A stretch of DNA of 64,000 nt, taken from positions 144,479 through 208,478 of the forward strand of contig JAFZKH010000009.1 in NCBI GenBank assembly GCA_017553685.1, written 5' to 3'. Made by a program: the position numbers and the translations under genes. The notes under the pieces were generated by a model. It worked only from the letters and a program-made list of their open reading frames with translations. It made no database searches and was not told the DNA's origin. Positions 1-64,000 of the stretch are shown one piece after another. The DNA comes from Bacilli bacterium (GTDB lineage Bacteria > Bacillota_I > Bacilli_A > RF39 > UBA660). Within the stretch, counting starts at the first letter, position 1; each line of letters starts with the position of its first letter.

Positions 1-124
1 CGATTAAAAGCATTGTATTTTCATTTATAAAATTTGTTACTTTTTCAATTATTTCTTTCATAATTCCCTCTTCCTATTCTTATAACAATTTTATCATTTT
101 AATAGTATTATTTCAATATTTTTA

Positions 125-1279
125 TTATATTTTTTTCTTTCTTCTAATAAAACCAATAATAATTAAAATGACTAATACTCCAAGTAATATATATCTAACC
201 TTTGGAGGTATATAAATAGTTACTTTTTTATTTAAGAATACATCTTTCTTATAGATTTCTTCTCCATCTGCTAAAACTATATAATTACCAAGTTTATCAC
301 CATTCTTATTTTTAGTAGTAACTTTAGTTAAACCATCATATTTATATTCTATTTCAGCATCTTTCATAACATATGCATAATAATCTTCATCATTTTTTAT
401 TTCGATTGTTTCACCAAAACTAGTTTTAACTTTAGCTAACACTTTATCTTTTTTAATAAGTTTTTTAACTTCATATTTATCAATATAAAAGTCCATTAAG
501 TGTTTTTGATCTAAAAAGTTTTGATTTCTATTATAATCATAATCAGCATTTAATGTTATTAATATGAATTCTTCATCACCATTTTTAATATAACTAGCTA
601 AACATATTCCTGCTTCATCAGTAAATCCTGTTTTAGCTCCCATTATATATGGTGCATCAAGGTCATTTGCTTTCTTTCTAGGTCCTTTTATTTCAAATTC
701 TTCGTCTGTTGTAGTATATTCTGCAGTAGTAAATATTTTTTTAAAATCTTTATTCTTTAAAGCATAATCTAATGCTTTATACATATCATATGCTGTGGAA
801 TATTGCCCATCTCTTTCTAAACCAATTGGATCTTTATATACAGTATCTTTAAGTCCAATCTCTTTTGCCTTTTCATTAACTAATTTAGCAAATTCTTCTT
901 CTGAAGGTGATACAGTTAATGCTAAGTATTTAGCAGCATCCCCTGCAGAATCTAATAATGTTGCATATAATAAATCATAATAAGTTAATTCTTCTTCATC
1001 TTGAAGACCAATAGTATATACATCATAATCTATTGATGATATCTTATCTTCATTTATAATTACAGTTTCATTTAAATCTTTAATATTTTCTATAGCCACT
1101 ATAGAAGTCAATATCTTTTGAAGAGATGCAACAGAAACATGTTCATCTTTATTCTTTTCATATACTACGGAATCAGTATTTAAATTAACTAATACTGCAT
1201 TCTTAGAATTAATCTCTATTGCTTTAACATTAAAGCATATAAAAAATATAAATAAAGCTAATAATATTTTCTTCTTCAT
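125..1279 (-). CDS. D-alanyl-D-alanine carboxypeptidase (peptidase S11, PBP5/DacF-like) with N-terminal signal peptide and C-terminal membrane anchor
   Basis: SxxK-like 'SLQK', 'LLDSAGDAA' and 'GAKTGFT' (KTG) motifs in penicillin-binding-protein order. N-terminal hydrophobic signal and C-terminal 'ILLGVLVILIIIGFIRRKKKI' anchor. Confidence 0.8.
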   Translation of the reverse strand: MKKKILLALFIFFICFNVKAIEINSKNAVLVNLNTDSVVYEKNKDEHVSVASLQKILTSIVAIENIKDLNETVIINEDKISSIDYDVYTIGLQDEEELTYYDLLYATLLDSAGDAAKYLALTVSPSEEEFAKLVNEKAKEIGLKDTVYKDPIGLERDGQYSTAYDMYKALDYALKNKDFKKIFTTAEYTTTDEEFEIKGPRKKANDLDAPYIMGAKTGFTDEAGICLASYIKNGDEEFILITLNADYDYNRNQNFLDQKHLMDFYIDKYEVKKLIKKDKVLAKVKTSFGETIEIKNDEDYYAYVMKDAEIEYKYDGLTKVTTKNKNGDKLGNYIVLADGEEIYKKDVFLNKKVTIYIPPKVRYILLGVLVILIIIGFIRRKKKI

Positions 1280-1329
1280 TCTCTATTCACCACTCTATCA
1301 TTATACACTAAAAATAAATTATTTATAAG

Positions 1330-1827
1330 TTATATTCTTAATAATCGTCTTAAAACTTCGCTATCATATTTCTTTTCATCTTTATTATTTAAATCAACTT
1401 CAAAAGAACAATCTTTTTTATAATTCATATAATAACTTACATTATGACAAAACCATTCTAATCTCATAGATTCTATACTTCTATCCCAATCACTAGGATT
1501 CATTACTTCATAATAATTAATTATCTCTAATATGTCATTTCTAGTTTCTTTATTTGTTATACAATATGAATTTTGAATAACCATATTAGGATCTTCTTTA
1601 TCTCTTTCATCTCTAACTAATATATCATTAGGACTAATATTAGTTAAACTATTTAAATACTCTTCATTACCAATATAAACATATCCATCTGAATATTCCG
1701 CAAAAGGACCATTTTCTATATTTAAAATGGCATAATTTGGATGATATTTTTTCTTATTTGTATACGCAACTAATATAAGAACAGCTGCTGCAGCACATAG
1801 GAGTTTTTTCTTATTTTTACTTTTCAT
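1330..1827 (-). CDS. hypothetical secreted protein or lipoprotein
   Basis: ORF with signal peptide 'MKSKNKKKLLCAAAAVLILVAY'. Likely start at the internal Met of the 179-aa track ORF. No recognisable domain. Confidence 0.45.
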   Translation of the reverse strand: MKSKNKKKLLCAAAAVLILVAYTNKKKYHPNYAILNIENGPFAEYSDGYVYIGNEEYLNSLTNISPNDILVRDERDKEDPNMVIQNSYCITNKETRNDILEIINYYEVMNPSDWDRSIESMRLEWFCHNVSYYMNYKKDCSFEVDLNNKDEKKYDSEVLRRLLRI

Positions 1828-1854
1828 TATATTACCTCTGACTAAATTATAGCA

Positions 1855-1877
1855 CAAAAAAAGAACCAATTGGTTCT
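1855..1877 (-). terminator. intrinsic terminator hairpin (agaaccaa/ttggttct) with U-tract, downstream of the ATPase gene
   Basis: Inverted repeat 'agaaccaattggttct' followed by a T-run on the transcribed strand. Confidence 0.5.
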
Positions 1878-2744
1878 TTATTCTTTAAATTCATCACTAT
1901 GTTCTTTGAAGAATTCATTATATACTTTTACATTTTCTAACTCAGTCCATTTTTTAGATTTTACTGGTACACTATCTAAATCATATATTTTAGCTTCATT
2001 TAAAGCTAAAAGAAATGGAGAATGAGTAGCTATTATAAATTGACAATTATAAAATCTAGCAGATTCCTCTATAAATGTTTTTAATTTTAATTGGTTTTCA
2101 GCAGATAAACTATTTTCTGGTTCATCTATTATATATAAAGCATTATCTTCTATTTCATTTTGCCAAAAATCTAATGCAGTTTCACCATTAGATTCTTGCA
2201 CTATAGTATTATTTCTAAGTCTAGTTCTAACATACTTTGATACAGTCATTCTATTAGAATCTACTTTATTCTTTAAGTCTTCATATTGTTCTAATGAATT
2301 AAAATTTTGAGATGGAGTATTCTTATATTCATAATATTCTTTAACTAAATCTTCTTTTCTTCTATTAACACCTGAATTAATAGCTTTTAAATCAAGTAAA
2401 TAATCAAATACATCATCACTAGATATATATTTAATACCTTTGCAATCACCTTGATGAACAAAATCATAACCACAATTTACAACATAGTCATCAAAGAATT
2501 CTGTTTTTTTATCTATATTTCTTTTAGAGGCCCTTAATGTATCTCCTATTATATTTAGTAGTGTGGTTTTACCGGACCCATTTCCACCATAAAAGATAGT
2601 AATCGGTTCAAAGTCAATTACTTCAAATTCCTTTTCAGGAAATATTTTAAGAGGATACACATTATTATGTATATTCTTCATACCAAGTATCATATCATAT
2701 TCTTGGTTTTCAGTAAGTAATCTAAATCTCTTTAAAAAAACCAT
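1878..2744 (-). CDS. stand-alone AAA/ABC-like ATPase (COG3910/AAA_21-like)
   Basis: Walker A 'GGNGSGKTTLLN', Walker B 'LYIIDEPENSLS', and 'IATHSPFLL' (ABC H-loop-like). No transmembrane partner. Confidence 0.7.
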   Translation of the reverse strand: MVFLKRFRLLTENQEYDMILGMKNIHNNVYPLKIFPEKEFEVIDFEPITIFYGGNGSGKTTLLNIIGDTLRASKRNIDKKTEFFDDYVVNCGYDFVHQGDCKGIKYISSDDVFDYLLDLKAINSGVNRRKEDLVKEYYEYKNTPSQNFNSLEQYEDLKNKVDSNRMTVSKYVRTRLRNNTIVQESNGETALDFWQNEIEDNALYIIDEPENSLSAENQLKLKTFIEESARFYNCQFIIATHSPFLLALNEAKIYDLDSVPVKSKKWTELENVKVYNEFFKEHSDEFKE

Positions 2745-2784
2745 AATAATACCTCCTATATAATTTAATTATATCATAAAAATA

Positions 2785-3366
2785 TTATGAATTCTTTTTA
2801 TCTAATATTAATGGTGTAATATGTGTATCAAAGAATTCTGCTTCTAATTCTTCATAAAATGAATCAGCTCCTTTTGGAGCTTCATGTTTATAGATTATTC
2901 TATAAGCTTCTTCTCTATTAGAACGAGCTTTTTTATATATAGGTAATCCTCTTGAATTTAATAAAAGATATTTTTTAAATTCCTCAATTCTTTTTTCTAA
3001 TTCTTTTGCTTCACATAAAAAATATGGGCCATCTATATCTTTAGTTTCTATTATTACATCACCATACATTTCATGATCCTCATCTTCACTATATTTTCCA
3101 ATATAAATATCTTTTAATAACAAGCCATTATATACAAGAGGTCTTCTATAACCATAGGAAGATATATGGTGAACTTCTATTCTACTATCTGGTTTAAATA
3201 TACCAAATATAAAAATATCAACGTCTTCTTCCATTTCATCTCTTACTATTCCTTCAAACCAACCATCTTCTTCAACAAGCAATTTACCAGTCCAAACATC
3301 ATCTTCAGAATAATCATTATCATCTATATTTTTCCATTTACCTTTAATTGCATATAATTCAGTCAT
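2785..3366 (-). CDS. hypothetical acidic protein, apparently co-transcribed with the upstream ATPase
   Basis: 193-aa ORF 40 bp upstream of the ATPase on the same strand. No known motif recognised. Confidence 0.45.
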   Translation of the reverse strand: MTELYAIKGKWKNIDDNDYSEDDVWTGKLLVEEDGWFEGIVRDEMEEDVDIFIFGIFKPDSRIEVHHISSYGYRRPLVYNGLLLKDIYIGKYSEDEDHEMYGDVIIETKDIDGPYFLCEAKELEKRIEEFKKYLLLNSRGLPIYKKARSNREEAYRIIYKHEAPKGADSFYEELEAEFFDTHITPLILDKKNS

Positions 3367-3435
3367 ATTATCACCTTTTGATTAATTATTATAACATAAT
3401 CATATTTTATTACAATAAAAAGAACCTTACGGTTC

Positions 3436-3795
3436 TTAATTATTAATGGTCTTCATTTTTACAATGCTACAATCTTTGCATCTATATTGAGGATGTTTAT
3501 CATCAGTTCTATCATATTTACCCCATTCTACTATTCTATAACCTTTAGTCTTTTTATGACAGTCATGACATTCTACATCTTCTTTTATTTCCCATAAAGG
3601 TACATCAGATTTCTTTTTAAAGATAAATTTATCTATCCAAAAGAATATTAGACCTCCTATTAAATTTGCAATAATAGTAGCCCATAAAGTATTCATGTTA
3701 GATAATAGTTTTAATACAATAGCAAGTATTGGAGTACTTAATTGCCATCTGATTAGATATAGAATATATTTCTTTGTTAATTTCATATTTATCAC
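3436..3795 (-). CDS. small multi-TM membrane protein with C-terminal C4 zinc ribbon (possibly GtrA-like N-terminus)
   Basis: Hydrophobic segments followed by 'CHDCHKK...CKDCS' Cys4 ribbon. Terminator hairpin 'agaaccttacggttct' at 3421-3436. Confidence 0.5.
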   Translation of the reverse strand: MINMKLTKKYILYLIRWQLSTPILAIVLKLLSNMNTLWATIIANLIGGLIFFWIDKFIFKKKSDVPLWEIKEDVECHDCHKKTKGYRIVEWGKYDRTDDKHPQYRCKDCSIVKMKTINN

Positions 3796-4222
3796 CTATA
3801 ACAAGTATACCATAAAAAAGAACCCTATACCATAATATATGGCAGGGTTCGCCTCGTTTACATTTGGTGCACCTGTTCAATGCGTTGAGAAATAATAAAA
3901 AGTTAATTTCCATTTTAATTATAACATAATTTTAAAAAAATAAAAGTACTTTTAATTAAGTTTTACAGTATGACTTGCTCCCTTAATATATATAAAAAGA
4001 ATATTTAGGAGCATTTATTACCTATATATAATAATGATCAAACTATAATAATCCCAAAAATTAGGAGCAATTTTGTAAGTACAAAATAAGATTGGTGTCA
4101 TATAATTTGTTATATTATAAAGAATTATATTATATAATGACACCTACATCTTATCCTGATAGAAAAAATACTTACAAAATTAAGCATTTTTTGGGAGCTA
4201 GGGAGCAAATAAAAAAGCTAAA

Positions 4223-5557
4223 TTATTTTATTAATTTAGCATGTACTATTATTCGTTTATTTCCATCATAACTAACTAATGTAAGTATGTTATCAAAGCT
4301 ACCTACATATACATCATAATCATAATTACTTTTCTTTCTAATATCTTGTATATAATTAGCATAATCTATTTGTTTATTAAAATTAATCTTTATATCATCA
4401 TTAGATTCATATGTAGAAAATACTTGATATCTATATTCAAAATTATCTGATACATAAGTTATATAATGATATTCTTTTTTCTTTTGCCATTTATCTGTTA
4501 ATACTTTAGATAAACTCCCAAACATATCATTATTATTACTTCCATATATAACTATATTCTTATCAGTACCATCTAATTTATTTCTTGAATCCATATATAT
4601 CCAACCTGATCTAGATTTCTTCTTCAAGAAATTATGTTCTTTATAATATTTATTATCTTTACCTTTAACTACTACATGATTAATATTAGTAGCATTAACT
4701 TTAACATATCCTACAGTATTTTTATTGAGCTTCTTTAATCCATTAAAATCAATATCATACTCTTTATATCCACCATCTAATACATTAACATATTTCTCAT
4801 TTAATTGATCATTTAAAGGTTTATAACTAACTATTTTAAATATAGAGAATCCTATTATTAAAATAAATATAAGAATTAATGCTATATAAACCCAATTCTT
4901 TAGTTTTCTTTTCTTAACTATTTTCTTAGGTCTTTCTTCTCTGCCAAATGCTCTTTCTTCAATAACAATAGGTTTATCTTTTATTTCTTCTTTAATCTCA
5001 GGTTCTTCTACTACAAACTCTTTTTCTTCTGGTATATCTAATATATTTGATTCTTCTAATACTTTATCTAATTCTTCTTCCACAGATAAATTAGATTCTT
5101 TTATATCTTTATCATCTTCAAAAACAACGTCTTCAGGTTTTATTTTAGTTTCTTCTTTTTTATGATTATTAAAAATATCTGTTAATGTATAAGAATTAGT
5201 ATATTCAAATTGTTCTTCACGTACTACTGGTTTAACTTCTTTCTTAACTGTAGTCTTCTTTGTAGAGCTTGTACTCTTCTTAGGTGTTTTAGTGGCCTTT
5301 TTAGGAGTTGTTTTCTTTGTAGTACTCTTTTTACTATTTGTACTTTTCTTTGCAGAAGTACTTTTTTTAGTACTTGTAGACTTAGTTTTAATTGTACTAG
5401 AACTTACAGTCTTCTTAGTACTTGTTTTAGGTTTACTAGAGTTGCTCTTCTTAGTACTAGTTTTAGGTTTACTAGAATTGCTCTTTTTAGTAGTATTAGT
5501 TTTCTTAGTACTTGTTGTTTTCTTTTTAGTAGTAGTTTTCTTTTTTTCTTCTGCCAT
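4223..5557 (-). CDS. sortase B-fold protein lacking the catalytic His and Cys (pseudo-sortase), with long K/T/S-rich basic N-terminal tail and one TM helix
   Basis: C-terminal ~200 aa align convincingly to SrtB ('GWIYMDSRNK', 'IVIYGSNNNDMFGSL', 'ILTLVSYDGNKRIIVHAKLIK'). His of 'YGH' is Ser, Cys of 'TLSTC' is Tyr, and the protein contains no Cys at all; Arg ('KRIIV') is retained. RBS 'AGGAAG' 7 nt before 'MAEEKKK', so likely start is 5557; the track ORF runs to 5584. Confidence 0.75.
   Translation of the reverse strand: MAEEKKKTTTKKKTTSTKKTNTTKKSNSSKPKTSTKKSNSSKPKTSTKKTVSSSTIKTKSTSTKKSTSAKKSTNSKKSTTKKTTPKKATKTPKKSTSSTKKTTVKKEVKPVVREEQFEYTNSYTLTDIFNNHKKEETKIKPEDVVFEDDKDIKESNLSVEEELDKVLEESNILDIPEEKEFVVEEPEIKEEIKDKPIVIEERAFGREERPKKIVKKRKLKNWVYIALILIFILIIGFSIFKIVSYKPLNDQLNEKYVNVLDGGYKEYDIDFNGLKKLNKNTVGYVKVNATNINHVVVKGKDNKYYKEHNFLKKKSRSGWIYMDSRNKLDGTDKNIVIYGSNNNDMFGSLSKVLTDKWQKKKEYHYITYVSDNFEYRYQVFSTYESNDDIKINFNKQIDYANYIQDIRKKSNYDYDVYVGSFDNILTLVSYDGNKRIIVHAKLIK
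5411..5482 (-). repeat. in-frame 36-bp tandem duplication (2 copies, 2 mismatches) encoding 'SNSSKPKTSTKK' in the pseudo-sortase N-terminal tail
   Basis: 'cttcttagtacttgttttaggtttactagagttgct' followed by a near-identical copy. Confidence 0.7.
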
Positions 5558-5617
5558 GATATCACTTCCTATCATATATATCATTATATCACAAAAAAAG
5601 AAGAGATTAATCTCTTC

Positions 5618-8600
5618 TTAATTATTAATTCCTATTCTAAATACTGGTGTTACTTGTCTATTATTGCTAACATTACTATTATATGTTGAACCACCAACTA
5701 TTACAAACCATACATTATCTGCATTTGAATGTGGTGTTCTTATCCACCATTGAATTTGTCCTTTTAATCTACCAGAATTAGAATTATTTGCTGAATAAAA
5801 ATCTAACATTCTTGTATCAGTAAGTGGATTATTCTTATTGTCAGCGGAATGAGTTAATCCTATTTCATAAGCTGAAGATAAATATATTTTGTTTAAATTA
5901 GTATCATTTTCAGTAATAATAGGAGAATCTCCAGAAGGACCTGAACCTGAAACAATTGGATACGTAGGAATAATAACTGATTGTAAATCAGAAGGTAACT
6001 TATTGTAAAAATCACTATTTAACCAAGTGGCTAATGATGAACCTGCCCAACCGCCAGCATTATTATTGACGGAATAAATATTTTTGTTTGAAACTGAATC
6101 AATAAACTCAATTACTATACCACAAGCAGTTTGAGAATATCCTTCTGTTTCACATACTTCTGGTTTTGATGTATTGGCAAGTCTTACTGTATATGATTCA
6201 TTTATTGAATCATTATCCATATCCATTTCCACTTCTTTTTCACAGGAATCTGCAAGATAATAGTAATTAGGATCACTATTAATATTGCTTATTATTGTAT
6301 TCCACGAATCAGTTGCAAACGATCTACATCTAAAGAACCATTCTGCATATAATGTAGTATTTTCAGATATTAAATTTGTTATATCCTGAGTATTATCATA
6401 ATGAATTCCTGTTCCGTCTGCTTTCGTATTCCATCCAATAAAATTATGTTTTGATCTAGTATATGTATTTGGATTTAATGATGTTGATACACCATATGTA
6501 AATACTTGATCAGGCATATCATTTCCAGAACCACCATTTTTATCATATGTTATAGTATATTGATTAGCATCCCATTCTGCATATAGTATTACTTCACCGT
6601 CTATATCTAGATTCTTAACTAGTTGTTCATTATCATAGTGTGTTCCTTGTCCATCACTTTGTGTGTTCCATCCTAAGTAATTATAACCTTCTCTAGTATA
6701 AGTATTAGTATTTAAATTAACTTCTTCCCCATAAGCTATTTCTTGGTTAGGCATTTGATTTCCAGAACCACCATTTTTATTGAATACTACATGATATGGT
6801 GTTACTGCCCATTCTGCATATAATGTAATATCATTTTCACTCATTGTATTTGTTACATCTTGTTTATCATCATAATGTGTTCCTTGTCCATTTGCTAATG
6901 TATTCCATCCTGCAAATGCATAACCTGTTCTTGTATATTGATTTTCATTTAATAAATTATTTGGTATATCAAATACAATTATTTGTGCGCTCATTGTTCC
7001 TGTTGCATTTGGATCATCTGTATTTATATCATAAGTTATTGTATATTGTTTTGGTTCCCATATAGCATATAATTCTAATTCTCCAGAAGTTACTAAGTTA
7101 GTTACTTCTGCTTGATCAGAATAACTTGTTCCTGAACCATCTTCTTCTGTATTCCATTCAACAAAGTTATATCCTGTTAATTCAAATCCTAATTGATCTA
7201 GATTAACTGTTGTATCATATGTTATTGTTTGTGGAGACATTCCTCCAGTTGCTCTATCATCATTTTTCTTAAATACTATTCTATAATCATTAACATCCCA
7301 CTCTGCATATAATGTTGTATTATTAACAAATTCATTTGTTATATTTTCTTGATTATCATAATGATTACCTAAACCATCTGATTGTGTATTCCATCCTGAG
7401 AATGTATATCCTGGTCTAACATAAGCATTTTGTTTTAAGTATGTATTAACATCATATGTAACTGTTTGATTAGTCATTGTTCCGGTTACATGAGTATCAT
7501 CTGTATTATCATCAAATGTTATTGATATAGATTTTGGTCCCCATTGTGCATATAATGTTATTTCTCCATCTATATCTAAGTTCTTAACTGATTCTTCATC
7601 ATCATAATGAGTTCCTGTTCCATCAGATTCAGTATTCCATCCATAGAAATTATATCCTGTTCTTGTAAATCCATTTGGTGATAAAGTAAATGTTGTATTA
7701 TATGGTTTTGATTGAGATGCAGTTGTTCCTGTTGCATTTGGATCTGGTGTATTTATATCATAATTAACTGTATATGGAGTTGCTCCCCATCTAGCATATA
7801 AATTAACTATTCCAGATTCTGCTAAATTATTAACTGTTGCTCCATCTTCTATTTTAGTTCCTGTTCCGTCTGCTTTAGTATTCCAACTATCAAATGCATA
7901 TCCTTGTATAGTAAATCCATTACTTGTTAATGCTTTTGTTGTATCATATACCATTTCTAAATCACTCATAGAACCGTCTGTTATTAATGTAGTTCCTGGT
8001 TCTACTACTATTGATGCATCATTAATATTAAAATGTATTGTATATGGATTAGCTTTCCAAGAAGCAGTTACTGTCTTATCTTCATATATAGGTGCTGTTA
8101 TATCAAAATCTGTATTATCTTCATTTACCCATTTATCTATATGATATCCTGTTACTGTTGGACTTGGTAAACTATCGATTGTTTCACCATAATTAATTGC
8201 TTTTGTTGTTTCTGTAGTTCCATCATCTAATGTTACTATTATTTTATCATTTAAAGTATATGTACTAACTAATGATAAATCAAAAGTTAGTGTTGAAGCT
8301 GCTTTTGCGATTATAGGTAATGTTATTAAACCTATTAACATCATATTTAATGCTTTTTTCTTCTTTTTAGAAGTAGCTATTGATGTTACTAATCCAATTG
8401 ATGAAATAATTAACATTATATAACTTATATGAATATTATCTCCTGTTTTTGGATTAATTATTATAGTATCAGTTTTCTTTTCACCTTCATCTAAATATTT
8501 AATAGTGAATTTAACTGTATTATTTTGTGTTCTTTTTGTTATATCATTTACTAATGTTTTATAAATTGCTTTAACATCAAAGTTAAGTGTTCCATTTGCA

Positions 8601-8971
8601 CTTATTTTTTCATTTTCATGTTTATCATATTCATAATCTATAAAACTATTCTCATTATCATCTGTTATATCAAGTATTGTTATTTCTCTACTTAAATTAC
8701 TTTTAATAACCAATTTATAAGTTACTGAATCATTTAATTTATGAAATTCAATATTATTAATTACTTTATCATCAGTAAAGTTTGTTATTGTTCCTGTAAC
8801 ACCATCTGATTTATCTGATAGAGTTGCACCTGTTATTTTAAATGCGCTTGTTTCAGCAAATGCATTAATACTCATAAATAAAGACACGACAAATAGCACA
8901 GCAAATAATACTGTGAATAGTTTTGATTTATTAAGTTTTCTTTTAACTACTGTTTTAGCCATATCATGCAC
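5618..8971 (-). CDS. composite secreted protein: signal peptide, ~130-aa domain, internal NPKTG-TM-KKKKK cell-wall sorting signal, second signal-peptide-like segment (AKA|AS), ~8 Listeria-Bacteroides (Flg_new, PF09479-like) repeats, Cys-containing C-terminal domain
   Basis: Repeats of the form 'YTV.FD.N......P......Y.......N.(Y/F)TR.GY.F.GWNT..DG.G..Y......N......LYAEW'. 'NPKTG' at 8441-8455, followed by a hydrophobic stretch and 'KKKKK' at 8354-8368, then 'MMLIGLITLPIIAKAAS'. Confidence 0.75.
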   Translation of the reverse strand: MHDMAKTVVKRKLNKSKLFTVLFAVLFVVSLFMSINAFAETSAFKITGATLSDKSDGVTGTITNFTDDKVINNIEFHKLNDSVTYKLVIKSNLSREITILDITDDNENSFIDYEYDKHENEKISANGTLNFDVKAIYKTLVNDITKRTQNNTVKFTIKYLDEGEKKTDTIIINPKTGDNIHISYIMLIISSIGLVTSIATSKKKKKALNMMLIGLITLPIIAKAASTLTFDLSLVSTYTLNDKIIVTLDDGTTETTKAINYGETIDSLPSPTVTGYHIDKWVNEDNTDFDITAPIYEDKTVTASWKANPYTIHFNINDASIVVEPGTTLITDGSMSDLEMVYDTTKALTSNGFTIQGYAFDSWNTKADGTGTKIEDGATVNNLAESGIVNLYARWGATPYTVNYDINTPDPNATGTTASQSKPYNTTFTLSPNGFTRTGYNFYGWNTESDGTGTHYDDEESVKNLDIDGEITLYAQWGPKSISITFDDNTDDTHVTGTMTNQTVTYDVNTYLKQNAYVRPGYTFSGWNTQSDGLGNHYDNQENITNEFVNNTTLYAEWDVNDYRIVFKKNDDRATGGMSPQTITYDTTVNLDQLGFELTGYNFVEWNTEEDGSGTSYSDQAEVTNLVTSGELELYAIWEPKQYTITYDINTDDPNATGTMSAQIIVFDIPNNLLNENQYTRTGYAFAGWNTLANGQGTHYDDKQDVTNTMSENDITLYAEWAVTPYHVVFNKNGGSGNQMPNQEIAYGEEVNLNTNTYTREGYNYLGWNTQSDGQGTHYDNEQLVKNLDIDGEVILYAEWDANQYTITYDKNGGSGNDMPDQVFTYGVSTSLNPNTYTRSKHNFIGWNTKADGTGIHYDNTQDITNLISENTTLYAEWFFRCRSFATDSWNTIISNINSDPNYYYLADSCEKEVEMDMDNDSINESYTVRLANTSKPEVCETEGYSQTACGIVIEFIDSVSNKNIYSVNNNAGGWAGSSLATWLNSDFYNKLPSDLQSVIIPTYPIVSGSGPSGDSPIITENDTNLNKIYLSSAYEIGLTHSADNKNNPLTDTRMLDFYSANNSNSGRLKGQIQWWIRTPHSNADNVWFVIVGGSTYNSNVSNNRQVTPVFRIGINN

Positions 8972-9365
8972 CTCAAAAACTATAAATATGCCTTCCCTAT
9001 CTTAGATTATAATTCAATATAATTATATCAAAATCCAAAAACTAGAACAATACAAATAAAGAAAAAATACACTATTTTTTATAAAAGTGTAAAGTGGACA
9101 ATGATACTGTCTTTTTATGTAAATTAGAAGGACCATATATAACCATAATATATACCTGATTGTGTATATGTTTTAATGCAAAAAACATAAGAGCATAAGA
9201 GATTGTCCCCATGATTCTTGGAATCTGTTATTTCATAACAAATTTAATGGGGACAAACTTATTTTGCACTTGCAAAATTGATCCATCTTTATGGATATCT
9301 TTTATGCTTATTCCTTTATTTTATAAAGAAAAACTGTGGATTAAATTATGGTCATATTTTTATTG

Positions 9366-11231
<1,866 letters not shown>

Positions 11232-11378
11232 TCATTAAACTAATACCTTTAACTCCTTTAAATAATCATTATAAGTTTTAATATATTTCAGCAAATTCAT
11301 AAATTACCACCTTTTTCGGCTATATTTCCTTTACTTGGCTTTATATATTAATCTTTTTCTATTAAAAAGTCAATAGTA

Positions 11379-11663
11379 TTAGTTTTGATGAGTTTTTATA
11401 TAATTAGACAATTCACTAAATGGAATTGATTTTTCTAGTGTATTTATATAAACATCATCGCATTCATTGAAGAATAAATATGTATTATTTTGTATTTTTA
11501 GTTTATGAGGATTGATGTAAGCAAGATTAGTTTTATCTATATTTATTATTTCTCCTTCAATAAGTTTCCCTTTAAGATTAAGAAACATTAATAAGTTCTT
11601 TACTCTTTTATTTAAAGACTCCTCAATCTCATATTTTTCCTTAATAATTTGCATACCAATCAA
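11379..11663 (-). CDS. hypothetical small protein between tmRNA and the recombinase
   Basis: 94-aa ORF starting immediately after the tmRNA terminator. No recognisable domain. Confidence 0.35.
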   Translation of the reverse strand: MIGMQIIKEKYEIEESLNKRVKNLLMFLNLKGKLIEGEIINIDKTNLAYINPHKLKIQNNTYLFFNECDDVYINTLEKSIPFSELSNYIKTHQN

Positions 11664-11684
11664 CTCCTTTCATAGCAAAATAAA

Positions 11685-11709
11685 AAGGTTAATTGGAAAT
11701 TAACCTTTT
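11685..11709 (-). terminator. intrinsic terminator of ssrA (aaaaggttaa...ttaacctttt)
   Basis: Perfect 10-bp inverted repeat with flanking A/T runs, directly 3' of the tmRNA CCA end. Confidence 0.6.
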
Positions 11710-11744
11710 ATATAAAAGTCGATTGGTTCGACTTAAAATCACTC

Positions 11745-12117
11745 TGGTGGAGCTGAGGGGAATCGAACCCCTGTCCAAAATGGTTCATATTTAGGTACTA
11801 CAGGCTTAGCTAATTATAAAGATTCCTAAATTACTAAGTAATTAACAACAAATAATTTAGTAAGTCTATAAGATTCTTTATTATTTCTAGACTAAATAAT
11901 AATATATTCTGCTAAAACGAACCTTCTAAAACCTACGCAGAAAATAGATAGTAGAAAGTGCACTCACTAATTATTAAGCTAAAGCAGCACTATTAACTCT
12001 GAATAGTGATGCGAATGCGTTTGAAATTTTGTTTGAAATTATTTTTTAAAAGACTTAACGTGTCACTCCGGCCTGCACCTATAATACTAAGCAAATTGTC
12101 GAAGCCAATACAGCCCC
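11745..12117 (-). ncRNA. ssrA: tmRNA (transfer-messenger RNA, SsrA)
   Basis: The reverse complement begins 'GGGGCTGTATTGGCTTCGACA' and ends 'GGACAGGGGTTCGATTCCCCTCAGCTCCACCA' (T-arm plus CCA). The internal tag ORF ends '...AALA' followed by TAA TAA. Located directly downstream of smpB. Confidence 0.9.
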
Positions 12118-12159
12118 ATGTATAAAAATTATAGGCAAAATAAGGAAAAAGTCAAATTT

Positions 12160-12606
12160 TTACCTATAATTTTTAAGTGCTCTAGCAGTCTCTCTGTCTG
12201 TGTCTCTTCTTTTAATTGCTTCTTTTTTATCATAAGTATGTTTACCTTTAGCAACTGCTATTTCTAATTTTGCTATATTTCCTTTTAAATATAGTCTTGC
12301 TGGAATAATAGTATATCCTTTTATTTCTACTATTCCTTGTAATTTATTTATTTCTTTTCTATTAAGAAGTAGTTTTCTAGTTCTAGTTTCTTCTAGATTA
12401 CTAGTACCTTTATCATAATTAGATATATGCATATTAAGAACAAATACTTCATTATTCTTAACTAATACATAACTATCTTTTAAATTACAAGATCCTTTTC
12501 TAATAGATTTGATTTCATTACCAGTTAAAACAATACCTGCTTCATATTTTTCTAGTATTTCATAATCATATCTAGCTTTTCTATTTAGTATTTCCATGTT
12601 TATCAC
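12160..12606 (-). CDS. smpB: SsrA-binding protein SmpB
   Basis: Typical SmpB sequence ('[10 protein letters not shown]', 'GNEIKS', '[10 protein letters not shown]'). Position upstream of ssrA. Confidence 0.95.
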
Positions 12607-14704
12607 CTTCTATTAATTCAAAATCTATTGTACTAGTCTCTTTAGAGGCATTAATAACCTTTATTTTAACTTTTTGACCTATCTTATACATCTTTTTAGT
12701 TCTTTGTCCTATAAGGGCATTTAATTCTTCATTATAGTTATAATAATCTCCTTGAATATCTGATACATGTATTAGACCCTCTACCATATTAGGAAGTTGT
12801 ACAAACATACCAAAGTTTAAACAAGAACTAATAATACCTTCATATTCTTCACCTATATGGGATTCCATATATTCAGCCATCTTCATCTTTTCTACATCTC
12901 TTTCACAATCAATAGAATCTCTTTCTTTCTTAGATGAATGTTCACATATTTCAGGTAATTTCATTTCATAATAACTTATTAATTCATTTAATTCATGTTC
13001 ATTAGGTTTATTAAATAAATACTTTCTAAGTAAATTATGAACTGTTGTATCTGGGAATCTTCTTATTGGAGAAGTAAAATGAGTATAACACTTAGAACCT
13101 AGTCCATAGTGTCCTACATTTTGCTCTCTATATTCAGCTTTTCTCATACATCTAAGAAGAAGATTAGAGAATATATCATAACCCTCTTTATTAGTAATAA
13201 TATCAAGTATTCCTTGCATTACTTTAGGATTATCATAGTGTCTAGCACCTTTTATATTAAGACCTGAAGCTGATAAAGAACTAATAAATTCATTTACTTT
13301 ATCATCATCTGGTACTTCATGGACTCTATATACAAATGGATATCCCATATAGAATATATGACTAGCAACAGTTTCATTGGCTGCTATCATAAAGTCTTCG
13401 ATTAAGTTTTCTCCTTTACCTCTTTCTCTTAGAACTATATCATATGGTTTACCTTGTTCATCTACTAATATTACTGGTTCATTAGTATCAAAATCTAGAT
13501 ATCCTCTAGATATTTTTTCTTTTCTAAGTATTTCTGATAGTTCTAACATAAGTTTTAAATCAGATTCAAATTCCTTATAGTCTTCTGGAGTTTCTCCATC
13601 AAATACCTTATTAACATTCTTATAAGTCATTTGTTTTCTTGATTTAATAACAGATTCAAATATATCATGAGATATTATCTTACCTCTTGGATCTATAGTC
13701 ATAATGCATGATATAGCAAGTCTTATTTCTCCAGGATTTAAAGAACATATACCATTACTAAGTTTATGTGGAAGCATAGGAATAACTCTATCTACTAAGT
13801 ATACTGAAGTTCCTCTATCTTTTGCTTCTTCATATAACTTAGTTCCTTCTTTTACATAATAGGAAACATCTGCTATATGAACCCCTAAAATATAGTTTTC
13901 ACCATCTTTTTTAATAGAAATAGCATCATCTATATCTTTAGTATAGTCACCATCTATAGTAAATATACATTCATTAGTTAGGTCAACTCTCTCTAGTGTT
14001 TCCTCTATTTTTACCTCTGTAGGTATTTTTTCTACTTCTTTCATAACATCATCTTGGAAAACATCATTAATTCCGTAGTCATATACTATAGAAAGTATAT
14101 CTACTCCTGGATCATTCTTATGACCTATTATTTTATCTACTTTTGCTAAATATCTATGGTTTGGAAGTTCTTTTTCAATTTTAACTCTTATTTTATGACC
14201 AGGTACTAAATCTTTTAAATCTGCTTTATCTATAATAATATTCATTTTTAATTTATTATTATCTGGTTTAAATGAAGGATTACCCTTTACTATATCAAAA
14301 GTACCTACTACATAACTATTACTCTTTTTAAGTATTTTAACTACTCTTCCTTCATCTTTTTTACCTGTACCTTTAATATCTTCAATAATAACAGTATCAC
14401 CATCTAATGCACCATTTAAGTTATCTTCATCTATATAGATATCATCTTCTAAACCTGAGACTGTTACAAAACCAAATCCCTTTTTATTAACAGATAATAC
14501 CCCTATTTTTAGATGACTATTCTCAAATAGCATATATTTATCTTTTCTAGTTTTATATATTAAAGCTTCGTCTTCTAAATCATTTAGAACCTCTAATAAA
14601 GAAGTAAGTTCAGATACTTCACTCATATTAAGAGCCTCTAATAATTCAATAGAAGTCATTGCTTTTTCTGAACTACCTAATATTTCTAATATCTTATCTC
14701 TCAT
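12581..14704 (-). CDS. rnr: ribonuclease R
   Basis: RNB-family catalytic region ('DIDDAIS', 'HIADVSYYV') plus C-terminal S1 domain. Sits in the conserved secG-rnr-smpB context. Confidence 0.92.
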
Positions 14705-14756
14705 AGTTTCACCTTAAATTCATTATAAAATAAAAAGACTTTTAATAAAAGTCTTT

Positions 14757-14990
14757 TTACTTTAAAACTGACATAACTAGACAAAGAACAAAGAATAGAA
14801 TTCCAAGTACTAAAGTAAGTCTACTTATAAATAATTCTGGTCCTCTTTCTTTTCTTTGAGCAAATAATTCAGAACTTGCTCCTAGTAATATATTTGAAGC
14901 ATCTTCTGCTTTGTCGCTTTGTAATAAAACTACTGTTATTAATAAAATTGATATAACTAATAATACTACGTCCATTTGTATTACCTCCAA
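14757..14990 (-). CDS. secG: preprotein translocase subunit SecG
   Basis: Two TM helices with a 'LLQSDKAEDASNILLG' loop typical of SecG. Located between eno and rnr. Confidence 0.8.
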   Translation of the reverse strand: MEVIQMDVVLLVISILLITVVLLQSDKAEDASNILLGASSELFAQRKERGPELFISRLTLVLGILFFVLCLVMSVLK

Positions 14991-15014
14991 ACATGTGTTA
15001 TTTTAACATAATTT

Positions 15015-16247
15015 TTATTTGTTTTCAATATAATCATTAATTTTCATTAATCTATTATACTTAGATACTCTATCTACTCTAGAAAGAGATCCTGTTTTAA
15101 TTTGTTTTAAATCTAGGCCTACTGCTAAATCAGCGATAAATGTATCTTCTGTTTCACCACTTCTATGAGAAATAATAGTTTTAATATTATTTTCTTTAGC
15201 TAGTTTAATAGTATTTAAAGCTTCTGTTACAGTACCTATTTGATTAAACTTTATAATTATAGCATTAGCTAATTTTTCTTCTATACCCATTCTAAGAAGT
15301 TTTTCATTAGTAACAAATAGATCATCACCTACTATTTGAATCTTATCTCCATATTTAGCAGTTATAGATTTAAATCCTTCATAGTCTTCTTCATTAAATG
15401 AATCCTCTATAGATATTATTGGATAATTATTTATTAATTCCCCATAATAATCTAATAATTCATCTCTAGTAATTAATTTATCCTCTAAAAGATATTTATC
15501 TTCTTCTTTGTTATAGAATTCTGAAGCAGCAATATCTAATGCAATATAAACATCTTCTCCTGGTTTATAATTAGATAGTTTAATAGCTTCTATTATATAA
15601 TCAAGAGCTTCTTTATTACTAGATAAATTAGGAGCAAATCCTCCTTCATCACCTACATTTGTATTAAGTCCTTTTTCTTTTAATACTTTTTTAAGATTAT
15701 GAAATATTTCAGATCCTTGTCTTATTCTTTCATTAATAGTGCTTGCATTAGGAATAATCATAAACTCTTGGAAATCTAGTTTATTATCTGCATGAGCACC
15801 ACCATTAATTATATTCATCATAGGATATGGCATAGAATAAGTATCTCCTACATATTCATATAGTTCTTTATTATTCTCTTTAGCACTTGCTTTTAAACAA
15901 GCTAAAGATACAGATAAAATAGCATTAGCTCCTAGATTAGATTTATTATCTGTACCATCTAATTCTATCATAGTTTTATCTATTAATTCTTGATTAGATA
16001 CTTCCATACCTATTAGCTTATCTTTTATTATTGTATTAACGTTTTTAACGGCTTTTAAGACACCTTTTCCGTTATATCTATTATTATCATTATCTCTTAA
16101 TTCTAAGGCTTCTTTTGACCCTGTAGAGGCTCCAGAAGGAACAGATGCTATACCACTTACTTTCTCAGTAAATACTTCTGTTTCAATAGTAGGATTACCT
16201 CTAGAATCTAATATTTCTCTAGCTTTAATATCTATTATCTTACTCAT
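15015..16247 (-). CDS. eno: enolase (phosphopyruvate hydratase)
   Basis: '[16 protein letters not shown]' N-terminus, with 'SHRSGETED' and 'IKTGS' motifs. Confidence 0.97.
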
Positions 16248-16301
16248 TTATATCACCTAGTATAATTATAACATAAAAAAAGCACTTATTAAGTGCTTTT
16301 C

Positions 16302-19300
16302 TTATTGATTACTAACATCTGATTTTCTTTTTAATACAAACATTATAGAAAGTACTGCAATTATAGATATAGCTATAAGCAGATAATTAACTTTCATTAT
16401 ACCTGTTTGAATTGTAATTACTAATGTAGCTACTGAAGATGCAGACATATGACCAAAATCAGAAATAATATTTTCTTTAATATTTGGACTTAATGTTCCA
16501 TCATCATATATAGTAAATTGTAATTCAGTATTATAATTATCAACTAACTTATATTCTCCAGCATCTAAATCATTTAAGTAAATTCTACCTTTAATAGGTT
16601 TTAAATCAGTTGTTTTTCTACCAATTGTATATTTTCCAGCTCCATCTGGATTAACTTTAACTAATTCATAAGAACTTCCTTCATACTTATATAAGTTATA
16701 AGTCTTAGAAGTATCTAACGCATTACCATCTTCCATTCTAGTAATAATTATATCTTTACCATTATCATTTATACCAAATATACTTGATAGTAATTTAGAT
16801 ATATTTGATTGTAAATCTTCACCATTTCTAGAACCATTTCTTAATGTAATGTTATCTGGAATAGTAAATCCATTATCATTAATATTATGGTAATTTAAGT
16901 TAATGGTTAATGAGTATTGTGGATCTAGTACTAAGTCTTCAGTTAATTCAACAGAGAAGTAGAATTCATCACCAATCTTAACTTCTGGACATCCGTTTTG
17001 TTCAGTATAGTTTTGAACACTAGCATTAATAGCTTCTTGAAGAGTATTATAACAAATACCTTGTACACAAGCTATCTTAGTATCAACTTCTTCAGCATGT
17101 TTTAAGTACATAATATGTTTACCAGTTAATACGCCAAGTTCATCATATTCAGGAGATGCATATGGAATAAATCCTGTTTCTACATCATCAATAGTAGCAT
17201 CGATTACTATACTCTTAGTACTCTTGAAGTATCCATCATAAATCTTTACAAATGAATCATATCCAGATGATGTAATAGCATAACCACCATTATTAGTTAT
17301 TTTTGGTGAGTTAGTATTAACTATACCATCTTTAGTACCAATAGTTAATTGTCCCTTATTAGTTATAGGTCCTATTTCTCCACCAAGGATTGTAGCAGCA
17401 CCATGGTAATTAGTTATAGTAATTGAACCAATAGTACCATTATTAATAGTAGCTTCAGTACCTCTATCAGAATCAAGATTTAAATATCTGATTACTCCAC
17501 CATTAATAGTTACATTTGAATTATATACATTATTTATTCCATTAACAGTTCCAGAATTAATAGTTAATGTATCATGATTTTCTACATAATATAGAACTTC
17601 AGTACCATCTAATACTAGTTTTTCACCATTTATTATCTTTTCAACAGTACCACCAGTTAATGTTAAATCATTATTAGAATTTCCTGCACTAGTACTTAAA
17701 TTCTTAATGTAAGCACCTGTGCCTAATGAAAGTGACATACTAGAGTTTTCTAAAGTTGAAATTGTAGAATTAGTTATATTCATAACTCCATCGTTACCAC
17801 TTGAGTGATGATGATAGTTTTTATAGTAAGAACCTGTTGTATTACTAATATTTGCTGTACCATCTTCTTCATTAACAATGTTCTTTACTTCACCACCAGT
17901 AACATTTAAAATAGCATTACTTGGATTATCCCAATCACTATTTGCAACACTTTCTACAATACCATTAGAGATATTTGCAGTACCAAAGTTGTTAATCTTA
18001 TCAATACGTCCTTCAACTACATTTAAAGTTCCAGAAGTATTAGTAACACTTAATACTCTACCTCTATCATTAGTATTGTCAGCAATGTAAGCTTCATCAG
18101 TTACTGTTACTGTACCAGAAGTTATATTAAGATTTGCATCTAATGTTTTACCATTTAAATCTAGAATAATACCTTTATCAACAGTAATATCATAATTACT
18201 TGTTACTTCAGATACTGTTTTAACTAATTGAAGTTTTTCACCATCTGCAGCATTAGATATTGCAGTTCTAATTGATGAATAACTTACATCTTGATCAATA
18301 TTCTTAATTACTTCTTCAGTATTTATTAACATGTAAGGTCCACCATTTGGACGATATATAGTAAAGTTTTCTTCTTTATCAGTAAAGTGACATAAATTAT
18401 TTTCATCTAAGAATAAACTTCCACCATATAAATTGAATTCTAAATCATCTCTATTCTTACATGAAGCGGATGAAATATACATACTAGATTCAGCAGTATC
18501 ATCTTTCTCGCCCATTGTAATTGTACCAACTTCATTAAACAATTTAGATATATAACCACCAGTTTGTGTTACAGAACCTTTAACATGATTACTATAACTT
18601 TGATATAAAATAATAGCATATTTATAATCACTATCAGTTCCATGATTAACTGATCCACCAGACATTACAAAGTTACCACCATCAATTTCAATAGCAGCTA
18701 CAGTATAATCTAATCCGCTTTGACCAGAATGTTGATATGGAGCCTCACAATGATAATATCTATAACCATTATCATAAGTATAATCACAGAAATGTTTAGT
18801 AGGCATCTCATTATCAAGACTTATAGTATTACTATCAAAGTATACTGTTTTATTAGGACCTATATACACAGATGCATTATTAATAGCAAAATATCCATGT
18901 TCAAATTCCTTTTTAGATTCATAATGTGGATAGCCTTTAAATTCTTGTCTTGTAGATGTACCATCTGAACAAGAATTAATAGCACTATATCCAACATAAT
19001 AATTAGTAGGATTATATCCTTTTGAAGTAATGGTTGATGCAGTTATTGTTGAATCCAAATAACCAGTTCCATGATATCCTTCACCATATGTATAAATATT
19101 TGCATTAATTAATGTAGTTTTACCAGCATCATCAATACCTTTTCTAGCACCAAATATAGCACCAGTATATGTTAAATCACCAGTATTTGTAATTGCTGTA
19201 TCATAAGCAGCATCTATTACACCTTGATTAAATACCATTGTACCAGTATTTTCAATACCACTTTCAGCAAACACACTTAAAGTAGAAGCATTTATAGTTC

Positions 19301-22300
19301 CGGTAACATTATTAATAATTACTTTACCTGCTACAGCAGCTTTTTCAAGGTTATTATATGAATCTAGCTTATATGTCTCAATAGTAGAATTACTAATATT
19401 TACTGTACCACTATTTAATAATGCAGTATATGTATAATCACTATCAAAATATAGGTTACTAATATTCATAATAGCATTTTCATTATTAATAATTGATTCA
19501 GATAATGCTTGATGAATATTCATACCAGGACTACTTTGAATGTATTCAATAGCATCCTCTAATGATTGATCTGTATGTACTTTAATATATGTTGGATTAT
19601 AACAACTTGTACTTGTTGCATCACCAGTTATACTTAAAGTTCCATTATTTGTAATTACATTTGATTGATATGAAATAAAGTCACTTCTATAAATGTCCAT
19701 TGTTCCATTATTTTCAACCATAGTTTTATTAGCTTTAATATTTCTTACAGAGAATCTATTAAGAGTCATTGTTCCATTATTAACAATAGCACTTGTTTTA
19801 GACATTACATCTAATATTGGATCTGTTCCAGAATTTGGAACTACAGCACCATAGATTGTAATATTACCATTATTAATTAGGAATGGTCTTTCTATAGTTT
19901 CACCTGAATTTGAATCATAATAAGCTGTATTATTAATCTTAATATTATTTTGACGAGCAGTCATATTTGAATGTACAAATGATCCAGAACCATCATATGG
20001 TTCAAATTCATCTTGTGATGTAGTTGTAAGTGGATCAGTTGGAGGATTATCACTCTCGTAATATCTATAATATATTGGTTTATAATCAGCAGTACCATAG
20101 CTAAAGTATAAACTAAACTTCTTATCAGCAGCTACTACTAATGAAGGAGTATCTGAGAAGTTTGTATAATCTCTTGTCCAAATCAATTGATCATCTGTAT
20201 TGGCTTCATCAAATGCTTCTTGAGCATCATAATAATACTTTCCTGTAGTATAGTTAAGAACTAAAGGTAAAATATCAAGATATTTTTCTTTTGGACTCTT
20301 TAGATTATCAAATATAACATCATATCCTGTTTCAATATCTTCAATATGATAGTCTATTGGATTACTACCAGCTTTAAATACACCATCATAGAAGTATAAA
20401 TTGTTTTGAGCATATGAAGAACCAGTTTCACTTATACCAAAAGTTCCACCTCTAATTTCAGGTTCTGTTTTAGAAACATTTAATGTTTCTGTACCAGGTT
20501 TTAAATCACCCTTAGTACCAACAGTAACATTAATACCAGAACCATCTTTAACAAGAATTGCAGTATCAGATGTATTAATCTTACCACCAGTTATATTAAT
20601 AGTATGTCCACTACCTGTAGCAAGTAATGAACCATTAACAATTCCATCTGTTTGGTTATATTCATTACCATTACCTACAATGTTAAATCTTAGGTTATTA
20701 TATTCACCATCATTAATATTAACAATACTCTTAGATTGATCTTGATCTATTGTAGTATAAATTCTACTCTTTGATGATTTTCCACCAAACTTAGAATTAT
20801 TTAAGTTAAGAGTTGAATCAACAAATCTACCTAAGTTAGCTTCTATAGAAATATTGTTATATCTTGAATCATTATCAACATTAAAGTTAGTAATATCAAC
20901 AACAGAATTATGAGTATTAAATAATTGTTTTGTATGTTTAGCTTCTAATTCTGTAGTAGAATCAGCATAATATGCTTCATATGAGCTATTATCCTCTTTT
21001 GTATAGAAGTAACCACCACCAACAGTAACATTAGTATTATTTGCATAAATAGTATTAGCATTATACTCACCATTATTAATAGTTAAATTAATTTTTTCTT
21101 CACCATCAGTATCAGATATAATATCTAATCCTGTAGATGTAACATTATCAATAGTAAGATTAGCTTTATTCTTAACTAAGTTACTTTGAGTATAGTTATT
21201 AATAAAGTTACCACCATTAAATGTCATAGCATTATTATTTTCAAATGCAGTTTGACCTATAACATATATAGAACCACTACCAGTTACATTTAATGTACCA
21301 TTATTTGTAATTAGAGAATCTCTACTATATGAGTTAACACTAGCACCATTAGCATAATTAATAGTTAATGATTTACCTTCAGGTATTGTAACTCTATTAG
21401 CAGTATTATAATTACCAGATATATTAATAACTGAATTATCTGCAGCATTATTAATAGCTGTTTGTAATGATTTATATCCTGTACCATTTACTTCTACTAG
21501 ATTTCCTCTAGAAGAACTATCTATAGTATCAAGAGTAACTTTACCATTACCATCATATAAAACATCATATCCATCAGTTAAATCACTAATAGGTATATAA
21601 ACAACATTAGTCATATTACTACTTGTTGATGTATTTTGAATAGTTCCATCATAGTATTTAATATCACATAAGTTATCTGAATTATTTGGATATTCAATAG
21701 ATTTAATTAAAGTAGTTCTTAAATCATTACCATCTTGATATATTGTAACTAAATTACCAGATGTATCTTTATATATTCTATTATTATCTATTTCAGGTTC
21801 AAAGTATGAAGTAATTCCATTTCCTTTTAATTCAAAATCATCCATACCAACTGTACCCATTGGGTGACAATCACCAGATATTGCATATGAATCATTTGTT
21901 GATATAATAGTTGGACCTTCATTTACATTACCATCATCATCACCAATTGTTAATGATGTTCTAGCATAGTTATATGCACCAGGTTGATTAGTTTCCCAAG
22001 CATATAAGTTATAATAATAATATTTTAATAAGAATGGTATGTTTTGAATAGCAGATTTATTATTACCTGTGATAACACTATCACCTTTTACAGTTAAATT
22101 ACCACGATTCATAACACTTGTTGGAACAGTAACTCCATCTAATACCATATTATGTTCATTTAATAGCATTTCATTATTTATTGAACCACCTGTTATATTA
22201 GCAGTTCCTTTTAAATCTTTACCCGCATGAATATCAGGATTAAAATATTTATCTAGTTTTTGGCATTCACCCATATGGTTATAATATTCTGCACAACTAT

Positions 22301-25300
22301 ATTGAGATACTACAGTATGTAAATTATATAATTTACCATAAGATGCTCCATTAGAGTTTAATGTACCCATATTGTAAATATTAGATATTGATCCACCAGT
22401 TATATTAGCTTTATCAAAGTTTAATATTACTGGAGAAGTAGTATTACCTGTTATTGAGGAAGTATTATTTTCTTCTTCAACTACATTAAGAGTACCTGAA
22501 TAGTTAACTATTTGATTAGGTGTTACAACTGTATTATAAATACTTAAAGTTGGATTTTCACGATTATATAGTTTGCTTTGTTGGTATGCAACATATGAAT
22601 CATTTTGATAAATTGAATCAAATGTTACACCATTATATAAATATGCATCACCATAGTTATTGAATAAACCTGCTAATACTGTTCCATCATCAGTTTTAAC
22701 AGTTCCTTCATTAAAAATAGAACCACTAAATCTATTGTAGTATTCAGTATTACTATAATATGAATATTTATATGAAATACTCTTAACACTAATTGAATAT
22801 GACTTATCATAAAGAGATGAATTTACTTTATTAGTAGTATCAGGTCTATTATCATAATTCATATAATCGCAAGAATAATATCCAAGTCTTTCATTAACAT
22901 CAATATTAGATGAATGAATTCTTAATTCAGTATTAGGTTCAACATATACACCTATACCAATTTTACCTTCAATATCTATATTATTAAGATCATGACTTCC
23001 AAGATTATATTGAACACCTATTGTATCAAAACTTCCTTCAGTAGTACATGAAGTTGTATTTAATTTTATTTTTAAATTACCATTGTTTACTATATCACCA
23101 TCTAGGTTATAAATACCTATACTCTTTGATTTATCAACATTTATAATAGGTGAACTTTCAGCAATTATAGTTCCTTCATTATAAATACCATATTTTGAAG
23201 TAACTTTAACTTTTACATCTCTTAAAGTTAATGTTGAATTATTCATATTATGAATAACTCCAGTACCAGAACCATTAGATAATTCTGACATACCTTCTAA
23301 ACTAGGTTCTGTCTTAACATTATATGTTTTAGGTAAGTTTTCTCTTAATTGTTCTATTTCATCACCAACAATTAATGAAATCTTAGCAAATCCATCGCCT
23401 TCATTACCATACATTGTACCAGTACCATCATGTGTTGGTATACTTAATGTACCAGATGTAGTAGATCCGCTTAATAAGAAGTGGTTTTCAACAAGGTATC
23501 CAGAAACTGGTTGAGTTCCAGTAGGTAAATATACAAATCCAGAACCTCCACCTCCACCATTGTCGTCATCACCAGATGAATCAGGTGTAGTATTACCTCC
23601 ACCAAACCAGCCACCGCCGCCTGCGCCGCCGTAGCCGCCAGCTTGATCCACTCCATCAGCACCAATACCAAAACTTGCATTAGTACCAGGAGCGGTTTGA
23701 GTACCACCATCACCACCAGTACCAAATCCACTAGTATCAGCACTTGAACCAGTAGCACCTCCACCGGCACCACCAGCTTGGTATCCACTACCATCAGATC
23801 CACCGCCACCGGCAACTATAATTCTGTTAAATGGTGAATTTCCTTCAACTCTTATATCAGTAGCTCCACCACCACCGTTATAAACTTGTCTAGCTCCACC
23901 ACCATTGAATCCTCCTTCAGGACCACCAGTGTTACCAGATCCACCTACATATATGTAAATAGTTTCGCCTTCTTTTAATTCAACTAGACCTTCAGAGTAA
24001 CCTCCGTTACCACCATAAACAGCATTTATTCTATATCCACCTTCAGCACCCCAAACTTGAAGTCTATATATACCTGTTTGAGGAACAACATATTCTTGAG
24101 CAGCACCAGTATAATTAAAATCAACAACTGATGTTGGATCAGGATTATCTAAGTTAATACCAAATTCATCTAAATAATCCATAAGGTGATCTAGTTTATA
24201 TTCTTCACTGACTGTACATCCGTCACATAATCCAGCATATTCTTGATATTCAGCTAAATCATCATCATATGTTTCCAATTTTCTTTGATATTTTGTATCA
24301 ACTAGAGTTAAATTACCGTAATTCTTAATTACATAATCATCACCAGTAGATAAATCATATCCATTTAAGTCTAATATAACTTCTTCACTATAATCAACTT
24401 CTAATGCTTTAGTTGTACTAACAGATCTAAGTAATTGAACAGTATCAACATTTTCATTAAATTCTCTTATTTCTTTTACTGGATGATATTCACTAGTAGT
24501 ATTACTTGTGTTCATTTCTTCAACTTTTAATGATAATGTAGATCCATTATTATTATATGTAACTACTTGTAGATAATGAACTTTACCTTTTTCTAAAGTA
24601 AATGTTGGTCTATCTTCAAATTTATAATAGTTACTTGGTAAAGTATATTTCCAGTCATCATAGATAACTCTATATGCCGATAAATCTATAATAGGTATGT
24701 TTTCACTATCACCAACTGTATATACATTTCTAGAACCACCATTATAAATAAGCGAATATGTTTTATCAGAAGTAGACTCAGTTAAATCGATTTTAAATAC
24801 TTTAACTGCTATATCTCCATTTTCAGCATTTAATGAATTATATGTATCAGTTTCATCATCATATTCAAAACCATAAAGTGTATTAGTATTTGCAAACACA
24901 GGTTCACTAGCATTTCTCTTAACAACATATGATTCTTCTTCTCTTGTATTTGCAACATCTACTGTTCCAGTAAATATTGTTGGACCACCAATTGCCATAA
25001 ATTGATCATCTATTGGATTTAATCGAATATTATATAAAGAATAACCCCATTCATAATATGACATATAATTATAACGATAATGGTAATATGGACTTGAGTA
25101 TTCTTCATAGTCATATCCACCACCACTAGCTATATGTAAGTAATATATTTTGCCTTTTTCTAATACTACATTAAAGCTACTATTAGATGTCTCTAAAGTC
25201 TTTGCTCTATTATTGTTTAGTTCTTCTTGAGATAAAGCTCTATTATTATTTGTTAAATAGAATCTATTTTTACTATAATCTCCTGTACTACCATCTAAAT

Positions 25301-28300
25301 ATAATACTTGATCCTTATCATAATTTGTTAAATCAATTTTGATATATGAATCTTTATAACTATCTAAAGGATTAAATGCATTAGTATTTGCAGCATATCT
25401 ATAATTAAATACACCATTAATATAGTTTCCTTCAAAGTCAGTTGCTTTATATGTTTTAATATCAGTTATTTCAATATTTGGATATCTTTCATATGTATTA
25501 TTATCAGGTGATTTTGCTTTTACTCTTAGTTCATATTCATATCCACCTGGTAGATTATAATAAAGGTATCCTTCACAATATTCAGAATAGCAATCGTTAT
25601 TATATTGTCCACTTTCTATAGCTATAAGATATTCTTTTCCATCTTTTTCTCTCTTTTGGAAGATTCCTAAATAGTTTCTATCACTTGTAGAATTATAATA
25701 GAATTCATCATGAACCATATCACCAAGAGTAGATCCAGAAGTTTCTAAATAAATATAACCTGAATAATAACCATTTGTATATGCTTTTGTATTATTATAA
25801 TTGACTAAAACTGTTTCTCCTTGTGGATCATTTGTTAAATCAATTGTCGCATATGTATATGTAGATTGATTTGCTTGTGTATTGTTTGTAGTAATAGTTT
25901 TACCATCTGATTTTAATACATAATCTCCGCTTGAGTTATTTAATAAATCAGTCATAATATTATTACTTGTTTCATCCTTATTATAATTTAATAAATTACT
26001 TGAATCTCCACGTTTATATACATCAATAGAATTAATAATTAATTGATCTTGACATCCTACACTCTCAAATTCTTGTCTAGTTGGATAAGTGTCAGGATTC
26101 TTAACCATTTTTTGATATTGTATCTTTAGATAGTATTTTTTACCACCCTCTAAAGAAGTATTTCCATTTCTTGGACCATAAGTAGCATATCCAGCACGAA
26201 TATTGCTATCACCCATGTCTCTAATAATATCTCTATTAGAACCATAGAATTCTCCAAGCCAGTTTCCACTGGATGGTCTTTTATCTTCTCCAACATACAT
26301 TTGAGCATATGAAAGAGCTACTGTAGATGAATTATCCTCATAGTAACTTTCCATAGTATAATTAACATTTACATAATAATAGCCTTCAAGACCAGTTAAA
26401 TCAATTTCAATAACACCATAAGCTACACTTGTTTCTGCAACATATTGATTATTTGATCTAATTGTTCCATCAGTAGAATCATAATAGAATCCATATTCTT
26501 TAGTAGAAATTTCAGTTTGAAGTTCAACATTATTAGATACCTTATCTAAATCAGATAAAGTAATATCATTAATAGTTGCTTCACCTAAATATGTACTATA
26601 TTCACTATTACGGTTTTTAAAATATTGTAAATCAAGATAATACATTTTACCTTTTTCAAGTTCAAACGAATAATTTTCTGAATCATGACGATATGGAGCC
26701 ACATGATCTCCTAAAATATTTTTAGTATAATCATCTATTTCATGTACATCAAATATATAATAATTCTCTCCATATACTGGTCCAGAACTAGTATCTTGGC
26801 CATTTATAAAACTAATTGTTTGGTTATCTCCATTAACTATTTCAGGTGTATAATCAATGCTTAATACTTTATTATTTGTTTCATTAGTTAAATCAATTAT
26901 TACATGTGAATTAGTTCTTTGTGCATATCTATTTCCTGAGTATGAAACTAGAGTATCTGTATTATTATCATATACAAATTTATATGTTCCTACAGATTGA
27001 ACATCTGACATAATTGATTTAGGTTCATTATCAGTATAAATAGTTGTGTTACCTCTATTGGCATCATCCATAGCAGAACCAAGCTTAGCATAATAAACTG
27101 AGTTATTAATTCTTGCTTCTGGAGCAGTTAATCTATTTAATGTAACTACTTGATAATTTGTACCACTAATAGTTTCAATATTTGATACAGCTTCATATGA
27201 ATATTCTGTTCCTGTTACTTTACCATTAACAGCACCAGAACCTACAATTGAACTGTTAGGAGATACAATTCTTCCATCAAATATTGTTAAATATCCATTA
27301 GTTTCACTTTTAATACCATTAGTTTCACCATAAACATATGGTTTTGTAGTAGATACAATTGAACCATTTACTTTAACATCAGAATAACCTTCTCCTAAAG
27401 TCATATGGCATCCTGCTTTATTTAATAAAGCAATACCAGTACTATTAACTAATTTACCAGGTTCTTCTCCTTCTGGAGTACTTTCTATTAAAGTAAAACT
27501 ACCATTATTTTTAATAGTATATTCAGGTATAACACCTGCAACAATCTTACCATTTAAATCTAATGTTAAATCTTGTCCTTCTAATACTTGAACACTTTCA
27601 TCTGTACCAGTAACCATTTGAATAGTACATTGAACATTTTTACAATCATATAAATCTTCATAATCAAAAGCTTCTGCTAATGATTCAAAGTTAATATACT
27701 TATCTTCTTTTGGTACAGTAACTTGATTGGTATCAGGATCTATTGTGTCTTCAAACAATTGATTATTATAACCAATTAATCTAGCTACTATTCTAGGAGT
27801 AGTAGTAGTTGCTTCTAGTTCATCACTAAATACATAGTTACCAGCTTTATCAAACGCTTTTATTTTAAATGTATATGTAGTTGATGGAGCAAGTCCAGTA
27901 ACCATATAAGTACTAACTCTTTCAGTAGGATAATTGTTTCTACAAGCTTCATATCTTTCAAAAGTTGTTTCATTATAACATTCAAAACGTTTTTCTCCTA
28001 CTTTAACATTGTCTTGATATATTTCATAATAATTGATTCCAGATTCATTATCTGATGAATTAACATTTAAAGTTACAGTACTCTTATTAGCAGAATTTAA
28101 ACTAAATAGAGTAATAGTAGGATTTAATTTATCAATATTTACTATTTGATGATTAACAACTGTACTATCTACATTTTGTTTAGATGCTTTAGCAGTTATA
28201 GTAGTATTTTCTTCTACTTCAAATGGTTGATAGTAAGTATTATAATTATCTGAACCAATCTTATATAAATAACTATAACCTGTATTGTCTAATAAATTAG

Positions 28301-30824
28301 CATTAGGATATAATGTAGCAGTTACATTCTCATTAGTCCACATAATTGGAGTATGATCAATTTTTGGAGGTAATATTTCCTCATATGTAGAATATAAATC
28401 AGTTTCTTCAACTATTAAAGTTGTAAAATCAAATGGTGTATCATCTTCTTTTACCCATTCAATAAATAGATGATGTTCTTTTGTTGGATCCGCTATAGGA
28501 TCAACAGTATGTTTATATAGAACATTAACAGTTGTAGTATCATTGCCATCATGGAAATGAACAGGATATGAATTAATATTATAATTTGTTACTAATGTAA
28601 TTTCAGATTTAACAGGTGTATCAAAACTATAAGATGTATTATCTTTAGTCCATTCAGTAAATGTATAACCTGTATGTTCAGGATCTGGTGTAGGTCTTGT
28701 TGCTGTACTACCCCATTCTACTAATTGATCTGGAGCATATGTTGTTTCTACTAAAGTCTCTGGATTTCTATCAATAAAATGAACTAAATATTTATTAATA
28801 TCATATATTGCCCATAATGTTTTATTTTCAATAATAGGTGTATTAAAATCAAAACAATCAGTATGATTTTCAGACCAACATCTAAATGTATGTCCCTCTT
28901 TACCTTGATCTGCTATAGGATCAACAGTATCACCATAAGGAATATTATTTATTGTAGTAATTCTATTTTCATCATTAAATACAACTGCATTAGTTAAGAT
29001 TTGATGAATAGGATATAAATCAATATTTCTAGTTACTGGAGTAGTAAAATCAAAACAATTTGTTTTATCTTCTGACCAGCATATAAATGTATATCCAGTC
29101 TCATCAAATGTTGGCGCTTCATTTTGATCAATTAATTTCTTATATTCAACTTTAATATTCTTTTCTAAAGTATCTAGATAATCATAGAAATTAACATCGT
29201 ATTTTTTAATTTTATAGCATGTAACAAGTTTTAAATCTTCATTAACAGGTGTACTAAATATATATTTAGTTCCATCAACCATGCACCAATATTCAAAATC
29301 ATATCCAGTATGGTCAGGATGATCATCTGGCTCTGGAACTGGGTCTCCTGCTGGAACCTCTTCATCATGATATGGATCTTCATCTCCAGTTTCAGGATCT
29401 TTATCAAAGAATTCAACTTTATATTTTCTTGTTGTTTTACCATAAAGAATTAAATTTTTAGTAACTCTATTATTATAATTATATTTATTAGTATATTCAC
29501 TATCTGTATACCAACCACTAAAGTTAGCTATAGGATCAGCTATTCTATCTAGTTTTTCTCCTTCAAGAACATCTTCCTCTCTATAAGTATTACCATCTAG
29601 CAAATATACAACATGTTCATATATTTCACCAGTAGCAGTTACTCTATTAAGATATTCTCTAGCTTGACTAGTATTTTTAATAGTTAATACAAGTGTATCT
29701 TCTACTTTTTGACCAGGATATAATTCTATACCTTCTAGGTTTCTATCATAGATAACACCATCTACTAGTTCAAATCCATTGTTTTCTTCTTCATTAAATG
29801 CCATGAAATCAGGAAGTTCATCTTTAACTATAGAAACAATTCCCTCTTTTTCACCAGTATTTTCTACTATAATCTTGTAATATACTTTTCCATTTAAATT
29901 AGTTAATCTCTTAACAGGAAAATTAACTATACTAGCATTATTGTATGTTTTTGTTATTTTAGTTCCTAAATTATTAACATCCACTTTTGTTATATATTTA
30001 TGAACTTCTATATTAAATGGATAAACTCTTTCAACATTTATATTTAATACAGTGTCTCCACTTACACTAACATCAGAGAAATTAACCACTTTATATATTT
30101 CTTCATTAATATCAACAGTATAACTATCTTCATTTAAATCACTGAAAATATATTCTCCGTCACTATTTGTATAAGTTTCTCTAATTAATCTTCTACCTTT
30201 ATAGATTGATACTAATATATCAGATACTCTTTCACCTTTAGTATTAGTAACAGCTCCTCTTAGGTTATTAGTATTTACTTCAATAGGATTAGTATAAACA
30301 TCAGTATAACTATCTGCTGTTGATTCTTTTATTTTAAATGTAGGATTAACTCTATATCCATTAGGAGCTCCATTAACTAAAATAGGAATAATTGCAGTTA
30401 TTTCTGTATTAGCTGGTAAATTACGAATAACTATTTCAATTTTTCTATCATTATCTGATAAAGTACTAGTTATATTATCACCAGTTAAATGTTTAAATGA
30501 TGCATAACCATTATCAGAATCTAAAGATCCGCTAATAATAACATCTCTATCTTGATTTGATTCAGATAATGTGAATTTTAATTCATAATTAACTTCATCA
30601 TAACCATTACTTACTACTGGTGCTTCTCCAGAAATATCTGAAATGTTTGCGCTTAATTTAGTAGTAACATTAGATAAATATGCATTATTTATCTTAATAG
30701 TCCCTTCTAGCTTATCTAGTTTACCAAATTTTAATAAGTATGCTAAAACACCTACTATTAAAATAAGTAATACTCCAGCTAAATATTTTTTTGATTTTAA
30801 TCTGTTTAATCTCTTATTTTTCAT
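16302..30824 (-). CDS. giant (4840-aa) cell-surface protein: N-terminal signal/anchor, Flg_new (Listeria-Bacteroides) repeats, FN3 domain, long parallel beta-helix-like repeat regions, glycine-rich (ALK/LTK Gly-rich-like) domain, C-terminal 'IQTG'-TM-'KRK' sorting-signal-like tail
   Basis: Single uninterrupted 14.5-kb ORF. Flg_new-type motifs (GY.F..W......F). FN3-like 'TYMVTGLAPSTTYTFKIKAFDKAGN'. Asn/Thr/Gly-rich beta-helix-like repeats. Gly-rich block 'YTGAAQEYVVPQTGIYRLQVWGAEGG...VGGSGNTGG...AGGGGSDG'. C-terminal hydrophobic helix plus basic tail. Confidence 0.8.
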   Translation of the reverse strand: MKNKRLNRLKSKKYLAGVLLILIVGVLAYLLKFGKLDKLEGTIKINNAYLSNVTTKLSANISDISGEAPVVSNGYDEVNYELKFTLSESNQDRDVIISGSLDSDNGYASFKHLTGDNITSTLSDNDRKIEIVIRNLPANTEITAIIPILVNGAPNGYRVNPTFKIKESTADSYTDVYTNPIEVNTNNLRGAVTNTKGERVSDILVSIYKGRRLIRETYTNSDGEYIFSDLNEDSYTVDINEEIYKVVNFSDVSVSGDTVLNINVERVYPFNIEVHKYITKVDVNNLGTKITKTYNNASIVNFPVKRLTNLNGKVYYKIIVENTGEKEGIVSIVKDELPDFMAFNEEENNGFELVDGVIYDRNLEGIELYPGQKVEDTLVLTIKNTSQAREYLNRVTATGEIYEHVVYLLDGNTYREEDVLEGEKLDRIADPIANFSGWYTDSEYTNKYNYNNRVTKNLILYGKTTRKYKVEFFDKDPETGDEDPYHDEEVPAGDPVPEPDDHPDHTGYDFEYWCMVDGTKYIFSTPVNEDLKLVTCYKIKKYDVNFYDYLDTLEKNIKVEYKKLIDQNEAPTFDETGYTFICWSEDKTNCFDFTTPVTRNIDLYPIHQILTNAVVFNDENRITTINNIPYGDTVDPIADQGKEGHTFRCWSENHTDCFDFNTPIIENKTLWAIYDINKYLVHFIDRNPETLVETTYAPDQLVEWGSTATRPTPDPEHTGYTFTEWTKDNTSYSFDTPVKSEITLVTNYNINSYPVHFHDGNDTTTVNVLYKHTVDPIADPTKEHHLFIEWVKEDDTPFDFTTLIVEETDLYSTYEEILPPKIDHTPIMWTNENVTATLYPNANLLDNTGYSYLYKIGSDNYNTYYQPFEVEENTTITAKASKQNVDSTVVNHQIVNIDKLNPTITLFSLNSANKSTVTLNVNSSDNESGINYYEIYQDNVKVGEKRFECYNETTFERYEACRNNYPTERVSTYMVTGLAPSTTYTFKIKAFDKAGNYVFSDELEATTTTPRIVARLIGYNNQLFEDTIDPDTNQVTVPKEDKYINFESLAEAFDYEDLYDCKNVQCTIQMVTGTDESVQVLEGQDLTLDLNGKIVAGVIPEYTIKNNGSFTLIESTPEGEEPGKLVNSTGIALLNKAGCHMTLGEGYSDVKVNGSIVSTTKPYVYGETNGIKSETNGYLTIFDGRIVSPNSSIVGSGAVNGKVTGTEYSYEAVSNIETISGTNYQVVTLNRLTAPEARINNSVYYAKLGSAMDDANRGNTTIYTDNEPKSIMSDVQSVGTYKFVYDNNTDTLVSYSGNRYAQRTNSHVIIDLTNETNNKVLSIDYTPEIVNGDNQTISFINGQDTSSGPVYGENYYIFDVHEIDDYTKNILGDHVAPYRHDSENYSFELEKGKMYYLDLQYFKNRNSEYSTYLGEATINDITLSDLDKVSNNVELQTEISTKEYGFYYDSTDGTIRSNNQYVAETSVAYGVIEIDLTGLEGYYYVNVNYTMESYYEDNSSTVALSYAQMYVGEDKRPSSGNWLGEFYGSNRDIIRDMGDSNIRAGYATYGPRNGNTSLEGGKKYYLKIQYQKMVKNPDTYPTRQEFESVGCQDQLIINSIDVYKRGDSSNLLNYNKDETSNNIMTDLLNNSSGDYVLKSDGKTITTNNTQANQSTYTYATIDLTNDPQGETVLVNYNNTKAYTNGYYSGYIYLETSGSTLGDMVHDEFYYNSTSDRNYLGIFQKREKDGKEYLIAIESGQYNNDCYSEYCEGYLYYNLPGGYEYELRVKAKSPDNNTYERYPNIEITDIKTYKATDFEGNYINGVFNYRYAANTNAFNPLDSYKDSYIKIDLTNYDKDQVLYLDGSTGDYSKNRFYLTNNNRALSQEELNNNRAKTLETSNSSFNVVLEKGKIYYLHIASGGGYDYEEYSSPYYHYRYNYMSYYEWGYSLYNIRLNPIDDQFMAIGGPTIFTGTVDVANTREEESYVVKRNASEPVFANTNTLYGFEYDDETDTYNSLNAENGDIAVKVFKIDLTESTSDKTYSLIYNGGSRNVYTVGDSENIPIIDLSAYRVIYDDWKYTLPSNYYKFEDRPTFTLEKGKVHYLQVVTYNNNGSTLSLKVEEMNTSNTTSEYHPVKEIREFNENVDTVQLLRSVSTTKALEVDYSEEVILDLNGYDLSTGDDYVIKNYGNLTLVDTKYQRKLETYDDDLAEYQEYAGLCDGCTVSEEYKLDHLMDYLDEFGINLDNPDPTSVVDFNYTGAAQEYVVPQTGIYRLQVWGAEGGYRINAVYGGNGGYSEGLVELKEGETIYIYVGGSGNTGGPEGGFNGGGARQVYNGGGGATDIRVEGNSPFNRIIVAGGGGSDGSGYQAGGAGGGATGSSADTSGFGTGGDGGTQTAPGTNASFGIGADGVDQAGGYGGAGGGGWFGGGNTTPDSSGDDDNGGGGGSGFVYLPTGTQPVSGYLVENHFLLSGSTTSGTLSIPTHDGTGTMYGNEGDGFAKISLIVGDEIEQLRENLPKTYNVKTEPSLEGMSELSNGSGTGVIHNMNNSTLTLRDVKVKVTSKYGIYNEGTIIAESSPIINVDKSKSIGIYNLDGDIVNNGNLKIKLNTTSCTTEGSFDTIGVQYNLGSHDLNNIDIEGKIGIGVYVEPNTELRIHSSNIDVNERLGYYSCDYMNYDNRPDTTNKVNSSLYDKSYSISVKSISYKYSYYSNTEYYNRFSGSIFNEGTVKTDDGTVLAGLFNNYGDAYLYNGVTFDSIYQNDSYVAYQQSKLYNRENPTLSIYNTVVTPNQIVNYSGTLNVVEEENNTSSITGNTTSPVILNFDKANITGGSISNIYNMGTLNSNGASYGKLYNLHTVVSQYSCAEYYNHMGECQKLDKYFNPDIHAGKDLKGTANITGGSINNEMLLNEHNMVLDGVTVPTSVMNRGNLTVKGDSVITGNNKSAIQNIPFLLKYYYYNLYAWETNQPGAYNYARTSLTIGDDDGNVNEGPTIISTNDSYAISGDCHPMGTVGMDDFELKGNGITSYFEPEIDNNRIYKDTSGNLVTIYQDGNDLRTTLIKSIEYPNNSDNLCDIKYYDGTIQNTSTSSNMTNVVYIPISDLTDGYDVLYDGNGKVTLDTIDSSSRGNLVEVNGTGYKSLQTAINNAADNSVINISGNYNTANRVTIPEGKSLTINYANGASVNSYSRDSLITNNGTLNVTGSGSIYVIGQTAFENNNAMTFNGGNFINNYTQSNLVKNKANLTIDNVTSTGLDIISDTDGEEKINLTINNGEYNANTIYANNTNVTVGGGYFYTKEDNSSYEAYYADSTTELEAKHTKQLFNTHNSVVDITNFNVDNDSRYNNISIEANLGRFVDSTLNLNNSKFGGKSSKSRIYTTIDQDQSKSIVNINDGEYNNLRFNIVGNGNEYNQTDGIVNGSLLATGSGHTINITGGKINTSDTAILVKDGSGINVTVGTKGDLKPGTETLNVSKTEPEIRGGTFGISETGSSYAQNNLYFYDGVFKAGSNPIDYHIEDIETGYDVIFDNLKSPKEKYLDILPLVLNYTTGKYYYDAQEAFDEANTDDQLIWTRDYTNFSDTPSLVVAADKKFSLYFSYGTADYKPIYYRYYESDNPPTDPLTTTSQDEFEPYDGSGSFVHSNMTARQNNIKINNTAYYDSNSGETIERPFLINNGNITIYGAVVPNSGTDPILDVMSKTSAIVNNGTMTLNRFSVRNIKANKTMVENNGTMDIYRSDFISYQSNVITNNGTLSITGDATSTSCYNPTYIKVHTDQSLEDAIEYIQSSPGMNIHQALSESIINNENAIMNISNLYFDSDYTYTALLNSGTVNISNSTIETYKLDSYNNLEKAAVAGKVIINNVTGTINASTLSVFAESGIENTGTMVFNQGVIDAAYDTAITNTGDLTYTGAIFGARKGIDDAGKTTLINANIYTYGEGYHGTGYLDSTITASTITSKGYNPTNYYVGYSAINSCSDGTSTRQEFKGYPHYESKKEFEHGYFAINNASVYIGPNKTVYFDSNTISLDNEMPTKHFCDYTYDNGYRYYHCEAPYQHSGQSGLDYTVAAIEIDGGNFVMSGGSVNHGTDSDYKYAIILYQSYSNHVKGSVTQTGGYISKLFNEVGTITMGEKDDTAESSMYISSASCKNRDDLEFNLYGGSLFLDENNLCHFTDKEENFTIYRPNGGPYMLINTEEVIKNIDQDVSYSSIRTAISNAADGEKLQLVKTVSEVTSNYDITVDKGIILDLNGKTLDANLNITSGTVTVTDEAYIADNTNDRGRVLSVTNTSGTLNVVEGRIDKINNFGTANISNGIVESVANSDWDNPSNAILNVTGGEVKNIVNEEDGTANISNTTGSYYKNYHHHSSGNDGVMNITNSTISTLENSSMSLSLGTGAYIKNLSTSAGNSNNDLTLTGGTVEKIINGEKLVLDGTEVLYYVENHDTLTINSGTVNGINNVYNSNVTINGGVIRYLNLDSDRGTEATINNGTIGSITITNYHGAATILGGEIGPITNKGQLTIGTKDGIVNTNSPKITNNGGYAITSSGYDSFVKIYDGYFKSTKSIVIDATIDDVETGFIPYASPEYDELGVLTGKHIMYLKHAEEVDTKIACVQGICYNTLQEAINASVQNYTEQNGCPEVKIGDEFYFSVELTEDLVLDPQYSLTINLNYHNINDNGFTIPDNITLRNGSRNGEDLQSNISKLLSSIFGINDNGKDIIITRMEDGNALDTSKTYNLYKYEGSSYELVKVNPDGAGKYTIGRKTTDLKPIKGRIYLNDLDAGEYKLVDNYNTELQFTIYDDGTLSPNIKENIISDFGHMSASSVATLVITIQTGIMKVNYLLIAISIIAVLSIMFVLKRKSDVSNQ

Positions 30825-30918
30825 ACTATTCTCCTATTTTATTATACATAATAATTATATCATAAATTCTTTACAAAATTCTACAATTTTCCATAAAAAA
30901 ATAATAGTTTTTCAACTA

Positions 30919-32733
30919 TTATTTTATTATATAAAGACTATATTTTTTGTTCTTTTTAATAATCAAAAATGAACTGTTAGATTCTTCATTATAATCAATA
31001 CTAATTACTTCAGATTTTTTAATCTTTTTGACTAATTTTTTCTTAGAATTATATACTTTTATAATATTATCTTTATTATTTGAAACAATTATTAATCCCT
31101 TATTAGGAACTATTGGAGTTCCATCAGAATTATTAACGCTTTCATTGTTATCAAGATTGAATGAAATCTTTGAATTATCTAATAAACTATATAAATTTAC
31201 CTTTCCTTTTTCAGTATGAAGAATATATTTATCTCCAATAGAAATACCTGATTCTTCTATAGGTATTTTTTTGAATAATTTACCCTTGTTATTAAATATA
31301 TACATATATTCTTCATTATAGAATCTATATAAATTATAGATTGACAAATCATCTAATAACGCTAAAGTATTATCATCATTTAGTAGTTTCTTTTCTTTAG
31401 ATGAATATAATAATACATTTGATTTACCACCATTATCATCAATTAATTCATCTTGATCTACAACAACAATATTATTTGATGAGCTTACTATTGTTTCACC
31501 TTTATCATCAAATAAAGCATATGTACCATCAGAATACATTACTACTTTATAACCATTCTTATACTCTCTATATTTCTTAACATCTTTATCACCAGTTAAT
31601 TTTAGAGAAACTGTATTATCATATGGATTATAAACAATTATTGTCTTCTCTTCACAATAAGTTTTAGAGCATCCTATTTCTAATCTAGCTTCTTTTAAAT
31701 CATCATAAAGATTATATACTTCTACTTTCTTATCATTTCCTTTAAAATCAAATACTTTATTAAAAGTATCAGTTTCTAATTCATATGTACCAAATGAATT
31801 ACCAAATACAACTAATATACCTTTTTGATCATTATTGATAATACTATCATCAATAATAGTGTATCCCTCAATTACTTTATCAGTTATATTGCCTTTTACA
31901 CCTAGTTCTTTCTCTTCTTTACCGTTTATATCTAATACATATTTCTTAGTAGAATTATTAATTCTTTTGCTAATTAATAATTTATTATCAGATAAAACTA
32001 TATAAGAATTAAATGAGTCTCCTACTATCTTATAATTATTTACATCATAATAGAAATAAGATCCATTTTTATCTTTAATAACTAAATAATCTGTTTTATT
32101 ATCAGTTTTAACTTCTTCAACTATTTCATAGTCATCAAGTATTCTGTTACTATTTTCATCAATAATAACTAAACTATTAGTTTCAAATGTAATAATCTTG
32201 TTATCATTGTAAAATTTAATATCTTTAACATCTTTATATAGTGTATTTCCTTTATAATCATAAATAGTAAAATAATCATCTTTTTTACCATATAGATATT
32301 TATCTGTTATTGGATATAAAGTATATTCTTCTTCTTTTAATACTTCTTTACCCTTAGAATTTAATACAATATATCCATGTGTATAATTCTTTTTATCTTT
32401 TAATGCAACTATAACATATTTAGTAGATGCATTAACAGGTTCCATTCTTAAGTCATCTTCTGAATAATCAACATCATATTTTGATATTATCTTACCATCT
32501 GGATTAACCACGCTTATTTGAGTTTTACCTTTTTTATCACCTTTATATGCAACCATATAATTACACTCATTATTAATACAATTAATATTATAATATTTAG
32601 GCCCTAAAACTTTTGATACTCTTGTTACTATATCTTCTTTAGTTCTATTAAAAATAATTAAAAGTACTAAAGCTAATACAATAATTAATCCAATAGCAAT
32701 TAAAACAACCCTATTTTTAAATATCTTTTTCAT
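30919..32733 (-). CDS. membrane-anchored extracellular repeat protein (paralog B of tandem pair)
   Basis: N-terminal TM 'VVLIAIGLIIVLALVLLII'. Clear paralogy with the 32754..34718 product ('NCINNECNYMVAYKGDKKGK' versus 'VECLDTDCNYILASKGDKYGE'; conserved Cys pairs). Tyr/Asp/Lys-rich beta-strand repeats. Confidence 0.6.
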   Translation of the reverse strand: MKKIFKNRVVLIAIGLIIVLALVLLIIFNRTKEDIVTRVSKVLGPKYYNINCINNECNYMVAYKGDKKGKTQISVVNPDGKIISKYDVDYSEDDLRMEPVNASTKYVIVALKDKKNYTHGYIVLNSKGKEVLKEEEYTLYPITDKYLYGKKDDYFTIYDYKGNTLYKDVKDIKFYNDNKIITFETNSLVIIDENSNRILDDYEIVEEVKTDNKTDYLVIKDKNGSYFYYDVNNYKIVGDSFNSYIVLSDNKLLISKRINNSTKKYVLDINGKEEKELGVKGNITDKVIEGYTIIDDSIINNDQKGILVVFGNSFGTYELETDTFNKVFDFKGNDKKVEVYNLYDDLKEARLEIGCSKTYCEEKTIIVYNPYDNTVSLKLTGDKDVKKYREYKNGYKVVMYSDGTYALFDDKGETIVSSSNNIVVVDQDELIDDNGGKSNVLLYSSKEKKLLNDDNTLALLDDLSIYNLYRFYNEEYMYIFNNKGKLFKKIPIEESGISIGDKYILHTEKGKVNLYSLLDNSKISFNLDNNESVNNSDGTPIVPNKGLIIVSNNKDNIIKVYNSKKKLVKKIKKSEVISIDYNEESNSSFLIIKKNKKYSLYIIK

Positions 32734-32753
32734 ATTTTCACCTACTTAATAGT

Positions 32754-34658
32754 TTATTTTATAAAATATAATCCATATAAATTATTATTGTTTTTAATCC
32801 TTTTTGTTGTCATAATAATTCTATTTGATTTTTTATTATATTTAATATTATTAATGCTTGAGCCCTTTATTTTCTTAATAACATTTCCATTAGCATTAAC
32901 AATCTTAACATAATTATCAACAGTATTATTAACATATATAGCATTCTTATATGGATAAATACTTTGACCACTATTATCATTCATTTTTTCATTTTTCTTT
33001 AGTTTATATGTTCTTACTTTATTATCTTTAACATTAATAATAACAATCTTATTATTTTCAATATACATAATAGTATCTTCGCCATAAGTAAATGATACTT
33101 CTTTATTTGATATTTTAACTAATTCTTTACCATTATTGCCTATAACATAAGTATTGTTCTTATCATTATATTTATAAACTGTAGAATTACCAACTGATAT
33201 TTTAGATGCCAAATCATCTTCACTATTAATTGTTTTATTATTTTTTGCATCAAATAATATAAGTGATGTATTAGTTATTTCTTCTCCAAATACTACATCT
33301 TTATTAACAATTACAATTTGGTTATCAGATTTATATAATTCTTTATTATTCTTATCATAAACTACATATTTATCTTTATATTCTTCTGAAGAATTAATAT
33401 CATATTTAACTACACTATAACCACCTTTATATAATGTATATTCTTGTGGAATATTACCTGTAGTTTTAAATAATTCTTTATTATTTTTCATATCATAAAC
33501 AATTGTAGTATTCTTCTTGCAATTTATTTCACTACAATTAATCATGATATATAATTCTTTTTCATTTGAATCTAATACTCTGATGTTTAATGTTCCATTT
33601 TCTTTTGAATAATCAAATAATTTAGTATATTTTTTAGTTGAAACATTATATATACCTGCATTATTATTCTTTTTATTATTAACTAAAATATATTTTTGAG
33701 AATCTAATTTAACACTACCATTATAAATACTATAATTATCAGTATTAACTTTTTTCTTAATAGATTCTACATATTCGTTAGAATCATCATTATATAATTC
33801 AGTTCTCTTACCATCTTTATTTAAAAGATATTTCTTATATGTACCATTCTTACTTTCAGTAATAATTAGTTCTCCTGAATTAGATCCGCTTATATAACCG
33901 CTTAATGAATCTTCATCAAGCTTATCATTTTTATAATCATAATAATAATATGAGTTCTTATAAGTATCTTGTAAAACAAAATATAATGTTTTTCCGTCTT
34001 TATCATTTACTTCAGAAACAATTCTATAACCGCTTAATATAGAATTACCTTTTTTATCAATTATTAGATTTTCATTCTTAGTAGTTATAGATACAACTTC
34101 TTTATTACCATATGTTTCTATAGCTTTAACATTATTATAAAGTGTTTTCCCTTTATAATTAATTATTTTATATCCATCTTTATTTTCTTCACTTACTAAA
34201 TAATCTGTTATACCTTTTAAAATAGTTTTTGAATTATATCTTGCTTTTCCAAAAGTAGTTTTTAATATATATCCGTATTCTTTTTGAGTAGTATAATCTG
34301 TTTTATTTGTTATTACATAGTTTTTAGATGCCTCTACTACAGATTCAGTATATGATGCTTTAGAATTATAAGTATTATCTATTTTAGCTATTTGTTTTCC
34401 CTTAGAATCATAAACATAAGTAGTGTATTCACCATATTTATCTCCCTTAGAAGCTAATATATAATTACAATCAGTATCTAAACATTCAACGCTATAATTT
34501 TTAACTGCTTTCTTTTTAACCCATTTTACTGTTGGTATATTTATCTTAAAAAATAATACATACACAAAAATAGCTAATACAATAACCGCTACTATTCCTA
34601 TACATATTAATTGATTCTTTTTAATAAATTCTTTAACTTTTTCTATATATTTTTTCAT
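32754..34658 (-). CDS. membrane-anchored extracellular repeat protein (paralog A of tandem pair)
   Basis: Likely start at the internal 'MKKYIEKVKEF'. TM 'LICIGIVAVIVLAIFVYVLFF'. Paralog of the downstream gene. Confidence 0.6.
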   Translation of the reverse strand: MKKYIEKVKEFIKKNQLICIGIVAVIVLAIFVYVLFFKINIPTVKWVKKKAVKNYSVECLDTDCNYILASKGDKYGEYTTYVYDSKGKQIAKIDNTYNSKASYTESVVEASKNYVITNKTDYTTQKEYGYILKTTFGKARYNSKTILKGITDYLVSEENKDGYKIINYKGKTLYNNVKAIETYGNKEVVSITTKNENLIIDKKGNSILSGYRIVSEVNDKDGKTLYFVLQDTYKNSYYYYDYKNDKLDEDSLSGYISGSNSGELIITESKNGTYKKYLLNKDGKRTELYNDDSNEYVESIKKKVNTDNYSIYNGSVKLDSQKYILVNNKKNNNAGIYNVSTKKYTKLFDYSKENGTLNIRVLDSNEKELYIMINCSEINCKKNTTIVYDMKNNKELFKTTGNIPQEYTLYKGGYSVVKYDINSSEEYKDKYVVYDKNNKELYKSDNQIVIVNKDVVFGEEITNTSLILFDAKNNKTINSEDDLASKISVGNSTVYKYNDKNNTYVIGNNGKELVKISNKEVSFTYGEDTIMYIENNKIVIINVKDNKVRTYKLKKNEKMNDNSGQSIYPYKNAIYVNNTVDNYVKIVNANGNVIKKIKGSSINNIKYNKKSNRIIMTTKRIKNNNNLYGLYFIK

Positions 34659-34794
34659 GATAACATCACCATACTTACACCCTTCTACTCTATTATTTAA
34701 ATTATAACATATTGGCAATATATTTTGTCATTTTTTTACAAAAAAATATAACTTTTTTAAAAGAAATTTTAGTTATATGATATAATTACAATAG

Positions 34795-36069
34795 GTGATT
34801 ATCATGGAAATAAGGCAATTAACTGCTGAAGAGTTTGACAACTTTGCCAAGAACTATCCATACAAAAATTTTTATCAGACCGCTGAATATGGTACATTAA
34901 TGGATAGACATGCCTTTAATGACTATTACCTAGGTCTTATAGATGATGCGAATAATTTAGTCGCAGCTACTCTAATACTTGTAAATAGAGTTATGATTGG
35001 ATATAAATGGGGATATTGTCCTAGAGGATATTTAATTGATTATAAGAATGAAGAATTAGTTAGAAACTTTACTGATTTAATTACTCAATATTTAAAAAAG
35101 AGAAACTTCATGTTTATAAAAATAGATCCTCAAATTATTTATAAATCTCACGAAAATACAGGTGAAGTAAATACTTTAGTAGACAATGAAAGTATTTATA
35201 ATATTCTATTAAACTGCGGATATCAACATGGCGGATTTAATTTAAACTTTGAAAATCTAAAACCTAGATGGAATGCAGTAGTAACTTGTAAAACTGAAGA
35301 TAAGATTTTTAGTTTATTTTCTAAAGAAATTAGAAATAAAGTTAGAAAAGCAGATAATAGAGGTGTAGAAGTTATCAAAGGTGAACCTGAAAACATTAGA
35401 GACTTCTATGAATTAATTAGTTATAAAAATGAAAAAAGAAAACTAAATTATTATCTAGATATGTTTGAAATATTTGGTAAATCAGATATGTTTGATATAT
35501 TCTTTGCTAGAATTAATACCTCAAAATATATAGAAAAGAGTAAAAATCTATATGAAAAAGAAGAAATAAGAAATAATGAATTAAATATGTCGCTAGAAGA
35601 AAACATAGATAGTAATAATAAGAATACTATTATTAAAAGAAAGATGAACTCAGATTCATTATTAAACAGTTATAAACAAAGTGTTATTAAATCAGCAGAA
35701 TTATTTAAAAGTAATCCTGTTGGTATAGTAGTAGCAGCTTGTGCTGTAGTTAAATATAATGGTGAAATATTCTTCTTAATAGATGGATTAGATAGTAATT
35801 ATAAAGACTACTGTCCAAACCATTATTTAAAATATATTTTAATGGATATGTATCATAACCAAGGATATAATAGATTTAACTTAAATGGTATTTCAGGAGA
35901 CTTTACTAAAGGATCAAAATACTATGATTTAACTAGATTTAAACTTGGATTTGGTGCCCATGTAGAAGAATATCTTGGAGAGTTTACTTTAGTAATTAAT
36001 AAAGGAAAAACAAATAGATATAATAGAATTAACCCAATTATTGAATGGGTAAATACGCCAGTGTTATAA
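34795..36069 (+). CDS. FemAB-family peptidoglycan interpeptide-bridge aminoacyltransferase
   Basis: About 420 aa with the FemABX architecture: N-terminal GNAT-like half, central coiled-coil insertion ('LYEKEEIRNNELNMSLEEN'), C-terminal half. It is the only plus-strand gene. Confidence 0.7.
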   Translation: MIIMEIRQLTAEEFDNFAKNYPYKNFYQTAEYGTLMDRHAFNDYYLGLIDDANNLVAATLILVNRVMIGYKWGYCPRGYLIDYKNEELVRNFTDLITQYLKKRNFMFIKIDPQIIYKSHENTGEVNTLVDNESIYNILLNCGYQHGGFNLNFENLKPRWNAVVTCKTEDKIFSLFSKEIRNKVRKADNRGVEVIKGEPENIRDFYELISYKNEKRKLNYYLDMFEIFGKSDMFDIFFARINTSKYIEKSKNLYEKEEIRNNELNMSLEENIDSNNKNTIIKRKMNSDSLLNSYKQSVIKSAELFKSNPVGIVVAACAVVKYNGEIFFLIDGLDSNYKDYCPNHYLKYILMDMYHNQGYNRFNLNGISGDFTKGSKYYDLTRFKLGFGAHVEEYLGEFTLVINKGKTNRYNRINPIIEWVNTPVL

Positions 36070-36090
36070 TACACTGGTTTTTTTGCATAA

Positions 36091-36117
36091 AAAAAGTAGG
36101 TTTAAAACCTACTTTTT
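36091..36117. terminator. bidirectional intrinsic terminator between convergent FemAB-family gene and tuf
   Basis: 'aaaaagtaggtttaaaacctacttttt' perfect hairpin with A/T runs on both sides. Confidence 0.6.
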
Positions 36118-36133
36118 AATATACTTAAATTAA

Positions 36134-37318
36134 TTATTTAAGAACTTTTGTAACTTTACCAGCACCAACTGTTCTTCCGCCTTCACGAATAGAGAATTCA
36201 GTTCCTTCTTCTAAAGCGATTGGAGCAATTAATTCAACTGTCATAGTTACGTTATCACCAGGCATTACCATTTCAGTTCCTTCTGGAAGAGTAACTTCAC
36301 CAGTTACGTCTGTAGTTCTGAAATAGAATTGTGGACGATATTTTGTGAAGAATGGAGTATGTCTTCCACCTTCATCTTTACTTAGAACATATACTTGGCA
36401 TTCGAAGTTTGTATGTGGAGTAACTGTTCCAGGTTTAGCTAAAACTTGTCCTCTTTCTACATCTTCTCTGTTGATACCACGAAGTAAAACTCCAGCGTTA
36501 TCTCCAGCTTCAGCATAGTCTAATGATTTTCTAAACATTTCGATACCAGTTGCAACTGTTTTCTTAGTTTCTTTAAGACCAACGATTTCAACTTCTTCGT
36601 TAACGTTTAATCTTCCTCTTTCAACACGTCCTGTAACAACTGTTCCACGACCTGTAATTGTGAATACGTCTTCAATGCTCATTAAGAATGGCTTATCAAC
36701 GTCTCTTTCTGGAGTTGGAATATATTCGTCAATAACGTTCATTAATTCGTCAATTTTTTCAACATATTTTGGATCTCCTTCAAGAGCTTTTAATGCTGAA
36801 CCATAAACGAATGGTGTGTTATCTCCGTCATATCCATATTTGTTTAATAATTCTCTAACGTCCATTTCAATTAATTCTAACATTTCTGGATCGTCAACCA
36901 TATCACATTTGTTGATAAATACAACAATTCTTGGAACACCAACTTGGTGTGCAAGTAAGATATGTTCTCTTGTTTGAGCCATAGGACCATCAGTTGCAGC
37001 TAGAACTAAGATTGCTCCGTCCATTTGTGCAGCACCAGTGATCATGTTTTTAACATAGTCAGCGTGTCCTGGGCAGTCTACGTGAGCATAGTGTCTTTTA
37101 TCAGTACTATATTCAACGTGTGCAGTATTAATAGTAATACCACGTTCTCTTTCTTCTGGTGCTTTATCGATATTTTCGAATGCAACAGCTTCATTACCAT
37201 TCTTACCTGATAAACATTTAGTAATAGCAGCAGTTAATGTAGTTTTACCATGGTCAACGTGTCCGATAGTACCTATATTAACGTGTGGTTTAGAACGGTC
37301 AAATTTTTCTTTTGCCAT
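36134..37318 (-). CDS. tuf: elongation factor Tu
   Basis: '[15 protein letters not shown]', 'DCPGHADY', 'NKCD' G-domain motifs. Confidence 0.98.
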
Positions 37319-37393
37319 TTTAAATTCCTCCTTTTTTAATGTACAAAAATATTTTATCTAATTCTTGACTAAAAATCAAGTATTATACGTTTA

Positions 37394-39472
37394 TTATTGG
37401 TTGTTTTTACCATTTTTCTTGATAATTTCTTCAGTTATGTTTCTTGGAACTTCTTCATAATGATCGAATGTCATTGTAAATGTTCCTCTACCTTGAGTAT
37501 TACTTCTTAAAGTAGTAACATAACCAAACATTTCTGAAAGTGGAACCATTGCAGTAATTTGTAATGCATTACCTCTAGATTCTTGACCCATAGGTTTTCC
37601 ACGTCTAGCAGTAATATCACCCATAACGTTACCTAAATATTCTTCAGGAACAACTACATCTACTTTCATTATTGGTTCTAGTAAAACTGGGTTACATTTA
37701 TTCTTAGCTTCTTTTAAAGCAAGTGAAGCAGCAACTTTAAATGCCATTTCAGATGAGTCTACATCATGGTAAGAACCATCAAATAATGTAGCTTTAACAT
37801 CTATCATTGGATATCCAGCAAGGATACCAGTTTGCATAGCTTCTTGAAGACCTTTATCTGTTACTGGAATATATTCTCTTGGAACAACACCACCAACGAT
37901 TTGATCAACAAATTCATATCCTTTTTCAGGATTTGGTTCAAATTTAATAACAACGTGTCCATATTGTCCACGACCACCAGATTGTTTAATATATTTTCCT
38001 TCACAATCAGCAGCTTTAGTAATAGTTTCTCTATAAGCAACTTGTGGAGCACCAACGTTACATTCAACGTTAAATTCTCTCTTCATTCTATCAACGATAA
38101 TATCTAAGTGTAATTCACCCATACCAGCGATAATAGTTTGACCAGTTTCAGTATTAGTAGAAGCTCTAAATGTTGGATCTTCTTCAGCTAATTTTTGTAA
38201 TGCAATTCCCATTTTTTCTTGATCTGCTTTAGATTTTGGTTCAACAGTTAATTCAATAACTGGTTCTGGGAATTCCATAGATTCAAGAATACAAGGTTTC
38301 TTTTCATCACATAATGTGTTACCAGTAGTAGTATTCTTTAAACCAACTGCAGCAGCAATATCACCTGTATAAACATCTGATATTTCTTGTCTATTGTTAG
38401 CATGCATTTGTAGGATACGTCCAACTCTTTCTTTTTCATCTTTAGTTGAATTTAATACATATGAACCACTTGATAAGTGTCCAGAGTATACTCTAAAGAA
38501 TGTTAATTTACCAACGAATGGGTCTGTAGCAACCTTAAATGCTAATGCTGAGAATGGTTCATCATCTGATGGATGACGTACTACTTCATTACCATTTAAA
38601 TCAGTTCCTTTAATAGATTCAACGTCAGTTGGAGCTGGTAAATAATCTAATACAGCGTCTAATAATAATTTAACACCTTTATTACCATAAGCAGTTCCTA
38701 GCATTACTGGAAAGAAATCAACTGCAAGAACACCAGTTCTAATACATTTCTTAATGTCTTCAACAGTAACTTCATTACCTTCTAGATATTTTTCCATAAC
38801 AGCATCATCATATTCTGCAACAGCATCAATTAATTCTGCTCTCTTTTGTTCAACAATATCTACTAGGTGAGCTGGGATTTCAACTTCTTTTGGTTCTTCT
38901 TCTTGCTTACCATCATACATGTAAGCTTTCTTAGTAATAATATCAATAATTCCTTCGAATTCTGGTCCTTCACCTATTGGCCATTCAATTGGTGCATATT
39001 TAACTCCAAGTCTATCTTTAATAGTTTTTAAAGTATAGTTGAAATCAACACCAAGTTTGTCCATCTTATTAGCGAAGATGATTCTTGGAACTTTAAATTC
39101 AGTAGCTTGTCTCCAAACTGTTTCAGTTTGAGGTTCAACTCCTGCTTGAGCATCTAATAATGCAACAGCACCATCTAATACTCTTAATGATCTTGATACT
39201 TCAACAGTAAAGTCTACGTGTCCTGGAGTATCAATGATATTTAATCTATAACCTTTCCAAAATGCAGTAGTAGCTGCAGATGTAATAGTTATACCTCTTT
39301 CTTGTTCTTGTTCAATCCAGTCCAATTGAGAAGCACCATCATGTGTTTCACCAATTTTGTGGATTTTATGAGTGTGGAATAATATACGCTCAGTAGTTGT
39401 TGTTTTACCAGCATCTATGTGTGCCATTATTCCGATATTTCTTGTTTTTTCTAATGGATATTCACGAGCCAT
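37394..39472 (-). CDS. fusA: elongation factor G
   Basis: '[15 protein letters not shown]', 'DTPGHVDF', EF-G domains II-V. Confidence 0.98.
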
Positions 39473-39487
39473 ATTTTTATTCCTTTC

Positions 39488-39955
39488 CTACCATCTATAA
39501 TGAGCAAATGCTTTATTAGCTTCTGCCATCTTATGTACGTCTTCTTTTTTCTTAAATGCTGCTCCTGTTTCATTTGAAGCATCAATTATTTCGTTAGCTA
39601 ACTTTTCAGCCATAGATTTTCCACCTCTAGCTCTAGCAGCATTAACTAACCATCTAAGTGCAAGTGTTTGTCCTCTTGTAGCACTAACTTCAATAGGAAC
39701 TTGTACATTAGATCCACCAACTCTTCTTGCTTTAACTTCAAGAACTGGTGTTATATTTTCCATTGCTTTTGTAAATACATCAATAGGATTTTGATTTTCT
39801 TTTTCTTGTATCATATCAAAAGCACTATAAACTATCTTTTGAGCTTTTCCTCTTTTACCATCAAGCATAATTCTATTTACTAATTTAGTAACAACTTTTG
39901 AATTATACACTGGATCAGCTAAAACATCTCTTGAAAATGAATGTCTTTTTCTCAT
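39488..39955 (-). CDS. rpsG: 30S ribosomal protein S7
   Basis: Full-length S7 homology. Position between rpsL and fusA. Confidence 0.97.
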
Positions 39956-39972
39956 ATTTATCTCCTTTCAAA

Positions 39973-40386
39973 TTATTTTTTTGCTTTTTTAGCACCGTAT
40001 TTAGAACGGCCTTGTTTTCTGTCTTGTACACCAGCAGTATCTAATGTACCTCTTACAATGTGATAACGAACTCCAATTAAGTCCTTAACTCTTCCTCCAC
40101 GTACTAGTACAACGCTGTGTTCTTGTAAGTTATGTCCTTCACCAGGAATATAAGCATTGATTTCCTTACCATTGCTTAATTTAACCCTAGCATATTTTCT
40201 TAATGCTGAGTTTGGTTTCTTAGGTGTTGTAACACCAACTCTTGTACATACTCCACGTTTTTGAGGAGAAGATAAATTTCTAGTTTTCTTTGTTAAACTG
40301 TTTAATCTAACATTTAAAACTGGAGATTTACTCTTTTTAGTTTTACTCTTTCTTTTGCTTCTAACTAATTGATTAATTGTAGGCAT
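39973..40386 (-). CDS. rpsL: 30S ribosomal protein S12
   Basis: 'MPTINQLVR...' canonical S12 N-terminus (internal Met of the track ORF), with '[10 protein letters not shown]'. Confidence 0.97.
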
Positions 40387-40549
40387 TTTTATTACTCCTT
40401 TCTTTACACACATCCTTGTGTTCCAAATTATGATATAAATTAAAGATTTGTTTAAAACAAATCCTTTTTTTAATCAGCACTAATAATATAACATTTTCAC
40501 AATTTAAAGTCAATACATTTCTTTTAAAATAAAAGAAAAAGGAGAATTG

Positions 40550-41245
40550 TTAATTCTCCCTATTTTTTTCTTTTTCTCTAAATAATCTATCTAAATCATA
40601 TACTCCGTCTGGTTGTTTGTCTGCCATCATAACAGCTATTTTTAATACATCATCCGCTAATTCCTTAAATCCTACAACTCTACAGTGAAGATCATCAACT
40701 TTCCAATCATTTATAAGCTCATCATATTCTAAAAATGATTTTATTTCCATTTCTTTTCCTGTCTCATCTAAAACTCTTTTAGCTACTACTTTAGCAGTTT
40801 CACTTGGAACTTTCTTTGTTTTATAATGTGTTTCAACTAGTTCTAACTTTTGTTTGTCGCAATTTCTAGCATAATCAACCACATCATCAATAAACTTTTT
40901 AACCTCAAATCTGAAATTTCCACCTCTAAATACAGGAATAATATAAGAAGCATCTTCAAACGCTTTCATTTGATAATCTTCTAGTCCAGCAGTTCCAATG
41001 ATTATTGGTTTTTTAACTTTTAAAGCATAATCTAACACTTTATCGAAACTATCCTTATGGGAGAAGTCTACAATTATATCAAATTTTTCTTTTATTTCAT
41101 CTAATTGATCATAATTATAGAAATTACTATCACTTCTACAGATTCCTGCTACTATTTCTACATTATCTCTTGTTTTTGCTATTTCTTGAGCTTCCCTGCC
41201 TGTTCTTCCTGTTATTCCACTCCATAATATTCTGACTTTATTCAT
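40550..41245 (-). CDS. DapB-like (4-hydroxy-tetrahydrodipicolinate reductase family) NAD(P)-binding protein, atypical
   Basis: N-terminal Rossmann fold 'VRILWSGITGRTGRE', 'IVDFSHKD...KPIIIGTAG', 'ELVETHYKTKKVPSETA' (compare DapB 'E.HH..K.DAPSGTA'). Shorter than DapB and has HY in place of HH. Confidence 0.5.
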   Translation of the reverse strand: MNKVRILWSGITGRTGREAQEIAKTRDNVEIVAGICRSDSNFYNYDQLDEIKEKFDIIVDFSHKDSFDKVLDYALKVKKPIIIGTAGLEDYQMKAFEDASYIIPVFRGGNFRFEVKKFIDDVVDYARNCDKQKLELVETHYKTKKVPSETAKVVAKRVLDETGKEMEIKSFLEYDELINDWKVDDLHCRVVGFKELADDVLKIAVMMADKQPDGVYDLDRLFREKEKNREN

Positions 41246-41280
41246 ACAATCACCCTATATTAATTATATCAAAAAAGAAA

Positions 41281-43161
41281 CTATTTAGTTTCTTTTTCTT
41301 CTTTCTTAGTTTCTTTTTTATTATAATTAGCTACTAATTCATCTATTTCTTCTTTTGTTAATGTTTCTTTTTCTATTAATGCATTAGCAATAGTATCTAA
41401 TAACTTTTTATTTTCTTTAATTATTTTCTTAGTAACATCATATTGTTCAGAAATAATCTTTCTTACTTCTTCATCTATTTCAAATGCTACTTGTGAAGAG
41501 AAGTTTCTACTCTTGTTATAATCTCTACCTAAGAAGATAGATGAAGTTTCTTCTTCTAATTGGATTGGTCCAAGAGAACTCATACCATATTCTGTAACCA
41601 TTGCTCTAGCTATTTTAGTAGCCTTTTCAAAGTCATTTGATGCTCCTGTAGTAACTTCTTTAAACATAAGTTCTTCAGCCACTCTACCACCTAAATAACC
41701 ACTAATTCTATCAAGTAATTCATTCTTAGTAGCTAAGAACTTTTCTTCTTTAGGAAGCATTAAGTTATAACCACCAGCTTGACCTCTTGGTATAATAGTT
41801 ATCTTTTGAACATCATCTGCTCCATCTAATTTAATACCTACAACAGCATGTCCTGCTTCATGATAAGCAACTACTTGTTTTTCATGTTCAGTATATTTTC
41901 TAGTTACTTTTGCAGGTCCCATAATAACTCTATCGTATGCTTCATCTATTTCAGGCATACCAATAGCATCTTTATTTCTTCTTACTGCTAATAATGCAGC
42001 TTCATTAAGTAAGTTTTCTAGATCTGCTCCAGAAAATCCTACTGTTCTTTGTGCTATATAAGAAAGTTTTACTGTTGAGGCAAATGTCTTATTATTTGAA
42101 TGAACTTTAAGAATTTCTTCTCTTTCAATTTTATCAGGAAGTCCAACAGTAATTTGTCTATCAAATCTTCCAGGTCTAAGTAATGCTGGGTCTAATACAT
42201 CTGGTCTATTAGTAGCAGCTATTATAATAATACCTTCATTAGCTCCAAACCCATCCATTTCAGTAAGTAATTGGTTTAATGTTTGTTCTCTTTCATCATG
42301 TCCACCACCTAAACCAGTACCTCTTTGTCTACCTACAGCATCTATTTCATCAATAAATATTAAGCATGGAGCTGTTTGTTTAGCTTGTCTAAACATATCT
42401 CTAACTCTTGATGCACCAATACCAACGAATAATTCAACGAAGTCAGAACCACTTATAAAATAGAATGGAACATCAGCTTCACCAGCTACTGCTTTAGCAA
42501 GTAATGTTTTACCAGTACCTGGATTACCTACTAATAATACTCCTTTAGGTATTCTTGCACCCATTTTAGTAAATTTCTTAGGATTCTTTAAGAAATCTAT
42601 TAATTCTTGTAATTCTTCTTTTTCTTCTTTTAAACCTGCTACATTATCAAATGTAACTTTATTCTTATCTGATTGTAATTTGGCTCTAGATTTACCAAAA
42701 TCCATAGATTTGTTATTAGCAGATAATTGTTTATTTAAGAAGAATAATAATGCTCCTCCTATTAATAAATATGGAAGTACATTAATAATAAATTTAAATA
42801 TAATTCCTGATGTAGGATCATTTTTAGTAGTTACTTTAAACTTATTCTTAGTTTGATATTCATTAATTGTTTTATAAGTTTCATCTGATAAAGGTGCTAC
42901 TACATAATATGATTCATTTTTAGCATAACCTTTTAATTTACCAGTTATATCTATAGTTCCACCATCAGTATTAGCAGATGTAATAACAGTCTCTACATTA
43001 TTCTTTTTTAAGTTAGAAACAAACTTACTATAAGATAAGTTATTTACTTTACTTCCAAAGAATACACTAAATAAATATATACCACCTGCTACTAATATTA
43101 ATATTATATATGGTGCCAATAATCTTCTTGTTTTTTTACTCATTTTCATTCTCCTTCTCAT
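41281..43161 (-). CDS. ftsH: ATP-dependent zinc metalloprotease FtsH
   Basis: N-terminal TMs, AAA module 'GNPGTGKTLLAKA', SRH, 'HEAGHA' zinc motif. Confidence 0.97.
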   Translation of the reverse strand: MRRRMKMSKKTRRLLAPYIILILVAGGIYLFSVFFGSKVNNLSYSKFVSNLKKNNVETVITSANTDGGTIDITGKLKGYAKNESYYVVAPLSDETYKTINEYQTKNKFKVTTKNDPTSGIIFKFIINVLPYLLIGGALLFFLNKQLSANNKSMDFGKSRAKLQSDKNKVTFDNVAGLKEEKEELQELIDFLKNPKKFTKMGARIPKGVLLVGNPGTGKTLLAKAVAGEADVPFYFISGSDFVELFVGIGASRVRDMFRQAKQTAPCLIFIDEIDAVGRQRGTGLGGGHDEREQTLNQLLTEMDGFGANEGIIIIAATNRPDVLDPALLRPGRFDRQITVGLPDKIEREEILKVHSNNKTFASTVKLSYIAQRTVGFSGADLENLLNEAALLAVRRNKDAIGMPEIDEAYDRVIMGPAKVTRKYTEHEKQVVAYHEAGHAVVGIKLDGADDVQKITIIPRGQAGGYNLMLPKEEKFLATKNELLDRISGYLGGRVAEELMFKEVTTGASNDFEKATKIARAMVTEYGMSSLGPIQLEEETSSIFLGRDYNKSRNFSSQVAFEIDEEVRKIISEQYDVTKKIIKENKKLLDTIANALIEKETLTKEEIDELVANYNKKETKKEEKETK

Positions 43162-44464
43162 ACTTAATTATTATATCATAATTACCAGTTTTTATTCTAT
43201 CATATTTAGATTTTTTTATACCTGGAATCCATAATACTTTATCTTCACTATCTACTAGGATTGGATATATATTTCTTTCATTAATATTTATCTTAGAATC
43301 TATAAATATATCTTTAACTTTCTTACTTCCAGATAGATTTAAGACTTCTATTTTATCTCCATCTTTCTTATTTCTAATATATAAAGGAAGTTTAATATCA
43401 TTACTATTTAAATGACATATATAATTATTAGTCATATCTGTTTCTTTTAGAATAGTAAATTTACCATTATATACTTTTACTTCATCAGTTAGTTCATATT
43501 TATACTCAAAATCGTCTTTTAAATAGTCTAAATAAAGAGTTTTATAATCTTTTCTAATAATTATATTATTTGGAAGAAATACGCTTAAATTAGGCTTATT
43601 TGACTTAATAATGGAGATAATACTATCTATATGTTTACTTTCAATTAATTTATAATTATCTAAATAATTTTCTTTTAAGTACTCATATATTACTTTCTCT
43701 ATAATATAGTCTTCTTCCTCTTTTAAAAGATCTAAATTAATAATATTATCTTTAACAACTTCTTTATACTTATTAGATACATATTTATTAACAAATGAAC
43801 TAGTTTTAGAAAGTTCTTCACTAAACTTTAAGTATTTTAAATGAATATCTTTATTTTCATTCTTTAAAACAGGTAATACATGATTTCTATATCTATTTCT
43901 AGTATAATTATCACTTTCATTAGTTTTATCTAATCTATATTCAATATTATTGTCATTAGCATACTTAAGAATTTCTTCTTTTGTATAGAATATAAGAGGT
44001 CTAATTAAAGAATAACCATCTCTTTTAGAAATCTTATTAAACCCAGAATAACCATCTAAAGAAGATCCTCTTGTAATCTTCATAAGAATAGTTTCTACTA
44101 AATCATCTCCATGATGAGCAGTAGCTAAATAACTAGCATTATATTTTTTAATTAACTCTTCGAAGAAGGCATATCTTCTATCATGAGCTTCTCCCTCAAT
44201 ATTTGAAGTATAATTTTCAAATGTAGTTCCTTCAAATATAACATTATTTTTATTACAGAATTCTTTAACAAACTCATATTCTTCTTTAGATTCTTCTCTT
44301 AAAGAATGATTAATATGTGCGCACACAAGTGTGAGTTCTAAGAAATCTCTTAATTTTAAAAATAAATCAAATAATACCATTGAATCAGGTCCACCAGAAA
44401 TAGCCAAAACAACAGTCTGTTTTGGCATAACGTATTCTTTAAGGAATTCAATTGATTTATTCAT
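43136..44464 (-). CDS. tilS: tRNA(Ile)-lysidine synthetase
   Basis: PP-loop 'AISGGPDSMVL'. Conserved position upstream of ftsH. Confidence 0.9.
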   Translation of the reverse strand: MNKSIEFLKEYVMPKQTVVLAISGGPDSMVLFDLFLKLRDFLELTLVCAHINHSLREESKEEYEFVKEFCNKNNVIFEGTTFENYTSNIEGEAHDRRYAFFEELIKKYNASYLATAHHGDDLVETILMKITRGSSLDGYSGFNKISKRDGYSLIRPLIFYTKEEILKYANDNNIEYRLDKTNESDNYTRNRYRNHVLPVLKNENKDIHLKYLKFSEELSKTSSFVNKYVSNKYKEVVKDNIINLDLLKEEEDYIIEKVIYEYLKENYLDNYKLIESKHIDSIISIIKSNKPNLSVFLPNNIIIRKDYKTLYLDYLKDDFEYKYELTDEVKVYNGKFTILKETDMTNNYICHLNSNDIKLPLYIRNKKDGDKIEVLNLSGSKKVKDIFIDSKININERNIYPILVDSEDKVLWIPGIKKSKYDRIKTGNYDIIIKYEKENENE

Positions 44465-44526
44465 AAAAATCACCTTGGTAAGTATTATATCATATATTTT
44501 ATTTAAAGATATAAAAAAGAGAATAA

Positions 44527-45588
44527 TTAATTCTCTTTTGTAATATCTATGAATAATTCATCTACGTCATTATATGTTTTGTATTTTTCTTTATGTTTTT
44601 TCATATAATCTAATTCTTTTAAAGCATCTTTTAACTCTTTTGATGGTTTATTACCTTTTATGTTAAGATAACACTCATTCTTTAAAAATTCAAATATATT
44701 CTTTTTATTATTTGATTCATAATATTCAATTAATAGTTTTTTATACTTTTCAATCTTATCCACAGGAATAACTATTAATCCTAGCCCCTTAGATATTAAA
44801 TAATGATTTGCAAAAATAACTGAAGTTCTTTTATTACCATCAGTAAACATTTGCTTTCTAACTACATATAATAATAAATCAATAGATTTATCCAAATTTG
44901 ATTTCTTACTGGATGTAATCATTAGAATATCTTCCTTAATTTCACTTTCTATAGGAAGTGGTGGTACCCATGTAGTTCCTGAAATTTTTACTGGAATACT
45001 TCTTATCATACCCGCTGTATAATGGAAGCCTTCTTCAACAAGCTTATTAACCATACATAATACTGAATAATCTGTTTTAGATGTAATAACATGCTTATTT
45101 AATATAAACTCCCAAGCATGCTTAAGATTAATAATCTTAAGAGTATCCTCAAATTTCATGTTATTTACAATTCCATTTTCAATAAGGTTTTCAGTATCAG
45201 GTAATGTTGTAGTGATACCTTCTAATATAGCTTGATTATAAATAGTATCTATAAGGTATTTATGAGCAAAATCTATATTAATAGCTACTTCTTCAGTTAA
45301 ATCTTCATCAATATAATCTAATTGTCTAAGTTTCTTTTCTATTGATCTAATATCTTTTTTTATAATCTTAGCTTCTTCATTATTACCAAGTATATAATTA
45401 TAAAGTATTTCAGTATATTCACCCACATACTTAGTAACTTGTACACCATCTTCCTTAGTATGTACATAAATATATTTTTTGTTATGTGATTCTCTAATTT
45501 CAATAGATCCATATATTAATTGTTCAAGTCTAAATTGTTTTATTTGTTTTTGGTTTAATAAATCTAAAATTAATATTTTTTGTGTCAT
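44527..45588 (-). CDS. Fic/Doc-family protein with degenerate active-site motif (His replaced by Gln)
   Basis: 'VVRKQMFTDGNKRTSVIFANHYL' matches the Doc-type Fic motif H.F.(D/N)(A/G)NKR(T) except that the invariant His is Gln. Surrounding alpha-helical Fic core. Confidence 0.65.
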   Translation of the reverse strand: MTQKILILDLLNQKQIKQFRLEQLIYGSIEIRESHNKKYIYVHTKEDGVQVTKYVGEYTEILYNYILGNNEEAKIIKKDIRSIEKKLRQLDYIDEDLTEEVAINIDFAHKYLIDTIYNQAILEGITTTLPDTENLIENGIVNNMKFEDTLKIINLKHAWEFILNKHVITSKTDYSVLCMVNKLVEEGFHYTAGMIRSIPVKISGTTWVPPLPIESEIKEDILMITSSKKSNLDKSIDLLLYVVRKQMFTDGNKRTSVIFANHYLISKGLGLIVIPVDKIEKYKKLLIEYYESNNKKNIFEFLKNECYLNIKGNKPSKELKDALKELDYMKKHKEKYKTYNDVDELFIDITKEN

Positions 45589-45709
45589 ATAATCACCTCT
45601 TTGATTATTATATCAAAGATTTTCAATTATGTGAAACTTTTTTGAATATTTTTAATCAAAATAGTTTCACATAGTTTTAATACAAAAAAAGAAGAGATTT
45701 AATCTCTTC

Positions 45710-48700
45710 TTATTCTGTTAATTCATCTTCTAGGATATCAAGTGGTTCTTCATCATAATATTCATTATCCATAGTAAATGCTACGTTAGAATATTGTTTT
45801 AAACCAGTACCAGCAGGTATTAATTTACCAACTATTACGTTTTCCTTTAATCCTTTTAATTCATCAACTTTACCTTTAATAGCAGCGTCTGTTAATACTT
45901 TAGTTGTTTCTTGGAATGATGCTGCTGATAAGAAGGAATCAGTTTCTAGAGATGCTTTAGTAATACCAAGTAATACTGGTCTACCAGTAGCAGGTTTCTT
46001 ACCTTCTAGGATAACGTTCTTATTAACTTTAGTGAATTCATTAATTGAATATACTTTACCATTTAATAATGTAGTATCTCCAGCATCTACTATTCTAATT
46101 CTATTAATCATCTTTCTAGCAATCATTTCAATGTGTTTATCTGAAATATCAACACCTTGAGATCCATATACTTTTTGTACTTCTTTAATAATATAAGATT
46201 GTACTGTTATAGGATCTGTTACAGCTAATAATTCTTTTGGAGAAATTAAACCTTCATTTAACATATCTCCAGCTTTAACTTCATCACCAACTTGAACTTT
46301 GATTTTAACACCATAATTAGTTGTTTGATCATGAGATTCAGTATCATTTGTTATTGTTACTTTATATTTACCATTTAAGTTTTCAACATTTGTTACTTTA
46401 CCAGAGATTTCAGCTACAGAAGCTTTAATCTTAGGAGTTCTAGCTTCAAATATTTCTTCAACTCTTGGTAAACCTTGAGTGATATCGTCAGCAGAAGCAA
46501 CACCACCTGAGTGGAAGGTTCTCATTGTTAACTGAGTACCAGGTTCACCGATAGATTGTGCAGCCATAATACCAACTGCTTCACCAACTTCAACTACGTT
46601 ATTAGTAGCTAAGTTCTTACCATAACATTTTTGACATACACCATCATGTGTCTTACATGTTAATGTAGTTCTAATTTCTACTTCTTCTATACCAGCTTTA
46701 ACAATTTTATCTGCTATATTTTCAGTAATATATTCATTTTTATCAATAATAACTTCTTTAGTCTTAGGATCAATAACTTTCTTATTAGTAAATCTTCCAG
46801 CTATTCTGTTCTTTAGACTTTCAATAACGTTACCATCTTTTTCATTTACGAATTGTCTTACAACAACACCTTGAATAGTACCACAGTCTTCTTCTTTAAC
46901 AACTACGTCTTGTACTACGTCTACTAATCTTCTTGTTAAGTAACCAGAGTTAGCAGTCTTTAAGGCAGTATCAACGTTACCTTTACGAGTACCATGTGTT
47001 GATAAGAAGTATTCAGACACTGTCATACCTTCTTTTAGGTTAGATGTAACTGGGATTTCAATGGCTCTATTTTGAGGGTCGTTAACTAGACCTTTCATAC
47101 CAGCAACTTGTGCAAATTGGTCCATAGATCCACGAGCACCAGAATCCATCATCATGAAGATAGGGTTCTTACTATTATCTTTAGCTATTTGTTCAAGGTC
47201 AGAAGCAACATCTTCTTTTACTTTTGTCCAAACTTCGATAGTCTTTTCATATCTTTCGTTTTCAGTAATAAGACCTCTCTTATATTGTTTAGCTATATTA
47301 TCTACTTTTTCTTTACCTTCTTTAATTAATTCGGCTTTCTTATCTGATGTAATAGCATCAAATAATGAGAATGTAATACCTGAAATAGTAGAATATTTGA
47401 ATCCTAAATCTTTTAATTCATCTAGCATTGCAGATGTTTCAGATGTTTTATATCTCTTAAAGATTTGAGCAATTAATTTCTTTAATACCTTCTTACCGAA
47501 TGGTGTAGAAATTGGTAACTCTTTAATATATTCTTTAAGATTAGTTCCCATTGGAACAAAGTATCTATCTGGAGTAGCCTTTTCAATATTTTCACTACCA
47601 CCATCGTTAACATATTGATATGTATCTGGTAAAATTTCATTGAATTTTAACTTACCAACAGTAGTAATTAAATATTTACCTTTTTGACTATCTAAGAATA
47701 CTTTATGTTTAAATGAATTTACAGGAACAACTATTCTTGTATGTAAATCAATTTCTTTTCTTTCATAAGCCATTAATGCTTCATTTTCATCTTTAAATAC
47801 TCTACCTTCATTTTCATTAGGTTCTTCTAATGATAGATAGTAGTTACCTAAAACCATATCTTGTCCTGGAGTAACAACTGGTTCACCACTTGATGGTTTT
47901 AAGATGTTATTTGAACCAAGCATTAATATCTTAGCTTCTGCTTGAGCTTCATAACTTAATGGAACGTGTACAGCCATTTGGTCACCATCGAAGTCTGCAT
48001 TAAATGCAGTACATACTAATGGATGTAATCTAATAGCTTTACCATCTATTAACTTAGGAATAAATGCTTGAATACCAAGTCTATGTAGAGTTGGAGCTAT
48101 GTTTAATAATACTGGATGTTCAGCTATTACTTCTTCAACTACATCCCATACTCTATCATCTTGATTTTCAATCATTTTCTTAGCAGATTTAATATTATGA
48201 ACTATTTCTTTTTCAACTAGTCCTCTTATAACATGTGGTTTAAATAACTCTAAAGCCATTTCTTTAGGTAATCCACATTGATACATCTTAAGATTTGGAC
48301 CAACTACGATAACTGAACGTCCAGAATAGTCAACACGTTTACCAAGTAAGTTTTGTCTAAATCTACCTTGTTTACCTTTAAGCATTGAACTTAATGATTT
48401 TAATGCTCTATTAGATGGACCTGTAACATTTCTACCTCTTCTACCATTATCAAATAAAGCATCAACTGCTTCTTGAAGCATTCTCTTTTCATTTTGAACA
48501 ATGATAGATGGAGCATCTAATTCTAATAATTTCTTTAAACGATTATTTCTGTTAATAACTCTTCTATATAGATCATTTAAATCAGATGTAGCAAATCTAC
48601 CACCATCTAATTGAATCATTGGTCTTAGTTCTGGAGGAATAACTGGAATACAATCTAGTATCATCCATTCAGGTCTATTATTTGATTCATTAAATGCATC

Positions 48701-49336
48701 TAATATTTCAAGTCTCTTTAATAATCTTGTTCTCTTTTGTTCTTGAGCATCTTTAAGTTCTTCTTGAATCTTAGCTATTTCAGCAGGAACATCTACTTCC
48801 ATAAGTAATTTCTTAATAGCAGCAGCACCCATTCCAACTTCGAAATCATCACCATATTTTTCATAGTAAACTCTATATTCTTTATCTGATAATGTTTGTT
48901 TCTTAGCTAGAGGAGCTTTACCTGGATCAATAACTACATATGATACGAAGTAAAGAACTTCTTCTAATTCTCTTGGTGACATATCAAGAACTAATCCCAT
49001 TCTTGAAGGTACACCTTTAAAGAACCAAATATGAGATACAGGAGTTGCTAGTTCAATGTGTCCCATTCTTTCTCTTCTTACTTTAGAAGATGTAACTTCA
49101 ACTCCACATCTATCACATATAATATCTTTATATCTTAATCTTTTGTATTTACCACATGAACATTCAAAATCCTTTGATGGACCAAATATTCTTTCGCAGA
49201 ATAATCCATCTCTTTCAGGTTTTAAAGTTCTATAGTTTATAGTTTCTGGTTTTTTAACTTCACCATAAGACCATTCTCTTATTTTTTCAGGTGAGGCAAT
49301 AGATATTCTTAATCCATCAAATTTATTTGCATCCAT
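45710..49336 (-). CDS. rpoC: DNA-directed RNA polymerase subunit beta'
   Basis: Zn-finger '[20 protein letters not shown]', '[12 protein letters not shown]' catalytic motif. About 1200 aa. Confidence 0.98.
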
Positions 49337-52300
49337 TATTCTTCAACCTCCCCTTCTTCATCGAACTCTTCTGTTTCAATTTCCTCTTCTTCTTTCTTTG
49401 GTGTTAGTTCGATATCTTCTACTTTAACTGGAACTGTTTCTGTTCCATCTTCTTTTTCAAGTTCAGTAATTCCAACTTCTGTTCCATCTTCTTTGATTAC
49501 ATTAACATCTAATCCTAAAGCTTGGAATTCTTTAATTAATACTCTGAAGCTTTCTGGAACTCCAGCTTGATTAATTGGATTACCTTTAACTATATCTTCG
49601 TAAACTTTAACTCTTCCTACAACATCATCTGATTTAATAGTTAAGATTTCTTGAAGGATGTTAGCAGCACCATAAGCATATAATGCCCAAACTTCCATTT
49701 CACCAAATCTTTGACCACCAAATTGAGCTTTACCTCCAAGAGGTTGTTGTGTAACAAGTGAATAAGGTCCGGTAGCACGAGCATGTAATTTATCATCAAC
49801 CATGTGGTCTAGTTTAATCATGTACATAACTCCAACAGCTACTCTACTTTCAAACTTATCTCCAGTTCTACCATCATATAATTCTGTTTTACCATCAGGT
49901 GATAATTTAGCTTCTTTCATGATATCTTCGATGTCTTCAATTGTTGCACCATCAAATACTGGTGTAGAACAATGAACTCCAAGTGTCTTAGCAGCCATAC
50001 CTAAGTGTAACTCAAGTACTTGTCCTAAGTTCATACGAGAAGGAACACCTTGTGGGTTTAAACAAATATCAACTGGAGTACCATCTGGTAAGTATGGCAT
50101 ATCTTCTTCTGGAAGTACTAGTGAAATAACACCTTTGTTTCCGTGACGACCAGCCATCTTATCTCCAACTTGAATCTTACGTTTTTGAATTATATATACT
50201 CTTATTTCTTTACTAACTCCGCTAGGTAGTTCATCATTATCTTTCTTAGTATAAATTTTAACATCATGAACTATACCAGCAGCTCCATTAGGAACTCTTA
50301 ATGAAGTATCTCTAACTTCTCTAGTCTTTTCTCCAAAGATTGCATGTAATAATTTTTCTTCTGATGTAAGTTCTACCATTCCTTTTGGAGTAACTTTACC
50401 AACTAGAATATCGTTTTCTTTAACTTCAGTACCTATTCTGATAATACCATTAGCATCTAAGTTCTTAATAGTTTCTTCAGATACATTAGGAATATCTCTA
50501 GTTATTTCTTCAGGTCCTAATTTAGTATCTCTACATTGAATAGAGAAACTTTCTATATGTATTGATGTAAATGCATCATCTTTTACTAATTTTTCATTTA
50601 ATACAATCGCATCTTCGTAGTTATAACCATCGAATGTAGTAAATGCGATAGTCATATTTTTACCAAGAGCAAGTTCACCTTTATCTGTACTTGGTCCATC
50701 TGCGATTATCATATCTTTTTTAACCTTGTCACCAGCTTTAACAATTGGTCTTTGATGATAACAAGTGTTATTGTTTGATCCTTCATAATTCATTAATGAA
50801 TATACATCAGATCCATTTTTAGTTTTAACAACTATTTTTCTTCCGTCAGCATATTCAACAACACCATCCGCTTTAGCAACTACAGTAACACCTGAGTCTC
50901 TAGCAATCATGTATTCTCCACCAGTTCCAACATATGGAGCTTCAGCTTTTAATAAAGGTAATGCTTGACGTTGCATGTTAGCACCCATTAGTGCACGGTG
51001 AGCATCATCGTGATCTAGGAATGGGATACATGAAGCAGTTACTGAGATGATTTGTTGTGGAGATACGTCTATATAATCGATATCTTTAGTTTTAGCGATT
51101 ATAGTTTCTCCTCTAAATCTAGCTGTAACTTCTTCTTCAACTATTTTATTATCTTCTATTTTAATTGTTGCTTGTGAAATAACATAATCTAATTCTTCAT
51201 CAGCTGTTAGATAATCTATTTCATCTTGTAATACACCATCTTTAACTCTCTTATATGGAGTCATTATAAATCCATAATCGTTAATCTTAGCATAACTTGC
51301 TAGTGATGTAATAAGTCCGATGTTAGGTCCTTCTGGAGATTCAATAGGACAAATTCTACCATAGTGTGATTCGTTAACGTCACGAACTTCCATAGCAGCT
51401 CTTTCTCTAGATAATCCACCAGGTCCAAGAGAAGATAAACGTCTCTTATTAGTTAATTCTGATACAGGATTAACTTGGTCCATGAATTGTGATAATTGTG
51501 AACTTCCAAAAAATTCTCTAATTACAGATGTTAAAGGTCTAATACTAATTAATGTCTTAGGAGTAGCATCTGCTTCTTCTATAGTAGTCATTCTTTCACG
51601 AATAACTTTTTCCATTCTTGAAACACCAATTCTAAATTGATTTTGAATTAGTTCTCCAACTTGTCTAACTCTACGATTTGATAAGTGGTCAATTTCATCT
51701 GTTTGACCAATTCCATGTAATAAGTTTAAGTAATATGATACAGATGCATAAATATCAGAAATAGTTAATCTCTTAACATCTATAGATTGGTCATTACCAA
51801 TAACTTTTATTACTTTTTCTTTATCATTAGGATCAAATACTTTAACTATTTGAACTTTATTATATGTATCTAATTCATCGTTGATTTTAACTTCAACCAT
51901 ATTAGCACCATTATGAAGGTCTTCTTTTAATGAATTAAATACTTCTCTATCAATTAAAGTACCTGCTTTATATTTAACTTTTCCATTAACTTTAATATCT
52001 TCTGCTAATGTTTGATTAAATAATCTATCACATACATCTAATTTCTTATTGTATTTATATCTACCAACTTTAGATAAATCATATCTAAATTGATCAAAGA
52101 AATGAGTAATTAAATGGTTCTTAGCACTATCTAAAGTAGCTGGTTCACCTGGTTTTAATTTCTCATATATTTCTATTAAAGCTTCATCAGTATTAGCTGT
52201 TGAATCTTTTTCTAAAGTATTGATTAGATATTCATCCTCACCAAAAACATCTAAGATTTCCTCATTAGATGATAAACCAAATGCACGTAAAAATGTTGTT

Positions 52301-52875
52301 ATAGTTACTTTTCTGTTTCTATCAATTTTGATATCTACTCCATCTTTACTATTTAGTTTAAATTCAAGCCAAGTACCTCTATTAGGTATAATTTGAGATG
52401 TGAATATATTTCTACCATTCTTATCCATCTCTACACCAAAGTATACACTTGGTGATCTTACAAGTTGTGAAACAATAACTCTTTCTGCTCCATTAATAAT
52501 GAAAGTTCCACTATCAGTCATTAATGGTAGGTCTCCAAAGAATATTTCTTGTTCCTTAACTTCTCCTGTTTCGTTATTAAATAAGCGAGCTTGAACTTTT
52601 AAAGGTGCAACGAAAGATGTTTTTCTTTCCTTACATTCCTTAATAGTAAATCTTGGTTGATCAATAGAATAATCAGAAATTTCAAGTGATAATGATCCTG
52701 AGAAATTTTCTACAGGGAACATGTCATCTAGTACCTCTTTTATTCCTTCAGTGATAAATAAGTCATATGACTTCTTTTGGATCTCTAATAAATCCTTTAG
52801 TTCTAAAGAGTTTTCGTTTTTAGAAAAATCTCTTCTTTCACGGTCTTTACATACTTTTTTAATCTTATAAGCCAC
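49336..52875 (-). CDS. rpoB: DNA-directed RNA polymerase subunit beta
   Basis: Full-length beta-subunit homology including the rifampicin cluster '[34 protein letters not shown]'. Acidic C-terminal tail. Confidence 0.98.
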
Positions 52876-53074
52876 TAAAATTCACCCCTAACAATAACAT
52901 TCAAAGAACATGTCCATAAGCCAGAAAAGGACATAGTACCAATTTAAGATTTTAGCAAATAATGGTAGTATAGTCAATACAAATTATAAAATTAATGTAA
53001 ATTTTTTACAAAAAAATGATATTTTTTTAATTACGTGTAATTTCACGAAATTAAATCTTTTTTCTTTTATAAAT

Positions 53075-53100
53075 AAAAAACTAGATTACTCTAGTTTTTT
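53075..53100 (-). terminator. intrinsic terminator after KilA-N gene (core ctagattactctag)
   Basis: 'aaaaactaga ttac tctagttttt' 10-bp stem with flanking A/T runs. Confidence 0.6.
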
Positions 53101-53932
53101 CTAATTCTAATATATTTTTATTATTAATAAATAACTCCATTTGATTTCTTGCTATTTCATTTAATATAACTAATCTATCAGACTGACTAAGACCTTGTTT
53201 AATATATTCAGCATTAATATTCTCTAGGTTATTTAATATAACTAAATGTATTAAATCAGTATAGTCTCTTATATTTCCGTCTTTAGATAACTCAGGATTA
53301 GATATTCTCCAATCTTTAGCTGTCATACCAAATAATGCAACGTTTAATATATCAGCTTCTTCTGCATATACTGTTCTTATTTGTTTATCTGTTAAAGTTG
53401 GAACTATATAATTTTTAATTGCTTCAGTATGAACTAAATAATTTGTTTTAGATAATACCCTATTAGCGTGCCATTCGATTTTATTTTGATAAGCTTCATT
53501 TTTCTTTAATCTTTGAAATTCCGTAATCAAATACAGTTTGAATTCAGGAGATAACCAACTTGCAAATTCAAACGCTATGTCACTAACTGCAAAAGTCCCC
53601 TGACTATATCTACCTCCTTTTGATATAAATCCTATTGAGTTAGTTCTTTTAATCCATTGTGATGGAGACATTGAAAATGTATTGACCCCATATTCTTTTT
53701 TAATTTGGTCGAATTCGACCAAATTAAAATCATTATTATTTAATTCTTCCCATAAACCAATATAATTAATAGTGTCAGTTTTTCTTAACCAATTCTTTAT
53801 TGTAAAAGATAGGTCTAAGCTGTCTGAATGTTTTGCAATATCAGTTAACGAAATATAATCTCTACCATCAAGATAAATAACTCTAACTTCTTGATTATTA
53901 ACATTTAAAACAGTATCTATTTTATTTATCAT
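53081..53932 (-). CDS. KilA-N domain-containing protein (phage-associated DNA-binding family)
   Basis: N-terminal 'EVRVIYLDGRDYISLTDIAKHSD...IKNWLR...INYIGLWEELNN' matches the KilA-N/APSES-like pattern, plus a C-terminal extension. Confidence 0.6.
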   Translation of the reverse strand: MINKIDTVLNVNNQEVRVIYLDGRDYISLTDIAKHSDSLDLSFTIKNWLRKTDTINYIGLWEELNNNDFNLVEFDQIKKEYGVNTFSMSPSQWIKRTNSIGFISKGGRYSQGTFAVSDIAFEFASWLSPEFKLYLITEFQRLKKNEAYQNKIEWHANRVLSKTNYLVHTEAIKNYIVPTLTDKQIRTVYAEEADILNVALFGMTAKDWRISNPELSKDGNIRDYTDLIHLVILNNLENINAEYIKQGLSQSDRLVILNEIARNQMELFINNKNILELEKTRVI

Positions 53933-53992
53933 ATATACCTCCTAAATTGTATATATGATAAATGATAAATACATTCCCTTATACAAAAATAA

Positions 53993-54016
53993 AAAAGCTA
54001 GATTACTCTAGCTTTT
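53993..54016 (-). terminator. intrinsic terminator after methyltransferase gene (same core hairpin)
   Basis: 'aaaagctaga ttac tctagctttt'. Confidence 0.55.
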
Positions 54017-54585
54017 ATTATTAAAAATCCCTTATCTTTAGTAATTATTTCAAAATTATATATATCTTTATTATCATTCATCATAGATAAAGCACCTTGA
54101 TCTTTTCTCATAACTATCCAAAGTTCTCCATTACTAATTAAATGAGATGAGGCTCCTCTTATAATTTCATATACTTTTTCTTTTCCAGCATGTATTGGAG
54201 GATTACTAATTATACAATCATATTTAGATTCTATATTACTATAAGCATCAGATATAAATGCATTATCCACAAGATTATTCTTTTTTAATCCTTTATTTGT
54301 AAGGTCTACTGCTCTTTTATTAATATCACACATATCCACAGTAAAATCTTTATTTAGTTTTCTTAAATAGATACCTACTACACCAGCACCGCATCCAATA
54401 TCAAGAAAACTTGTTTTTCCTGTAATATCAAGGTTATTAAGAAGTAATCTAGTACCATAATCTAAACCACTCTTATTAAAAATACCATTATCAGTATAAA
54501 AATAATATTTAATATTCTTAACTTCTACTTCTTTAAGTGTGATATTACTCTTTACTTTTTCATCATTTTCAAAGTATTGGCTCAT
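53998..54585 (-). CDS. class I SAM-dependent methyltransferase, small-domain (RsmC/YbxB-like, NPPxH motif)
   Basis: Motif I 'LDIGCGAGVVGIYL', motif IV 'IISNPPIHAG'. It occupies the rplL-rpoB interval as ybxB does in Bacillus. Confidence 0.75.
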   Translation of the reverse strand: MSQYFENDEKVKSNITLKEVEVKNIKYYFYTDNGIFNKSGLDYGTRLLLNNLDITGKTSFLDIGCGAGVVGIYLRKLNKDFTVDMCDINKRAVDLTNKGLKKNNLVDNAFISDAYSNIESKYDCIISNPPIHAGKEKVYEIIRGASSHLISNGELWIVMRKDQGALSMMNDNKDIYNFEIITKDKGFLIIKARVI

Positions 54586-54776
54586 TGTTTTTTCACCTTT
54601 TTACTCTTTCCTGGTTTTAATGTTTTTGGTCCAAAGAAATATTGCGGATAATCTTTGACCACTTGATAATGAACTGCATTAAAAATAGCAGTTTTAATAG
54701 TTATTCTATTTTCAATTTTAGTTAATTTTTCCGATATTCTATCTAATTCTTTACTCATAGTATTCCTCTTTTTCAT
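54582..54776 (-). CDS. hypothetical small basic protein
   Basis: 64-aa ORF, 4-nt overlap with the downstream methyltransferase start. No domain recognised. Confidence 0.35.
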   Translation of the reverse strand: MKKRNTMSKELDRISEKLTKIENRITIKTAIFNAVHYQVVKDYPQYFFGPKTLKPGKSKKVKKQ

Positions 54777-54828
54777 ATATTCTATTATTTATATGATATA
54801 AAGTCAATTAAAAAAATATAGTATATAA

Positions 54829-55038
54829 CTATATTATTCTAATATTCTTTGGATATCTTCCACAATTATTTCTTGATTTCATTTTATAGCTTTTTGCTCT
54901 TCCAAGACTTACATATTGAGTTCTTTTACCTAATTCTAGACATTGTCTTCTAAGTGCTCTAGCTGCTGGGTTATATACTAATCCTGCATCTCCAAAATCA
55001 TATGCCATCTTTCTCATTTGTGCTTTTGTAAAAATCAT
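54829..55038 (-). CDS. hypothetical small basic protein
   Basis: 69-aa ORF rich in R/K/Y ('YVSLGRAKSYKMKSRNNCGRYPKN'). No confident homology. Confidence 0.35.
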   Translation of the reverse strand: MIFTKAQMRKMAYDFGDAGLVYNPAARALRRQCLELGKRTQYVSLGRAKSYKMKSRNNCGRYPKNIRII

Positions 55039-55095
55039 TTTATTTCTCCTTATCTAGTTGTTTTGAAGCTTATATTATGTGCCTCTAAATACATT

Positions 55096-55118
55096 ATAAC
55101 ACAAAAATAACCTAGATT
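55096..55118 (-). terminator. terminator-like hairpin after 533-aa gene (same core)
   Basis: 'aacctagattactctaagtt'. Confidence 0.45.
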
Positions 55119-56718
55119 ACTCTAAGTTATTTACTTTTTTCTTTCCTTTTAAATATAATGCAATTGCTCCAATTAATAATACTAATTCACCAATTAAAAT
55201 TACTAGAATAAAATTACTACTATTCTTTACTACCACTTTATTATTAGCATTATTAAATTGAATTTCTTCTCCACCTGTATAACTATTTATTTTAGTATAT
55301 AAACCATTAGTTTCTTCACCATCAATAGTACCTCCAGTATAAATCTTATATGACTTATATTTAAGATCTGAACTACTATAAAGTAAATTTCCTATATCTC
55401 TACTTGTTTTAAAGGCTGTTATTACTTTATCATTTTGATCTTTGATAACTATTAATGTATCTTTACTAATTTTATTAAAACTAGCAAATATAAAATCTTG
55501 TTTAGAATCGCTAGATATAGCATCAACCATATTACCTGTTGCTATAACAGTTCCTCCATTAATATATGTACCATTAACAGAGTCTAAACCAGCATCAGGA
55601 CTACTTGGATGAGCAAATGCATATATAATACCTCCGTTAATAATTAATTTACCATTAGAGTCTATTGCATCTCCTTCATCTGCATCCTCTGAAACTATAG
55701 CTAATAATGAGTTAACATCTATAGTTAAATCATTTCTAACAGTTTCTTTATTAGAATTAGCCGTAGTAGTATTTAAACAATCATCTTCTGCATATATTTC
55801 ATAATCACCAGTACCACCACTAAATATTAAATTACCTTTAGTTTCAATACCTTCTTTATTTTTACTAGTTACTTTTAAATAACCTTCACCTTCAAAATAT
55901 AAATCTATATCTGAACTAATAGCTCCGCTTCCTTTATAAAAATATAAAGGATCTCCATCTTGTAAATCTTCATTATCAGCTTCTACTGTAGCAAATAATA
56001 TATTCTTTATTTCATCACTAGTATATATTCCATAATAATTAGAATACTTATTATAATTAGTTAAACTATCATTAGAATAATAACTACTATATTTATCTAA
56101 TTCATCCGATCCAAGTAAACTAACTTTTTTTAATTTACCACCTTCAAGATAGTTTTTAGAATTTTTTCCTGTTTTTATAGTTACTTTATGATCAGTATAA
56201 TTCTTATCTTTATTATATATAAATATAGCAGGTGCTTTTTTAGAATCAGTATCAATATTAACATTCTTTAATATTATATTAATATCTCCATTTATATCAT
56301 TAGTATTAACACCAATCATTGCTCCTTTTATTTCACCAGTAAATTCTATATTACCCACAGTATTTATATTAATTACTTTTATTTCTAGTGTTTTAATTTT
56401 AGTATCATTAGAATCATTTTCTATAAAATCATCTAAATCAGGTGATTTAACAGTACTTACTCCATCATATAAGAAGTTGGTAATATATATTTCATCTAAT
56501 TTATTAGAGTTCTTGTCATTTAAGAAATCCTCTAAAGAATCATATTCTTTAATATAATTACTATCTTTATTATTATTTGTAGAATATATTAATTCATTTA
56601 AATTAACATAAGTTGTTTTAACAGATACACTTAAAGCATTAGCACTAGTTATAAAAGCAAATAGCATTATAAAAATAATACTTACATATTTTATTATCTT
56701 ACTCATATTACTCTCCAT
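55117..56718 (-). CDS. secreted beta-helix protein, Cthe_2159/carbohydrate-binding-domain-like, with C-terminal TM anchor
   Basis: Signal peptide. Repeated 'G.IDS.G.L.INGG.I.A' beta-helix-like motifs ('GDAIDSNGKLIINGGIIYAF', 'NGTYINGGTVIATG'). C-terminal 'FILVILIGELVLLIGAIALYLKGKKK'. Confidence 0.45.
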   Translation of the reverse strand: MESNMSKIIKYVSIIFIMLFAFITSANALSVSVKTTYVNLNELIYSTNNNKDSNYIKEYDSLEDFLNDKNSNKLDEIYITNFLYDGVSTVKSPDLDDFIENDSNDTKIKTLEIKVININTVGNIEFTGEIKGAMIGVNTNDINGDINIILKNVNIDTDSKKAPAIFIYNKDKNYTDHKVTIKTGKNSKNYLEGGKLKKVSLLGSDELDKYSSYYSNDSLTNYNKYSNYYGIYTSDEIKNILFATVEADNEDLQDGDPLYFYKGSGAISSDIDLYFEGEGYLKVTSKNKEGIETKGNLIFSGGTGDYEIYAEDDCLNTTTANSNKETVRNDLTIDVNSLLAIVSEDADEGDAIDSNGKLIINGGIIYAFAHPSSPDAGLDSVNGTYINGGTVIATGNMVDAISSDSKQDFIFASFNKISKDTLIVIKDQNDKVITAFKTSRDIGNLLYSSSDLKYKSYKIYTGGTIDGEETNGLYTKINSYTGGEEIQFNNANNKVVVKNSSNFILVILIGELVLLIGAIALYLKGKKKVNNLE

Positions 56719-56960
56719 TAATTCATATTAGTTGCAGGTTCATTTGATGGTTTTTCTGGTGGTTGATTATTATTTTGATTATTATTACTATTTTGATTAT
56801 TATTATCACTAGGCATACTAGGTGGAGTTCCACCAGGCATTTGCATTTGATTATTATTTGTTGTTTTATTACTAGCTATACTATATACATAGAAGGCCCC
56901 AGTAGATATAACAGAACCAAGTAATAAACCTATTATAAATATTAAGAACTTTTCTTTCAT
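56718..56960 (-). CDS. small membrane/secreted N,Q,P-rich protein
   Basis: 80-aa ORF with N-terminal TM and a low-complexity 'NNNQMQMPGGTPPSMPSDNNNQNSNNNQNNNQPP' tail. Its stop overlaps the start of the 533-aa gene. Confidence 0.45.
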   Translation of the reverse strand: MKEKFLIFIIGLLLGSVISTGAFYVYSIASNKTTNNNQMQMPGGTPPSMPSDNNNQNSNNNQNNNQPPEKPSNEPATNMN

Positions 56961-57101
56961 AATATCTCTCCTTTCTTAGTATTATATTAATTTTATTATA
57001 CTCTGTTTTCCTCCTTCTGTAATCATAATAAAATATCTTTCTTAAATAACACTTAAATAATTATTAAAAATTATTAAATAAAAAAAGACTATTTCTAAAT
57101 A

Positions 57102-57881
57102 CTAATTAAAATAGTCTCCAACATTAATTCTTTTATCAAAATATACAGACACACCATAAATATTACCGCCACGATCTACAATATTAAAATATGATGTTTT
57201 ACCAAAAGTAGTTTCAATATAATTTTTTATCTTTCTTTCATACTCTTCTTTTTTACCATCTTCTATAATTGTATAAAAATACATATCATCAACTAAGTAA
57301 TACTTATTTGTTGAGCCTAATTCTTCTAAAGTAGGTATTTTACCTTCATTATCAGGTAGATCAAGTATCATGGACATAGTTAGATTATAAGTATTCGGAT
57401 CTATTTCCTCTTTTATTTTTTTTGAAAAAAGAGAAATTATTTCTTCCTTTGGTATGATATTTTTTTCTTTTTCAAAATCTGCTATACCTAATTCATCCTT
57501 AAAATAAATATCCTCTATTAAAAAATCAGATCCTATTTTCATTTTATCTGAATATAATCCATTGGTAGTTAAAAAACTTTTATATTTTTTACCAGAATAA
57601 TCAAATTTAAAATCTACATAGTATCCAATTGGATTACTATAATCAAATAGTGTATCCATATCATAATCATAATAAATTTTATATACTTTATAATTATGAT
57701 CACCATACTTTTTATTTAAATAATTAATTGCATATTCAGTTACTCCCTTTTTTTCTTTATAAGACACAAAAGGGCCATTTAATATTCTATATACTAATAG
57801 GCCTAATAATAAAAGAGTTAACAGGATAGATGCAACAACAGATATTGTAATTATCAACGCTTTCTTCTTCACAAATACCAC
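57102..57881 (-). CDS. hypothetical N-terminally anchored membrane protein
   Basis: 259-aa ORF with TM 'ALIITISVVASILLTLLLLGLLVY'. No recognisable domain. Sits immediately downstream of rplL. Confidence 0.45.
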   Translation of the reverse strand: MVFVKKKALIITISVVASILLTLLLLGLLVYRILNGPFVSYKEKKGVTEYAINYLNKKYGDHNYKVYKIYYDYDMDTLFDYSNPIGYYVDFKFDYSGKKYKSFLTTNGLYSDKMKIGSDFLIEDIYFKDELGIADFEKEKNIIPKEEIISLFSKKIKEEIDPNTYNLTMSMILDLPDNEGKIPTLEELGSTNKYYLVDDMYFYTIIEDGKKEEYERKIKNYIETTFGKTSYFNIVDRGGNIYGVSVYFDKRINVGDYFN

Positions 57882-57940
57882 TTCCTAGTATAATTATATC
57901 AATTAAATAAAAATAAAAAAAGACTTTTTCAAGTCTTTAA

Positions 57941-58312
57941 TTATGCTATTTCTACTGTAGCTCCAGCTTCTTCTAATTTTGCTTTAATATCGTTTGCTTC
58001 GTCTTTAGAAATATTTTCTTTAATAGCTCCGCCATTATCAGCTATAGCTTTTGATTCCATTAATCCAAGCCCAGTAATATCTCTAATTACTTTAATAACT
58101 TGAACTTTAGTAGCTCCAGCTTCTTTTAATGTAACTGTAACAGTTGCATTATCATCAGCAGCTTCTCCAGCAGCAACTGGACCAGCAGCTACTGCAACAG
58201 CAGTAGGATCAATTCCATATTCTTCTTTCATAGCGTCTACTAATTCTTTAATTTCTAATAAACTCATTTCGTTTAATGAAGCAATAAAATCTTTTGCGTT
58301 TAATTTAGCCAT
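57941..58312 (-). CDS. rplL: 50S ribosomal protein L7/L12
   Basis: 'MAKLNAKDFIASL...', Ala/Gly-rich hinge, conserved C-terminal domain. Confidence 0.97.
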   Translation of the reverse strand: MAKLNAKDFIASLNEMSLLEIKELVDAMKEEYGIDPTAVAVAAGPVAAGEAADDNATVTVTLKEAGATKVQVIKVIRDITGLGLMESKAIADNGGAIKENISKDEANDIKAKLEEAGATVEIA

Positions 58313-58330
58313 TTTCTTTCCTCCTAATTC

Positions 58331-58825
58331 CTATTCGTTTTCTTTCTTTTCGCTAAGTAAATTTAAAGCGATAGATAAATCTTTGACTGTACCAATTAGT
58401 CCAGATGCAAGCATAGTAAGTAATCCTTCTCTTGATGGTAATGTAGCTAATTGTTTGATTTCCTCTAAAGTAGCAACTTTTCCATCAACAAGTCCTCCCT
58501 TAATTTCAAGTGCTGGATGTTCTTTTTTGAACTCACTTAAAACTTTAATTGGAGCAACTGAATCATTTGAATATGCCATAGCACTAGGGCCTTCTAAGCA
58601 CGAATCAAGATTAATGTCTAGACTATCCACAGCTCTTTTTGTTAAAGTGTTCTTCCATACTTTGTAAGTAGCATTGTTTTCACGAAGTTTCTTACGAAGT
58701 AAAGTAGTTTCTTCAGCAGTTAAACCACGGTAATCAAACAAGATAAATGAAGCATTATTCTTAACAACATCAGTAATTTCATTAATAACTTCTTGTTTTG
58801 CTTCAAGTATTTTTGAATTTGCCAT
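58331..58825 (-). CDS. rplJ: 50S ribosomal protein L10
   Basis: L10 homology. Position upstream of rplL. Confidence 0.95.
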   Translation of the reverse strand: MANSKILEAKQEVINEITDVVKNNASFILFDYRGLTAEETTLLRKKLRENNATYKVWKNTLTKRAVDSLDINLDSCLEGPSAMAYSNDSVAPIKVLSEFKKEHPALEIKGGLVDGKVATLEEIKQLATLPSREGLLTMLASGLIGTVKDLSIALNLLSEKKENE

Positions 58826-58986
58826 TTTACTCCTCCTTGCAATTTATATTAAAAAAGTCTTTGTACAAAGGACAAAGACTATTATATTTACATATAAAGA
58901 ATTTATCCTCGGTAAGATATTAAGTATTTCTACACTTACTGTCTTCGGCACTCAAACTTTTTTAAACAATATTTATTATATACAAA
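58826..58986 (-). promoter_or_regulatory. probable L10(rplJ) leader / autoregulatory 5'UTR
   Basis: 160-nt untranslated gap between rplA and rplJ containing paired segments ('gtctttgtacaaaggacaaagac'; 'gtgccgaagacagtaagtgtag'). Position matches the L10 leader of Firmicutes. Confidence 0.4.
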
Positions 58987-59691
58987 CTAGTTAAGTTTGT
59001 CAAATGAACCAAGATCAATCTTGATACCAGGTCCCATAGTTGATGATATAGATATATTCTTAACGAATGCACCTTTAACTGTTTGTGGTTTAGATTTAAC
59101 AATAACAGTTACTATAGCAACTAAGTTTTCTAGTAATTTATCATTATCAAATGATACTTTACCAATAACAGCATGAATATTACCATAACTATCAGTTCTA
59201 TATTCAATACGTCCTTTTTTAACGTCTTCTACTGCTTTTTTGATATCAGTTGTAACTGTACCAGTTTTTGGATTTGGCATTAAACCTCTTGGTCCTAATA
59301 CCTTTCCTAATTTTCCTAAAGCTGGCATCATTTCTGGAGATGCAATAATTACATCATAATCTAACCAGTTTTCTTTCTCAATCTTAGCTACTAGGTCATC
59401 ATCACCTATAAATTCTGCACCTGCTTCTTTAGCAGCATCTTTTAATGCAGAATTCTTAGTTAATACTAATACTTTTTTAGCTTTACCAGTTCCATTTGGT
59501 AGAACGATAGCTCCTCTTAATTGTTGATCAGTTTTCTTAGTATCTAAATTTAAGTTAAATGCTATTTCAACTGAAGCATCAAATTTAGAAGTACTAGTCT
59601 TTTTAACTAAATCTACAGCTTCTTCTTTAGTATATAATTTACTTTTATCTACTAATTCTAAAGCTTTAATATATTTTTTACCTTTCTTCAT
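58987..59691 (-). CDS. rplA: 50S ribosomal protein L1
   Basis: Full-length L1 homology. Confidence 0.97.
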
Positions 59692-59745
59692 ATTTTCCTC
59701 CTTGTGGTTTTAACGGATTTTCCTCCCACATAGCACTGCTATATG

Positions 59746-60171
59746 TTAATCCTTTATTTCGATACCCATATTTTTAGCGGTACCTTCAATAATTCTCATA
59801 GCGCCTTCAATATCATTTGCATTTAAATCAGGCATCTTAGTTTCTGCTATTTGACGTAATTGATCTCTAGTTATAGATCCAGCTATTGATTTAGATCCTG
59901 TAGCTGAAGCTTTACTAACTCCTGCTGCTTTCTTAATTAAGAATGCTGCTGGTGGAGTCTTAACTTTAAAATCAAATGATCTGTCATCATAAACATATAC
60001 TTCTACTGGTAATATATCACCCATTTTATCTTTAGTTGCATCATTAAATCTGTTAATAAAATCAGGTAATGCAATACCGGCAGGTCCTAATGCAGTTCCA
60101 ACTGGTGGAGCAGCTGTAGCCTTTCCAGCAGGAATTTGAAGTTTGATTTTATTTATCATTTCCTTTGCCAC
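59746..60171 (-). CDS. rplK: 50S ribosomal protein L11
   Basis: 'KIKLQIPAGKATAAPPVGTALG' L11 signature. Probable GTG start. Confidence 0.96.
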   Translation of the reverse strand: MAKEMINKIKLQIPAGKATAAPPVGTALGPAGIALPDFINRFNDATKDKMGDILPVEVYVYDDRSFDFKVKTPPAAFLIKKAAGVSKASATGSKSIAGSITRDQLRQIAETKMPDLNANDIEGAMRIIEGTAKNMGIEIKD

Positions 60172-60298
60172 GAAAAACACCTCCTATAATATTTTCGTGA
60201 GTGGTACAAGTGACTATTATGCCTCCCACTTAAAAATCTATATAATAAATTTATATAGCAAAACTTATTTTAGCATCTTATTTATTAAAATGCAATAA

Positions 60299-60841
60299 CT
60301 ATTTATCAAGTTCTACATCAGTTAGACTAACTTCTACTGTAGTTTCTTGACCAAATAAATCGATTGATACAATCGCTTTACTATTTTCTTTATCTATTTC
60401 TAGAACTTTACCAAGCATTAACTTGAATGGTCCATCAGTAATCTTAACTTTGTCTCCTTCGTTTAGATCTACTGTAACCTTCTTATCAGATATACCCATA
60501 ATCTTGAAAATATTATCAATATCTGATTTCTTTAATGGGAATGGTTTAGCTCCTTTTCCTGATGAACCAAGGAATCCTGTAACACCTGGAGTGTTTCTAA
60601 CAACATACCATGCTTCATCTGTCATAATCATTTCTACTAAAACATATCCTGGGAATAATTTCTTAACTTTTTCTTTCTTTTTACCGTCTTTGATTTCAGT
60701 TTCTGTTACTTCAGGAACTATAACTCTAAATATGTAATCTTGCATATTCATTGATTGAATACGCATATCTAATTTTTCTGCTACTTTAGATTCATGTCCT
60801 GAATATGTATTAACTACATACCATTGCTTTTCTTCTTCCAT
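60299..60841 (-). CDS. nusG: transcription termination/antitermination factor NusG
   Basis: NGN domain 'WYVVNTYSGHE' and KOW 'GDKVKITDGPFKLMLGKV'. Likely start at 'MEEEKQWY'. Confidence 0.95.
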   Translation of the reverse strand: MEEEKQWYVVNTYSGHESKVAEKLDMRIQSMNMQDYIFRVIVPEVTETEIKDGKKKEKVKKLFPGYVLVEMIMTDEAWYVVRNTPGVTGFLGSSGKGAKPFPLKKSDIDNIFKIMGISDKKVTVDLNEGDKVKITDGPFKLMLGKVLEIDKENSKAIVSIDLFGQETTVEVSLTDVELDK

Positions 60842-60842
60842 A

Positions 60843-61055
60843 TTAGAACCATCCTTTAATAGCATTAATTATAGAACTAAAATCAATTTCTTTACATAAG
60901 CTAACTAATAATTGAATTCCCATAAAGAATAATGCAAAGAATATAACTGTTACTAATGTAACTATAACATTGTTAACTAAGTCTTTTCCTTTACTCCATC
61001 TAATTCTTTTTGCCTCTGTTTTTAAATCTAAAAACAAATCTTTTACTTTAGACAT
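60843..61055 (-). CDS. secE: preprotein translocase subunit SecE
   Basis: About 60-aa single-TM protein 'EAKRIRWSKGKDLVNNVIVTLVTVIFFALFF'. Immediately upstream of nusG. Confidence 0.85.
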   Translation of the reverse strand: MSKVKDLFLDLKTEAKRIRWSKGKDLVNNVIVTLVTVIFFALFFMGIQLLVSLCKEIDFSSIINAIKGWF

Positions 61056-61483
61056 ATTTTCACCTTACTTTTCCAAAATAAAAAACACATCCGTGTTTCT
61101 TACATATAAAATATCATAAAAACCTTTATAAGTCAACGAATTTTTATAATATTTTAAAGATTTTTACAGGTATATAAAATAAAAACTTTGAGTCTTTAAA
61201 ATACAAAGTTTTTATTTATATATAAGGAGTAAATGATATATTTATAAATTTGCCACCAATAGTGGCAAAATTTAATAATATAAGGGATTTCATGTATTTA
61301 ATAGCATATATAATATATAGAGAAAATAATATATATTATATTTACTTAAAATACAATATTTGATATAATTTTCTTGAAGAGAGATTATTCTCTATTTTGG
61401 TCTGTTGAACACATTCTTCGGATCAAACCCGTGTTGGCGCCAAGCGCCGCTTAAGAAAGCACCCTAAGGGTGCTTTTTTAATA

Positions 61484-62188
61484 CTAAAATCTCTTTTTAT
61501 TTAATTCTTTTATTATTTTTCTGATTTCCTCATTAGTAAAAAAATACTTTTCACTTTTAGAAAAACTCATACTGTTTTTATACTTATAATCATACTTATC
61601 TATGTATGTAAGCATATCTGACACCTGAAATAATCTTTTTTCTACATGATTAAAATCTATTCTATGCTCATAATTATCAAATCTTGAGAACAAAGCATCA
61701 AGTATTGTTCCAAGAATCTCTTGACCATTATCATAATATAAAACAATATAATCATATCTTCTAAAGAATAATTCTTGTTCCTTAATCATACTATCTATTT
61801 CCTTAGTTATATTTCCTTTAAGAACTCTAGTATTATCTGTATACCTTTTATCTATAATAATGGTTCTATATTTAACAAGTATTCTTCTTGAAAATTGGTA
61901 TATAGAGTTAAATATACTTTTTCTAGTTTCAATTGACATTTTGGAATATTCATTTCTTCTCATAATTAGATCAGCCATATGAATCATTTTAGAATATCCA
62001 ATCCTTTTTAATCTATTATTCAATTTATCTAATTCAGAGCCAATATCATCATCTTGGTCATGAAATGTAAATGATATTCCATATAATTCAGAAGAACCTA
62101 AACCAAAACCAAATTCACCAGTTTCATCTACAAATATATTTAGTCTCTTAATGGAATACCACCTCCTAAATATATTTATTTGATACAT
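61484..62188 (-). CDS. DUF3800-like protein (hypothetical)
   Basis: 'LNIFVDETGEF' N-terminal motif resembling DUF3800 ('IY.DESG'). Otherwise no match. Confidence 0.4.
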   Translation of the reverse strand: MYQINIFRRWYSIKRLNIFVDETGEFGFGLGSSELYGISFTFHDQDDDIGSELDKLNNRLKRIGYSKMIHMADLIMRRNEYSKMSIETRKSIFNSIYQFSRRILVKYRTIIIDKRYTDNTRVLKGNITKEIDSMIKEQELFFRRYDYIVLYYDNGQEILGTILDALFSRFDNYEHRIDFNHVEKRLFQVSDMLTYIDKYDYKYKNSMSFSKSEKYFFTNEEIRKIIKELNKKRF

Positions 62189-62555
62189 TTAGAAGAATTC
62201 CACTATTTATTAATAAAAACGTCCGATATAATCGGACGTTTCTTTATTTTTCTTTTTTAAATTGCGAAATAGACATAGCTACTAAACCAATACCAAGTAA
62301 TAATGCAGTAGTGTCATTATCAATCTTATTTAATATTCTTAGAGTAACTACAGCTACTCCCATAGCTAATGCTACACATCTAAATATAAGGTTAATAGTT
62401 TTATTCATATAGACCTCCTTTAATTCTTTAAAACAATATCACATATTTGATTATATCTATCTTTAAATGTTTCTTTAGTTCTATCACTTAAATCATTATA
62501 GTCTTTTTCAAATACATTTTTCATTCATTCTATATATCTTAATCTTACGATTATT

Positions 62556-62942
62556 TTAATTATCAAAGCCTTTTTTATCAATAAATAATAGATATATTAA
62601 ACTTATAATTACTCCTAAAATTCCATAAACTGCATCTATTAAATCTATTGTATTTATAAATGGAAGTATTGTTTCATAAATAAGATTCGTACTTATTAGT
62701 ATTAATCCAATTATTATAATAGTTGAGTATTTCTTTCTATAACATAATAATAAATATCCGATTAAAGTACACAACATTAAACTTATAGTAAAATTAGTTA
62801 TATGTGAATTAATTTCCTTTGTTATTACAAAAACATTTTCATTAAATATATTAATCCACCTTATAATTCCCAATATGAAACACACTGTAAATACCATTAC
62901 TAAAGTTATAGTTGTAATATTTTTACTCTTTCTAATATCCAT
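62556..62942 (-). CDS. hypothetical 4-TM membrane protein
   Basis: 128-aa ORF that is hydrophobic throughout. Confidence 0.45.
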   Translation of the reverse strand: MDIRKSKNITTITLVMVFTVCFILGIIRWINIFNENVFVITKEINSHITNFTISLMLCTLIGYLLLCYRKKYSTIIIIGLILISTNLIYETILPFINTIDLIDAVYGILGVIISLIYLLFIDKKGFDN

Positions 62943-63001
62943 AAAATCCTCATTTCAAACCTTTACAGGTATCTAATACTATATCTCTTAAGGAGTAATA
63001 G

Positions 63002-63490
63002 TTACTCACTAATATGCCAATTATTATTTAAATATTTATCCGTTTTTTCTAACCTATGAATTTCATCTAATATTTCTTTAATATCTAAATCATCAAATGG
63101 TATAAAGTTATCATAGTATCCAGTATCAGGATTAGGAAACTTAATAGATTCTCCCCACGGATTTCTTTTTGAGTCCTTAGTTCTACCATATAAATGAATA
63201 TGAAAATGAGGTTTATTGTTCTTTAGAAAAGCCCAATTACCATTATCTTGATAATTAATTCTATCTATATTTAATCCTCTTTTTTTCATACCATTTATCA
63301 TAGCTTCACTAACAAGCATAGTTAATCTCATTACTTCGATAGCTTCATTAACAGGTAATTCTAGTCTACTTTCATATTCATTGTATAATGGTTTTATTCT
63401 TATATGTCCACCATCTTCTCTAGATACATGTGGGTTATTAGGAACACATACTTTAAAGTTTTCAGTAGTATATATTATTTTCTCGTTCAT
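63002..63490 (-). CDS. HIT-family (histidine triad) hydrolase
   Basis: 'KPHFHIHLYGR' H.H.H.. motif near the C-terminus. Confidence 0.75.
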   Translation of the reverse strand: MNEKIIYTTENFKVCVPNNPHVSREDGGHIRIKPLYNEYESRLELPVNEAIEVMRLTMLVSEAMINGMKKRGLNIDRINYQDNGNWAFLKNNKPHFHIHLYGRTKDSKRNPWGESIKFPNPDTGYYDNFIPFDDLDIKEILDEIHRLEKTDKYLNNNWHISE

Positions 63491-63500
63491 TATTTATCAC

Positions 63501-64000
63501 CTATATTGAATTATTCTTTTTATTACTATAACTATATGTAATGATATCCCCATCATTTAATCTAGTAATACTAATACCAGTATCTAATTCAAATTTCTCA
63601 GTTTTAGCTTTCATTTCATCACTTGCTTTTTGAAAATGAGGATATACATAGATATCTATTAAACCTAGGCCAGCATATGAATCAAGAATTACATCATATT
63701 TTGGTTTTGTTCCTCTTTTTAAATCATATGCATATTTAACATCATTTGCTAAGATCATAGAACCAGCACTTTCTCCTATATATATTCCTGTTTCTAGAAA
63801 TTTAACTAAATAATCCTTAAATCTTGTATTCTTATTTAATTCAATTAAATGAGTAATGTTTCCACCAAGACCATAAATAATGTCATAATCTAGAATCATT
63901 TCTACATTATCGCTATTTAAATCAACCACATCTGCTTGAGTTGCTCCTGCCTTCAAAAAGTTTTCTCTAACATTTTCTCTAGCAACATAATTACCTGTTC
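63501..64000 (-). CDS. peptidase S51 (dipeptidase E/cyanophycinase-like), 5'-truncated by window edge
   Basis: 'GGN' and 'GESAGS' nucleophile-elbow motifs. The ORF continues past position 64000. Confidence 0.6.
   Translation of the reverse strand, partial: TGNYVARENVRENFLKAGATQADVVDLNSDNVEMILDYDIIYGLGGNITHLIELNKNTRFKDYLVKFLETGIYIGESAGSMILANDVKYAYDLKRGTKPKYDVILDSYAGLGLIDIYVYPHFQKASDEMKAKTEKFELDTGISITRLNDGDIITYSYSNKKNNSI

Follow-up and report, generated by a model that had tools for sequence, protein, structure and literature searches.

[quoted passage not shown] Those of known structure, from S. aureus (1NG5/4LFD), B. anthracis (2OQW), C. difficile (4UX7/5GYJ) and C. perfringens (5B23), share one fold that includes N-terminal helices, are anchored as type II membrane proteins and are encoded beside proteins with NPxTG-type signals. 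In S. aureus SrtB, whose numbering is used below for all catalytic (His130, Cys223, Arg233) and pocket positions, the sorting-signal pocket includes Asn92, Leu96, Tyr128, Tyr181 and Ile182 (PMC5118464). A sortase B-type gene without an active product occurs in C. difficile 630, where the second sortase gene is a pseudogene interrupted by a stop codon and absent from other C. difficile lineages (PMC4155245). A precedent for a dead peptidase that helps sortase-dependent assembly is SipA/LepA of Streptococcus pyogenes, a signal-peptidase-like protein required experimentally for sortase-dependent pilus polymerization (PMC4049620). SipA has a peptidase fold without catalytic residues, is encoded beside sortase substrates and is thought to bind at the cell surface. 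On sortases that are inactive, degenerate or otherwise non-catalytic, no relevant paper was found in the full-text literature, mostly from outside the subscription journals. To the extent of these searches, a sortase that is catalytically dead yet conserved has not been described before, in agreement with the first-pass annotation of this DNA, to which no characterized protein of the kind was known.

Here we describe a protein of this kind, a pseudo-sortase encoded in the 64-kb window, by which we mean the whole stretch of DNA that was analysed. The first-pass annotation had read it as a class-B-sortase fold that is not a thiol transpeptidase, with an N-in tail, beside an NPKTG protein. That central reading is supported, and the observation as a whole is confirmed. 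The fold with its N-terminal helices, a predicted type II anchoring and the position beside an NPxTG-type signal all recur at this locus. Unlike class B sortases, the family lacks His, Cys and mostly also Arg, has other residues or a gap at positions Leu96, Tyr181 and Ser221, has two shorter loops, and carries a charged, putatively cytoplasmic tail of ~220 aa. We give about an even chance to the view that the protein is a functional, non-catalytic descendant of class B sortases that would act by binding, as an accessory to the neighbouring adhesin. The features of the gene are as follows.

4223..5557 (-): gene of the pseudo-sortase (444 codons and a stop codon); likely start 5557, with an open reading frame that runs on to 5584
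5219..5557 (-): basic Lys/Thr/Ser low-complexity tract, putatively cytoplasmic, residues 1-113 (composition)
4898..5218 (-): acidic Glu/Asp-rich segment, residues 114-220 (composition)
4829..4894 (-): single transmembrane helix WVYIALILIFILIIGFSIFKIV, residues 222-243 (helix 6-29 of the AF2 model)
4226..4828 (-): class B sortase fold that lacks the catalytic residues, putatively extracellular, residues 244-444 (profile, phmmer, AF2, Foldseek)
4640..4642 (-): Lys306 at pocket position Leu96 (alignments), a position that is Leu in 98% of canonical relatives
4538..4540 (-): Ser340 (AGT) at the His130 position (alignments), with the next two residues deleted relative to real SrtBs
4268..4270 (-): Tyr430 (TAT) where SrtB has its nucleophile, Cys223 (alignments), TLSTC having become TLVSY
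4253..4255 (-): Arg435 (CGA) at the Arg233 position (alignments), kept here

The ORF was confirmed at 4223-5584 (-) in the ORF listing of the window. Its true start is probably the ATG at 5557 (MAEEKKK...), giving 444 aa: AGGAAG lies 8 nt upstream (5565-5570), the N-termini of relatives read MAK, MAE or MDK, and the form on record is of this length. That record, NCBI MBR4830941.1, names the protein 'class B sortase'. The identical 444-aa product is found on 11 contigs from several assemblies. The suspicion of a sequencing or assembly artefact might be fed by the fact that TAT is one substitution away from the Cys codon TGT. Its probability is negligible, because assemblies and samples independent of one another contain the same protein, because the change from His to Ser takes two substitutions and a 2-codon deletion, and because relatives, themselves dead, have I, L or T at the Cys position and N, K or L at the His position.

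Homology of the C-terminal domain to class B sortases is certain from profile and pairwise comparison, and equivalog status fails. NCBIfam TIGR03064 matches residues 228-439 over model positions 7-224 of 235 (E=1.3e-33), at 116.2 bits against a curated cut-off of 153.75 that is not reached. The profile check suggested at the outset succeeded with this model and not with Pfam PF04203, for which no match to the pseudo-sortase appeared at E<=0.1. The sole Pfam match, HCMV_UL116 (E=0.047), was rejected as low-complexity noise, and searches with PADLOC and PHROGs gave no match for the protein. In phmmer searches against the PDB, SrtB of B. anthracis (3.7e-24), C. difficile (1.4e-23) and S. aureus (~5e-21) were recovered, and identity to the solved class B sortases is 30-37%. 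An AF2 model of the transmembrane helix plus domain (pLDDT 93.2, pTM 0.85) has the eight-stranded barrel and N-terminal helices of sortase B, and in Foldseek the top 19 places are all taken by SrtB structures (TM 0.82-0.89, best rmsd 1.7-2.1 A). The sortase B fold proposed for the C-terminal ~200 aa was borne out by profile, pairwise and structural comparison.

HMM, pairwise and multiple alignments agree in placing Ser at His130, a position invariant in 353 canonical relatives, and Tyr at Cys223, and the whole protein contains 0 cysteines, exactly as had been claimed. The protein is a clear homologue of an enzyme family without its essential catalytic residues, that is, a pseudoenzyme, and from the missing nucleophile no transpeptidase activity on an NPxTG-type signal is predicted. 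A third residue, the conserved Arg, had been reported as retained; this holds for the query protein alone, since the other family members have Q, L, M or K at that position. Sites at least 90% conserved among the 353 real SrtBs were compared with the family, defined here as the query, P0001-P0005 and P0240-P0243. The family keeps a core of N92, Y95, G108, W109, D113, Y128, F138, S171, Y173, F186, T219, L220 and H237, and has lost L96, N124, H130, Y181, S221, C223 and R233. Judged from these alignments, the whole catalytic triad is gone across the family. The loss of His and Cys is kept in the relatives, but the H-to-S and C-to-Y state whose conservation was in question is not fixed: the Cys position holds Y, I, L or T, the His position S, N, K or L and the Arg position R, Q, L, M or K. 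In most members a Ser directly precedes the former Cys (TLVSY), which might suggest an enzyme that works through other residues, such as a Ser/Thr nucleophile, or by a different chemistry. We regard this as very unlikely, given that P0003 has Arg and P0241 and P0243 have Thr in place of this Ser, and that the family as a whole shares no conserved His or Cys and no alternative candidate pair of nucleophile and base.

The sorting-signal pocket is damaged as well. Of its residues, Asn92, Tyr128 and Ile182 survive; Lys stands in place of Leu96 and Tyr181 is deleted (each in 7/9 family members), Ser221 has become Val, Glu224 is deleted and the b7/b8 loop is shortened. Residues conserved specifically in the family are few and the old groove is variable, so that no ligand site can be assigned. 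These changes bear on the idea of a decoy or inhibitor, in which the classical groove would bind the sorting signal without cutting it, so that the adhesin is either shielded from the genuine enzyme or passed on to it. The preserved fold and residues N92, Y128 and I182, a neighbour that bears the canonical signal of the lineage, and the peptidase-like cleft retained by SipA (PMC4049620) all speak for such a role, but with signal-contacting residues changed (Leu96, Tyr181, Ser221, Glu224), a shorter b7/b8 loop and a variable Arg233 position it is improbable. Among the roles first suggested for the protein, those of substrate receptor or decoy are weakened to the extent that they use the old groove. 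Compared with SipA, the protein here differs in fold, which in SipA is that of a signal peptidase, and in having a remodelled, variable cleft.

The dead state is shared by a small family, known only from metagenomes, of low-GC gut Bacilli. In an exhaustive search P0001, P0005, P0240, P0241, P0242 and P0243 rank first (43-81% identity), and His and Cys are absent in all six 50%-identity clusters, five of whose representatives are relatives of the query at 43-81% identity; four of these five share its two-part tail, and the fifth lacks its N-terminus. The query itself shows the full architecture of basic Lys/Thr/Ser tract, acidic stretch, one transmembrane helix and dead SrtB fold, while P0004 has only a short tail and the N-terminus of P0005 is not family-like. 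In an NJ tree the query, P0001, P0003, P0004, P0005 and P0240 group with 100% bootstrap, a value that falls to 58% when P0241 is added and to 26% for all nine together, with P0242 basal. Among the best 150 cluster representatives matched by the query, ~10 lack both His and Cys, and other parts of the tree show isolated losses that arose independently (P0119, P0063, P0250/P0314, P0378). P0119 was considered as a distant family member and rejected: it belongs to a canonical SrtB family of ~380 aa, in which it alone is degenerate, and represents a loss of its own.

In GTDB genomes, the isolated domain used as query gave no match and the family alignment gave 80 loci, which also served to read the sorting signals of the lineage and at which all 75 sortase ORFs covering every triad position have the canonical His, Cys and Arg; the 5 incomplete ORFs have His, and Cys in one, where covered. 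It follows that no GTDB species-representative genome holds a family member. Annotated plasmids and phages hold canonical srtB only, at <40% identity, and no family member.

The transmembrane helix plus domain evolves under purifying selection, with dN/dS of 0.19-0.26 in six pairs, a level of about 0.2 that means only moderate constraint; the tail evolves faster (0.33 to ~1). With the dead state kept in relatives, purifying selection and an intact ORF on 11 contigs, the gene is not a pseudogene, and in its intactness, its conservation across diverged lineages and its selection it is unlike the second sortase of C. difficile 630. A decaying relic, that is, a dedicated srtB copy inactivated and on its way out without function, would account for the loss of all catalytic residues, the drift at active-site positions, the independent losses named above and a relative at locus L093 that is a broken copy. 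It is a poor prospect nonetheless: ORFs are full-length in lineages 43-81% identical, the constraint on the domain is maintained, the fold core is conserved with a high-confidence model, and the promoter/RBS layout and tail architecture are conserved.

The two-part tail, the single transmembrane helix and a 36-bp duplication were all recovered as first described. Residues 1-113 (444-aa numbering) comprise 35% K+R and 46% S+T, with a net charge of +36, and contain the tandem duplication (5410-5445 and 5446-5481, 94% identical); the same Lys/Thr/Ser composition recurs in P0001, P0003 and P0240-P0243. Residues 114-220 have 31% D+E and a net charge of -12, include a conserved stretch, KIKPEDVVFEDDKDIKESNLSVEEELDKVL, and end in a basic flank, RPKKIVKKRKLKN. 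One hydrophobic helix was counted, and its strongly basic N-side flank predicts, by the positive-inside rule, a type II membrane protein with the N-terminus inside. A full-length AF2 model from an 8-sequence alignment is poor (pLDDT 46), and the tail in it (pLDDT 29-38, without secondary structure) weakly suggests disorder. Canonical SrtBs of related gut Bacilli (P0121-P0239, ~380 aa; P0244, P0253, P0262) likewise carry a charged extension of 110-240 aa before the transmembrane helix, so a long tail is not unique to the dead form. In contrast to the family, these proteins keep His, Cys and Arg (119/119), and their extensions are conserved in sequence, with repeated E(V/I)LDFT motifs and no Lys/Thr/Ser tract. 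One of the P0121-P0239 proteins is named 'class B sortase [Candidatus Aphodocola sp.]'.

The main job of the protein could lie in this tail rather than in sorting, with the barrel as no more than a stable anchor outside the cell or in the membrane. The basic tract would then bind DNA, RNA or anionic lipid, and the mobile element or the cell might, for instance, use it as a membrane tether. The bipartite tail is the most consistent hallmark of the family, down to 43% domain identity, and in P0242 it weakly matches the chlamydial histone-like HC2 in precomputed annotation; the freely drifting groove, the gene's probable own promoter and the lack of a sorting-signal neighbour at P0240 point the same way. 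We nevertheless hold this to be rather unlikely. The constraint falls on the extracellular domain and the tail is the faster-evolving part, the tail of P0004 is short, and slippage readily makes Lys/Thr/Ser tracts in AT-rich genomes, as the 36-bp duplication illustrates. Adjacency to (N/S)PxTGDNI proteins, with differing flanks, would also be hard to explain.

That adjacency, on which the accessory reading draws, is to the gene upstream; the features of this gene and of the sequence between the two genes are as follows.

5618..8971 (-): partner surface protein, 1117 aa, upstream gene (ORF, profile and motif evidence)
5583..5619 (-): intergenic signals, namely hairpin AAGAAGAGATTAATCTCTTCTT at 5598-5619, T-run at 5593-5599 and TGATATAAT at 5583-5591, followed by the RBS at 5565-5570

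In 5/6 informative loci a large surface protein with an (N/S)PxTGDNI signal is encoded upstream, and loci with such a partner have four different flanks. The adjacency was found in the window and at L001, L091, L092, L094 and L095, and L098 is uninformative; at L099, upstream of P0240, no sorting-signal protein is present. The C-terminal signals of the upstream genes are NPKTGDNI (L001), NPTTGDNI (L091, L094) and SPFTGDNI (L095), and L092 has the same tail. In the window, the order of the partner is signal peptide, module of ~140 aa, NPKTGDNI, transmembrane helix, KKKKK, second transmembrane helix, 8 Listeria-Bacteroides repeats and DUF6273. The NPKTG motif, TM and KKKKK that had been read as a sorting signal of the clostridial SrtB type are therefore present, but the signal is internal (codons 8441-8455, ~residue 175 of 1117) and is followed, after the second helix, by an ectodomain of ~900 aa. 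The label clostridial is also too narrow: next to real SrtBs in related genomes NPxTGDNI occurs more often than any other signal, and it is the ordinary one of the lineage's own enzymes.

Co-transcription of the two genes had been assumed and does not hold up well. The hairpin AAGAAGAGATTAATCTCTTCTT overlaps the stop codon of the upstream gene, terminator-like sites number 5 against 0.9 expected, and the layout of hairpin, T-run, TGnTATAAT and RBS is common to six loci (window, L001, L091, L094, L095, L099). The presence between the genes of a hairpin resembling a terminator and of an extended -10 that is conserved argues for the pseudo-sortase having its own promoter rather than for simple co-transcription, and expression of adhesin and pseudo-sortase may be uncoupled.

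Beyond the partner gene, the window has the features of a putative integrated island.

9366..11222 (-): large integrase-type serine recombinase in the putative island (Resolvase + Recombinase; phrog_95 integrase, 1.8e-117)
11379..11663 (-): 94-aa ORF conserved beside the recombinase, also in L001 at 1802-2083
11745..12117 (-): tmRNA gene, likely integration site of the island (RF00023, 139.8 bits)
12160-12606: smpB

Three family loci look like mobile elements, one beside tmRNA, one beside tRNA-His and one (L094) with a Mob relaxase (Mob_Pre) and a serine recombinase; the tmRNA- and tRNA-His-adjacent loci have a large serine recombinase too. No direct repeats of att type flanking the island were found in the window or in L001, which is unsurprising for serine recombinases.

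In the accessory reading, the sortase barrel, predicted to lie outside the cell, is intact, its His-Cys(-Arg) residues and a large part of the pocket for the sorting signal are lost, and the gene has kept the place normally taken by a dedicated SrtB, directly behind a large (N/S)PxTGDNI adhesin. The protein would bind rather than cut. Its task may be to hold or position its partner, a genuine sortase or a wall precursor at the membrane, with an effect on how the adhesin is displayed, the tail serving as a cytoplasmic docking or tethering element. The 64-kb window contains no second sortase, and none was found up to 10 kb from any locus of the family; the partner would presumably be cut by a sortase encoded elsewhere. 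Counting against this reading are P0240 with its lack of a sorting-signal neighbour, the probable separate promoter, the broken copy L093, the variable groove, the only moderate constraint on the domain, and the small size of a family known only from metagenomes.

Automatic 'class B sortase' labels make sortase counts and substrate-enzyme pairings wrong for lineages such as these. We suggest, tentatively, that this may be the first functional pseudo-sortase, at times travelling on mobile elements along with an adhesin, and one that would control whether, where or when this adhesin reaches the real sortase of its host, with the tail coupling the process to the cytoplasm. iRhoms and derlins are inactive rhomboid-like proteins of eukaryotes that have lost catalysis, have a long cytoplasmic N-terminal extension and bind clients. 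They are unrelated in fold, kingdom and pathway, so that the likeness is one of analogy only; it is a speculative possibility that the pseudo-sortase, with its histone-H1-like and acidic tail, is a bacterial counterpart of such iRhom-type dead proteases. If true, a family that kept the fold, lost the chemistry, gained a charged tail and stayed beside sortase substrates would point to an unrecognized regulatory or chaperone layer in the display of surface proteins by gut Firmicutes.

The minus-strand open reading frame (ORF) at 4223-5584 is real, and translation probably does not begin at its first in-frame ATG, at 5584. The ATG at 5557 (MAEEKKK...) has AGGAAG 8 nt before it, relatives begin with MAK, MAE or MDK, and the resulting 444-aa form is the product recorded on 11 contigs and at NCBI, where MBR4830941.1 ('MAG: class B sortase [Bacilli bacterium]') is exactly the 4223-5557 product. 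The four loci displayed among these contigs each trace to a different sample, two of them ENA assemblies and two Logan runs. A sequencing or assembly artefact is unlikely, because the identical protein occurs in several samples and relatives also lack the catalytic His and Cys. The G+C content of the region (25%) is that of the entire window, which is chromosomal, since it carries ORFs of rpoB/rpoC size, smpB, tmRNA, an L10 leader, and the genes for EF-Tu, enolase, and RNase R. The main features are as follows.

4223-5557, minus strand: pseudo-sortase, 444 aa
5618-8971, minus strand: partner surface protein, 1117 aa, eight Listeria-Bacteroides repeats and DUF6273 (Pfam)
9366-11222, minus strand: large serine recombinase, phrog_95 integrase (1.8e-117)
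16302-30824, minus strand: 4840-aa ORF, ALK_LTK_GRD, Listeria-Bacteroides repeats, fn3, CarboxypepD_reg

As the first-pass annotation proposed, the C-terminal domain is a class B sortase (SrtB). NCBIfam TIGR03064 (srtB) aligns with residues 228-439 along almost the full model (E=1.3e-33), but its 116 bits fall short of the equivalog threshold of 153.75. Pfam PF04203 gave no match to the protein. All solved SrtBs were recovered by phmmer (3.7e-24 to about 1e-20), and with an AlphaFold model of the transmembrane (TM) helix and domain (pLDDT 93.2, pTM 0.85) the top Foldseek places went to SrtB of B. anthracis, C. perfringens, C. difficile, S. aureus, and L. monocytogenes (TM 0.82-0.89, rmsd about 1.7-2.1 Å). 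By alignment to S. aureus SrtB numbering (reference sequence matched against 4LFD), His130 is replaced by Ser (AGT) and Cys223 by Tyr (TAT), and the whole protein contains no cysteine, which bears out the claimed absence of both catalytic residues. Arg233, Asn92, Tyr128, and Ile182 are retained, Leu96 is Lys, Ser221 is Val, and Tyr181 and Glu224 are deleted; the mapped residues are NPQT-peptide contacts in the S. aureus SrtB complex (summarized in PMC5118464). Two residues past the His position are also absent and the b7/b8 loop is shortened. Residual catalysis by such a protein is unlikely, and the public name 'class B sortase' implies an activity that it cannot have.

Close relatives at 72-81% identity, found by word-indexed search, all lack the His and Cys. 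When 1.84 billion cluster representatives were searched exhaustively with HMMER, 9067 sortase matches were obtained, and the best six, P0001, P0005, P0240 (60%), P0241 (58%), P0242 (46%), and P0243 (43%), are likewise without both residues. The Arg position in these six is Q, L, M, or K; the Arg noted earlier is thus kept in the query but is not a conserved feature. The proposed layout, a predicted cytoplasmic tail made of a Lys/Thr/Ser-rich tract and then an acidic stretch, before a single TM helix and the dead SrtB fold, recurs in P0001 and P0240-P0243, where the basic tract has about 35% K+R, 33-47% S+T, and a net charge of +15 to +41, and the acidic stretch about 30% D+E with true sequence conservation (KIKPEDVVFE.DK.IKESNLSVEEELDKVL). 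P0005 is the exception, as its N-terminus is not family-like. In a neighbor-joining tree, the query groups with P0001, P0003, P0004, P0005, and P0240 at 100% bootstrap, falling to 58% once P0241 joins, and deeper members do not resolve. A single origin of the family is likely, judging from the common architecture. This is a small family, all known members of which come from uncultured bacteria; sample labels (XIEF21; sheep and goat relatives labeled RGIG) suggest a ruminant-gut source.

Codon alignments of four family genes gave a dN/dS of 0.19-0.26 for the TM helix and sortase domain in all six pairs; that of the tail was 0.33 where alignable and about 1 where not. Plain decay of a former enzyme is unlikely. 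Comparison of 353 canonical relatives with nine family members indicated that the family keeps the fold core and loses the positions lining the active site, where residues vary between members. The barrel is constrained and the old catalytic groove is not. A receptor or decoy using the classical groove is weakened by this remodeled and variable pocket.

Dead or half-dead forms outside the family (P0119, P0063, P0250/P0314, P0378, and the His-only losses P0092, P0275, and P0286) are interspersed with canonical enzymes in the tree and look like independent losses. Among the 150 best cluster representatives, about 10 lack both His and Cys. P0119 (717-1775 in locus L005, with no neighboring sorting-signal protein) is nested among 119 canonical SrtBs of about 380 aa (P0121-P0239, one named Candidatus Aphodocola), which have a conserved cytoplasmic N-terminal domain of about 110 aa with repeated E(V/I)LDFT motifs. 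Many further top matches are 400-615 aa long. Long cytoplasmic SrtB extensions seem common in these lineages, and we know of no description of them. P0006 (locus L093, 1-750) is a broken copy, with only the C-terminal 137 aa in frame and stop codons upstream.

Simple co-transcription with the upstream gene, as first suggested, is unlikely given the intergenic order: a hairpin with a 9-bp stem over the stop codon of the upstream gene, a T-run, TGATATAAT, a spacer of about 12 nt, AGGAAG, and ATG. The order hairpin, T-run, TG(T/G)TATAAT, and ribosome-binding site also occurs at five relatives' loci (L001, L091, L094, L095, and L099), the hairpin sequences not being alike. A generic promoter scan did no better than chance in DNA this rich in AT, so the argument is one of conservation: most likely the pseudo-sortase is transcribed from a promoter of its own, plus, at most, some read-through out of the adhesin gene.

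The partner does carry the NPKTG signal described earlier, but internally (8441-8455): NPKTGDNI, a TM helix, and KKKKK come before a second TM helix and a large ectodomain. Upstream proteins of relatives have other passenger domains and an ordinary C-terminal signal (NPKTGDNI in L001, NPTTGDNI in L091 and L094, SPFTGDNI in L095, and the same tail in L092), L099, which encodes P0240, being the exception. The signal is not specifically of clostridial SrtB type, as NPKTG is the most frequent signal beside real SrtBs of 80 related genomes, where 27 of 77 signals run on as GDNI. Judged by these signals, the partners resemble the usual substrates of sortases in this lineage. Neither the 64-kb window nor the DNA up to 10 kb from any family locus was found to contain a canonical sortase. 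A working pathway is expected elsewhere in the genome, because the window encodes a FemAB homolog, a D-Ala-D-Ala carboxypeptidase, and the 4840-aa adhesin, which ends in ...VITIQTGIMKVNYLLIAISIIAVLSIMFVLKRKSDVSNQ, a sorting signal of IQTG type that lacks the usual Pro.

Three surface proteins with internal signals (window 5618-8971, minus strand, NPKTGDNI; L001 9123-10469, NPETND; L017 10635-11702, VPNTV) have a common order of signal peptide, module of about 140 aa, signal, TM helix, Lys-rich stretch, second TM helix, and large ectodomain; the modules of the window and L001 proteins are 26% identical. Cutting at the internal signal would leave the N-domain linked to the wall and the C-part in the membrane. 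The FemAB-family gene (34795-36069, plus strand) is the sole large plus-strand gene in the window and lies where GC skew is positive, the one such interval there. In the window's most AT-rich part (20-23% G+C) are two ORFs (30919-34718, minus strand; 604 and 654 aa) without a Pfam match.

The gene order is smpB, tmRNA (11745-12117), a 94-aa ORF, the recombinase, adhesin, and pseudo-sortase. At L001 the same four-gene block adjoins tRNA-His with unrelated flanks, and the recombinases are only 44% identical, against 76% for the pseudo-sortases. The 94-aa ORF and recombinase directly follow tmRNA in the window (9366-12117, minus strand) and tRNA-His in L001 (1610-4072). At L094 the adhesin/pseudo-sortase pair is flanked by a Mob_Pre relaxase on one side and a further large serine recombinase on the other, and at L095 it is chromosomal, adjoining uvrA. 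The recombinase block looks like an integrative island with adhesin and pseudo-sortase as cargo; no flanking repeats were found at the block in the window or L001. Downstream of the pseudo-sortase (1330-3795, minus strand) are genes for a 119-aa membrane/zinc-ribbon-like protein, a 193-aa protein, a 288-aa ATPase (AAA_15/AAA_21; PtuA/AriA-type PADLOC matches of about 1e-14), and a 179-aa protein, which may be defence-type cargo of the same putative island.

Pseudoenzymes are frequent in other enzyme families. A full-text literature search brought up no account of a dead sortase, the only related item being a stop-codon sortase pseudogene of C. difficile 630 (PMC4155245). The pseudo-sortase probably acts on the neighboring protein by binding or positioning, without cutting; the nearest precedent is SipA, a dead signal peptidase required for sortase-driven pilus assembly (PMC4049620). 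A tail-centered function unconnected with sorting is a serious rival to this proposal. Three points are firmly supported: the protein is a sortase B derivative that is non-catalytic, conserved, and under selection; it has a bipartite charged tail, predicted to be cytoplasmic; and it is genetically linked to sortase substrates, with the pair in apparent mobile elements at three loci. The conserved linkage and the tail make the pseudo-sortase a concrete, testable lead.

Follow-up and report, generated by a model that had tools for sequence, protein, structure and literature searches.

An internal class-B-type sorting signal and an adjoining signal-peptide-like segment in a family of B-repeat proteins from rumen and gut Bacilli

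The gene and its neighbours

The window, i.e. the whole 64-kb stretch of DNA analysed (GC content 27.4%), contains on its reverse strand an open reading frame, 5618..8971(-), which encodes 1117 aa when read from a GTG codon. The true start is almost certainly the ATG at 8962 (M4 in the GTG numbering), because a GAGG is located 8 nt upstream and the resulting product corresponds to the deposited 1114-aa protein MBR4830942.1; the complete gene, stop codon included, spans 5618..8962(-). Residue numbers refer throughout to the GTG numbering of the 1117-aa frame. In order, the frame encodes a signal peptide, an Ig-like domain of about 130 aa, the motif NPKTGD, a hydrophobic helix of 21 residues, the basic stretch KKKKK, a second signal-peptide-like segment ending in AKA|A, a series of Flg_new (InlB B-repeat) repeats and a DUF6273 domain. 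The junction, read from the DNA, is ...IIINPKTGDNIHISYIMLIISSIGLVTSIATSKKKKKALNMMLIGLITLPIIAKAASTLTF.... A first-pass annotation had reported a single frame in which a sorting signal is followed by a signal-peptide-like segment, and both the frame and the positions of NPKTG (8455..8441) and KKKKK (8368..8354) were confirmed. The basic tail is followed by 911 residues, and the sorting signal is thus not C-terminal. The deposited name, 'InlB B-repeat-containing protein [Bacilli bacterium]', hides this architecture, and the N-terminal module is not represented by any Pfam or NCBIfam model.

A large serine recombinase (9366..11222(-), Pfam Resolvase and Recombinase) is encoded immediately upstream. 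A search for a tRNA or tmRNA gene serving as its integration site was negative, and megablast comparison of positions 4000-12000 with phage and plasmid collections gave no match. On the other side a terminator-like hairpin (5598..5619(-)), with a weak stem of 9 pairs, 3 of them G-C, followed by TTTTTGTG, overlaps the stop codon and lies between the gene and the adjoining sortase-like gene (4223..5557(-)), whose product is MBR4830941.1. This protein, annotated in the deposit as a class B sortase, features a K/T/S-rich cytoplasmic tail and one TM segment, and scores 116 bits against TIGR03064, below the cutoff of 153.75. Comparison with PDB 2oqw revealed that the catalytic His is replaced by Ser and the catalytic Cys by Tyr, the protein being devoid of any Cys; of the catalytic His, Cys (TLxTC) and Arg that identify class B sortases, the first two are therefore missing. 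It belongs to a clade of eight such pseudo-sortases, all without H and C and with R, Q, L or K at the Arg position, the H-C-R set being found in 113 other homologues.

No catalytically competent sortase was found in the 64-kb window. The sortase-like protein was also compared, by using tblastn, with eight genomic loci encoding homologues of MBR4830942.1, together with their 6-kb flanks, and gave no match, so that adjacency to a sortase is not general. Class B sortases with the H-C-R set are common among the retrieved homologues, one of them being named 'class B sortase [Bacilli bacterium]'. In a related contig a gene located beside an active SrtB was considered as a substrate and discarded, as it encodes a lipoprotein.

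Parts of the precursor

The N-terminal signal peptide (8855..8962(-), residues 4-39) is composed of a basic n-region and a hydrophobic core, and probably ends by cleavage at AFA|E. A hydrophobic segment is found at this position in all family members, so that the Sec signal peptide of a sortase substrate is both readable in the sequence and conserved. In the AlphaFold model, which was built on a 42-sequence alignment (a run on 6 sequences was poor, with a pLDDT of 57) and has an overall pLDDT of 83.9, this region contains a helix at 15-37. The following beta-sandwich domain (8456..8854(-), residues 40-172; about 130 aa) is conserved and modelled with pLDDT above 90 over residues 44-167. Its Foldseek matches are generic Ig-like sandwiches only, no Pfam or NCBIfam family matched it, and within it FH..ND and Y.YDKH.N are invariant or near-invariant in the family.

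The sorting motif (8438..8455(-), residues 173-178) consists of NPKTG followed by an Asp at P2', and thus conforms to the class B pattern NPxT[G/N/S] with P2' Asp. It is followed by the hydrophobic, putative stop-transfer helix (8369..8437(-), residues 179-201; helix 180-200 in the model) and by the basic loop KKKKK (8354..8368(-), residues 202-206), encoded by aaaaagaagaaaaaa, which together provide the stretch of about 20 hydrophobic residues and the positively charged tail of a sorting signal. The second hydrophobic segment, a candidate re-initiating signal peptide (8300..8353(-), residues 207-224), features a Pro at -6 and the sequence A-K-A|A, where cleavage is predicted. In the model the two segments form a helix-loop-helix hairpin (180-200 and 205-224), and pLDDT falls below 50 only at 170-177 and 223-227, i.e. 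at both proposed cut sites.

A conserved first B-repeat domain (8051..8293(-), residues 227-307) is located directly after the predicted cleavage site. It includes a Flg_new match at residues 249-303, is modelled with pLDDT above 90 and matches the InlB B-repeat 2y5p in Foldseek with a target-normalised TM-score of 0.8. This domain is part of the family-wide module, as profile matches reach its 'LYDK' in nearly all of the best 150 hits listed. The Flg_new array as a whole (6332..8227(-)) matches Pfam PF09479 in 8 stretches (E=2.3e-70; 233 bits, against a cutoff of 27) and represents variable cargo, while the C-terminal DUF6273 domain (5633..6091(-), residues 961-1113) matches PF19789 with E=2e-16; Flg_new, Flg_new_2 and DUF6273 are the only Pfam families detected in the frame. 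No C-terminal anchor follows DUF6273, and no further sorting signal was found in the ORFs of the 64-kb window. Among 117 long family members a hydrophobic C-terminal segment was found in only one, without a basic tail.

Conservation of the module and integrity of the junction

An exhaustive profile search detected 1356 clusters of 50% identity at E<=1e-3, 242 of them at E<=1e-30. In every one of the best 150 hits listed the module is N-terminal, and these proteins reach 3392 aa in length. The family occurs in uncultured Bacilli of the rumen and gut and on two contigs labelled Saccharibacteria. The sorting motif recurs in 147 of 154 family sequences, and the hairpin made of helix, loop and second segment in 127-142 of 154; such recurrence places the arrangement far beyond chance. 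Median values for the family are 21 uncharged residues for the first helix, 16.5 for the second segment, which is thus shorter, and 8 residues with a net charge of +4 for the basic loop.

The consensus of the 147 motifs is N-P-[K/N]-T-[G/N/S]-D, with P and T near-invariant, N at position 1 in 94 and D at position 6 in 121. Position 5 is G in 90, N in 18 and S in 13; it is occupied by residues other than Gly in 39% of the sequences, also F, Y, K, H, W and others, a variation looser than in any characterised sortase substrate set. In the 42-sequence alignment the motif P, T and D are found in 41, 41 and 40 sequences, and the second segment is marked by P219 (34/42), V/A222 (37/42), A224 (40/42) and A225 (30/42). 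Conservation in the junction is thus highest at the sortase motif and at positions -3 and -1 of the AxA site; in the family this site reads V-K-A|A, with a Pro at -6, in line with a cut by signal peptidase I. A separate subfamily, including two homologues labelled 'Saccharibacteria', carries [V/I]P[D/N]TG as motif, and a related B-repeat protein carries 'INPKTGDNI', a helix and a basic tail as an ordinary C-terminal sorting signal. Mutual information between the N-domain and the first B-repeat is dominated by subfamily structure (e.g. N173 with P219) and carries no information on contacts.

The first-pass annotation had raised the alternative that two ordinary genes are joined here by a lost stop codon, by a homopolymer sequencing error or by slipped-strand phase variation. 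Its arithmetic is right, as deletion of one A yields KKKKKH-TAA at once, with ATGATG following in the original frame, but the comparison of orthologues speaks against two genes. An identical ORF and protein are found on 10 metagenome contigs, and 6 assemblies share the same junction DNA, A-tract included; two of these assemblies come from a relative of 92.6% identity. In all of the 14 homologues recovered first (27-58% identity) the junction is in one frame; the breaks found in two of them lie elsewhere, one being a downstream split by a scaffold gap and the other an in-frame TAA in the N-domain (L009). The fusion is present in all homologues examined and in hundreds of clusters without an A-tract at that position, the corresponding loops reading for example KKGKNKK, DRRNSHKK or DKDRDKKK. 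The longest homopolymer at the junction is an A6, one of 144 A/T runs of at least 6 in the window, and as this run is neither unusual nor conserved, there is no support for phase variation. Nor is there a conserved internal start, since conservation does not extend to the Met pair that follows the loop; this pair is not preceded by a ribosome-binding site either.

Two further candidates for separate forms were discarded. Family hits of 146-244 aa, evaluated as stand-alone anchor genes, turned out to be fragments ending inside helices or in junk sequence. The divergent P0005, evaluated as a frameshifted 'short form', is an 885-bp contig which turns to unrelated DNA after the A-run, without any frameshift, and is therefore a chimeric or broken contig. 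The junction is neither a sequencing error nor a recent fusion, and two separate genes are highly improbable. In evolutionary terms, the frame does look like an ancient fusion between a small sortase substrate and a secreted B-repeat protein.

Proposed processing and its precedents

The elements described above may be combined in a pathway whose topology, as initially noted, is self-consistent. The first signal peptide, cut at AFA|E, would export the Ig-like domain of about 130 aa, and NPKTGD, the 21-residue helix and KKKKK would together make up a full cell-wall sorting signal of the class B type: translocation would stop at the helix, leaving the lysines in the cytoplasm. The second hydrophobic segment would then restart export, carrying across the membrane a B-repeat/DUF6273 cargo of about 890 aa. 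Cleavage at NPKT|G and attachment of the Ig-like domain to peptidoglycan would be the work of a class B sortase from another genomic locus; the host makes peptidoglycan, as the DD-carboxypeptidase encoded at 125..1279 in the window indicates. Signal peptidase I would cut AKA|A and free the cargo from the membrane hairpin. As the cargo itself carries no anchor, it would be either shed or held by non-covalent docking of its first B-repeat on the wall-bound Ig-like domain, a retention which is purely conjectural.

According to this explanation, the frame is one ordinary, intact gene for a cell-surface protein precursor with a conserved N-terminal anchoring module. A probability of about 0.6 is assigned to the explanation as a whole, i.e. 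jointly to an intact precursor gene, sortase anchoring, a signal peptidase I cut and a cargo either docked or shed. The architecture is conserved over more than 1000 sequence clusters, and both sites match the consensus of the respective enzymes. The earlier proposal that one precursor could give rise to two products is favoured by the conservation of the junction and by a precedent in the Zmp/IgA1 proteases (PMC3518915); the two cleavages, the wall linkage and the release or other fate of the cargo are presumed.

The main competing explanation, distinctly less probable although to be taken seriously, is that the second segment is not cleaved and the hairpin acts as a membrane anchor, tethering the cargo, while the Ig-like domain is either transferred by sortase or also remains attached. 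The helix-loop-helix of the model and a basic loop obeying the positive-inside rule are in line with it, and an uncleaved second helix would explain how a cargo without other anchors is retained, with no need for docking. On the other hand, the strongest conservation of the junction is found at the end of the second segment and follows exactly the signal peptidase I pattern (Pro at -6, V/A at -3, Ala at -1 and +1), the segment is as short as a signal peptide, the site falls in a disordered linker of the model, and the Zmp literature also assumes cleavage at the same position. It is, instead, unlikely that NPKTGD is the relic of an old fusion, vestigial or unused by sortase, with display depending on the hairpin or on release by signal peptidase alone. 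The marked variability of position 5, the catalytically dead neighbouring homologue and the lack of a sortase near the other loci could be explained in this way, but conservation of Pro, Thr and the P2' Asp reaches 95-98% in sequences that are only about 30-50% identical, the change to [V/I]P[D/N]TG in a separate subfamily is expected if the motif tracks the host sortase, and a protein of a related genome carries this signal at its C-terminus.

In teaching as in computational annotation, sortase signals are treated as C-terminal; to our knowledge, an exception has been described only for the Zmp/IgA1 proteases of streptococci. For these proteases a secretion model has been proposed in which an LPXTG near the N-terminus is followed by a pair of hydrophobic segments and by another signal peptidase site, the sites being putative (PMC3518915); the same source describes the N-terminal location of the LPXTG as atypical and as required for localisation. 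LPxTG proteins of S. pneumoniae, including IgA1 protease and ZmpB, depend on SrtA. All four elements of the layout of IgA1 protease/ZmpA, ZmpB, ZmpC and ZmpD (MEROPS M26) are present, and conserved, in the family described here. There is, however, no sequence homology between the two groups, and neither a Peptidase_M26 (HExxH) nor a G5 domain was detected by Pfam; the protein would work like a Zmp without being a member of that family, since Flg_new, Flg_new_2 and DUF6273 are its only matches. The motif is of the class B type, NPKTGD, instead of the LPNTG of Zmp, and is preceded by a conserved, folded Ig-like domain rather than by a short stretch. The cargo is not a protease but adhesin-like (B-repeats, DUF285, DUF6273), and the family comes from uncultured Bacilli of rumen and gut, together with the two contigs labelled Saccharibacteria, rather than from streptococci.

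B. anthracis SrtB requires NPKTG and a P2' Asp, and other SrtB substrates carry PPKTGDS and NPKSSDS (PMC11987632). The signal described here resembles those of class B substrates, such as IsdC (NPKTG/NPQTN), C. difficile CD0386 (PPKTGDS) and Listeria Lmo2186 (NPKSSDS), in the motif, P2' Asp included, in the helix of about 20 residues and in the basic tail; unlike their C-terminal signals, it is internal and followed by a second signal-peptide-like segment. The cargo is made up of B-repeat domains, as in Listeria InlB and other Flg_new proteins, according to both Pfam and the Foldseek match to 2y5p. InlB is attached to the surface by C-terminal GW modules, whereas the family described here has no GW module and appears to rely on its N-terminal module.

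The same logic as in Zmp is thus found in an unrelated, hitherto undescribed and much larger family, whose clusters at 50% identity number from at least 242 to about 1350. Its features are the class-B-type motif, the conserved folded N-terminal domain, the interchangeable adhesin cargo and the occurrence in rumen and gut Bacilli. Should the proposed processing be true, predictors of surface proteomes would have to consider sorting signals at internal positions, there would be a natural precursor with two products to study, and a pseudo-sortase that may serve a non-catalytic role would have come to light.

A more specific scheme, 'anchor and dock', is put forward tentatively. The wall-bound Ig-like domain might be the receptor for the first B-repeat of its own cargo, generating a two-piece, non-covalent adhesin whose cargo could be swapped through recombination; the non-catalytic sortase B paralogue next to the gene might, in some lineages, bind NPKTGD as a chaperone or gatekeeper. 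If true, gut Bacilli would display surface proteins in a way that is both new and widespread, and the N-terminal anchor of Zmp could be studied on a tractable model. The gene order recombinase, adhesin, pseudo-sortase is also found in L013-L015 and in L019-L021.

Architecture of the N-terminal module

The ORF at 5618..8971 of the minus strand (1117 codons in the ORF listing) holds in a single frame, as the first-pass annotation had noticed, an internal sorting signal followed by a second signal-peptide-like segment; reading the DNA directly places NPKTG at 8455..8441 and KKKKK at 8368..8354, exactly where they had been reported, with the junction IIINPKTGDNIHISYIMLIISSIGLVTSIATSKKKKKALNMMLIGLITLPIIAKAASTLTF. 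Its only Shine-Dalgarno-like GAGG is overlapped by GTG 8971, and ATG 8962, located 8 nt downstream of the GAGG, yields the 1114-aa protein of public databases (MBR4830942.1, 'InlB B-repeat-containing protein [Bacilli bacterium]'). Residues are numbered here from the GTG, as in the first-pass annotation. Pfam assigns eight stretches to Flg_new and the C-terminal region to DUF6273; residues 1-230 had no match in the Pfam search, and the sole NCBIfam result was a sub-threshold match between an LPXTG anchor model and residues 174-206.

A sequence x-P-x-T-x-x lies directly ahead of the first internal helix in 147 of 154 family sequences. Among these 147, position 1 is N (94), V (23) or T (10), position 3 is K (57) or N (46), Thr is present in 146, position 5 is G (90), N (18) or S (13), the remainder being scattered, and position 6 is Asp in 121. 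Judged by this census, the family motif is the class B sortase pattern: for SrtB of B. anthracis the recognised sequence is NPKTG, with the P2' Asp required, and SrtB test substrates were PPKTGDS for C. difficile and NPKSSDS for Listeria (PMC11987632). The identity of motif residue 1 (N or V) co-varies with other positions of the module, and defines subfamilies. The first helix (median 21 uncharged residues) is followed by a basic loop (median 8 residues, net charge +4) and by a shorter second segment (median 16.5 residues), whose end carries Pro at -6 (34/42), Val or Ala at -3 (37/42) and Ala at -1 (40/42) and +1 (30/42), by consensus a signal peptidase I pattern.

An AlphaFold model built on the 42-sequence alignment (mean pLDDT 83.9) consists of an Ig-like sandwich (44-167), a helix hairpin (180-200 and 205-224) and a B-repeat starting at 231; pLDDT falls below 50 only at 170-177 and 223-227, precisely where the two cleavages are proposed. 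By Foldseek, the N-domain matches generic Ig-like sandwiches only, while the region behind the second site resembles an InlB B-repeat (2y5p). When C-terminal anchors were looked for, a hydrophobic segment was found in just one of 117 long members, and it lacks a basic tail.

Some members differ in detail. Two sorting motifs stand ahead of the helix in three proteins (P0052, P0060, P0068), which read VPNTG-x-NPNTGD, and in L009:6229-6990, on a contig labelled Saccharibacteria, which reads VPDTGDDDAVVPDTG; they recall the NCBIfam 'doubled motif LPXTG anchor'. The N-termini of P0004 and P0012 have long Lys/Thr/Ser-rich low-complexity tails, resembling the tail of the neighbouring pseudo-sortase (4900-5557, minus strand); if real, these would place the first hydrophobic segment behind an unusually long cytoplasmic n-region.

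Conservation of the reading frame

The first-pass annotation had weighed a polyprotein against a gene pair joined by a sequencing error or a fusion accident, or switched by phase variation in the A-tract. These alternatives are all rejected, as the frame is kept in contigs that carry the identical protein and in homologues. Ten contigs, from ruminant-gut metagenomes assembled independently of one another, encode the identical protein. Six assemblies share the same junction DNA, GCTACTTCTAAAAAGAAGAAAAAAGCATTAAATATGATG; two of the six represent a relative whose protein has 92.6% identity across its first 797 residues. The longest homopolymer of the junction tract is A6; the window, at 27.4% GC, contains 144 A or T runs of at least 6. 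The suggested comparison of orthologues finds the junction in one frame in 5/5 metagenomic homologues (27-51% identity) and 8/8 MAG loci, the MAGs with homologues being labelled Bacillales, Bacilli, Tenericutes, Erysipelotrichaceae and, in two cases, Saccharibacteria. The basic loop is coded differently in homologues (KKGKNKK, DRRNSHKK, DKDRDKKK), and the two Met codons behind it are not conserved in the 42-sequence alignment, so that there is no conserved internal start. Conservation thus favours the polyprotein reading; the processing itself we infer from sequence.

Three apparent departures were inspected. P0001 was rejected as a split gene, the break being a run of N in the scaffold, and P0005 as a short form, its contig switching to unrelated DNA. 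The homologue on L009, a contig labelled Candidatus Saccharibacteria, is interrupted within its N-terminal domain by an in-frame TAA (6226-6228), which makes it a pseudogene or else the product of misassembly.

Family size, cargo and proposed processing

A profile of residues 1-241, exhaustively searched against 1.84 billion cluster representatives, matched 1356 proteins (E<=1e-3), of which 682 reach E<=1e-10 and 242 reach E<=1e-30. Among the best 150 of the 1356 matches, the module aligns in full with the opening ~245 residues, and the proteins are as long as 3392 aa. Neither Pfam nor NCBIfam has a model for the module. The cargo varies: of 42 members scanned, 35 have Flg_new, and after it come DUF285, Fib_succ_major, DUF6273, LRR and SH3_5 in the tally. 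P0009 (L017:3082-6795, L018:509-4222) is 92.6% identical over its first 797 residues and then diverges into DUF285 repeats, versus DUF6273 in the window ORF; module constant and cargo different, the cargo is therefore exchangeable, which suggests recombinational swapping behind a constant N-terminal module.

The order of the elements, their conservation and their fit to both enzyme consensus patterns were observed directly. In the processing proposed, signal peptide 1 would be removed and the Ig-like domain exported; the sorting-signal helix would act as stop-transfer, leaving the lysines in the cytoplasm, and export would resume at the second segment, this time with the cargo. A class B sortase would attach the exported domain to peptidoglycan through Thr176, and cleavage at A224/A225 would fall to signal peptidase I. 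Having no anchor, the cargo would either be shed or stay in place, its conserved first B-repeat docking on the Ig-like domain fixed in the wall. In the main rival explanation, also compatible with the sequence, the second helix would stay uncleaved and serve as a membrane tether.

The proposed processing has a parallel in the streptococcal Zmp/IgA1 proteases, where the second hydrophobic segment has been proposed as a second 'signal peptide' (PMC3518915; PMC9637739); in the literature searched, N-terminal LPXTG motifs are connected with this group only. On paper the window protein works like them, but it is not of their family: it lacks M26 and G5 domains, has a class-B-type motif preceded by a folded conserved domain, carries adhesin-like cargo and comes from different hosts. 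What makes the system interesting is how large this unannotated family is, together with the associated pseudo-sortase.

Genomic context and the neighbouring pseudo-sortase

The gene immediately downstream (4223..5557, minus strand; MBR4830941.1), a 'class B sortase' by annotation, encodes a homologue of SrtB structures in which Ser stands at the position of the catalytic His and Tyr at that of the Cys, with no cysteine in the whole protein; one TM segment and a K/T/S-rich cytoplasmic tail of ~220 aa are present. His and Cys are missing throughout its clade of 8 (71-93% identical), and Arg varies among the seven closest relatives, whereas H-C-R is kept in 113 other homologues, each of ~245 aa. 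By these residues the product is a pseudo-enzyme, and cannot be the transpeptidase; SrtB genes predicted to be active from their H-C-R are present among the sortase homologues retrieved, one being named as from Bacilli bacterium. A Peptidase_S11 DD-carboxypeptidase (125..1279) indicates that the organism makes peptidoglycan. A weak terminator-like hairpin (5598-5619) overlaps the stop codon of the adhesin gene, 13 nt upstream of the longest pseudo-sortase ORF (beginning at 5584), and the two genes may be co-transcribed only in part.

In a more distant relative (L013-L015; L019-L021), a large serine recombinase, a B-repeat adhesin and a pseudo-sortase are arranged in the same order as in the window (4223-11222). 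The set, which in the window lies next to smpB (12160..12606), may be an adhesin cassette that is mobile or serviced by the recombinase. The relative's adhesin, between the serine recombinase and a sortase-like gene, has an ordinary signal peptide, no N-terminal module, and a normal C-terminal INPKTGDN sorting signal, 'IINPKTGDNIMKYLVLLLISLIGLGYTGYKFKLKTKKTQ*'. As related bacteria use the same signal C-terminally, the internal one is of the same kind, and the module seems to have arisen long ago, when a small sortase substrate became fused in frame to a B-repeat protein that was itself secreted.

A scan of the window for x-P-x-T-[GNAS] motif-plus-helix signals found no second one. A 4840-aa ORF (16302-30824, minus strand) with Flg_new, fn3, CarboxypepD_reg and ALK/LTK glycine-rich domains ends in '...ITIQTGIMKVNYLLIAISIIAVLSIMFVLKRKSDVSNQ', a sorting-signal-like tail (xxQTG, helix, KRK) left out of the scan because Pro is absent. 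The adjacent genes at 30919-32733 and 32754-34718 (both minus strand) encode proteins of 604 and 654 aa with no Pfam match; since each begins with a membrane anchor and shows a similar Cys-x-x-x-Cys-N-Y stretch after it, they are probably paralogues.
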